Source: Candidatus Kuenenia stuttgartensis
GTDB taxonomy: Bacteria > Planctomycetota > Brocadiia > Brocadiales > Brocadiaceae
Assembly (NCBI RefSeq): GCF_900232105.1
Contig: NZ_LT934425.1
Coordinates: forward strand, 3,180,001 to 3,212,000
Length of the DNA: 32,000 nt
Direction: 5' to 3'
The notes beneath the pieces were generated by a model. That model was not told the DNA's origin and did not search any database. It saw only the letters and a program-made list of their open reading frames with translations. Position numbers and translations under genes: made by a program. Each line of letters begins with the position of its first letter. The stretch's first letter is position 1. Of this stretch, positions 1 to 32,000 are shown one piece after another.

Positions 1-1
1 T

Positions 2-343
2 TCACAGGCGGGAGCAGATGCCGTCATCATTGTCTCTGAAAACAAGATGGGTCTTTTTCGGACGACGCAAAAAAGGGTTCTATTAAAGGAAATGGTGGAA
101 ACCTATCTCAGGGATTTCGATATAATAATACTTGAAGGATATAAGACAGAACCCATTCCCAAAATAGAAGTCTTTAGGACAGAGAACGGCGATCAGATGG
201 TGTGCCGGGATGATGAACATTTAATTGCTGTAATAGGTGATAAAGACCCAATAATGAATGTACCTTATTTGCATATTGATGCGGATGTTCGAAAGATTGT
301 GGATTTTATTATGTCATATCTGAAAATAAATGTATCTGTATAA
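2..343 (+). CDS. mobB: Molybdopterin-guanine dinucleotide biosynthesis adaptor protein MobB, C-terminal part (5' end outside window)
   Basis: The frame is open from nt 2 with no stop before 343. The translation SQAGADAVIIVSENKMGLF...DIIILEGYKTEPIPKIEVFR matches the C-terminal half of MobB (EG[FY]K..PKI.V.R signature). Confidence 0.7.
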   Translation, partial: SQAGADAVIIVSENKMGLFRTTQKRVLLKEMVETYLRDFDIIILEGYKTEPIPKIEVFRTENGDQMVCRDDEHLIAVIGDKDPIMNVPYLHIDADVRKIVDFIMSYLKINVSV

Positions 344-409
344 AACCCTGCAACAGCCTGCATAAATTACCCACGGCAGGTTCAGAAAGAGCGGAAGGAC
401 AAAATCAAT

Positions 410-919
410 ATGAACAAAAGTAAAACAATCTGGTTTCTTATTGTGATAATAGCGGTTATTTGTTTCACATCGCAAAAAAGGGGAACGGCTGAAATGCCCG
501 GCATAAATGAAAAAATAAATGCGCAGAGATTATGGGAGTATATGACAAAAGAAAATCCCTACAAATGCTATCCGGCATGGCCAGGTAAAGAGGGCATTTA
601 TGAGAGCACTATGCCTCCCGGTGATATTCTGCGGCTGTATATAAACGACCTTGCCCTGGATACCGTTGTCAACAAAAAGAGAATATTTCCCAACGGCTCT
701 CTCCTGATAAAAGAAATCTATACAGAAGAAAATAAGTTGTCTTTGCTTACCGTGATGTATAAAGAGAAGGGATTTAATCCGCAAGGAAATGATTGGTACT
801 GGGTAAAATACGGCCACGATGGGGAAGTTAAATTGGAAGGAAGGGTCGGGCTATGTATAGAATGCCATGTGGGCGTTGCAGATAATGACTATGTATTCAC
901 GGGAAGTATAAAGAAATAA
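410..919 (+). CDS. Secreted mono-haem c protein, cytochrome P460 family
   Basis: N-terminal signal/TM segment (IWFLIVIIAVICF). Single C-terminal CXXCH (CIECH). The pattern LYINDLA...FPNGSLLIKE...MYKEKGFNP.GNDWYWVKY...DYVFTG is typical of the cytochrome P460 fold family (PF16694), recognised from memory. Confidence 0.7.
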   Translation: MNKSKTIWFLIVIIAVICFTSQKRGTAEMPGINEKINAQRLWEYMTKENPYKCYPAWPGKEGIYESTMPPGDILRLYINDLALDTVVNKKRIFPNGSLLIKEIYTEENKLSLLTVMYKEKGFNPQGNDWYWVKYGHDGEVKLEGRVGLCIECHVGVADNDYVFTGSIKK

Positions 920-1058
920 AAAGCGTGAATGGTAACGTTAATATTAATCAAACCAATGAAATAAGGCATTCTCGATCTTTGAACAAAACTCGTTGGTTAG
1001 TAAGAATTAGAATTAAACCACACAGTGTAACTATTCAGCGTAAGCGATACACGGCTCG

Positions 1059-1080
1059 TTCCCAAACTCCAGTTTGGGAA
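1059..1080. repeat. Perfect hairpin TTCCCAAAC-TCCA-GTTTGGGAA (9-bp stem, 4-nt loop)
   Basis: Read directly from the sequence. It lies in the gap between the convergent P460 (+) and PIG-L (-) genes. No T-tract follows, so it is not a classical intrinsic terminator. The spurious ORF 925-1122 translates across it. Confidence 0.5.
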
Positions 1081-1174
1081 TGCATTTGTTCAAGAAACTC
1101 CGGTTTCTCGCCCGTTTGCTGATAGATAGGGAATAAAATCACAGGGTTAAGACAGTTTGTAATTTGTCAAGTTT

Positions 1175-1861
1175 TTAAAGGATATCGCGTATATCCTTCA
1201 GGCCTATTGGTTCGTGGCTCGCAAATGGTTCTCCGTAGTCAACGTGAATAAGGCCTCCATAATAACCGTTCCTTTCCTTAATCATCGTGCTGATGTATTT
1301 CCACCTGGCAGCATCGTACACAAACTGTGATTGATACACGCGCATACTATCGAGTTTTCGTACAAATTCATTGCTTATATCTAAAATAAACGATGGATTG
1401 ATAGTTACATTTAAGTGATAGCAGAAATAATAAAAGATGTGTGATGGATAGAATGGTTCTCCCGGAATTTCTGACTTGCTGAGCTTTGCATAAAAACGGG
1501 ATGCCTCTCCGATTTTAGATGCTTGAACGTGGTCAGGATGGGCGTCAACCCAGTAAGGCAAAAATACAATCTCCGGGCGTATTTTACGGATTACCCCGGC
1601 GACTTCTTTGCGAACTTCTATGCCGTCCATAAGATAACGGTTGGGGAATTTTAATACCGTTCTGCTCTTTATTCCCAGCAGATTTGAAGAACGCTCCCAC
1701 TCTTCTTTCCGTGTTTCAATGCTACCATATGGGGTGGGCTCACCGTTTGTCAGATCAACAATGTGAACGTCGTAACCAAGCGAAACAAATTTAAGAATAC
1801 TTCCGCCCATACCTATTTCCACATCATCAGGATGTGGTCCAATGGCAAGAATCGTAGACAT
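1175..1861 (-). CDS. PIG-L/LmbE family deacetylase (BshB1-like)
   Basis: 228 aa. N-terminal AIGPHPDDVEIGMGGSI zinc-binding motif and an internal HPDH, as in the PIG-L family. Confidence 0.8.
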   Translation of the reverse strand: MSTILAIGPHPDDVEIGMGGSILKFVSLGYDVHIVDLTNGEPTPYGSIETRKEEWERSSNLLGIKSRTVLKFPNRYLMDGIEVRKEVAGVIRKIRPEIVFLPYWVDAHPDHVQASKIGEASRFYAKLSKSEIPGEPFYPSHIFYYFCYHLNVTINPSFILDISNEFVRKLDSMRVYQSQFVYDAARWKYISTMIKERNGYYGGLIHVDYGEPFASHEPIGLKDIRDIL

Positions 1862-1942
1862 ATTATGGCCCTTTAAAAATTATCGGTAGAGAAACAGATT
1901 CAGAGATAACAATAGTACCTTAAAAGTTATTTATTTACAGTA

Positions 1943-2205
1943 TTTGGCAAAATATTTAATGGTGAAATCCGAAATGCTAAATACGAAACCCGAAACAAAT
2001 TCCAAAATCTTCCCCTTATCCCCCTCCAAGGGGAGAATGTTCCCCGCTTGCGGGGGTGCAAGGGGTGGTTGTCCCCCTTTGGAGTGGGGTCGGGGAGGAT
2101 TTTGGAATTTGTTTCGTATTTCACGCTTCGTATTTTTTATCTCGTGTTTGTTTGGTTCAGGCTATGCCAGCATAGGGTACGACAATTTTCGGAAAATATT
2201 GCCAC
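1943..2205. repeat. Family-1 intergenic palindromic element, copy 1 (TACGAAA-rich arms plus GC-rich core)
   Basis: Inverted arms GAAACAAATTCCAAAAT (1993-2009) and ATTTTGGAATTTGTTTC (2099-2115). Outer TTTGGCAAAATATT / AATATTGCCAC ends. The conserved 44-bp module TTCGTATTTTTTATCTCGTGTTTGTTTGGTTCAGGCTATGCCAG sits at 2127-2170. ORFs 1927-2124 and 1944-2213 are translations of this repeat. Confidence 0.6.
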
Positions 2206-2267
2206 TTATGTAAAGTCATAACCACCACTTGATTCCATGCCTTGAAAAATAGGGCAGGGAATGGCTA

Positions 2268-3638
2268 TTATTCCGTTTCAAATTTTCCTTCTTTATGGGT
2301 GTATTTCGGGTTGTCAAGTTCTGCTGATCTGAGAATAAATTCGGTGTCTGAAATTTTAGTGTACCAATGCCCGGTTACCCTTGCAGTATTTGTCAGGATA
2401 ATAAAGAAACCGACCAACATCGCTGCATACAGCCAATAGTTAATCTTTTTCCTTTTTCCTGCAAGTTTCATATCCAATGCGCCGTTTACCGGGCAAACAT
2501 TGACACAATCGTAACATGCAAGACATTCATGGGTGAGAACGTGGTCCTTCTTTTCAACGACAATATATGACGGGCATGCCTTCGTGCATTTTCCGCAATC
2601 AATACATTTTTCTTTGTCCCTGGTTATTGTAAAAGGGCTTATGTATGCAAGGATGCCGAGAATGGCGCCATACGGACAAAAAAATCTGCACCAAAAATTC
2701 TTGCTTACTACCGATAGCATCAAAAAAACAAGCACCACAACAAGGCCAATACCTGACAGATTAACAAAAAACTTTAACATCTTTATATCGGCGACCCGCA
2801 TAAAAGGCGCACGTTCGTATAAAACTTCCAGTTGCTCAACAGGTATTTTTATAACAACCATCTGTAGGAAAAAGGCGAGGATTGAATATTTCCATGCCCT
2901 TGCAATGCAGTCATTTACTTTATCAGACCAATATTTTCGCGGAACGGCGAAAGGCAGGATCATTGCAACAATAAAGGCAGGGATCAGTTCCCTGAAGAAA
3001 GGGGATTTGAAAAACTCCATAGTGATGACTTCCAGGAGCATTAAAATGATAATGGGGGTAAAAACCAGACTCAGCCCTGCCGTAAAACGGGTAGGGATAT
3101 TACGTATTAAGGAACTGACCCGCCTGGGGAGTTTGTTCAAAAATAAATCGCCAAGTTTCCACTCCCATTCAGAAATAGTGCCAACGGGACACATCCAACT
3201 GCAAAAACCCCTTCTAAAAAAAACGGCCATCAACAACAATGTTCCAAAAATAACAAACCCTGCAGGGTGGATGTCATTAATTTTGCCTGTTCCGAAAAAG
3301 TACTTTGTCCCCATAAGAGCGCTTATCGGCAGGAATGATTCAACTCCTGGCGGCCTTGGCAGATAAAATCCTTTCCCGCCCGCCTCACAATATGCAACAA
3401 AGGTATAAAATTGCCAGCCAATGACAATAACTAAAATTAAAAATGCTATCTGAACAGACCAGCGCAGCTTTTGAGAAGTGAATTTTTTGCGCTTTCGCTG
3501 CCCCCTTTTTGTAGTGTCAAAACAAATATCTGCACTCTTCGTTACTTTTATAGTTTCGGTTGTTGAATACCATTGTTTCACCTCTTCCAAACAGCAAGCC
3601 TCCCTTAATTGTGATCTTTTAATATAAAAATGCCTCAT
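2268..3638 (-). CDS. Membrane-bound polyferredoxin (NapH/MauN/YccM-like 4Fe-4S binding protein)
   Basis: Multiple TM helices. CxxxCP-type motifs GFCSWMCPVG and FWCRFFCPYG, plus two ferredoxin motifs CIDCGKCTKACP and CLACYDCVNVCP. The ATG at 3636-3638 lies inside the ISL3 terminal repeat. The native start is more likely TTG 3588-3590, preceded by AGGGAGG at 3600-3606. Confidence 0.75.
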   Translation of the reverse strand: MRHFYIKRSQLREACCLEEVKQWYSTTETIKVTKSADICFDTTKRGQRKRKKFTSQKLRWSVQIAFLILVIVIGWQFYTFVAYCEAGGKGFYLPRPPGVESFLPISALMGTKYFFGTGKINDIHPAGFVIFGTLLLMAVFFRRGFCSWMCPVGTISEWEWKLGDLFLNKLPRRVSSLIRNIPTRFTAGLSLVFTPIIILMLLEVITMEFFKSPFFRELIPAFIVAMILPFAVPRKYWSDKVNDCIARAWKYSILAFFLQMVVIKIPVEQLEVLYERAPFMRVADIKMLKFFVNLSGIGLVVVLVFLMLSVVSKNFWCRFFCPYGAILGILAYISPFTITRDKEKCIDCGKCTKACPSYIVVEKKDHVLTHECLACYDCVNVCPVNGALDMKLAGKRKKINYWLYAAMLVGFFIILTNTARVTGHWYTKISDTEFILRSAELDNPKYTHKEGKFETE

Positions 3639-5012
3639 CCGCAGAATCTGTGGGTAAGTATTGGTTCCGGCAAATTACCAAGAGTATGATACAAGGCTGT
3701 TTGCAGGCATTCCAGAGATTTATAACCATAAGCCTTTCTCATAGTCAGTTTCGCCTTAAGGTTAAACCCCTCAACCGTACCGGAAGAAAGTCTGCCATCA
3801 GCCTTGAACCAGTTGAGAATGAGCTGCTTGTGATTGCGCAACATCTTTGCCACTTTTTTCATAGGTTCCAGGTTGGTTTTTAGGGTTCTCGTAATCCAGT
3901 TCTCGAGAAACCTGTCTGCATACGCCGGATACTTATACTCCCAAAAACGCTGAAAATCTTCACGCATTAAATATGCCTTTATTGAACTCAGGTTGATCTT
4001 AACTATCTGGCTTAACCGTACCGTTTGCTTTTCTGTCAAGTTCTCAGGCCTTTTCAACAGTAACCAACGGCTCTTTTCCAAAACATTGTCTGTGCCTTCA
4101 TCCTTGAGCTTTTTGACCTCTTCCCTCCGTATCTGGTCTATGGCTTCATTGAATTTCTTCATGATGTGGAAACGGTCAAGAATATTAAGCGCCTGGGAAG
4201 CCTTCTTCGCTATCACCTTCAGGTACGGCGACCACATATCGCTGCAAACGAATTTGATTCTCAGACAACGTTCTCTACCTAACTCCATGAAAAACTTCAG
4301 CAGGGTCTTTGCCTTCCGCTCAGGGCCACTCCATAAAAGCCTTTTGGCATGCGAATCAAGCTGATATACAAGGGTTAAATACTTGTGGCCACTCCAGACT
4401 TGTATCTCGTCTATTCCTATTTCCGTTATATTCTCCAAGTCCCTGTGGGCAAGGCCGTAGGCAACTACAAACTGCACTGCCCTATACACACTGTCCCAAC
4501 TGGACTTGAATATCTCGGCTGTCTCTTTCCAACTCAGGCGTTTAGCCCATCGAGACAGGAATACCTTGTATGTGGTGGTCATCTGCTCCTTACCTTCTGA
4601 CCAGGGAATTCGCTCTACATGGATTCCGTCCACTGGACAGGCGGCGCGTCGCGGGGAATATCGGAAAAATACTTGAAACCCCCATAATGGCGGATACTCG
4701 TATAACCGGGACGGCTGTGTATCATACCCAGACGCTCTCTTCCCACATACTGAACATTCAGGCTTGGCATTTACCCTCGGCTTTATATCTGCTACTAATG
4801 CCTTTCTACCATTTATGACCTCGAAACTGACTGCTTTGTAAACAAATGACTTGAAATTCTCTACCGTATTTAATAATGTCTTTATCTGCATTGCCTCTCC
4901 TTTTGGGTTAAGATGCTTTCTTGATAAAAAACATCTTACTCCCTTTGGGATGGCAATGCACCTTTTCTCTTACTAATCCTTACTTATTACCCACAGATTC
5001 TGCGGACGAGCC
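3632..5012 (-). mobile_element. ISL3-family insertion sequence, complete, with 8-bp target-site duplication
   Basis: Terminal inverted repeats 3632-3657 (GCCTCATCCGCAGAATCTGTGGGTAA) and 4987-5012 (reverse complement GGCTCGTCCGCAGAATCTGTGGGTAA). These include a 19-bp perfect core and begin with the GGCTC typical of ISL3 ends. Identical flanking ATAAAAAT at 3624-3631 and 5013-5020. Single transposase ORF. Confidence 0.85.
3635..4891 (-). CDS. ISL3 family transposase
   Basis: 418 aa. N-terminal zinc-finger-like CSVCG...CPVDG. DDE_Tnp_ISL3-like core (IDEIQVWSGHKYLTLVYQLD...VCSDMWSPY...ILDRFHIMKKFNEAIDQIRREE). Confidence 0.9.
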   Translation of the reverse strand: MQIKTLLNTVENFKSFVYKAVSFEVINGRKALVADIKPRVNAKPECSVCGKRASGYDTQPSRLYEYPPLWGFQVFFRYSPRRAACPVDGIHVERIPWSEGKEQMTTTYKVFLSRWAKRLSWKETAEIFKSSWDSVYRAVQFVVAYGLAHRDLENITEIGIDEIQVWSGHKYLTLVYQLDSHAKRLLWSGPERKAKTLLKFFMELGRERCLRIKFVCSDMWSPYLKVIAKKASQALNILDRFHIMKKFNEAIDQIRREEVKKLKDEGTDNVLEKSRWLLLKRPENLTEKQTVRLSQIVKINLSSIKAYLMREDFQRFWEYKYPAYADRFLENWITRTLKTNLEPMKKVAKMLRNHKQLILNWFKADGRLSSGTVEGFNLKAKLTMRKAYGYKSLECLQTALYHTLGNLPEPILTHRFCG

Positions 5013-5023
5013 ATAAAAATAAA

Positions 5024-5150
5024 GTAGGGTCGAAGTATTTGCCCGTTTGGGTATGAACGCATTTATGACAATTTACAGCGAATGCTTCGCCCCCACACTA
5101 TGCTGCAAACAGCGCTATTATTAGAATTTTTCAAAAGACTAAAGTGTTAT
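5024..5150. repeat. Family-2 palindromic element, copy A (hairpin core plus right terminus only)
   Basis: GTAGGGTCGAAGTATTTGCC...GCGAATGCTTCGCCCCCAC hairpin with a ~35-nt loop insert, followed by TTTTTCAAAAGACTAAAGTGTTAT. Lies downstream of the DUF296 gene stop (5219, minus strand). Confidence 0.6.
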
Positions 5151-5218
5151 AAAATTATGATAATCGAAATCAACCTTTATCTGCAAGTATTTTGATTTTG
5201 CATACTGCAGTAAGGAGG

Positions 5219-5656
5219 TTAACAAATCTTCAGCAGGGACATTCCCAGCGCCGGGTCAAATTCACGTACTGCATCTATTCCACAGAGTTCTAAAATAACA
5301 ACTTCAAGCACAAGGAATGTTTCAGTTTTTTCCCTGAGACAACCAACTTTTACCGCATCACCCTTTCCGAATGCGCCATGCAAATGAACCTTTGGTTCCT
5401 CTCCCTGATAAAATACTGTGCCAAAACCCACTACTTCATGGCTTTCTCCAAGTTCTCTCCACATGGGCACCGGCGGGAGTGTATCGCTTTCAGCACCGAC
5501 GACAAATTTACCTTCACGCATACCACCAACTAAATAAAGGACTGCTGCCAGGATTTTCTCCTTTTTTATTATGTGAATCACATTTTTCAACACATCTTCA
5601 CCGTCCTCAAATTTGGCGACAACAACTTTTCCTATATTGCCAACACGGTATTTCAT
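5219..5656 (-). CDS. PPC (DUF296) domain protein
   Basis: 145 aa. FEDGEDVLKNVIHIIKKEKILAAVLYLVGGMREGKF...HEVVGFGTV...KVHLHGAFG..D..VKVGCL...LEVVILEL follows the PPC/DUF296 profile (PF03479), recognised from memory. Confidence 0.65.
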   Translation of the reverse strand: MKYRVGNIGKVVVAKFEDGEDVLKNVIHIIKKEKILAAVLYLVGGMREGKFVVGAESDTLPPVPMWRELGESHEVVGFGTVFYQGEEPKVHLHGAFGKGDAVKVGCLREKTETFLVLEVVILELCGIDAVREFDPALGMSLLKIC

Positions 5657-5741
5657 ACAAACATTTTCCTCCCTACATTAAAAAATGCGTCAAGTTTTGC
5701 CAAATTACAAAAAGCAATGATAAAAATGTAAATTAATCTAA

Positions 5742-7800
5742 CCCCCTTTCCGGAAAGATTTCAACAAAATCCTTATTTTAAGCGGGTTTCCACAAATTCA
5801 AAATAATATGTAGTCGCAGAATAAATGGCCTATTTATTAATACAAATCCTTTATAACCCTATAAATACTGACTTGACAAAATATTTTATTAATGATAGTG
5901 TAGTCAAAGAATATTGGGACTACATTATGCACCTTACTTATAGCGATTCTAAATACAAAGGGAAAACCTATAAATCTTACTCTATTGCCGAATCCTACAG
6001 GGATGGCAAAAAGGTCAGAAAAAGAATACTTTGGCCCATCGGGAAACTTTCCGATATTCAAGCCGAGCAAATCAAACTGATATGTAAAACAGTTGAAAAC
6101 ACAGATCAATTGCAGACTCAGCTCAAAGACGTTGCAGTCCTGGAAAGCAGGGCATATCTCGATATAGCCGTTGTTAATGAGTTGTGGAACCAGTGGCAGC
6201 TTGATCAGGCTTTTGACTACGATGTCACTGCAGGCGCCCTTCCTACCAATATGATTGCAAAGATACTGACTATTAACAGGTGCACCGATCCGTGTTCTCA
6301 TTATTCCATTCCTCATTGGGCGAAAAAGAGCGCGCTGGAGGACATTCTTAAAATTGATCTTTCAGGCCTAAATGACGATAAAATCTATTATGAATTAGAT
6401 AAAATACACAAAAACAAAATATCTATAGAGAACCACCTTTTTAACCAAACCTTCTGGAAACGTCCGGAATCCTATAAATTTATCAACTACGACCTAACTA
6501 CTTCCTACTTTGTGGGATATAACTGTGATCTATCGGCATTTGGCAAGGGCAAAATAGAGTGTCATGGCAGGCGGCAGGTCTTACTGGGTGTTCTTATCAA
6601 CTCTGAGGGATATCCTTTCAAATGGGATGTATTCCCCGGGAACACCGCTGAGGTAAAAACCCTCAAACAGAATATCAATGCCTGTAAAACCAGATTCAAA
6701 TTGACTGATAAAAACGTCACCCTTGTATTTGACAGAGGCATAATCTCTGAGGACAATGCCAATTTGATAGAAGAAGCCAAACTCAAATACATCTCGGCAT
6801 TGGATAGAAATCAGATACCCTCTTGCGGTGTCAGTTTAAAGTCTCTTAATGGGTTATCCATAGAAGATAAGGACGCCTCCGATATACCTATCCCGCAAGG
6901 GTTTTTAAACTATGATGATGAATTATACTACCATGACAATGGCGTCATAGGAAACAAGCGTTTTATTACCGGTTTTAATCCCACTTTATTTATAGAAGAC
7001 CGCAATAATAGAGACGAGAAAATAACCTTTTTTAAGGATTATCTCAAAGAAGAGAATAAAAACCTTAAAAATGCCCAAAGAGACCGGCAATATGACGCAA
7101 CAAAGAGCCGCATTGTAGATGAGCTGAAAAGGTTAAAGATTCATAAATATTTCGAAGACCCTGTTCTGACGTCCATCACCGTTACCCATAGACTGAAAAA
7201 CGGGCAGGTCAAATCCGTCAAAAGTTTCAAAATAGAAATCAAGCTGTTAACTGATGTTATAGCCGCAGATAGATTGTTGGATGGCGTATGTGTTTTTATC
7301 ACTAACCATACAGAACGGGAAGATGGAGGTGCGTTTAAAGCAAAACCCCAATCTATAGTTAGAGCCTATCGGGACAAGACAAAAATAGAAGATGTCTTTA
7401 AAAATGTAAAATCGTTCTTAAAAATCAGGCCCTTCTTTGTCAATACCGAGGCACATGTTAAAGCCGTCTATACTATCTGCATCCTGGCATATTTTATAAA
7501 CCGTTATCTATCAAACCAACGAAAGGCAATAGGAGAAAAAGATTTTTTAAACTCAAAGGAACTCTATGCGCCGTTCAAAGATATAGATATCGCCACTCTT
7601 GAGGCTAAAAATACCGGTGAAACCTTAAAGAAAGCCGTGAAACTTCCCGCCGTCACACAAATGCTATTGGAAAAACTTGGAATGTCCAATGTTGTTTTCG
7701 GCCAGTAATTAAAAGACTTCCAAAAGACATGTAGTCGCAGAATCAATGTTTATAAGTGTTTGCCAAATTTGACTTTAGTAATTTCTTTCCGGAACATGGG
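5742..7800 (+). mobile_element. IS1634-family (IS4 superfamily) insertion sequence with 6-bp target-site duplication
   Basis: Imperfect terminal inverted repeats CCCCCTTTCCGGAAAGATTTCAACAAAATC (from 5742) and, as reverse complement, CCCATGTTCCGGAAAGAAATTACTAAAGTC (ending 7800), with an 11-bp perfect core TTCCGGAAAGA. Identical ATCTAA at 5736-5741 and 7801-7806. Single large DDE transposase ORF. Confidence 0.7.
5825..7708 (+). CDS. IS1634 family DDE transposase
   Basis: 627 aa. The N-terminal YKGKTYKSYSIAESYRDGKKVRKRILWPIGKL motif is characteristic of IS1634-type transposases. A long C-terminal DDE region is present. The true start may be Met35 (nt 5927). Confidence 0.8.
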   Translation: MAYLLIQILYNPINTDLTKYFINDSVVKEYWDYIMHLTYSDSKYKGKTYKSYSIAESYRDGKKVRKRILWPIGKLSDIQAEQIKLICKTVENTDQLQTQLKDVAVLESRAYLDIAVVNELWNQWQLDQAFDYDVTAGALPTNMIAKILTINRCTDPCSHYSIPHWAKKSALEDILKIDLSGLNDDKIYYELDKIHKNKISIENHLFNQTFWKRPESYKFINYDLTTSYFVGYNCDLSAFGKGKIECHGRRQVLLGVLINSEGYPFKWDVFPGNTAEVKTLKQNINACKTRFKLTDKNVTLVFDRGIISEDNANLIEEAKLKYISALDRNQIPSCGVSLKSLNGLSIEDKDASDIPIPQGFLNYDDELYYHDNGVIGNKRFITGFNPTLFIEDRNNRDEKITFFKDYLKEENKNLKNAQRDRQYDATKSRIVDELKRLKIHKYFEDPVLTSITVTHRLKNGQVKSVKSFKIEIKLLTDVIAADRLLDGVCVFITNHTEREDGGAFKAKPQSIVRAYRDKTKIEDVFKNVKSFLKIRPFFVNTEAHVKAVYTICILAYFINRYLSNQRKAIGEKDFLNSKELYAPFKDIDIATLEAKNTGETLKKAVKLPAVTQMLLEKLGMSNVVFGQ

Positions 7801-7842
7801 ATCTAATGCATTTATCCTGTTCATTCCTGTTTCTGTTTTGTG

Positions 7843-9045
7843 CTATAAATTTTTCACCGCGTTTTCTATCCTTCGGAGCGCTTCGGACAAAACAAAACGG
7901 GGACATGCAATATTCATCCTCATAAAACCCTCTCCGCCCTGCCCGAACAGATATCCCTCATCAAGGCCTACCTTCGCTTCTTTTGCCATGAAATCCCTGA
8001 GATACACCGGGTCGAACCCTAATTCCCTGCAATCAAGCCAGATCAGGTACGTGCCTTCCGGTTGTATTACCTTTATTTTTGGTATCTTTTTCTCAAAGTA
8101 ATCAAACAGGAACTCATAATTTTTGTGTAAATATACAAGAAACTGCCCCAGCCACTCATCGCCATACCTGTATGCTGCTTCCATGGCAACAAACCCGAAC
8201 ACATTAACACCCGGCAGAATTCCCTTTCTCGCCTCCTGAAATTGTTTGCGTAATCCGGCATTGGGAATGATGACAACGGAGGCTTCAAGCCCTGCAAGGT
8301 TAAACGTCTTACTGGGGGAGATACACGTTATGGAATTTTGTTCAAATTCTTCTGATAATGCAGCAAATGGCGTATGGGTAATATCGGGGAAAAGCAGCTC
8401 GCCGTGTACTTCGTCCGAAACTATTATTGCGTTATGCCGGATGACTATTTCTCCCGTTCTGATTAATTCCTCTTTAGTCCATACCCTTCCGACAGGATTA
8501 TGCGGACTGCACAGGAGCATCAATCTTATGCGATGCGGGATTGGTGGCCTTCCGTGCCTGATGGCAAAACAGGCGTCAAGTCCTTCAAGATCCATTCCAT
8601 ACCGTCCGTTCTGTAAAACAAGCTTGTTATTTACCACATGGCAGCCATTGTTCTTAATTACATTCCAGAAAGGATGATACACGGGGTCTTGGAGAATGAC
8701 TTCATCTCCAGGATGAGTGTATGCCTTTACTGCAGCATATAATGCAGGCACAATGCCCGGAGTAAAAACAATCCATTCCGGATTCACCTTCCATCCGCAG
8801 CGTTTTTGCATTCTGTAGATAACCGCATCCACTACTGATGCAGGACGGGGAAGTGAATATCCATAGATCTTGTGGTCAGCCCTTTTTTTTATGGCGTCGG
8901 TAATAGGTTTTGCTATGGGGATATCCATATCCGCAACCCACATGGGAATAACCTCCGGGCTGCCAAAAAGCGACAAAGCCCCGTCCCATTTCGCACAATC
9001 AGTATTCTTCCGCGATATAGAATGGTCAAAATCGTATTTCATCAT
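7843..9045 (-). CDS. PLP-dependent C-S lyase / class I-II aminotransferase, MalY/PatB family
   Basis: 400 aa. N-terminal YDFDHSISRKNTDCAKWDG, PLP-lysine motif SPSKTFNLAGL and HNPVGRVW, as in PatB/MalY cystathionine beta-lyases. Confidence 0.85.
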   Translation of the reverse strand: MMKYDFDHSISRKNTDCAKWDGALSLFGSPEVIPMWVADMDIPIAKPITDAIKKRADHKIYGYSLPRPASVVDAVIYRMQKRCGWKVNPEWIVFTPGIVPALYAAVKAYTHPGDEVILQDPVYHPFWNVIKNNGCHVVNNKLVLQNGRYGMDLEGLDACFAIRHGRPPIPHRIRLMLLCSPHNPVGRVWTKEELIRTGEIVIRHNAIIVSDEVHGELLFPDITHTPFAALSEEFEQNSITCISPSKTFNLAGLEASVVIIPNAGLRKQFQEARKGILPGVNVFGFVAMEAAYRYGDEWLGQFLVYLHKNYEFLFDYFEKKIPKIKVIQPEGTYLIWLDCRELGFDPVYLRDFMAKEAKVGLDEGYLFGQGGEGFMRMNIACPRFVLSEALRRIENAVKNL

Positions 9046-9104
9046 ATTTAACGCAGAAGCATTGAGTCAAAATACTTTCAAAAAATAAAAAGGAACTACA
9101 AAAA

Positions 9105-9232
9105 ATGTAACACTTGAGTTTTTTGAAAAATTCCAATAGTAACATTGTTTGCCGCACGATGTAGGAGCGAAGCATTTGCCCGTTTGGGCATGAATGCATG
9201 TATGCCAGTCATGGCAAATACTTCGCCACTAC
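9105..9232. repeat. Family-2 palindromic element, copy B (left terminus plus hairpin core)
   Basis: ATGTAACACTTGAGTTTTTTGAAAAA terminus, then the GTAGGAGCGAAGCATTTGCC...GGCAAATACTTCGCCACTAC hairpin. Ends 6 nt from the stop codon of the dehydrogenase gene (9238). Confidence 0.6.
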
Positions 9233-9237
9233 AGATA

Positions 9238-10287
9238 TTACTTCTTCTTTGACGCCCTTTTCGCAGCTATTATCTGTCGGGCAAGGTCATCGGCAACTTC
9301 AGAGGTAGGCCTCCCCTCTTGCTGTGCTGTTTCGAAAATCCGTAAAGTTGCATCGTACAATCCTGATAGTCGCTTCATTACCTGGTTTGCATCATATTGA
9401 CCAAAAATATCGCCCGAGGCATTGAGCATACCACCCGCATTAATCACATAGTCTGGTGCATAGAGTATGCCTCTGTCGCAGAGCATTTTACCATGACGCA
9501 CTTCTGCCAGTTGATTGTTGGCGGCGCCGGCTACAATGCTTGCTTTTAGTTGTGGGATAGTATCATCGTTCAGTATGCCTCCCCTGGCACACGGGGAAAA
9601 AATATCAACATCCTGTGAGTAGATTTCTTCCGGAGCAACTACCTTTGCCCCAACGTTTTCGGATACATGAGCCGCAGCTTCCGGATTCACATCGGTAATG
9701 ATGAGTTTCGCACCGGCTTCGCGCAGATTTTTACAAAGGTGCCGGCCTACATTGCCGACTCCCTGCACGGATACGGTAAGCCCATGAAGGCTGTCACGGC
9801 CAAGTTTATGTTTTACCGCCGCCCTCATGCCATGAAAACAACCAAGGGAGGTAAAGGGGGAAGGGTCGCCTGTTGTTGCTAAACCAAAGGCATAATCACA
9901 CTCCCTGGCTAACAGCTCAACATCCTTTATGCCAATGCCGATGTCTTCTGCCGTGTAGTACTGTCCGCCTAACCGTTGTACAAATCCGGCAAAGGACGCG
10001 AGGAGTTTATCATTCTTCTCCTTGAACGGGTCGCCAATGATAACTGCCTTTCCTCCGCCAAGGGGCAAATCGGCGAGTGCGTTCTTGTAAGTCATTGCAC
10101 GGGAAAGACGAAGCGCATCCAATAATGCCTCTTCCACAGAGGCATATGGCCACATTCTGCATCCTCCGGCAGCAGGCCCTAAAGTGGTGTCATGGATAGC
10201 AATAATAGCAAACAGACCAGACTCTCTGTCGTGACAAAATAAAACTTGCTCATGATTATCATATTCACTATTATCAAATACCGGCAT
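9238..10287 (-). CDS. Glu/Leu/Phe/Val dehydrogenase family enzyme (leucine dehydrogenase-like)
   Basis: 349 aa. Catalytic-lysine motif PLGGGKAVIIGDP, Rossmann motif VQGVGNVG, and a size typical of Leu/Val/Phe dehydrogenases. Confidence 0.85.
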   Translation of the reverse strand: MPVFDNSEYDNHEQVLFCHDRESGLFAIIAIHDTTLGPAAGGCRMWPYASVEEALLDALRLSRAMTYKNALADLPLGGGKAVIIGDPFKEKNDKLLASFAGFVQRLGGQYYTAEDIGIGIKDVELLARECDYAFGLATTGDPSPFTSLGCFHGMRAAVKHKLGRDSLHGLTVSVQGVGNVGRHLCKNLREAGAKLIITDVNPEAAAHVSENVGAKVVAPEEIYSQDVDIFSPCARGGILNDDTIPQLKASIVAGAANNQLAEVRHGKMLCDRGILYAPDYVINAGGMLNASGDIFGQYDANQVMKRLSGLYDATLRIFETAQQEGRPTSEVADDLARQIIAAKRASKKK

Positions 10288-10317
10288 ATAAATAGTTCTC
10301 CTCTCTTAGTACCCTGG

Positions 10318-10516
10318 CAGTAATTTCTTTTGCATTTTTTGGCAAAATATTATAATGATGAAATACGAAACACAAAATACGAAATTTCAAAATATGGGTC
10401 ACATAGGGCTTATAATACTTATATTTTTGAACATTTGAAATTTCGTATTTTTTACTTCGTGCTCGTTTGGTTTTTGTCCATGTTTTAATGCGATAAAACT
10501 AAGTAAGAATGCCAAA
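10318..10516. repeat. Family-1 intergenic palindromic element, copy 2
   Basis: Shares GCAGTAATTTCTTTT and TTTGGCAAAATATT..TAATG.TGAAATACGAAA with the other copies. Inverted AAAATACGAAATTTCAAA / TTTGAAATTTCGTATTTT. Module TTCGTATTTTTTACTTCGTGCTCGTTTGG at 10442-10470. Lies between the divergent dehydrogenase and SNF2 genes. Confidence 0.55.
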
Positions 10517-10580
10517 TGTGTTCGATATAAGTCAAGGCAAATATTATTGTGTGGATCATATTGGCGGATTGATAAAACGG

Positions 10581-10615
10581 TAGAAACGTTATACCCTGAA
10601 CGGTATAATTATACC
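10581..10615 (+). promoter_or_regulatory. Candidate sigma70-type promoter overlapped by operator-like palindromes, upstream of the SNF2 gene
   Basis: Perfect TATAAT at 10604-10609, with TAGAAA 17 bp upstream (10581-10586). The -10 box lies inside a perfect 14-bp palindrome GGTATAATTATACC (10602-10615). A third half-site TTATACC sits at 10589-10595. The start codon is 63 nt downstream of the palindrome. Confidence 0.35.
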
Positions 10616-10677
10616 TTGCATTTTAGCGTTTGAATTGGTGTATATTTTTCAATTAATTAAAAAGACAAAAGGCAGTT

Positions 10678-13600
10678 ATGAGTCAAAAGTTACCGCAGAA
10701 TTTCTCTGACATTTATGGACAACTTAATTCGATTGAGCAGTCTTTGTTACAGATTCTAGCCATTAATTATGCACCAATGACACAGGGGAATCTTTATTCA
10801 GTCGCGAGGAGGACAAAGGGGCTGCCAATTATTAATAAAGACCTTTTTAATATGCGGGATTTTAAATATGCTTTAGACAGGCTCGCAAAGTTCGACTTAA
10901 TCGGGCCTGTGGGAACAGGTGTGGTACAATGCAAATCAGTTTTGGTTGATGAGATTTTGGCTCGTATCTCGAAAAACGATTATTTCAGAGAATTAGTTGA
11001 CGCTGTGCAGTGTTGCGTGCCGGTACCGCCGTACGTCTATATCGATAGCCAGCTTATTGTCCGTGAAATTCGCATTGGGCTATATACAGGCAATGCTGAT
11101 ATTGTCGTGGAAAATCTGAATCGTAGTGCAAATTATTATGGAGAAAGATTTGATGCGAAAAAAGTGGTGGTGGACGTCTGTACCAACCCGCTTTTCCATG
11201 CAGAAATGTTTGATTCGCTGCATCCGGCCATAAAAAAAATTGTTTTTCAAAATATGGTGGATCATGCCATCATGAGCTATCGCCCGCTTTCTGAAGAGCA
11301 ATGTGCATCTTTGGCAAAGTATGGTACGGTTGATGAACGTGAATATGTAATCATAAGAAATATTTATGCGATGTATCTCATATTCCGCGGTAATCTGACG
11401 GAGGCTGAGAATATTGTTCAAAAAGACTTTGGATATATGGATTTAATGCTTGCACAGGGGTGTGTGGCATTTTTAAAAGGGGAAAACAGCAAATCTCTGG
11501 CAATATATGATCAGGCATTAAAAGCTTTCCAAAAAAAAATGATAAAGAAAATTGGGTTTTTCACACAAATATTAGGATTATTTTATTTATTTGCGCTTGC
11601 GAAATCAGGGCAGCCGGAAGACCTGCGCCTGGCAAAGGAATTACTGGCGTGGGGGACAAGGAATGAACCCGAAAATTTAACAAATATGTGCAAACGATGT
11701 ATCTACGCCGCAATTATTGCCCAAAATAATTTAATTCCCGAAGCAAAGGAAATACTTTCCGGGATTTTTTCTCACTTCCACAAGAACAGCGTATTTGCTT
11801 TATTTTATGAATTGGCGGCATACTGGATTGACGAAGATTTGGTGAAGTTACACGCGAAAACAAACAAAAGCCGTTTTGAGATCGCTAATAAGAACGGCTT
11901 TTTTCTACCCGCCCTTGTTCATGGCCGTCTTTTTTTAAAAAGTAAGAAAAACGCATTAATTCAACGAACCTGCGACCAATTGGCGGAGTCCACAGGCATT
12001 CAGGATATTACTGATAGTATTCATCGAAAAGAAGACTGGGAAAAAATGCTGAATGCGTTAATCGATTTATCTTTAAAAGAGAAAACCAACGCTTCTTCCA
12101 GGGAATGCAGGCTGGTCTGGATGGTTTCCCTGGACAAAAAATATATTCAGATAACCCCTAAAGGGCAGAGGCTCAATAAAAACGGCAAGTGGAGCGCCGG
12201 CAAAAGAGTCTCGCATAAAAACCTCCTGGAAGGACTGGATTATATGACCTCGCAAGATCGTAAAGTAGTGCAGGTTTTTATTGAAACGCCGAAATCAAAC
12301 ATGGACTACTATGGCCATTTTTACAGTGAAAATCATGAGAAAGCCCTTCTTGCACTTGTCGGACATCCATTGGTATTTCTGGAGGATTCGCCGCATATTG
12401 CCGTTGATTTGGTAAAAGGAGAGCCGGAACTTATTGTGGGACAGACAAAGCGGGGATACAGCCTGCAGTTTTCGGAAACATTTAAAGACACTGGTATTGA
12501 AGTCGTTAAAGAATCGCCGACACGGTATAAGATTGTTGAGATAAAGGATGAACATGTACGGATAGCAAAGTTTATGGGTAAGCGGCAAATTTCGATTCCC
12601 GCTAAGGCAAAAGAAGATTTGATAAAGGCAGTGAGCGGAATTTCCTCCCTTATAACCGTTCACTCTTTCATTGAAGGTGCGGATGAAACTATTCCAACAA
12701 TCGAGGCAAGTGCAAATACATATATCCACTTACTTCCGGTGGGGCATGGTTTTAAACTTGAAATATTTGTAAAGCCGTTTGTAACCTCCCCACCTTATTT
12801 TAACCCGGGTGCCGGGGGGAAACACGTTTTTACAGAAATCAACCAACAGCGTGTGCAAAGCAGCCGTGATCTTTCACTTGAGAAGGTCAATGCGGAAAAT
12901 ATAATAAATGCGTGTCCGTCGCTGCAGCAATCAGGCAATACCCAATGGGCATGGCTTTTTAATAACAACGAAGATTGTTTGCAGATTTTGTCAGAACTGT
13001 ATGAGGTTAAAGACAGGGTTACAGTGGAGTGGCCGGAAGGAGAAAAATTAAAAATACTGGCTGTCGCCTCATTTCCGCAGTTTAGTATGAATATCAGCCA
13101 TGAAAATGACTGGTTTTCCGCTTCAGGAGAATTAAAAATTGACGACGATTTAATCATTAAAATGAGTGATTTGCTGGACTTGCTCGATAATGGCTCCACC
13201 CGGTTTATTCAATTGAAGGATGGCCAATTTCTGGCGCTTGCAGAACAATTTCGCAAACGCCTTGAAGAAATGAATGCTTTTGCAGAGAGAGGCAAAGACG
13301 AAATAAGATTCCACCCCTTAGCCACAGTGGCTCTGGAAGATACACTGGAAGAAATCAAACAATTGAAGGTTGATAAAGCGTGGAACGATAACATTGCCCG
13401 TTTAAAAAAAGTACGGGAGAGAATTCCTGCAGTGCCTACCACCCTGCAGGCGGATTTACGAAATTATCAGGTGGAAGGATTTCAATGGTTGTCACGCCTG
13501 TCTGACTGGCGGGTAGGCGCATGCCTTTCAGATGATATGGGGTTGGGTAAAACCATTCAAGCCTTAACGGTAATCCTTGAACATGCAAAGGAAGGTCCGT

Positions 13601-14829
13601 CGCTGGTTATTGCCCCGGCCTCCGTTTGTATGAACTGGATATCTGAGGCCAGCCGGTTTGCCCCTACGCTTAACGTATCTATTTTCGGGGAAGAAAAAGA
13701 CAGAAAAGAGGCCATTAAAAAACAGGGGCCTTTTGACCTGCTTGTTTGCAGCTATGGCTTGCTGCAACAGGAAGAAAAAATACTCGCCGACAAAAAGTGG
13801 ACGATTATCATACTGGATGAAGCCCAGGCGATAAAGAACTCCAATACCAAGCGGTCAAAGGCGGCGATGGCGCTGAAAGGGGATTTTAAAATTATTACTA
13901 CCGGTACGCCAATTGAAAACCATCTGGGAGAACTGTGGAATCTGTTTCAATTTATTAATCCAGGTCTGCTGGGAAGCATAAAAAGATTCAACGAAAAATA
14001 TGCAATTCCCATAGAACGGGACAAAAGTCACCAGGCAAGACTGCGGTTAAAGAAACTTATCCAACCGTTCATTTTAAGGAGAACAAAGGCACAGGTATTG
14101 GAAGAACTTCCGCCTAAAACGGAAATCACCCTTTCGGTGGAGATGACGCCTGAAGAATCCGCCTTCTATGAAGCATTGCGGCAAAAAGCAATAGACAACA
14201 TCGAATCTTTTGATTTCGGAAAAGGAGAAGGATATTTGCGGGTATTGGCGGAAATCATGAAACTTCGCCGCGCATGCTGCCATTCCAGGCTTGTTGTTCC
14301 CGGCCATTCTTTAGAAAGCTCAAAAATCAGATTGTTTGGAGAGGTTGTACAGGAACTTATGGAAAACAATCACAAGGCGTTGGTATTCAGCCAGTTTGTT
14401 GATTATTTGGCGATTATCAGAGAATATGTGGAAGGCCTTAATATTTCTTATCAATACCTAGACGGCAGCACGCCGATGAAAGAACGCAAAAGAAGTGTAG
14501 ATGCGTTTCAGTCGGGAGAAGGAGAATTATTCCTGATTAGCCTAAAGGCCGGAGGGCTTGGTCTGAATCTGACGGCTGCTGATTATGTGATTCATATGGA
14601 TCCGTGGTGGAACCCGGCAGTGGAAGATCAGGCGTCAGACCGGGCGCACCGGATAGGGCAAAAGCGCCCGGTTACGATTTACCGTCTGGTAACAAAGGGA
14701 ACTATAGAAGAAAAAATAGTCAACCTTCATCAGCACAAACGGGAATTGGCCGACAGCCTTCTCGAAGGAAGCGATATGAGCGGCAAAATTACTACGGAAC
14801 AATTATTACAACTGATTCACGGGCAGTAA
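10678..14829 (+). CDS. SNF2/RAD54-family helicase with ~920-aa N-terminal extension
   Basis: 1383 aa. C-terminal SNF2_N and Helicase_C motifs (LRNYQVEGFQWL, DDMGLGKT, ILDEAQAIKN, TGTPIENHL, DPWWNPAVEDQASDRAHRIGQ). The N-terminal region is helical/TPR-like and has no motif I can assign. Confidence 0.85.
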   Translation: MSQKLPQNFSDIYGQLNSIEQSLLQILAINYAPMTQGNLYSVARRTKGLPIINKDLFNMRDFKYALDRLAKFDLIGPVGTGVVQCKSVLVDEILARISKNDYFRELVDAVQCCVPVPPYVYIDSQLIVREIRIGLYTGNADIVVENLNRSANYYGERFDAKKVVVDVCTNPLFHAEMFDSLHPAIKKIVFQNMVDHAIMSYRPLSEEQCASLAKYGTVDEREYVIIRNIYAMYLIFRGNLTEAENIVQKDFGYMDLMLAQGCVAFLKGENSKSLAIYDQALKAFQKKMIKKIGFFTQILGLFYLFALAKSGQPEDLRLAKELLAWGTRNEPENLTNMCKRCIYAAIIAQNNLIPEAKEILSGIFSHFHKNSVFALFYELAAYWIDEDLVKLHAKTNKSRFEIANKNGFFLPALVHGRLFLKSKKNALIQRTCDQLAESTGIQDITDSIHRKEDWEKMLNALIDLSLKEKTNASSRECRLVWMVSLDKKYIQITPKGQRLNKNGKWSAGKRVSHKNLLEGLDYMTSQDRKVVQVFIETPKSNMDYYGHFYSENHEKALLALVGHPLVFLEDSPHIAVDLVKGEPELIVGQTKRGYSLQFSETFKDTGIEVVKESPTRYKIVEIKDEHVRIAKFMGKRQISIPAKAKEDLIKAVSGISSLITVHSFIEGADETIPTIEASANTYIHLLPVGHGFKLEIFVKPFVTSPPYFNPGAGGKHVFTEINQQRVQSSRDLSLEKVNAENIINACPSLQQSGNTQWAWLFNNNEDCLQILSELYEVKDRVTVEWPEGEKLKILAVASFPQFSMNISHENDWFSASGELKIDDDLIIKMSDLLDLLDNGSTRFIQLKDGQFLALAEQFRKRLEEMNAFAERGKDEIRFHPLATVALEDTLEEIKQLKVDKAWNDNIARLKKVRERIPAVPTTLQADLRNYQVEGFQWLSRLSDWRVGACLSDDMGLGKTIQALTVILEHAKEGPSLVIAPASVCMNWISEASRFAPTLNVSIFGEEKDRKEAIKKQGPFDLLVCSYGLLQQEEKILADKKWTIIILDEAQAIKNSNTKRSKAAMALKGDFKIITTGTPIENHLGELWNLFQFINPGLLGSIKRFNEKYAIPIERDKSHQARLRLKKLIQPFILRRTKAQVLEELPPKTEITLSVEMTPEESAFYEALRQKAIDNIESFDFGKGEGYLRVLAEIMKLRRACCHSRLVVPGHSLESSKIRLFGEVVQELMENNHKALVFSQFVDYLAIIREYVEGLNISYQYLDGSTPMKERKRSVDAFQSGEGELFLISLKAGGLGLNLTAADYVIHMDPWWNPAVEDQASDRAHRIGQKRPVTIYRLVTKGTIEEKIVNLHQHKRELADSLLEGSDMSGKITTEQLLQLIHGQ

Positions 14830-14843
14830 GTGTATTGAATAGT

Positions 14844-14982
14844 GTAGGGGCGAAGCATTTGTTATAAACGGTCGTTGCTTGTTCCTTACCTGATATCTCA
14901 GCCCACTAAATTCTCATGTAGTGCGACGAGTTTCGTCGTACTACAAATGACAATTTCCAGTTTCGAAAGGTTAAAGTGTTAC
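14844..14982. repeat. Family-2 palindromic element, copy C (degenerate)
   Basis: GTAGGGGCGAAGCATTTG half-core, a second GTAG..CTAC hairpin (GTAGTGCGACG-AGTTT-CGTCGTACTAC), and a terminus-like GGTTAAAGTGTTAC. Lies between the stop codons of the convergent SNF2 and recQ genes. Confidence 0.5.
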
Positions 14983-15003
14983 CAACTTATTGAGAAGTTA
15001 CTA

Positions 15004-17160
15004 TCAATCCCCTTTTTCCATAGAATATCGTATCTTTGCCCTGACTAATTTTATTTCATCGTAGGAATACTCTTCTCCTAATTTTTCTTTAACAGGGGTT
15101 AACGCCTCCATACCCAGTTCTCCCAGCACCGTGCGGATTCGTTGCTGTTTTGCCGGAGCAACAAATTTATCTATGGAGACATCTTCTCCCGCGATTATAA
15201 GCGTTTCAAGATGAGTGGCGATTGTAGATGTTGCAAGGCCTCTTTTCCCGGCTATTTCCCGAAGCGAAAGATTGTTTTTATAGAGTTCCAGCGTTGTGTA
15301 AACAGTGGGAGATTTCATTTGTTTCCTCAAGGTTGCCTGCCGTCTGGAGTTCGCCTCTTTTGGCGTTATCTGGTGTTGTCTGCAATAATTGCATATTTCT
15401 TTTAAGAAAAGGTCTCCGTATTTTCTTAATTTCAGTTCACCCATACCGCTGATTTTTTTTAAATCAGAAGCTGTTTGTGGATACCGCATCGACATTTCCT
15501 TTAAACTTGTGTCATGGAAAATAACATAAGGAGGCATAGACTCCTGGTCTGCAAGCGTTTTTCTTAGCGTCCTCAAACGTTCAAACAACGCCAGATCATA
15601 ATTCTTATCTTCTCCGGACACGGCCAACGAAGCGGTTTCCTCTGGTTTTACCAAAAGAACCTTCTTCTTGCCTTGCAATACCTCACGGCTCTGGCTGGTC
15701 AGTTTTAAGACGGGGTATCTGTCGCCTTCCTGCGCCAGATACCCCAACTGGATCAATTCACGGGAAAATGTTAGCCATTGGGATTTTGAATATTCCTTTC
15801 CTATGCCAAACGTTGTAAGAGCTGTATGGCTATTTTGCAGTATTTTCTGGTTTTGCGAGCCTAGCAGGACGTCGATAACGTGATGCATGCCAAAAGATTC
15901 ACCCACTCTATAGACACACGACAACAGTTTTTGCGCAGCAACTGTTCCGTCAAATTGTTCCTTTGGGTTAAGACAGGTATCACAATTTTCACAATTGTGC
16001 GTAGTAAATTTTTCTCCGAAATAATCGAGCAATATCTTTCTCCGGCAAACGTTGCCTTCGCAATATGACACGAGCGCCTTTAATTGTTGATATGCCGCCT
16101 GTTTTTCGTTTTCATCCTCCTTTTGATGTATAAAATATTCTATCTTAATCTTATCTGCATAACTGAAGAGAAGGATGCAGTCGCTTTTTAGCCCGTCTCT
16201 GCCGGCGCGTCCTGTTTCCTGATAATATCCTTCAATGCTTTTCGGCAAATCATAGTGAATCACGTAACGTACATTCGGTTTATCGATGCCCATGCCAAAC
16301 GCAATGGTTGCTACAATAATCTCTATGTCTTCACGAATAAAACGCTCCTGATTTTCTGTTCTCATTTCAGCGGACAATCCGGCGTGGTAGGGAAGGGCGC
16401 GATACCCTTCTCCCTGTAAACTCCCTGCCAGGCTTTCAACTGTTTTACGTCCCTGACAATAGATGATGCCCGACTCCTTCTTTCGTTCTTTTAAAACACA
16501 AAGAATCTGGTGGTATGGATTGTCTTTGGGTATGATCTGATAAAAAAGGTTTTTTCTGTTGAAGCTGGCATTAAAGACTTTGTAGTCGGTCAATTTTAAT
16601 TGCGTTACAATATCTTTCTGCACGGAAGGCGTGGCGGTGGCCGTCAATGCCATGAACGGCGTCTTTGGGAATTTCTCCCTCAACATCTTTAATTGGCGGT
16701 ATTCCGGCCTGAAGTCATGTCCCCATTCAGAAATACAATGCGATTCGTCTATTGCGAAAAGGGAAACTTTCAATTCCTGCAGGAACTGAAGGAATTCACG
16801 CATGGCAAGCCTTTCGGGGGCGATATAAAGAATCTTGATTTTACCCTCCAAAAGGTCCCTTTTTCTTGCCGCAACCTCGCGGGCATGCACGGAGCTGTTA
16901 ATGAATGTTGCGGAAATGCCGTTTTCCGTTAATCCATCCACCTGATCTTTCATCAAGGCAATTAAAGGAGATATAACAACCGTTATTCCATCGAAAAGCA
17001 GTGCGGGCAATTGATAACACAAAGACTTGCCGCCCCCTGTAGGCATGAGGACAAAGAGGTCTTTTTGCTCCAGCACCCACCGGATAATATCTTCCTGAAG
17101 CGGATAGAACTTTGAATAGCCAAAATATTTTTGTAACGCCGAATAAATACGGTCTTTCAT
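15004..17160 (-). CDS. recQ: ATP-dependent DNA helicase RecQ (with C-terminal HRDC plus an extra HTH-like domain)
   Basis: MKDRIYSALQKYFGYSKFYPLQEDII start. Motifs PTGGGKSLCYQLPA, DESHCISEWGHDFRPEY and the RQC zinc motif CRRK..C..CD.C. The ORF-track extension to 17322 translates the family-1 repeat, so I place the start at ATG 17158-17160. Confidence 0.9.
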   Translation of the reverse strand: MKDRIYSALQKYFGYSKFYPLQEDIIRWVLEQKDLFVLMPTGGGKSLCYQLPALLFDGITVVISPLIALMKDQVDGLTENGISATFINSSVHAREVAARKRDLLEGKIKILYIAPERLAMREFLQFLQELKVSLFAIDESHCISEWGHDFRPEYRQLKMLREKFPKTPFMALTATATPSVQKDIVTQLKLTDYKVFNASFNRKNLFYQIIPKDNPYHQILCVLKERKKESGIIYCQGRKTVESLAGSLQGEGYRALPYHAGLSAEMRTENQERFIREDIEIIVATIAFGMGIDKPNVRYVIHYDLPKSIEGYYQETGRAGRDGLKSDCILLFSYADKIKIEYFIHQKEDENEKQAAYQQLKALVSYCEGNVCRRKILLDYFGEKFTTHNCENCDTCLNPKEQFDGTVAAQKLLSCVYRVGESFGMHHVIDVLLGSQNQKILQNSHTALTTFGIGKEYSKSQWLTFSRELIQLGYLAQEGDRYPVLKLTSQSREVLQGKKKVLLVKPEETASLAVSGEDKNYDLALFERLRTLRKTLADQESMPPYVIFHDTSLKEMSMRYPQTASDLKKISGMGELKLRKYGDLFLKEICNYCRQHQITPKEANSRRQATLRKQMKSPTVYTTLELYKNNLSLREIAGKRGLATSTIATHLETLIIAGEDVSIDKFVAPAKQQRIRTVLGELGMEALTPVKEKLGEEYSYDEIKLVRAKIRYSMEKGD

Positions 17161-17179
17161 TTTATCAATACATCCTAAA

Positions 17180-17301
17180 CTGGCATAGCCAGAACTAAAC
17201 AAGCACGAGATAAAAAATACGAAATTCGAAGTACGAAATACGAAACAAATTCGAATAACAAAGCATAAAATCCAAAACATACAACAAAAAGAAATTACTG
17301 C
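17180..17301. repeat. Family-1 intergenic element, copy 3 (reverse orientation)
   Basis: The reverse complement of 17180-17223 matches the 44-bp module of copy 1 at 41/44 positions. Tandem TACGAAA motifs at 17215-17255. GCAGTAATTTCTTTTT end shared with copy 2. The module ends 19 nt upstream of the recQ ATG. Confidence 0.6.
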
Positions 17302-17481
17302 TAAGGCACTAATCAATTGCAAGATGAATCTTTATGGCGTTTTCCACCTTCGAGTCCATCACCAAGAGTGTCTTCCCATTCCTTGTATAATTCATAATCT
17401 TCATTAACTGCCTCTTTATATGCAGCCTCTAATTTATTTCGGAGCCTTTTCTTCATGCAATTTCTTTTTCTCTCCAACGCA

Positions 17482-19494
17482 TTATTTATTCGTTTTCTGC
17501 GCAGCTTGAATTTTTTCGATAGTTCTCCGTATTTCCGCTGCTTCATCACCGTCGGGATTCCGCTTCAGAAATTCCTGGAAATATGCTATCGACCTTTGTA
17601 TATCTTTTTTATAAGTGAGATAAACCATGCCGAGGTTTTTATATGCGGTTATATAGTTTGGCTGCAGACGCAAGGTTTCATTATATGCCCTGATAGACTC
17701 CTCAATCATACCGGCATTTGCGTATGCCGTTCCAAGGCAGCTATGCACTTCGGGATGGTCCGGTTCGTACTTCACAGCAAGCCTGAATTCCTCTATTGAG
17801 TCATTCAAAAGTCCTTTCTTGAATAAAGCAAGCCCTAAATTAAAATGGGCGTCATAATAATGCGGTTTTAGCCTGATTGCCTCTTTAAATTTCATTATTC
17901 CTTCGTCGATATTCCCCAAACTAATAAATATATTGCCCATATTATTGTGCGTGAGGGCGGAATCTGGATTTGCCCCGAGAACAAGTAAATATTCCTGCAT
18001 CGCCTCTTGCTGCATGCCTTTTCGCTGATACGCCATACCCAGGTTGTGGCGATATTCAGGGTCTGCTTCCAGCGAAACCGATGTTTGAAATTCATGGAGT
18101 GCTGGATCAATATCTCCTTTCCCGAAATAGATCATTCCAAGATTATTATGCGCCCGTGCACTGTAAGGGGAGTCCTGTACGGTAGTTGACCAAAAGATGA
18201 ACTGATCCCTCCAGCACCTGTTTCTATGCATAGTTGTTACTGAATAGGGGATTACCGGGATTGCTATCAATAAAACAATCATAATGGTTTGGGGAAGGTT
18301 TTTTTGTTTCACCATGGCTTCTTTGCTTCCGGAAAGGAGTGAATACCCTTTTGTTGTTTTCCGACCCGCATCACTTTTTTTGAAAAATAGTAATGCACAG
18401 CCCTTTTCCCATGCGCTGTGTATTGTTAATGCTAAAATTATGCAAAAGCCTACAGAAGGAAGATAAAGATAACGTTCCGCCATTATATTGGCAATAGGAA
18501 GGATATTCATTGCCGGAGTAAGGGTGACGAAAAACCATACCGTAAAGTAAAAGAACGGTTTCGAATAGAAATAAAACCGGCAGGCAATGATTCCCGCAAC
18601 ACATAAAAAAACCATACTACAAAGAAATGCGGGGGCAAGGGGAGTTGTTGTATGGGCGATCATATATTCAGCGTTGAAATGTACTGGGATGAACAATAGT
18701 TTTATGTATGCGGCAACCACCTTTGGCATGGTGAGCATATTAACGAAAAAACTATCTTCCGGATAGGTCAACTGTCCCTCCGCAGGATTATGCAACAGCA
18801 CAAACCTTATAAGAAGATAAAAAATACTTACCGCCAGGAAACCAATATAATAGCGAACGGCATTCTTTTTTATTTGTGCGCTATCCCCCAATATCCAATC
18901 GAAGAGGAAAACCATCAACGGCAAAGTAATTGCCATTTCTTTCGAACATAATGCGAAAAGGTATAAAAAGAGCGATGCCGGATACAGCAGGAGGTATCTA
19001 TGGAAATTTTTGGTTGAATTAATGAATAATAAAAGAGCGCCAAGAAAAAATACAGTAGTAAGGAGGTCTTCCCTATAACTGATTGCGTTTACTGTTTCAG
19101 TCAGGATTGGGTGCATGCTGAAAAACATTCCCGCCATAAATGAAACAGTTTTTTTCCGAATAACGGCAGACGTTATAAAATAAACAAGTATGACGGCAAC
19201 GGCATGGGATAGAAGATTTGTCAGATGATACCCAATGGGATTGAGTTTCCCTATTGAATAATCGATGAAATATGAAATGGTTACAAGAGGACGATACGTT
19301 GCTTCCCCTGAAAGTTTAAAATATTCAGACGTAAATAAATCCCGGAAATTTCCCCAATCCCTGATAAAATAATTATCGGTGACCGTAAATACGTCGTCAT
19401 AGACAAAGTCGTTATTGAGAGAATTGAGGAAGGCAATAAAAGGCAGGACAATGAGTATGGTTAATGGTAAAATTCGTAACATGTTATTGGTCAT
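17482..19494 (-). CDS. Polytopic membrane protein with C-terminal TPR repeats (TMTC/PMT-like GT-C glycosyltransferase candidate)
   Basis: 670 aa. The N-terminal NNDFVYDDVFTVTDNYFIRDW motif resembles the xDD motif of TMTC/PMT-type mannosyltransferases. About 10 TM helices, followed by about 6 TPR units (HNNLGMIY..., HNLGMAYQ..., HFNLGLALF...). Confidence 0.7.
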   Translation of the reverse strand: MTNNMLRILPLTILIVLPFIAFLNSLNNDFVYDDVFTVTDNYFIRDWGNFRDLFTSEYFKLSGEATYRPLVTISYFIDYSIGKLNPIGYHLTNLLSHAVAVILVYFITSAVIRKKTVSFMAGMFFSMHPILTETVNAISYREDLLTTVFFLGALLLFINSTKNFHRYLLLYPASLFLYLFALCSKEMAITLPLMVFLFDWILGDSAQIKKNAVRYYIGFLAVSIFYLLIRFVLLHNPAEGQLTYPEDSFFVNMLTMPKVVAAYIKLLFIPVHFNAEYMIAHTTTPLAPAFLCSMVFLCVAGIIACRFYFYSKPFFYFTVWFFVTLTPAMNILPIANIMAERYLYLPSVGFCIILALTIHSAWEKGCALLFFKKSDAGRKTTKGYSLLSGSKEAMVKQKNLPQTIMIVLLIAIPVIPYSVTTMHRNRCWRDQFIFWSTTVQDSPYSARAHNNLGMIYFGKGDIDPALHEFQTSVSLEADPEYRHNLGMAYQRKGMQQEAMQEYLLVLGANPDSALTHNNMGNIFISLGNIDEGIMKFKEAIRLKPHYYDAHFNLGLALFKKGLLNDSIEEFRLAVKYEPDHPEVHSCLGTAYANAGMIEESIRAYNETLRLQPNYITAYKNLGMVYLTYKKDIQRSIAYFQEFLKRNPDGDEAAEIRRTIEKIQAAQKTNK

Positions 19495-19508
19495 TGGTCA
19501 GTTTGTGA

Positions 19509-19587
19509 TGAATTTCTTAATCTGTATAATCTGTGGTTTCCCTTTTGTATTTCGTGATTTGACCTTGTTTGTTTTTGGTTATGCCAG
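19509..19587. repeat. Family-1 intergenic element, copy 4 (short, degenerate)
   Basis: TTTTGTATTTCGTGATTTGACCTTGTTTGTTTTTGGTTATGCCAG aligns with the 44-bp module of copies 1 and 3. Lies between the divergent TPR-protein and protease genes. Confidence 0.4.
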
Positions 19588-19780
19588 CTTTGGAAATAGG
19601 AGTTTATTTGTTATTCAGATATGATCATTTTTTGTATTGTACACTGAAGTGGTGTTTTTTTTAGTAGAAAAAAATGCAGCTTCTTTGCAATTGTTACAAA
19701 ACCCATGCTTGACAAAGCATCATACAATTATAAATAATTAAACCGTAAAGGAATTTTCATCTACCTTGAAAGGATACGAT

Positions 19781-20887
19781 ATGAACAAGAAATACACAAA
19801 ATTTCTCCCCTACTTTTTTTTAATTATAGCAGGATTATTTTTTTACCACGCGACAGGAAGTTTATCACGCGATAAAGTAGTGTTCCGTCCTGTAACACCA
19901 TCTCCAGGTGAATTTAGCAGCGAGGAGCAGGCTACCATAGACATTTTCAAGATGACCTCTTCTTCTGTGATATATATTACAAACAAACAGGTGCGAAGGG
20001 ATTTGTTCTCACTGGATGTCTTCAAGATTCCGCAGGGTGCCGGTTCCGGTTTTATCTGGGATGAAAACGGTCATATCGTAACTAATTTTCACGTTATCTA
20101 CAATGCGAATGAAATAGATGTGACGTTGAACGATGGTTCTGTGTGGGATGCCCGCCTCGTGGGCGTTGACCCTGACCATGACATTGCGGTGCTTAGGATC
20201 AATGCGCCAAAAACAAAACTGATACCTGTACTCATAGGTACTTCTTCCGATCTGCAGGTGGGCCAGAAAGTACTGGCGCTCGGCAATCCATTCGGTCTGG
20301 ATCTGACCCTTACAACAGGGATTATCAGCGCGCTTGGAAGAACGATTGAGGCGATGACGGGAAGAACCATTTTTGACGTTATTCAGACAGATGCCGCTAT
20401 TAATCCTGGAAATTCAGGAGGCCCCTTGCTGGATTCCTTTGGAAGAGTTATCGGAATGAACACATCAATTATGAGTCCAAGCGGTGCGAGCACAGGAATT
20501 GGATTTGCGGTTCCCATTGATACAATAAACCGTAATGTATCTCAATTAATTGCAAGGGGGAAAGTAGAACGTCCAGGTTTGGGCATTACCCTTGTTCCAA
20601 ATAACATTACAAAACAGCTTGAAATACAAGGGGCATGTATTCTTGAAGTCATTCCAAATGGGGCGGCAGACAAGGCCGGTTTACAGGGAACAAAAAGAAA
20701 CAGGACGGGCAGCCTCCTCATGGGGGATGTAATTATAGAGGTAGAGGGAAACAAGGTGAATAATTCTGAGGATCTCATCAAGGAGTTGTCCCGCTACAAA
20801 GTGGGGGATAGTGTTACATTAAAGGTTTTGCGGGATAAAAATGTCATGGAAAAAAGAATTAAACTGCAACCCATTGATAGTAAATAG
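19781..20887 (+). CDS. HtrA/DegP-family (S1C) serine protease with one PDZ domain
   Basis: Catalytic triad context (TNFHV, DIAVL, GNSGGPL), an N-terminal TM/signal segment and a C-terminal PDZ. ATG 19781 is preferred because AGGA lies 6 nt upstream; the track ORF starts at TTG 19766. Confidence 0.85.
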   Translation: MNKKYTKFLPYFFLIIAGLFFYHATGSLSRDKVVFRPVTPSPGEFSSEEQATIDIFKMTSSSVIYITNKQVRRDLFSLDVFKIPQGAGSGFIWDENGHIVTNFHVIYNANEIDVTLNDGSVWDARLVGVDPDHDIAVLRINAPKTKLIPVLIGTSSDLQVGQKVLALGNPFGLDLTLTTGIISALGRTIEAMTGRTIFDVIQTDAAINPGNSGGPLLDSFGRVIGMNTSIMSPSGASTGIGFAVPIDTINRNVSQLIARGKVERPGLGITLVPNNITKQLEIQGACILEVIPNGAADKAGLQGTKRNRTGSLLMGDVIIEVEGNKVNNSEDLIKELSRYKVGDSVTLKVLRDKNVMEKRIKLQPIDSK

Positions 20888-21078
20888 TACTACAGCGACA
20901 TTTTATTCTTACGTCCTCCACAAAAATCGGCAGAGTATTAACCATGACAGGGTTGTTTCTTTCATTTCCAACATCTGAAATAAAAATGTCGCGGTGGTGA
21001 TAGTTTCTTAATAAAAATATTTTCTCATACGCTCTGTCCATGCGGTATGAGCCAATACCTTATAACCGCCGACTATTT

Positions 21079-21200
21079 ATGTAACACTTTAGTTTTTTGA
21101 AAAAGTAGGGGCGAAGCATTTGCTGCAAATGCTTCGCCCCTAACACTATGCGGCAAACATGGCCATTATTGGCCTTTTTCAAAAAACTAAAGTGTTACAT
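21079..21200. repeat. Family-2 palindromic element, copy D (complete, both termini)
   Basis: Terminal inverted repeats ATGTAACACTTTAGTTTTTTGAAAAA (21079-21104) and TTTTTCAAAAAACTAAAGTGTTACAT (21175-21200). Perfect 18-bp-stem hairpin TAGGGGCGAAGCATTTGC-T-GCAAATGCTTCGCCCCTA (21106-21142). Ends 6 nt from the HD-GYP gene stop. Confidence 0.7.
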
Positions 21201-21205
21201 ATTTA

Positions 21206-22480
21206 TTATTCGAAGTGCAGGAGTATGCATTCTGTTTTAAGGTATTTTTCTCTTGCTTCATCCTGTGCGGCAATACGAGCAGAATTAATTTCATTAAAAT
21301 GCAAGAGTAGTGCTGAAACAATATTGGGATCGAGTTTCGATTCTTCTCCCAATTTTTTAAGCTCTTCGTGTATTGTTTCGCCGGAAAATTTATTCCGGTA
21401 TGGTCTGATTTCTGTGAGGGCGGTAAATACATTGGCAACTGCCAGGATTCGCGCTCCCAACGGGAGAAGATCCTCTTTGACATGGAAAGGATAGCCTGTC
21501 CCTGATAACGTTTCGTGGTGATACGACGCCCACGAAACAATATCCTTGAAAGCCGCGATGCTTTTAAGGATAAGATGCGTATAGAAGGGATGCTTACGAA
21601 TAATGCCAAACTCCTCTTCCGTTAACGGTTCTTCTTTTTCCAACAGCTCTATCGGCACCACAAGCATTCCGATATCGTGTACATAACCGGCAATTTTCAT
21701 CCATTGGCATTCTTGTTTTGAAAAACCGACAAATTGCGCCAATTTTTCAGCCGTAGCCGCAACGCCGGCAGAATGCGTGGCAAAAAAAGCGCTTCTGAAA
21801 TCTACAATTCTTGAAAATACCTTAGAAAAGGAAACAAGGTGCTCCATGTCCAATGAAATAGAAGGCATTTTTACCCTGCCGGACAGAATTACATAGAGCA
21901 GTGACGAAGTGGCTTCAAGCCAGAAATACTCCTTTTCTGCTAATTTCAGAAAGGCATCTACCAGTTCCGGCATGAACATTTTTCCGGATTGTGCCTTTAT
22001 CTTTTCACGAATACTGTCCACCTGCCCGAGTATTTCTTCCTGTTTATTTATTAAAGTAGAAACCCTGTCCGCAATATGTAATATATAACTGCCATATGGC
22101 ACCTTTTTTCCCGATTTCTGTATTTTATTTTTTTTATCCCAGCGGACGTGATGAAATCGTATAAGATTTGCGATGGAACTAAATGGTTTAAATTCGTTAA
22201 GGAAGAGGTATCCTAATTCTTCATGTTCGTGAGGAAATTCGCTTTCAAATTTAAGAAGGTCCATCCTTTCTGCACGGCAATAACATCCAATATCATGTAA
22301 AGCCCCTGCCAACACGAGACCTCTTTTTTCTTCCATGGATAACCCCAGTTCTTCGCTGAGGCTAAAAGCGATATAAGCAACTTGCATGTGATGATTTACC
22401 CATGCGGGATTAACCAAATCAACGGTTTCTGATAAACCCGTAGTTAAATCTAATAAGGATATTTGTGATTCTTTTGCCAT
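21206..22480 (-). CDS. Tandem HD / HD-GYP domain phosphohydrolase (putative c-di-GMP phosphodiesterase)
   Basis: 424 aa. The C-terminal domain has HDIG, HP..TH and HHETLSGTGYP (HD-GYP signature). The N-terminal domain has HDIG and HHVRWD but lacks GYP. Confidence 0.8.
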   Translation of the reverse strand: MAKESQISLLDLTTGLSETVDLVNPAWVNHHMQVAYIAFSLSEELGLSMEEKRGLVLAGALHDIGCYCRAERMDLLKFESEFPHEHEELGYLFLNEFKPFSSIANLIRFHHVRWDKKNKIQKSGKKVPYGSYILHIADRVSTLINKQEEILGQVDSIREKIKAQSGKMFMPELVDAFLKLAEKEYFWLEATSSLLYVILSGRVKMPSISLDMEHLVSFSKVFSRIVDFRSAFFATHSAGVAATAEKLAQFVGFSKQECQWMKIAGYVHDIGMLVVPIELLEKEEPLTEEEFGIIRKHPFYTHLILKSIAAFKDIVSWASYHHETLSGTGYPFHVKEDLLPLGARILAVANVFTALTEIRPYRNKFSGETIHEELKKLGEESKLDPNIVSALLLHFNEINSARIAAQDEAREKYLKTECILLHFE

Positions 22481-22504
22481 GGTTTGAAAAGGGGCAGGAA
22501 GGGA

Positions 22505-24247
22505 TTATTTTTTGTCGGCGATTCTATCGTTAAGGGACTGGATAAATTTTTCTCTATCTACATTATGCATTTTTGCAGCCATATCAATCGTTGCTACTCT
22601 TCCCATCGTATTCCTAATAACAGGATTCGCCATTTGGCTGAATCCATAATCAAGAAATATCTGCAATGTTTCAGGATATTGGTCCACAATATCAAATACC
22701 TTCGTATCCTTGTCGACTACCGTTATTTTTTTAATTTCAGAAGGCTTAGGTTGTTCCTTCGTGTTCATAGTCTTCCACAAATTGTATCCAAAAAAACCTA
22801 TCGCGGCCAGCTCAAACCATCCCGATGTTCCCACAATACCGTAAAAAATAGGTTTTCCTCCGCTTATCCCGACGGACATTTGGGAAAATACCCGGATAAA
22901 ACATCCTGTGTTTAAAAGTATGAAGGTAATATGTGAAAGTTTAATACTGTGCATATTTATGCCGGTAAACGTTGGAACCATTTTTGAAGCATAACCAATC
23001 ATCATCATCGTAATAAAACCAACGGTGACGGCATGATTAAACGAACCATGAAATTGCTTTAATATCTCTGTTTTATTATGCAAAAAAGGCATGGTAATGA
23101 GTATTAGCATGCTGATGATAAGCCATATGTAAGCAGCATGTATCGTTTTTGTATAACTCCTGTCCATTACAACACCATGAAGTTCTTTTGTAGACCTCTC
23201 AAAGACGCGCAAACCGTAAATGAATGAAAAAACGGCGAACGCAATGAAGAATACCACCAATTGTGAAAACCGCAGTGCAATGACACTTTTGCCGGCAAAA
23301 ACGCATGTAATAAAATAAACTGGTATGGATGCGTTAAGCATCCAAAAACTGAGGTTAATCGCCTTTTCACGGACAGGCTTAATGTCAAGAAAAGCATATA
23401 CTGTCCTTATATTGACAGCAAAAATAAACATAAAAACAAAACCAAAGAGGTACAAATGTACGTAGGGGCTAAAAACTGATTTGGGTATCTCCTGAACCGA
23501 TTTATTATATAAATAAAAAACCATCCCCAAGTTCACCAATGAGGAAATCAACAACCACAGTAGTCCTGCCTTGAAAAATTTGTCGAATATGCCGACCTTT
23601 TCCTGACTGGAAGATATCGTACTAAAAAGAATGAAGGAAAACAACAGGACTGCACCAATCTCAAACATCGCGGATGCAGGAAGCAGGAATCTTACAGAAC
23701 TATACGGAACAGGCTGCACGACGGCCCTTAAAACAATGCCGATAATGATGAATCCGAAGCAGACATTTACCAGATTTTTGTGCCGCAGTTCGGTATTTTT
23801 TACCCTCGGTATGATGTATAAAGCAAACCCCATAATAAAAAGTCCTACCCATCCTACTAACTGGGCATAACCATGCGCCTGGATGTGGGCATAGTGCGTT
23901 GCGTTGAAATTCAATTTAATCGCAATATAACTAAGAATAACGGCACCAAATGTTACCCCTACGGTAAGTGTAAATAAAATCGCAGCTTTCGCGAACTTTT
24001 CATATACCTTATCTACCTCTAACAGAGGAAGTTCAACATACTCCCCTCCGCCTTTTTCAATGGCTTCATTTAATTCTCTCACCAACGTGTCATAATCAAC
24101 CTCATGTGCCTTTGCAAAAAAAGCTATTGGCTCATTAGGTCCCCGCACACCGCCGGCAATGACCAGGTTATACTTTTTGAATACTGCAAGTGTTTCCGGA
24201 TGCGCCTCTATAAGGTCTTTAATTACGGTATTTTTATTTATTTCCAT
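22505..24247 (-). CDS. DUF1858 - 12-TM NnrS-like core - DUF1858 membrane protein
   Basis: 580 aa. Both the N-terminus (VIKDLIEAHPETLAVFKKYNL...AKAHEVDYDTLVRELN) and the C-terminus (VFDIVDQYPETLQIFLDYGF...AAKMHNVDREKFIQSLN) match the DUF1858 pattern. About 12 hydrophobic helices carry conserved-looking His residues (HYAHIQAHGY, HLYLFGF, HGSFNHAV), reminiscent of NnrS. The NnrS assignment is tentative. Confidence 0.6.
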   Translation of the reverse strand: MEINKNTVIKDLIEAHPETLAVFKKYNLVIAGGVRGPNEPIAFFAKAHEVDYDTLVRELNEAIEKGGGEYVELPLLEVDKVYEKFAKAAILFTLTVGVTFGAVILSYIAIKLNFNATHYAHIQAHGYAQLVGWVGLFIMGFALYIIPRVKNTELRHKNLVNVCFGFIIIGIVLRAVVQPVPYSSVRFLLPASAMFEIGAVLLFSFILFSTISSSQEKVGIFDKFFKAGLLWLLISSLVNLGMVFYLYNKSVQEIPKSVFSPYVHLYLFGFVFMFIFAVNIRTVYAFLDIKPVREKAINLSFWMLNASIPVYFITCVFAGKSVIALRFSQLVVFFIAFAVFSFIYGLRVFERSTKELHGVVMDRSYTKTIHAAYIWLIISMLILITMPFLHNKTEILKQFHGSFNHAVTVGFITMMMIGYASKMVPTFTGINMHSIKLSHITFILLNTGCFIRVFSQMSVGISGGKPIFYGIVGTSGWFELAAIGFFGYNLWKTMNTKEQPKPSEIKKITVVDKDTKVFDIVDQYPETLQIFLDYGFSQMANPVIRNTMGRVATIDMAAKMHNVDREKFIQSLNDRIADKK

Positions 24248-24700
24248 AAGTGTTAATAAAACAAATTTCTATAAACCTTTCAAGAAAATTAAAAATAAAC
24301 CGTTAATATTATTTATAATACTGCCGTATCTTTTGAAGAAACGGATTGGAAACACTCAGATTTTTCGTGTCGTGCATTAAATCGAAGGGATGGTAATTTT
24401 ATCTGTCATTTCCTGCATGTCAAAAATAGTATCACGATTTTCAGAAGCTCTGGAATTTCCTAAATTTTATTTAAAATCTTTACCTTAATTCTGTATAATG
24501 CCGCCTTTAATTTAACTTCTTAGCGCAACTAATTTGAGATTTGGTTTTTGTCTTTTTGAATATTTTCCGTTTATTGGACGTACTCAAAAACTTACAAAAA
24601 AAGAGGTTTTTACAGATTGATAATATATACTGCTGTAACTTACTGTCTACTATAAGAAATATATTCATTTTAATCTTTAACAGAAGGAGATAAGAGTGTT

Positions 24701-25075
24701 ATGCCAAAAGTATTAATAATTGATGATTCCTCCGTAATGCGCAAAATGATCCAGAGAAACATTCAACAGTCCGGTTTGATGGTTGATTCATTTGTGGAAG
24801 CAGGAGACGGAAAAGAAGCTCTGGCTAAAATTGCCGCAGATAGCAGCATTGACCTGATTCTTTGTGATTGGAACATGCCCAATATGACAGGTATTGAATT
24901 TGTGAAGGCACTCAGGGGCAGTGGAAACCAGACCCCTATTATAATGTGTACTACTGAAGGCAGTGACGCAAAAGTAGTAGAGGCTACAGGCAGTGGTGCT
25001 AATGGCTATATCACAAAACCATTCACCCCTGACCAATTAAAAACCAAATTAGGTGCTTTTTTACAAATTAAATAG
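24701..25075 (+). CDS. cheY: Chemotaxis response regulator CheY
   Basis: 124 aa single REC domain. IIDDS, DLILCDWNMPNMTG, TTEG and YITKPF motifs. AAGGAG lies upstream. Confidence 0.9.
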   Translation: MPKVLIIDDSSVMRKMIQRNIQQSGLMVDSFVEAGDGKEALAKIAADSSIDLILCDWNMPNMTGIEFVKALRGSGNQTPIIMCTTEGSDAKVVEATGSGANGYITKPFTPDQLKTKLGAFLQIK

Positions 25076-25152
25076 AAAAGTACCTTCTTAATAGCTATTT
25101 GCGCCCGGGCAATTTAAAAAAACCGAAAAAGAAATCAAAAGGAGCTTACACA

Positions 25153-25677
25153 ATGGATCTTAAGGGGATCATGGATGGGATTACTTTAGATATTAAGGAA
25201 ACAACGAAAATATTATTTGAAACAATGATTATGCTGGATTTAAACTATGGAGATGCTTCGCTCATTGACGAAACACAGATTAAAACTGATGTTATTGGCA
25301 TGGTAAGCTTTACAGGCCAGTATCACGGGGTAGTCGGTATATTTTGTTCAAAAAAATTTGCGCTAAAAGTAGCCTCCAGCATGTTAATGATGGAACTGGA
25401 GGAATTCAATAACGACGTGAAAGATGCCGTCGGAGAAGTATCTAATATGATCGCCGGAAATATTAAGACCAAAATGTCAGAAAAATATGGCGAAATGCAC
25501 CTTTCTATCCCCATTGTAATAGCGGGTGAAGGCCTTTCCATTACAGCGGTCGGCAACGTGCCTACCGTATCAGACACCGCCTTGTCATGCTTTAGCAAGG
25601 ACCCATGGTTGATGACGTATTTTAGCGCAGAAAAAGAAAAATTTGGCGTAGGTTTGCTGTTGAAAGAGTCAAAATAA
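25153..25677 (+). CDS. cheX: CheY-P phosphatase CheX
   Basis: 174 aa. AVGEVSNMIAGNIK (E-x2-N active-site motif) and overall alignment with Thermotoga/Borrelia CheX as I remember them. The ATG is preceded by AAAAGGAG; the track ORF starts earlier at TTG 25099. Confidence 0.8.
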   Translation: MDLKGIMDGITLDIKETTKILFETMIMLDLNYGDASLIDETQIKTDVIGMVSFTGQYHGVVGIFCSKKFALKVASSMLMMELEEFNNDVKDAVGEVSNMIAGNIKTKMSEKYGEMHLSIPIVIAGEGLSITAVGNVPTVSDTALSCFSKDPWLMTYFSAEKEKFGVGLLLKESK

Positions 25678-25700
25678 TAATTTATTTTCCCTATTATCTT

Positions 25701-26723
25701 ATGGAAAAACCTGCCGATAAATCAGAGAAAAAGGCGCCCGCGTCTCAGTTTGAGAAAACGTGGGTTAGTACATTTCCGCGCGTTTGCGAAGGATGCAGCC
25801 AATTAACAAACAAGCAATTTTTTCTCATTAACCCTGTTTTAAAAATTACCACCATAGGAACTTTTATTAAAAATGCCAATGCAAAGTTTGTGTTATCAAA
25901 AATAATTGTCGAGGATTTTTATGAGGGCGAAATATATTTACTTTTATCTTTAAAACTAGCGATAACAATTGGTAACATTCTCCTGCTTCTCGAAGATGAA
26001 GCAATAAAGGAAAATGCTAATAAGGAAAATTTCGATGCTGATTGCGCGGACGGTTTCAAAGAGTTTTCGAATCAGGTATGCGGTATTTTAGATAATGACC
26101 TACGCCTGAAATTACCCAAACCGATTCACCTGAAATTATTATCGGTAGAGCCAATAAACAAAGAAAATATGACCACCGTATTAAAAGACGACATCCTTAA
26201 CGAAGAATGCCTTTTCCTCTCTACTTCTTTAAGAATAATGGGTTTTGACGATGATCAATTTATTATATGTGTCCCTAAATTGATCGGAGAAGAATTTTTC
26301 GGGGAAATCATTGAGGAAGAAAACAAAGAATATCGGGGAACAATACTTGCAGTGGACGATTCAAACACCGATTTACGAATCATCAGAAAATTACTCGGTA
26401 ATGATTATAAAGTATTGGTGACAGACAATCCGGGCCATGCGCTCTCAACTCTGGGGAAAACCAATATCGATCTGGTATTAATGGACATTTACATGCCAGG
26501 AGTTGACGGAATTACCCTCTGCGAAAGAATTAAAAGAAATGCAATGGTTGAAGATGTGCCTATTATTATCTGCTCCGCCCACCCTACGCAGGAAAATGTA
26601 ATACGCGCCGTAAGGGCAGGCGCTGCTGATTTTATAGTAAAACCGGTAACGAGACAAAAATTAATGGAAAAAATTAACAAACATATGCTTAATAAAAGCT
26701 TAAAAATCCCTGCAAACCGATAG
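25701..26723 (+). CDS. CheX/CheC-like domain fused to a C-terminal receiver (REC) domain
   Basis: 340 aa. The N-terminal ~210 aa parallel the adjacent CheX (LAITIGNILLLLEDE...DGFKEFSNQVCGIL, with E-x2-N). The C-terminal REC has an intact acidic pocket, phospho-Asp, Ser and Lys (AVDDS, LVLMDIYMPGVDG, IICSAH, VKP). Confidence 0.7.
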   Translation: MEKPADKSEKKAPASQFEKTWVSTFPRVCEGCSQLTNKQFFLINPVLKITTIGTFIKNANAKFVLSKIIVEDFYEGEIYLLLSLKLAITIGNILLLLEDEAIKENANKENFDADCADGFKEFSNQVCGILDNDLRLKLPKPIHLKLLSVEPINKENMTTVLKDDILNEECLFLSTSLRIMGFDDDQFIICVPKLIGEEFFGEIIEEENKEYRGTILAVDDSNTDLRIIRKLLGNDYKVLVTDNPGHALSTLGKTNIDLVLMDIYMPGVDGITLCERIKRNAMVEDVPIIICSAHPTQENVIRAVRAGAADFIVKPVTRQKLMEKINKHMLNKSLKIPANR

Positions 26724-26745
26724 TTGTTTTTTTAAGGATAAGAAT

Positions 26746-28530
26746 ATGGAAGATACCTCTTTTTTAATGGATGACCCGGAAATTGTCAAAGAATTCCTGA
26801 CAGAATCGGGGGATCATCTGGAATCGGTAGAATCACAAATCCTCCAATTAGAAGAAAACCCGGACAATACGGATATTATCAACACAATATTCCGCCCTAT
26901 TCACAGCACGAAAGGAAGCGCCGGCTTTTTAGGATTGAAGGATATGGGTACAGTAAGCCATGAACTAGAAACACTTCTTGACGAAGCAAGAAAGGGCAAT
27001 CTGAAAATAACCCCGTTAATCATAGAAATATTGTACGAAGGCGTGGACATACTGAAAAGATTAAGGGGGCTTGTTGCAAAGAAAGTCGAGAAAATAGACG
27101 TTTCGGACGAAATTGTAGATTACGCCCCGGTTATTGTAAAAATAAAAAATGCCCTCGTAGGACAGAAAGCAACGGAAAGCGCACCTTCAAAACCGCAGCA
27201 CTTAGGTGAAATACTTGTAGAAAAAGGGGAAATTACCGAAGATGACCTTGACAAGGCATTAGAGGAACAGGAAAAACTACAGCAAAAAAAAATAGGAGAA
27301 ATCATTGTTGAAAAGGGCATCGTCACAAAAGAAACTATAGACAGCGCCCTCAAAACCTTGCCGGCAACAGCGCCAGTCTCAGAAACGGTCAAGGTCGATA
27401 TACAAAAAATAGACAGCCTTGTAAACCTTGTGGGCGAACTGGTAATCGCCAACGCCCTCATAAAAGACCTTCTGGAAAACACGAACAGCACATCAAATAA
27501 AAATATTTCACACCTGGGAAAGATAGTAAAAGACATACAAGATCAGGTAATGTCAATACGAATGGTTCCCATTAAATCAACCTTCCAGAAAATGTCGCGG
27601 CTCGTCCGTGATGTTTCCAAAAAAGCCGGCAAAAAGGTAAAGCTGGAAGTTTCCGGAGAAGAGACTGAACTAGACAAATCGGTAATTGAATCAATTGGAG
27701 ACCCGCTGGTACATATTCTTAGAAATTCGGTAGATCATGGAATCGAACCGGAAGAAGAACGGATTGCCGCGGGAAAGCCTGCCTTGGGACATGTGTATCT
27801 TGATGCCTTTCACAAAGGGGGGAACATTTTTATTGAAATAAGAGACGACGGCAGGGGTTTACGAAAAGATAAATTACTGAAAAAAGCCATTGAAAAAGGA
27901 ATAATGAGTGAAAACGCCACTCTTACTGAACAACAAATCTTCGGTTTGATTTTTGCCGCAGGATTTTCCACTGCTGAGAAGATAACCGATATATCAGGAC
28001 GCGGCGTAGGGATGGATGTGGTTAAGAAAAATATTGAACGCCTGCGCGGCAAGGTCGAAATCTCTTCAGAAGAAGGCAAAGGCACGAAAATCTCTATCAA
28101 ACTTCCCCTGACAATGGCAATCATTGACGGAATGATCGTCCAGGTAGGGAATCAGAAATATATCGTTCCAATGCTTTCTATAGAAGAATCCATACGCCCG
28201 AAAAAAGATGATATCTCAACGATACAACAGCGCGGTGAAGTAATAAATGTGCGGGGCAATATTTTGCCAATGGTACGGCTGCACCAGTGGTATAATGTAG
28301 AGCCTAAAAAATACGCCCCATGGGAGGCCATTATTCTCATTGTTGAAAGTGAAGGGCAACGATGTGGGATTCTTGTCGATGATTTAATAGGGCAACAACA
28401 AATTGTCATCAAACGCCTTGGAGAACAATTCCGCAATGTCAAAGGGGTTTCCGGCAGTGCCATACTTGGGGACGGAAGGGTAGGGCTTATATTGGATGTC
28501 GGCGGCATTATGAATCTTGCTCTTAACTAA
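26746..28530 (+). CDS. cheA: Chemotaxis histidine kinase CheA (P1-[MshEN-like insert]-P3-P4-P5)
   Basis: 594 aa. Hpt motif HSTKGSAGFLG, dimerisation VKVDIQKIDSLVNLVGELV, HATPase N/G boxes (HILRNSVDHGIE, DDGRGL, GRGVGMDVV) and a C-terminal CheW-like domain. Confidence 0.9.
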   Translation: MEDTSFLMDDPEIVKEFLTESGDHLESVESQILQLEENPDNTDIINTIFRPIHSTKGSAGFLGLKDMGTVSHELETLLDEARKGNLKITPLIIEILYEGVDILKRLRGLVAKKVEKIDVSDEIVDYAPVIVKIKNALVGQKATESAPSKPQHLGEILVEKGEITEDDLDKALEEQEKLQQKKIGEIIVEKGIVTKETIDSALKTLPATAPVSETVKVDIQKIDSLVNLVGELVIANALIKDLLENTNSTSNKNISHLGKIVKDIQDQVMSIRMVPIKSTFQKMSRLVRDVSKKAGKKVKLEVSGEETELDKSVIESIGDPLVHILRNSVDHGIEPEEERIAAGKPALGHVYLDAFHKGGNIFIEIRDDGRGLRKDKLLKKAIEKGIMSENATLTEQQIFGLIFAAGFSTAEKITDISGRGVGMDVVKKNIERLRGKVEISSEEGKGTKISIKLPLTMAIIDGMIVQVGNQKYIVPMLSIEESIRPKKDDISTIQQRGEVINVRGNILPMVRLHQWYNVEPKKYAPWEAIILIVESEGQRCGILVDDLIGQQQIVIKRLGEQFRNVKGVSGSAILGDGRVGLILDVGGIMNLALN

Positions 28531-28572
28531 TATACAAAAACCAAACGTTTTACTTTTTATAGGAGGAGAATT

Positions 28573-29085
28573 ATGGAAGGTGTTCTTAGTCAGCAAAAAC
28601 CTGCCGAAATTTCCAGTCTGGCTTCTCATGAAGGAAAATATTTAACTTTTGTTCTGGGCGATGAAGAATATGGTATCGAGATTTTAAAAGTAAGGGAAAT
28701 CATTGGCGTCATGGCAATAACGCCTGTGCCTCAATCGCCAAATTATATTAAGGGCGTAATTAATTTAAGGGGAAAGGTAATTCCCGTAGTTGATTTAAGG
28801 TTAAAGTTCGGGTTTCCGGAAAAGGAACACACGAAAGAAACCTGCATTGTTGTGGTGGAAGTAAACAATACCCTTACGGGCGTCATTGTAGACACAGTAT
28901 CGGAAGTCATTGATATTGCCACAGAAGACATGGAACCTTCTCCGCACTTTGGGCAGGACATAGATACCGATGTTTTTTTAGGCATTGCACAGATAAAAAA
29001 TAAGGTCAAAATACTACTCGATATTGACAAGATATTACGCCAGGAAGAAGTCTGCATGGCGAGCAATTTTACAGAAATATGTTAA
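28573..29085 (+). CDS. cheW: Chemotaxis coupling protein CheW
   Basis: 170 aa. [21 protein letters not shown]...[14 protein letters not shown] is the typical CheW domain. Strong AGGAGG RBS. Confidence 0.9.
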
Positions 29086-29120
29086 ACATAATAAAAATTT
29101 TTCAAAAGAAAGGGATTATA

Positions 29121-30833
29121 ATGTTCGGCAAAATGACGATAATGACAAGGCTCATCGTGACAATAGTTATCTCAATCGCGATAGGATCCGGTATTTTATC
29201 GGTGATTGTCATGAAGAGGGAAAAGGCGCAAATGCTGGAGGAAGTAAAAAAGGAGGCGCGTATGGCGGCGAATCAGCTTATGTCTGTCCGGCAGGTGATT
29301 GCGACAAAACAGCAGGCCATAAACAATGATTCCAAAGGCAACTTCGAATTCAAAGGGGTAATCCCCGCAGTGGTTGGTCGTGAAGTGGCAGAGCACTTCA
29401 GCCAGACTACCATATACAAAATGAAGCAAACAAGCCTGCAATACAGAAATCCATCGAATAAACCCGATGCGTGGGAAACCAGACAGTTAGAACGCTTTGC
29501 CGCAAATCCTGATTTAAAAGAGATTTCAGAAATAACCATCGAAGACTGGAACCTGGGAGCGGCGTCGCAAATATTCCGCCTTATGGTACCACTAAAAATT
29601 ACAGAAGCCTGCCTTGTATGTCATGGATATCCGGAGACAAGCCCTACGGGAGATGGCAAAGACATATCGGGAAGGCAAATGGAAGGGTACAAACTTGGAG
29701 AAATCAGGGGCGGAATAAGCGTGGTGGCGCCTATGGACAGTATAAATGCGGCAATTGCGGCAAACAGAAATTTCAGCATTCTGGGAAACGGGATTTTTGT
29801 CCTTCTTATTAGTGGTGTGGTATTCTTCGTTACCAAGGGGGTTGTATCTTTATTGAAAAGGACGGTTAATCACCTGAATGCGGGAGCGGAAGAAGTGGCT
29901 GCGGCGTCATCGCAAATATCTTCTTCAAGCCAGTCGCTTGCCGATGGGGCATCGCAGCAGGCAGCTTCCGTGGAGGAGACTTCCGCTTCAATAGAAGAAA
30001 TGTCTTCGATGACGGCAAAGAATGCAGATAATGCAGAAGAGGCAAGCCATTTGACGGTCAAGGCAAAATCTTCGGCGGAGGAAGGCCACGAGACGATGAA
30101 ATCATTGCAGACAATTATGCGTGAATTGCATGGAGGAAATAATCAAATTCTTGCAATTATCAAGTCGATTGACGAAATAGCGTTCCAGACAAACCTTTTA
30201 GCGCTGAATGCCGCAGTAGAGGCCGCAAGGGCCGGTGAACACGGGAAGGGATTTGCCGTGGTTGCGGACGAGGTTCGCAATTTAGCCCAAAGGTGCGCAA
30301 CGGCGTCAAAAGAAACGGCAGACCTGATCAATGCGCGTGTACAGAGCAATGACAACGCCTTAAAGATTACCGAGGTGTTTGCAGAAAAGCTGAAGGAAAT
30401 AGCAACGGATACGAAGAAGGTTGCAGATTTGATGGGAGAGATCTCAGCGGCTTCAAGGGAACAATCGGAAGGGGTAGGCCAGATAGGAAAAGCTATGACG
30501 TCCATAGATAACGTTACCCAACAAAATGCAGCCAATGCAGAACAAATGGCATCCGCCAGCGAAGAACTATCTTCCCAGTCGGTGAATTTAAGAGAAGTCG
30601 TGCTCGAACTCGCAGCACAGGTCGGCGGGATACGGGAGGAGGCTATGGAACCGGAGGTTAAGAAAAAAACATCCTTGAAAAAAGAAATCACTTATCACAG
30701 AAGACCTGCCCTAGAGGCTTACAAGGCTGGAGGGAGCAAAGGCCGCAAACATGTTCGCAAAAATGATGAGGGGGAATCAGGGAAAAAACCTGAAGATATA
30801 ATACCTATGGATGGTGAGTTCAGTGATTTCTGA
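29121..30833 (+). CDS. Methyl-accepting chemotaxis protein with periplasmic c-haem DUF3365 (Tll0287-like) sensor domain
   Basis: The segment between TM1 and TM2 contains [13 protein letters not shown]...[10 protein letters not shown]...[13 protein letters not shown] (DUF3365 pattern with CXXCH). The cytoplasmic MCP signalling hairpin is [36 protein letters not shown]. The ORF is open from ATG 29079, which overlaps cheW by 7 nt. I prefer ATG 29121 because GAAAGGGA lies upstream. Confidence 0.85.
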
Positions 30834-30939
30834 TTGTGCAGTAAAATGGATATAATCTTCATATTTCGGAAAGGAAAATTTTTTATTGTATGCTTCGCGC
30901 AGAGACGTTATATAAACCCGTTGGAAATTTTCGTATAAC

Positions 30940-31422
30940 ATGAACGACGCCCCTAATATCTACACCGTTGGCGTTGGAGATGCAAAAATAGCACGGGCTC
31001 CTAACCAATTAAAGACATTGCTCGGTTCATGCATCGGAATAGCATTGTACGACCCCATAGTAAAAGTAGGGGGCATCCTTCATATCATGCTGCCCAAAAA
31101 AATAGGGAATGATCAAAAATTAACGAAATATGCTGACCCGGGATTGCCTTTTTTTATCGGACAAATCATCAAAAACGGCGGAGCGTCAAAAAACACCCTC
31201 CTTGCAAAAATATTTGGCGGCGCAAAGATGTTCGAAACCGCCGGGAAGCTCATTAATATTGGCGAAAAAAATGAACATGAAGTGCGCAGGATATTAAAAG
31301 AAGAAGGTATCAAAATTGTAGCGGCAAAAACGGGTGGAACAAAGGGATACAATATAGCGCTTGATACAACCACCGGCAATGTGGAATGCCGCATATTCGG
31401 AGAAGCTGTCTGTATTTATTAA
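30940..31422 (+). CDS. cheD: Chemoreceptor glutamine deamidase CheD
   Basis: 160 aa. LGSCIGIALYDP...GGILHIMLP...GGAKMF...IG.KN motif series typical of CheD. Confidence 0.85.
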   Translation: MNDAPNIYTVGVGDAKIARAPNQLKTLLGSCIGIALYDPIVKVGGILHIMLPKKIGNDQKLTKYADPGLPFFIGQIIKNGGASKNTLLAKIFGGAKMFETAGKLINIGEKNEHEVRRILKEEGIKIVAAKTGGTKGYNIALDTTTGNVECRIFGEAVCIY

Positions 31423-31484
31423 GTATATTAATTTTATTATTTTATTTGCGAAAAGATAGCATTTATCAAAAACAAAGGTAAAAA

Positions 31485-32000
31485 ATGGTTATTTCACCGG
31501 AACGCTTACGGATGTTGGAGGTAATAATGAAGCTTTCTATCGACAATGCTTCAAGGGCCCTTTCCAAGACATTAAGGACCGGTGCAAAAATCACTCTCTC
31601 TAAAATCTACATGGCAGATTTTAACGAAGCCACTGAGAAAATGAATACTGACACGAGGGAAATGACCGGCATTATTGTCAATTTTAAAGGCAACTTCGGC
31701 TGTAAAATGCTGTTTATGCTGCCTCTTGAAGGTTCTACAATACTGACGGACTATTATCTCCGTCTACCGGTGGGTACAACAAAAGAGTTTAACACTGATA
31801 CCGAAAGCGTCTCTCAGGAATTGGGGAATATTCTTGCAAGCCATATCAGCAACACGCTGGTTTCAGACTTCGACGCTACATTATTGCCGGAACCGCCGCA
31901 AGTGCATAACGATTATGCGGGAATAATATTTTCAAGTCTTTTGTTGGAACAAGGGATCTATAGCGATCAATTGCTACTTGTTGAAACAATTTTTGAAATC
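31485..32000 (+). CDS. cheC: CheC-like CheY-P phosphatase (3' end outside window)
   Basis: My own translation from ATG 31485 is open to the window edge (172 codons; this ORF is absent from the ORF track). It contains SIDNASRALSKTL and SQELGNILASHISN (E-x2-N), as in the CheC/FliY family. Its position after cheD fits the known CheC-CheD pairing. Confidence 0.65.
   Translation, partial: MVISPERLRMLEVIMKLSIDNASRALSKTLRTGAKITLSKIYMADFNEATEKMNTDTREMTGIIVNFKGNFGCKMLFMLPLEGSTILTDYYLRLPVGTTKEFNTDTESVSQELGNILASHISNTLVSDFDATLLPEPPQVHNDYAGIIFSSLLLEQGIYSDQLLLVETIFEI

Follow-up and report, generated by a model that had tools for sequence, protein, structure and literature searches.

A question raised by this locus is whether two divergently oriented gene sets of Candidatus Kuenenia stuttgartensis form one signaling circuit. 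In the 32,000-nucleotide window that we analyzed (contig NZ_LT934425.1, positions 3,180,001 to 3,212,000), genes for an NnrS-like membrane protein and an HD-[HD-GYP] protein lie back-to-back with a chemotaxis (che) operon, and a sequence-only reading had linked NO or redox sensing through c-di-GMP to chemotaxis. Its gene calls and coordinates are all real, as judged from open reading frames and from Pfam and NCBIfam profiles, with the starts of cheX and the chemoreceptor gene corrected here to, probably, 25153 and 29121. The two minus-strand frames (24247-22505, 580 aa; 22480-21206, 424 aa) are 24 nt apart as claimed, and the divergent spacer (24248-24700) is indeed 453 bp long and AT-rich, at 27.8% G+C compared with the whole-genome value of 41%. 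The proposed functional coupling itself is unsupported, as the gene neighborhood, expression in NO-grown cells and the state of the HD-GYP motifs all point against it. We favor instead, with a probability of roughly 75%, two independent units that were brought together by rearrangement within one anammox genus.

Across 89 genomes of the anammox order (the Kuenenia genome under study being G000), the NnrS-like gene, the HD-GYP gene and the che operon occur together in only two. The NnrS-like gene faces cheY in three genomes, all of one genus (G000, G043 and G045); G045 shares the full layout and G043 shares it without the HD-GYP gene. Outside the genus the neighborhood is not kept. Within it, the back-to-back layout is retained in 3 of 3 readable genomes (G044 being left out), so the two units may be co-regulated at the level of the genus. 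The NnrS-like gene and cheA lie on one contig in 11 of the 46 genomes with both orthologs, adjacent in two (G000 and G043) and separated by 54 kb to 2.0 Mb in nine, and G045 adds a further case of adjacency, by way of cheY. The HD-GYP gene directly follows the NnrS-like gene in 2 of the 17 genomes having both. At 30 loci, the genes found within 1.5 kb of the NnrS-like gene include hsp20 (22 loci), murB (19 loci), cheY (three) and the HD-GYP gene (two). With our query, no core cheA was found in 34 of the 80 genomes holding an ortholog of the NnrS-like gene, and in one family every genome has the NnrS-like gene (14 of 14) and cheA was found in none of the 14. The core cheA goes with FliM instead (46 of 48).

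The NnrS-like gene (22505-24247, minus strand) is a core gene of the order, present in 87 of 89 genomes; anammox genomes carry two paralogs, and the second Kuenenia copy lies elsewhere in the genome. Profiles and a predicted structure give the product a 12-helix membrane domain between two DUF1858 domains, with weak matches to COX1 and NnrS, the latter partial (PF05940, 39.5 against a cut-off of 28). Thus, the protein resembles NnrS in its 12 helices and above-threshold score, but differs in the flanking DUF1858 domains and in not being NO-induced in published data. The membrane domain has the fold of heme-copper oxidase subunit I and matches subunit I of both cbb3 oxidase and NO reductase. 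Subunit I of those enzymes has six conserved His ligands, whereas in the NnrS-like membrane domain four His residues are invariant among 43 orthologs and only two (H125 and H405) are kept across 134 family members; H125 corresponds in alignment to the His in helix II of cbb3. Because the His set is missing, we rejected the idea that the protein is a subunit of an NO reductase or of an oxidase. Although NO regulons of proteobacteria include nnrS, the tie of NnrS and DUF1858 to NO drawn for this locus came from family labels alone, and the gene is not in the list of genes up in NO-grown cells. Of the three sensing elements that had been proposed, two are supported, the heme-c chemoreceptor and the CheA insert, both in the che operon.

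The intergenic region measures some 650 bp in G045 and roughly 300 bp in G043, and its gene-proximal ends are best conserved. A conserved promoter-like element (24248-24300, minus strand) abuts the start codon of the NnrS-like gene, with TTGAAA at 24283-24278 and without a Shine-Dalgarno sequence. It accompanies the gene at 27 of 30 loci whatever the upstream neighbor, which suggests that it is the gene's own promoter. No shared motif upstream of cheY was evident by eye in 13 loci, and a promoter scan of 20800-25200 returned 10 sites against 14.2 expected, i.e., no enrichment. Four RNA-labeled runs on 17000-32000 were rejected as transcript evidence; they are contigs of flat depth that extend across intergenic DNA, and so carry no information on co-transcription or start sites. 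A strong, terminator-like hairpin with 17 pairs and a T-run lies 3' of the HD-GYP gene (21106-21142, minus strand), inside a repeated element at which the mapped runs have a depth spike and many loose ends.

The HD-[HD-GYP] protein (21206-22480, minus strand; 424 aa, two HD_5 matches) was proposed to set c-di-GMP levels, and its C-terminal domain is degenerate. Active HD-GYP domains carry the metal ligands H...HD...H...HH...D, with the Lys of HDxxK as the proposed proton donor, and Bd1817, which has Asn for the terminal Asp, is inactive (PMC13492106, PMC8177086, PMC3188283). The Kuenenia protein is like the HD-[HD-GYP] phosphodiesterases VCA0681 and SO3491 in its tandem HD and HD-GYP domains and intact GYP loop, but unlike them, and like Bd1817, it has Asn (Asn350) for the terminal Asp; it further differs from the two phosphodiesterases in having Met272 at the HDxxK Lys. 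Both replacements occur in all four same-genus copies, and the terminal Asp is kept in 16 of 22 aligned homologs. Since these residues tied to catalysis are absent, the protein is probably a pseudo-phosphodiesterase without activity on c-di-GMP. The GYP loop comes after the HHE motif and has Ser where the consensus is Asp, RxxR is also kept, and the metal-ligand set of the N-terminal HD domain is complete. The gene is under purifying selection (dN/dS 0.08-0.14) despite the lost residues. Elsewhere in the genome there are 21 GGDEF matches and eight further ORFs that have the HD-GYP motif with HDIGK.

Published expression tables hold no joint response of the left unit and the che genes to NO or nitrite shifts. 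In a transcriptome of NO-grown Kuenenia with one reactor per condition, to which we matched genes by order only, seven che genes are down 3.2-8.7-fold. The NnrS-like and HD-GYP genes are in neither two-fold list, up or down, and cheD, cheY2 and cheR are missing from the down list, absences that filtering may explain. As the data come from single reactors and 252 genes are down over five-fold, the drop in che transcripts may be indirect. For ammonium versus nitrite limitation, the published tables, likewise from single reactors, show no change in any gene of the region. The published expression of the HD-GYP gene (108/183 RPKM) and the NnrS-like gene (124/200 RPKM) is similar, which fits read-through.

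On the plus strand, the che operon runs from cheY1 (24701-25075; REC profiles) through cheX (25153-25677; profile match, start placed by homologs), a CheX-like domain fused to REC (25701-26723; CheX score below cut-off, REC strong), cheA (26746-28530; Hpt, dimerization, ATPase and CheW domains, no profile match for P2), cheW (28573-29085), mcp (29121-30833) and cheD (30940-31422) to cheC (31485-32000), which runs off the window; in the genome, cheY2, cheR and cheB continue the operon. Pfam or NCBIfam profiles underlie these assignments. This is the 11-gene operon for flagellar chemotaxis in anammox bacteria, and purifying selection acts on those of its genes that were tested (dN/dS 0.02-0.07). 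The operon stands alone, with a receptor and a CheA insert that are of known kinds and conserved across anammox genera.

The CheA insert had been likened to c-di-GMP receptors, and the profiles bear this out. Residues 153-203 score 55.3 bits with NF053729, a c-di-GMP motif related to MshE for which the cut-off is 38, and the insert also matches PilF/PilB/MshE. Alignment places tandem motifs at residues 152-175 and 182-205 (27199-27360, plus strand), with their Gly and hydrophobic positions present in 34 of 35 aligned CheA rows, the remaining row being a fragment. The insert is an MshEN-type motif conserved across the order, and a putative c-di-GMP receptor. Like the MshEN domains of Vibrio cholerae MshE and Thermus thermophilus PilF, it has two 24-residue motifs with conserved Gly and hydrophobic positions; unlike them, it has His or Lys for Arg at the motif starts, a 6-residue spacer, Leu for the final Gln of motif II in this genus, and no evident C-terminal subdomain. 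Arg-free MshEN binders exist and the Arg is dispensable in PilF, a single Gln-to-Glu change weakens binding 77-158-fold without abolishing it, and Wang et al. 2016 list MshEN in CheA (PMC5013675, PMC11731258). A literature search mostly outside subscription papers found no binding test on any MshEN-bearing CheA and no description of an anammox chemoreceptor or of an anammox DUF1858/NnrS protein.

The claim of a single chemoreceptor with a c-heme domain also holds, the receptor being the only intact MCP and the sole protein of this genome to exceed the MCPsignal cut-off. Its Tll0287-like sCache_heme sensor (PF11845; 29226-29732, plus strand; 119.6 bits against a cut-off of 24.1) lies between membrane helices at residues 12-30 and 220-238 by hydropathy, precedes the signaling domain and carries CxxCH at residues 164-168 (29610-29624); a HAMP domain gave no profile match. 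The sensor model (pLDDT 70.6) best matches the folds of Tll0287 (5b82, E 4e-8) and GSU0935 (3b42, E 8e-4), and by sequence only Tll0287 is significant among solved structures; the other 20 matches, with E of at least 0.27, were disregarded. An ortholog occurs in 28 of the 43 other genomes of the family. CxxCH is present in all 35 aligned sensors, and a Cys matching the conserved axial Cys of Tll0287 is absent in all 35, as read from a weak pairwise alignment to Tll0287. Fusion to a signaling module and a missing axial Cys are traits of the signaling-fused (NO-sensor) sCache_heme cluster. A signaling-type member of the family binds NO; the Kuenenia sensor, like the NO-binding P. azotoformans protein, is without the Cys of stand-alone Tll0287, and like the Geobacter MCPs GSU0582 and GSU0935 and Desulfovibrio DcrA, it is an MCP-fused extracytoplasmic Cache-type CxxCH domain between two membrane helices (PMC12889525, PMC8396549). 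It differs from these systems in sharing only about 13-20% identity with solved members, in having no HAMP match, in being part of the sole receptor of its genome and in belonging to an organism that has NO as a central catabolic intermediate. Invariant Met residues in the sensor could indicate Geobacter-type redox switching instead of NO selectivity. Our analysis makes the receptor a good candidate for a nitric-oxide or redox sensor.

How do other explanations fare against two independent units? The proposed circuit has the NnrS-like protein as a sensor of NO or iron stress, an HD-GYP protein from the same transcript that lowers c-di-GMP, a CheA that reads c-di-GMP, and co-regulation of both sides from the shared spacer. 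The rarity of the three-part arrangement, the degenerate HD-GYP domain, the lack of a joint response in NO-grown cells and the retention of the NnrS-like gene in lineages without a detected cheA stand against the 24-nt gap and similar expression levels, the layout common to G045 and in part G043, the real CheA motif and the proteobacterial NO regulons; conservation largely refutes the circuit, and we consider it highly improbable. An inactive HD-GYP protein may alternatively have been recruited recently and locally to motility control as a c-di-GMP receptor or adaptor, with the layout giving partial co-regulation. Its purifying selection, retained GYP and RxxR and complete N-terminal ligand set are compatible with such a role, as is a flagellin cluster close behind the NnrS-like gene in G043 and G044. 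The same HD-GYP gene, however, sits in three unrelated contexts in G043, G044 and G050 and does not co-respond to NO, and this explanation seems unlikely.

A further alternative is that the che operon is decaying or serves no motility function, most receptors and the flagellar switch and export genes having been lost, such that there is no motor output. The genome has one MCP against 7-14 MCPsignal matches in three sister genomes, the MshEN Gln is lost in the genus, flagella are reportedly rarely seen in anammox bacteria, and fliM, flhA and their neighbors are in pieces in the genome sequence. The broken region, however, has 135 indels relative to G045, of which 102 are one-base deletions, all within an 11-12 kb block and none in the flanks. 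The independent, near-identical contig L191 aligns to G045 over 1977 bases without any gap, but to G000 with 29 gap openings, and all three sister genomes have intact FlhA and FliM. The break is thus probably an assembly error, and we judged true decay unlikely from the indel pattern and L191, which is one independent contig. With the che genes also under purifying selection, loss of motor output is very unlikely.

In the two-unit explanation, the left unit would be a core gene that encodes the NnrS-like membrane protein, looks leaderless and has a promoter to itself. In two sister species, an HD-[HD-GYP] gene of mobile context would have landed 24 nt behind it and is probably read through. 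Its product most likely does not hydrolyze c-di-GMP and may be a binding or scaffold protein, perhaps a second c-di-GMP receptor. On the other side, NO or the heme redox state would alter c-heme ligation in the extracytoplasmic sCache_heme domain, and the receptor would then modulate CheA via CheW, with CheY-P acting on the flagellar switch, CheX and CheC removing phosphate, and CheR, CheB and CheD adapting the receptor. c-di-GMP may tune CheA via the MshEN-type insert, its making and removal enzymes being encoded elsewhere. The ligand, c-di-GMP binding, HD-GYP inactivity and motility are parts of this scheme that we infer. More speculatively, the operon might serve a dedicated NO-taxis, in which the conserved receptor senses NO as the bacteria's own diffusible intermediate, cells steer to nitrite-reducing neighbors or active aggregates, c-di-GMP bound to CheA switches the response off as cells settle into granules, and excess NO lowers the operon; we offer this only tentatively. 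The sensor may face the anammoxosome rather than the periplasm.

In annotation, the NnrS-like and HD-GYP genes should be kept apart from the chemotaxis pathway. Cultured anammox bacteria have reportedly never been shown to perform chemotaxis, and the heme receptor therefore provides a concrete object for testing it. Because this genome has a single intact receptor, the search for the signal behind anammox chemotaxis narrows to one soluble heme domain. Should NO prove to be that signal, the receptor would link the central intermediate of anammox with motility and granule formation, which are relevant to wastewater reactors and the nitrogen cycle.

The two divergent units in the window are laid out as the sequence-only reading described, and a domain search of the ORFs bore out its domain calls. 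On the minus strand, the NnrS-like gene (24247-22505; DUF1858, 12 transmembrane helices, DUF1858) is followed after 24 nt by a gene for a tandem HD/HD-GYP protein (22480-21206), and a 453-bp divergent region of 27.8% G+C, against 41% for the genome, separates this unit from the plus-strand che genes that begin at 24701. The che operon extends beyond the window (cheC, cheY2, cheR, and cheB) to a total of eleven genes, and those close homologues that carry a species name come from Candidatus Kuenenia, Brocadia, and Scalindua, which places the host among the anammox bacteria. Elsewhere in this genome (L139:5715-7019), a separate gene for a CheW-CheX fusion is highly similar to the cheW and cheX of the operon. 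At 21080-21142 and about 17180-17310, where public contigs spike in depth and have many loose ends, there are hairpin-containing repeated elements, likely genome-wide short repeats serving as terminators. A small secreted haem c protein is encoded at 410-919, and we take its sequence to resemble a cytochrome P460/c'-beta member.

The proposal that the NnrS-like, HD-GYP, and che genes form one three-part circuit is not supported. We searched 89 genomes of the order with the NnrS-like protein, CheA, and the tandem HD protein, which matched in 87, 59 (E 1e-30), and 20 (E 1e-40) genomes, respectively. Distances were taken from the best orthologue rows (80 NnrS-like, 48 core cheA, and the HD rows minus relative G001), where the core cheA set excludes weaker CheA classes and two genomes of family f2, and all counts include kin that are not independent. 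The NnrS-like gene and core cheA are both present in 46 genomes, on the same contig in 11, where they are adjacent in two (the window's own genome and its sister G043) and 54 kb to 2.0 Mb apart in nine; the 35 genomes with the genes on different contigs were judged by flanks instead. The NnrS-like gene also adjoins the che unit in sister genome G045, as seen from cheY-cheX, and in the third sister, G044, the contig stops 227 bases upstream of it. Within flanks of up to 1.5 kb, the neighbours in the 30 best NnrS-like loci are hsp20 (22/30), murB (19/30), cheY (3/30), and the HD-GYP gene (2/30), and three more distant loci have different neighbours once more. The HD-GYP gene adjoins the NnrS-like gene in 2 of the 17 genomes having both, and its contexts in G043, G044, and the relative G050 are mutually unrelated. 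Core cheA was not found with this query in 34 of the 80 NnrS-like genomes, including the 99%-complete G041 and G042, and family f3 has NnrS-like matches in 14/14 genomes and cheA matches in 0/14; FliM co-occurs with core cheA in 46 of 48 genomes. Within the genus, the divergent region is anywhere between 300 and about 650 bp long. The neighbourhood is not conserved beyond the closest relatives, and the overall pattern points to a genus-level rearrangement.

Two transposase-like ORFs (3635-4891 and 5825-7708) are missing in the syntenic G045 contig, in line with frequent rearrangement. In G043 (L083/L084) and G044 (L085), the NnrS-like gene is followed by what we take, from sequence similarity, to be a PTS IIA-like gene and then a flagellin-fliD-fliS cluster. 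In the window's own genome about 70 kb separates the flagellin cluster from the NnrS-like gene, and the PTS IIA-like gene is matched by a short ORF beside a transposase-like gene.

Published expression data likewise fail to tie the units together. The K. stuttgartiensis genes in these data were matched to the window by gene order only (recQ, TPR gene, htrA, two hypothetical, cheY, two hypothetical, cheA, cheW, mcp, hypothetical, cheC). Between ammonium and nitrite limitation, all matched genes were expressed and none is reported to change significantly in the available part of the study, with mcp the highest at 270/323 RPKM (PMC7438415). In cells grown on NO and ammonium, seven che genes were down (mcp 8.7-fold, cheY 6.4, cheX 6.2, cheC 4.8, cheX-REC 4.7, cheW 4.0, and cheA 3.2), in a comparison of a single reactor per condition in which 252 genes fell more than five-fold (PMC6423088). 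The HD-GYP and NnrS-like genes appear in neither NO-growth list of that source as available, which reach to about two-fold, and cheD, cheY2, and cheR are likewise absent (PMC6423088).

The HD-GYP protein, cast as the enzyme that sets c-di-GMP levels, is a poor candidate for that role. In six of 22 aligned tandem HD homologues, Asn replaces the terminal metal-ligand Asp. The four same-genus copies are all among these six, and in those four the Lys of HDxxK is Met. The proposed roles of these residues are hydroxide activation for Asp and proton donation for Lys (PMC3188283). Bd1817, which bears the same Asn, is reported inactive on c-di-GMP (PMC8177086), although its GYP loop is degraded too, unlike that of the window protein. 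In VCA0681 and SO3491, N-terminal HD ligand mutations left activity unaffected (PMC13492106), so the intact N-domain here probably does not make up for these losses. The window protein is thus probably inactive on c-di-GMP, although purifying selection acts on its gene (dN/dS 0.08-0.14). Elsewhere the genome holds 11 further ORFs bearing an HD-GYP-type motif, 8 of them with HDIGK, and 21 GGDEF matches.

What, then, might the NnrS-like protein do? Its model (pLDDT 85.8) shows a 12-helix membrane protein folded like subunit I of cbb3 oxidase and of NO reductase. In the membrane part, H125 and H405 are the only His conserved over 134 family members. These two sit in helices 2 and 10, which carry the low-spin haem in haem-copper oxidases, and H125 aligns with the helix-II His of cbb3. 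The wider family has a conserved Cys in the N-terminal DUF1858, and the window protein has Ala there. In proteobacteria nnrS belongs to NO regulons (PMC1274295), and nothing like such membership was seen here. Most likely the protein binds haem and serves anammox cells in housekeeping or in the maintenance of metal centres. Two such DUF1858-NnrS-like-DUF1858 paralogues, about 33% identical (22505-24247 in the window and L143:2495-4249), are present in nearly all anammox genomes, with the oxidase-subunit-I fold and just the two conserved membrane His, and the pair are uncharacterised core genes of these genomes. At 27 of 30 loci, a promoter-like element lies 36-39 bases 5' of the start (24248-24300 in the window) with no Shine-Dalgarno; it is independent of upstream context and ends a few bases short of the ATG, which suggests a leaderless transcript across the family.

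The che operon is better supported in its own right. As proposed, its MCP (29121-30833) has a c-haem sensor, a CxxCH-bearing PF11845 domain flanked on either side by a predicted membrane helix, and is the one MCP over cut-off in this genome; each of the three sister genomes has 7-14 matches. Its acidic, Phe-terminated C-terminus (30798-30833) resembles CheR-tethering pentapeptides. The sensor matches Tll0287 by sequence, and Tll0287 and GSU0935 by fold in a moderate predicted model. CxxCH is present in all 35 aligned anammox sensors, none of which has Cys at the position that aligns to the Tll0287 Cys. According to the available part of a 2026 preprint that renamed the family sCache_heme, one member of the signalling type, which has no axial Cys, is a tight NO binder that does not bind O2, and a stand-alone Cys/His member acts as a redox protein (PMC12889525). 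In Geobacter, the MCP sensors take up both NO and CO and have a Met ligand that switches with redox state (PMC8396549), and invariant Met residues in the anammox alignment make redox sensing a possible reading as well. Among the matches listed, our literature searches found no paper on such a receptor in anammox bacteria, and a term search of the accessible text of a second preprint on sCache_heme (10.64898/2026.05.25.727664) returned no mention of anammox.

Of the 43 other genomes in the family, 28 have an orthologue of the MCP. Family f4 has weaker versions in 10 of 28 genomes, and all three of its che clusters examined encode a PF11845 protein, as an MCP in two. Across the order, 85 of 89 genomes have PF11845 matches, with many of the matches in f4, and two histidine kinases of the window's genome carry the same sensor (L137:4966-7419 and L138:3606-6797). 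The che operon of G050 has no cheW or mcp inside, and in genus g3 the operon encodes a stand-alone hemerythrin as well as a dCache MCP (L091:4861-5265, L090, L095), a possible O2/NO input.

The c-di-GMP-receptor-like insert of CheA (26746-28530) also held up, as two MshEN-type motifs at residues 152-205. They occur in 34 of 35 aligned rows, of which two are duplicates and the exception is a fragment, and MshEN in CheA is already on record (PMC5013675). Motif I never starts with Arg in these rows, which does not exclude binding, because PilF GSPII-B binds at 6 nM without Arg (PMC11731258). The last Gln, retained in most other CheAs, is Leu in the three same-genus proteins, so c-di-GMP binding may be weaker here.

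As to flagellar output, fliM and flhA are fragmented in the sequence of this genome, and intact in the three sisters and in almost every other flagellated genome of the order. The 135 indels relative to G045, 102 of them one-base deletions, are confined to one sharply bounded 11-12 kb block (G000:C1 about 615000-627000, L184) spanning the fliA, flhA, flhB, fliP, and fliM region, and contig L191, with 20 mismatches in 3.2 kb, is without them. Assembly error in an unpolished segment is the likeliest source of the broken genes.

The che operon by itself would bring together two inputs of known type: its haem receptor is a candidate sensor of NO or redox state, and its CheA has a candidate site for c-di-GMP.

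Follow-up and report, generated by a model that had tools for sequence, protein, structure and literature searches.

What does the chemotaxis kinase CheA of Candidatus Kuenenia stuttgartiensis carry between its phosphorylatable P1 domain and its dimerisation domain, and could this segment bring a second messenger to the kinase itself? Bacteria change between motile and sessile life mainly under the control of the nucleotide c-di-GMP, whose known links to chemotaxis are PilZ receptors, adaptors and CheY-like proteins. No link between c-di-GMP and chemotaxis could be more direct than a binding module within CheA. The organism is well annotated, and aggregation versus swimming is relevant to wastewater reactors. 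We analysed a window of 32,000 nucleotides (contig NZ_LT934425.1, positions 3,180,001 to 3,212,000), and all coordinates are counted from its first letter. The cheA gene and the parts of its product are arranged as follows.

26746..28530, (+): cheA, 594 aa, 100% identical to Candidatus Kuenenia stuttgartiensis CheA (UniRef Q1PXP0_KUEST)
26776..27162, (+): P1 (Hpt) five-helix domain, aa 11-139 (Pfam Hpt at aa 12-96; AF2)
27163..27198, (+): linker from P1 to MshEN_N, aa 140-151, predicted disordered (pLDDT <50 at aa 140-150)
27199..27270, (+): MshEN motif I, aa 152-175, HLGEILVEKGEITEDDLDKALEEQ, helices alpha1 and alpha2
27271..27288, (+): spacer EKLQQK, 6 residues, aa 176-181
27289..27360, (+): MshEN motif II, aa 182-205, KIGEIIVEKGIVTKETIDSALKTL, helices alpha3 and alpha4
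27361..27378, (+): linker from MshEN_N to P3, aa 206-211, predicted disordered (pLDDT <50 at aa 206-220)
27379..27558, (+): P3 dimerisation domain, aa 212-271 (Pfam H-kinase_dim, E=1.2e-13)
27700..28113, (+): P4 ATP-binding kinase domain, aa 319-456 (Pfam HATPase_c, E=6.6e-18)
28129..28515, (+): P5 CheW-like domain, aa 462-590 (Pfam CheW, E=2.5e-31)

The protein is identified as CheA by the Pfam domains P1 (Hpt), P3, P4 and P5 in this order and by its place within a che gene cluster. In the AF2 model the P1 helices span residues 11-37, 42-62, 65-82, 90-114 and 127-139 (pLDDT 78-94). The full-length AlphaFold model, with a pTM of 0.38 and a pLDDT <50 in P5, is uninformative on domain packing and inter-domain contacts. 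In CheAs of the E. coli and Thermotoga type a CheY-binding P2 domain lies between P1 and P3, and many CheA classes are without P2. No Pfam match to P2 was obtained anywhere along the Kuenenia protein, and the full-length model contains no beta-strands in aa 115-218; since this stretch is modelled as helices and disordered linkers only, it does not hold an alpha/beta P2 fold. A free-standing P2 gene is present in the che cluster of a more distant relative (L002), and a tblastn search with this gene as query found no displaced P2 gene in the window.

The segment in question, CheA aa 152-205, reads HLGEILVEKGEITEDDLDKALEEQ-EKLQQK-KIGEIIVEKGIVTKETIDSALKTL. Translation of the open reading frame places two 24-residue MshEN-type motifs at nt 27199-27360, exact to the base, as had been predicted earlier from the letters of the DNA. 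The deviations listed with that prediction are likewise correct, namely His and Lys at position 1 of the two motifs, Glu at position 11 of motif I, Leu at position 24 of motif II and a spacer of 6 residues. [quoted passage not shown] Ligand contacts in MshEN fall, in both motifs, on Gly-3, on aliphatic residues 2, 17 and 21 and on Gln-24, numbered within the motif (PMC5013675). The kept contact positions in Kuenenia CheA are G154 and G184, L153, L168 and L172, I183, I198 and L202, and Q175; the second phosphate-contacting Gln is replaced by L205.

With its many Glu and Lys residues, the segment might resemble MshEN by chance, as a generic charged helical linker, and this has to be weighed. Pfam PF05157 (T2SSE_N), the profile suggested with the original prediction, had no match at E<=10 to either the whole CheA or a 100-aa fragment, and Pfam gave only weak partial matches to DUF4388 and FumaraseC_C. 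It is instead the curated NCBIfam profile NF053729.1 ("c-di-GMP_motif, MshE-related"; 53 positions, cut-off 38 bits) that matches, with 55.3 bits for the whole CheA and 58-59.1 bits for the fragment (E about 1e-16), which is about 17-21 bits over the cut-off and covers profile positions 2-51. A phmmer search against PDB sequences recovered Thermus PilF (E=4.8e-14), Geobacter PilB (2.5e-5) and V. cholerae MshE (0.015), and down to E=0.05 the matches were exclusively c-di-GMP-binding GSPII/MshEN domains. In a library of 1.84 billion proteins, 2,936 cluster representatives matched at E<=1e-3; the ranking is dominated by multi-repeat proteins, with one CheA in the top 150.

The predicted structure points the same way. 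The AF2 model of the fragment is a compact four-helix bundle (core pLDDT 82-88; helices at fragment residues 11-18, 23-36, 41-48 and 53-62) whose turns fall at conserved Gly residues. The top 16 Foldseek matches in the PDB were all MshEN/GSPII domains, with a probability of 1.00 to 8PFA, 8PDK and 5HTL. The superposition proposed at the outset was borne out on c-di-GMP-bound PilF and on MshE, at 1.0-1.3 A over 50-56 columns with 40-44% identity for ligand-bound PilF GSPII-B and at 1.1-1.3 A over 54-56 columns for MshE 5HTL. The MshEN_C half of the full MshEN domain is absent from Kuenenia CheA.

Conservation among relatives follows the motif position by position. The motif pair was found in 114/120 CheA relatives among the matches listed, mostly from anammox bacteria. 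In both motifs the Gly at position 3 is invariant (114/114), the Leu at position 21 is kept in 111-112 of the 114, positions 2 and 17 are aliphatic, and Gln occupies position 24 in 106/114. The Gln of motif II is lost in all eight Kuenenia-clade sequences, and among the relatives Kuenenia is alone in this. Position 11 of motif I is acidic (D/E) in 98/114, a family-specific feature, and the spacer measures 2, 4, 6 or 8 residues, 2 in most. Orthologues of the Scalindua type carry two MshEN_N copies. A chance origin is thus very improbable, being refuted by the phmmer and Foldseek results, the NF053729.1 score and the conservation across homologues. A missing profile match and a generic charged linker had been named beforehand as results that would count against the insert; neither was what the analysis returned. 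Judging from profile score and predicted fold, CheA aa 152-205 form an MshEN_N domain by true homology.

Is this domain a replacement for P2, as its description as standing "where the P2 domain should be" implied? P2 is indeed absent and the position is right, but the wider survey indicates a fixed slot before P3 rather than the replacement of P2. In 31 of the 80 CheA loci that matched best in genomes of other species, drawn from many phyla, MshEN_N lies directly before P3, and its slot is 0-17 residues upstream of P3 in CheAs with either long or short P1 spacing; 7/10 of the surveyed CheAs that were tested passed the NF053729.1 cut-off. Pfam gave no P2 matches in the surveyed CheAs with long P1-MshEN_N spacing, and for two loci (L028 and L038) the presence of P2 is inferred solely from full-length alignment to an E. 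coli-type CheA model. Nor is the architecture new, although the original prediction knew of no characterised CheA with such an insert: besides these 31 loci, CheA and CheX had already been named among the fusion partners of MshEN_N (Wang et al., 2016, PMC5013675). The original prediction thus recognised Kuenenia CheA correctly, as a member, so far uncharacterised, of an architecture already known.

Binding of c-di-GMP by the Kuenenia copy is, from sequence and model, an evenly balanced prediction. An isolated MshEN_N without the C-subdomain binds c-di-GMP at 0.35 uM, and the MshE mutants G11L and G40I, equivalents of the position 3 Gly, bind it poorly, if at all. Gly and Leu are also structural, and therefore their conservation alone is no proof of ligand binding; Gln-24, by contrast, is largely a ligand contact, and its retention in so many homologues is hard to explain without a ligand.

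A true MshEN_N homologue may nevertheless have lost nucleotide binding, at least in Kuenenia, and act in the P1-P3 linker as a docking module for proteins or as a rigid spacer; it could, for example, set the reach of P1 or, in this CheA without P2, bring in CheY, CheX or some other partner. We regard this as a serious alternative but a rather doubtful one. Several relatives have gone this way: PilF GSPII-A does not bind despite a near-consensus motif I, XpsE/GspE have lost c-di-GMP binding, and the N-domain of Xanthomonas PilB binds a PilZ protein instead (7lkm, 7lkn and 7lko are among the fold matches). A near-consensus domain can be silenced by small deviations together with local context (PMC12002112), and in Kuenenia CheA three positions deviate simultaneously (H152, E162 and L205). 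No published motif version allows His at position 1, I19R, which corresponds to the acidic change at position 11, is among the changes listed for the non-binder XpsE, and the family-specific acidic residue at this position hints at a specialised surface.

The profile score is blind to this distinction and was discarded as a proxy for binding, since in calibration the non-binder PilF GSPII-A scored 53.1 bits and the binder GSPII-C 51.9. Against a loss of binding stand the retained Gln-24 in both motifs, the invariant Gly and the fact that every single Kuenenia deviation has a tolerated precedent. Lys, Leu or Pro at position 1 occurs in proven binders (PilF K167, 6 nM; K167L, 2 nM), GSPII-C has P335 at position 1 of motif II with an affinity similar to that of MshEN (500 nM) and Lys at position 11, and a single Gln-to-Glu change at position 24 of PilF makes binding 77-158-fold weaker but does not abolish it. 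The prediction for the Kuenenia copy, with H152, E162 and L205, is binding weaker than in its Brocadia and Scalindua orthologues, if any.

The position 1 His and position 24 Leu could also shift specificity towards a different cyclic dinucleotide, such as 3'3'-cGAMP; to our knowledge, no MshEN-type domain prefers another ligand. MshEN does bind cGAMP, but weakly (Kd 330 uM versus 0.5 uM for c-di-GMP; weak cGAMP binding is also reported in PMC5013675). The guanine-recognising Gly backbone positions are kept in both half-sites and no cGAMP-making gene was seen in the window, and we consider such a ligand improbable.

We slightly favour the reading that MshEN_N in Kuenenia CheA is a c-di-GMP sensor that would feed the level of the second messenger directly to the kinase. 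In MshE and the PilB/PilF ATPases, MshEN_N binds one c-di-GMP molecule. Here the domain, a predicted 53-residue four-helix bundle, stands alone without MshEN_C in a CheA without P2 and is tethered by about 12 disordered residues to P1 and by about 6-13 to the P3 dimerisation helix. Since it lies between the phosphorylatable P1 and the P3/P4 core, a ligand would alter the tethering of P1 or its presentation to P4 or CheY. The ligand might, as in PilF GSPII-B, unfold helix alpha1 at its first turn, or a ligand-capped surface might dock on the kinase core; either way autophosphorylation or phosphotransfer would be altered, with either sign. The N-subdomains of PilF are nearly identical in apo and holo form, so that no large ligand-induced switch inside the domain is to be expected; how it would couple to the kinase is a matter of speculation.

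An HD-GYP c-di-GMP phosphodiesterase gene had been noted in the neighbouring operon. The genes around cheA are the following.

21206..22480, (-): 424-aa protein with N-terminal HD/HDIG and C-terminal HD-GYP (HD_5), in the divergent operon
22505..24247, (-): 580-aa membrane protein with two DUF1858 matches and NnrS-/COX1-like segments, first gene of the divergent operon
24701..25075, (+): cheY, REC only, first gene of the che operon
25099..25677, (+): cheX phosphatase, without an MshEN motif
25701..26723, (+): 340-aa protein, with an N-terminal region of ~200 aa without Pfam match followed by REC
28573..29085, (+): cheW
29079..30833, (+): MCP with a Tll0287-like sensor domain
30940..31422, (+): cheD
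31485..32000, (+): open reading frame running past the window end, by eye like the unannotated 201-aa gene after cheD in L002

The divergent HD-GYP gene is as described, with a Pfam HD_5 match at E=1.5e-41 and intact HD (YVHDIG) and GYP (HHETLSGTGYP) motifs. However, no HD-GYP gene was found within 10 kb of the che cluster in either a Brocadia locus (L001), where DHFR and HTH_17 genes lie upstream, or L002, which has flagellar hook genes; because it is not syntenic in these relatives, the adjacency is weaker as functional evidence. At the position of the 340-aa protein, L001 and L002 also encode a REC protein, close to it in length at 335 and 350 aa. One related che cluster holds a weak REC-PilZ gene, which, like the HD-GYP neighbour, counts as context in favour of the sensor reading.

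More broadly, CheAs of many phyla may be c-di-GMP receptors in which an MshEN_N bundle before P3 gates the access of P1 to the kinase core, a generalisation from sequence that we put forward tentatively and at somewhat lower confidence than a sensor in Kuenenia. The phyla with such CheAs include anammox Planctomycetota, Desulfobacterota, Nitrospinota, Nitrospirota, Actinomycetota and Betaproteobacteria. If this holds, c-di-GMP would have a direct route into chemotactic signalling, and the two-bundle CheAs of the Scalindua type would read two ligand molecules. In the searchable literature we found no binding data for any CheA MshEN_N, nothing relevant on CheA-MshEN or on Kuenenia c-di-GMP in the way of experimental work, and no experimental test of the CheA-MshEN_N architecture, which has been listed since 2016. 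What is added here is evidence that the P2-less form is common, together with a natural variant series (Leu in Kuenenia versus Gln in Brocadia at II-24, and the doubled domain of Scalindua) that would be informative for a study of binding and kinase activity.

Compared with known systems, the insert has several partial parallels. [quoted passage not shown] CckA (at its HATPase_c site) and ShkA (at its Rec1-Rec2 linker site) are precedents for c-di-GMP acting directly on a histidine kinase, but their sites and folds are unrelated and neither is a chemotaxis kinase. Chemoreceptors with PilZ domains (Azorhizobium Cbp1), the MapZ-CheR1 adaptor of P. aeruginosa and V. cholerae PlzC tie c-di-GMP to chemotaxis, but these act via PilZ domains on receptors, the methyltransferase or other points and not on CheA itself.

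The closest likeness is to V. cholerae MshE (5HTL) and Thermus PilF GSPII-B/C (8PDK, 8PFA), which have in common with the CheA insert the tandem 24-residue motifs and the four-helix bundle (1.0-1.3 A, 26-44% identity). CheA keeps Gly-3, aliphatic residues at 2, 17 and 21 and the Gln-24 of motif I, whereas in Kuenenia position I-1 is His, I-11 is Glu and II-24 is Leu, the spacer measures 6 residues against 5 in MshE and PilF, and the insert is embedded in a histidine kinase, without MshEN_C and without a secretion ATPase. The CheA-MshEN_N proteins of Wang et al., known there from sequence analysis alone, have the same domain in the same slot directly before P3; the Aeromonas CheA among them keeps its P2, whereas P2 is absent in the CheAs of Kuenenia and the anammox bacteria (Planctomycetota, Brocadiales).

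The che operon of Candidatus Kuenenia stuttgartensis includes a cheA gene whose 594-aa product shares 100% identity with the CheA of Candidatus Kuenenia stuttgartiensis, an anammox planctomycete (UniRef Q1PXP0_KUEST). Genes and CheA domains (the latter from Pfam) are arranged as follows:

24701-25075, + strand: cheY, first in the che operon
25099-25677, + strand: cheX
25701-26723, + strand: 340-aa protein with an uncharacterised N-terminal region and REC, between cheX and cheA
26746-28530, + strand: cheA, ORF of 594 aa
CheA aa 12-96: P1, Hpt
CheA aa 152-205 (nt 27199-27360, + strand): HLGEILVEKGEITEDDLDKALEEQ / EKLQQK / KIGEIIVEKGIVTKETIDSALKTL
CheA aa 212-271: P3, dimerisation domain
CheA aa 319-456: P4, HATPase_c
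CheA aa 462-590: P5, CheW-like
28573-29085, + strand: cheW, after cheA
29079-30833, + strand: MCP with Tll0287-like sensor
30940-31422, + strand: cheD
from 31485 past the window end, + strand: ORF after cheD

The original prediction had read aa 152-205 as a pair of MshEN-like motifs in the place of P2, and translation of the ORF over nt 27199-27360 returned the same coordinates, sequence and deviations from the consensus. Given that the two units share only 11 of 24 residues and 38 of 72 bases, the pair represents an old internal duplication and not a recent DNA repeat. No P2 match was found by Pfam anywhere in the protein. In the full-length AlphaFold model, five P1 helices reach aa 139 and are followed by disorder at 140-150, by the MshEN_N helices (153-159, 165-177, 183-189 and 195-204) and by disorder at 206-220 before P3; since no beta-strand is predicted between P1 and P3, a P2 fold is absent, as had been proposed.

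The segment is almost certainly a homologue of MshEN_N, the four-helix bundle of two tandem 24-residue motifs (I and II) that binds c-di-GMP in MshE and PilB/PilF. The profile named in advance, Pfam PF05157 (T2SSE_N), gave no match to CheA even at E<=10, but NCBIfam NF053729.1, a 53-position model ('cyclic di-GMP-binding domain-containing protein, MshE-related', curated cut-off 38 bits), covers aa 153-203 at 55.3 bits in the whole protein and 58-59 bits in the fragment. In a phmmer comparison of aa 143-214 with all PDB sequences, only GSPII/MshEN domains appeared down to E=0.05, among them Thermus PilF (4.8e-14), Geobacter PilB (2.5e-5), the isolated PilF c-di-GMP-binding domain (6.5e-5) and V. 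cholerae MshE (0.015). The AlphaFold model of the fragment (72 aa, alignment of 40 sequences) has a core pLDDT of 82-88 and four helices in the order short-long-short-long, and its 16 best Foldseek matches in the PDB are all MshEN/GSPII domains. It superposes on ligand-bound GSPII-B of Thermus PilF with an rmsd of 1.0-1.3 A (50-56 columns, 40-44% identity) and on the MshE-c-di-GMP complex (5HTL) with 1.1-1.3 A. Profiles, PDB sequence matches, fragment model and full-length model concur that the similarity exceeds chance, so that neither of the two computational objections named in advance, a missing profile match or a generic charged linker, applies; the recognition of the domain has survived every computational test run. 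Stand-alone MshEN_N domains are missed by Pfam T2SSE_N and detected by NCBIfam NF053729. Several CheA MshEN_N segments also produced partial, mostly sub-threshold matches to FumaraseC_C and DUF4388 (PF14332, profile positions about 38-89), for which reason the DUF4388 model may hold an MshEN-like helical hairpin.

The survey of CheA homologues that had been suggested recovered the same insert repeatedly. Of 120 homologues listed (50-100% identity), chiefly from anammox groups (Brocadia, Wunengus and Scalinduaceae among them), 114 carry the motif pair beside P3. Gly at position 3 is invariant in both motifs (114/114), Leu at position 21 occurs in 111/114 and 112/114, Gln at position 24 in 106/114 for each motif, and positions 2 and 17 are aliphatic in almost all. 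Position 1 is variable (K, H, P, R, Y, Q or L), the spacer comprises 2, 4, 6 or 8 residues, and the eight exceptions at motif II position 24, all Leu, are Kuenenia-clade sequences. Motif I position 11 (Kuenenia E162, window 27229-27231), hydrophobic in the MshEN consensus, is D/E in 98 of the 114, which makes the acidic residue a change specific to the CheA family; at positions 12-14 of motif II the family alignment mostly shows T-T-P. Scalinduaceae-type CheAs of 657-713 aa (~690) contain four consecutive 24-residue motifs, equivalent to two MshEN_N bundles (P0103-P0105, P0107-P0109, P0112-P0118 and P0120), and a few homologues, e.g., P0106, contain three, so that one or two putative ligand sites per CheA monomer would be possible.

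Outside the window, the strongest matches of the CheA MshEN_N fragment in a library of 1.84 billion proteins came from proteins roughly 800-1,200 aa in length that contain 5-7 MshEN_N-like stretches (P0121, P0122, P0124, P0126, P0128, P0130, P0138, P0142 and P0152). They also possess an Hpt domain that is a close relative of Kuenenia P1 (phmmer down to 1e-37) and lack a detectable kinase core. A Pfam scan of seven revealed bacterial TSP3 repeats in six and a C-terminal dockerin in four; a phosphotransfer domain and a dockerin within one protein are an odd combination.

CheA relatives were also surveyed in one genome per GTDB species. The best 80 loci, a sample skewed towards the query's relatives, were searched with a profile made from the CheA domains, and 31 of them contain the module. 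These include Nitrospinaceae, Phycisphaerae, Syntrophorhabdus, Desulfobacterales, Desulfuromonas, Nitrospira and Hydrogenedentota, as well as Spirochaetota, Nitrosomonadales, Gemmatimonadetes, Acidimicrobiales, Krasilnikovia (an actinomycete) and Armatimonas. In an independent recheck of ten loci with the NCBIfam model, seven scored above the cut-off, two just below it, and one gave nothing at E<=1e-8. The module ends 0-17 residues upstream of P3 in 30/31 loci, those with P3 placed correctly. The spacing after P1 was resolved in 25/31: the gap is 11-56 residues in 18, which leaves no room for P2, and 80-177 residues in seven. This shows that P2-less and longer forms are both common, and from these short and long gaps MshEN_N is best described as occupying a fixed slot before P3, with P2 independently present or absent.

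The che gene order is common to Kuenenia, a Brocadia locus (L001) and the locus of a more distant relative (L002), where the cluster adjoins flagellar hook genes and CheA (58% identity) is also without P2. In L001 and L002, too, the gene immediately before cheA encodes a REC protein of comparable length (335 and 350 aa), and the 340-aa Kuenenia protein, whose first ~200 residues gave no Pfam match, is a candidate partner of the P2-less CheA. L002 has two extra genes without counterpart in the Kuenenia window, encoding a free-standing, CheY-binding P2 protein of 130 aa between MCP and cheD (L002:16853-17245) and a 475-aa protein within the che cluster with weak REC and PilZ matches (L002:19844-21271).

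Two divergent genes are separated from the che operon by a 453-bp gap:

22505-24247, - strand: 580-aa membrane protein with DUF1858 and NnrS-like segments, first gene of the divergent unit
21206-22480, - strand: 424-aa HDIG + HD-GYP protein with intact HD and GYP motifs, second gene

The HD-GYP gene, cited originally as context for c-di-GMP input, is indeed present and supports c-di-GMP turnover in the organism, but the contextual argument is weak, since no HD-GYP gene occupies the equivalent position in L001 or L002. The 580-aa protein has DUF1858 at each end, with NnrS- and heme-copper-oxidase-like segments, and the HD-GYP protein matches in part, well under the cut-off, the NCBIfam response-regulator c-di-GMP phosphodiesterase 'nitric_RR_NosR' (NosR family). 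Both the NnrS-like segments and the name of the NosR model hint that nitric oxide and c-di-GMP may be connected in this organism, for which NO is an intermediate. Elsewhere in the window are a cytochrome P460 gene (410-919), an Fe-S protein gene (2268-3638) and two transposases close together (3635-4891, -, and 5825-7708, +; ISL3 family and DDE_Tnp_1).

Each MshE motif binds half of the ligand: the position 1 residue stacks on guanine, which is also hydrogen-bonded by the main-chain amides of Gly3 and the following residue; Leu2 joins Leu17 and Leu21 from the partner motif in a hydrophobic cluster beneath the base, and Gln24 hydrogen-bonds ribose and phosphate (PMC5013675). Binding by the mutants G11L and G40I is poor or absent, substitutions of Arg9 or Gln32 reduce affinity less than five-fold, and the N-subdomain alone binds at 0.35 uM (PMC5013675). 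In PilF, GSPII-B (6 nM) has K or L at position 1 and its K167L variant an affinity of 2 nM, GSPII-C carries Pro at motif II position 1 and has an affinity similar to MshEN (500 nM), and a single Gln-to-Glu change at position 24 weakens binding 77- to 158-fold, with only the double mutant abolishing it (PMC11731258). Known binders and a known non-binder were scored with the same NCBIfam profile.

Scores of MshEN-type domains with the NCBIfam profile
PilF GSPII-B, binds (6 nM): 63.3 bits
PilF GSPII-C, binds (similar to MshEN, 500 nM): 51.9 bits
PilF GSPII-A, non-binder: 53.1 bits
Kuenenia CheA domain: 59.1 bits
Brocadia CheA domain: 67.0 bits
Scalindua-type CheA, two domains: 52.9 and 50.1 bits

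The profile establishes homology and cannot decide ligand binding. The anammox CheA family is rather likely to bind c-di-GMP, and the chances that the Kuenenia copy would do so at physiological levels appear about even. The missing Gln at position 24 of motif II, together with His at position 1 and Glu at position 11 of motif I, suggests that the Kuenenia copy may bind more weakly than Brocadia-type orthologues, or not at all. The main rival explanation is that the domain takes no ligand and has a structural or docking role, with precedents in GSPII-A, XpsE and the Xanthomonas PilB-PilZ complex. GSPII-A does not bind despite a near-consensus motif I, silenced by small deviations, its N-cap and inter-subdomain contacts (PMC12002112). 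The changes listed for XpsE, where binding was lost, include I19R at position 11; the binder GSPII-C has Lys at this position (phmmer alignment to PDB sequences), and a polar residue there is therefore compatible with binding.

Apo and holo bundles of PilF are nearly identical; they differ only at the start of helix alpha1, whose first turn is unfolded by ligand binding (PMC11731258). In the P2-less CheA, MshEN_N is predicted to be tethered by ~12 disordered residues to P1 and ~6-13 to P3. Were the CheA bundle to bind c-di-GMP, the first turn of alpha1, which runs straight into the P1 tether, would unfold, and a ligand-capped surface would come to lie beside the P3/P4 core; either effect could change how P1 is delivered to P4 or CheY. 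A direct input of c-di-GMP into CheA is plausible; the decisive evidence would be biochemical, and no published binding or activity test of any CheA with MshEN_N was found in the literature. The novelty claimed for the insert does not hold for the architecture, as CheA and CheX were already among the MshEN_N fusion partners listed by Wang et al. (2016; PMC5013675).
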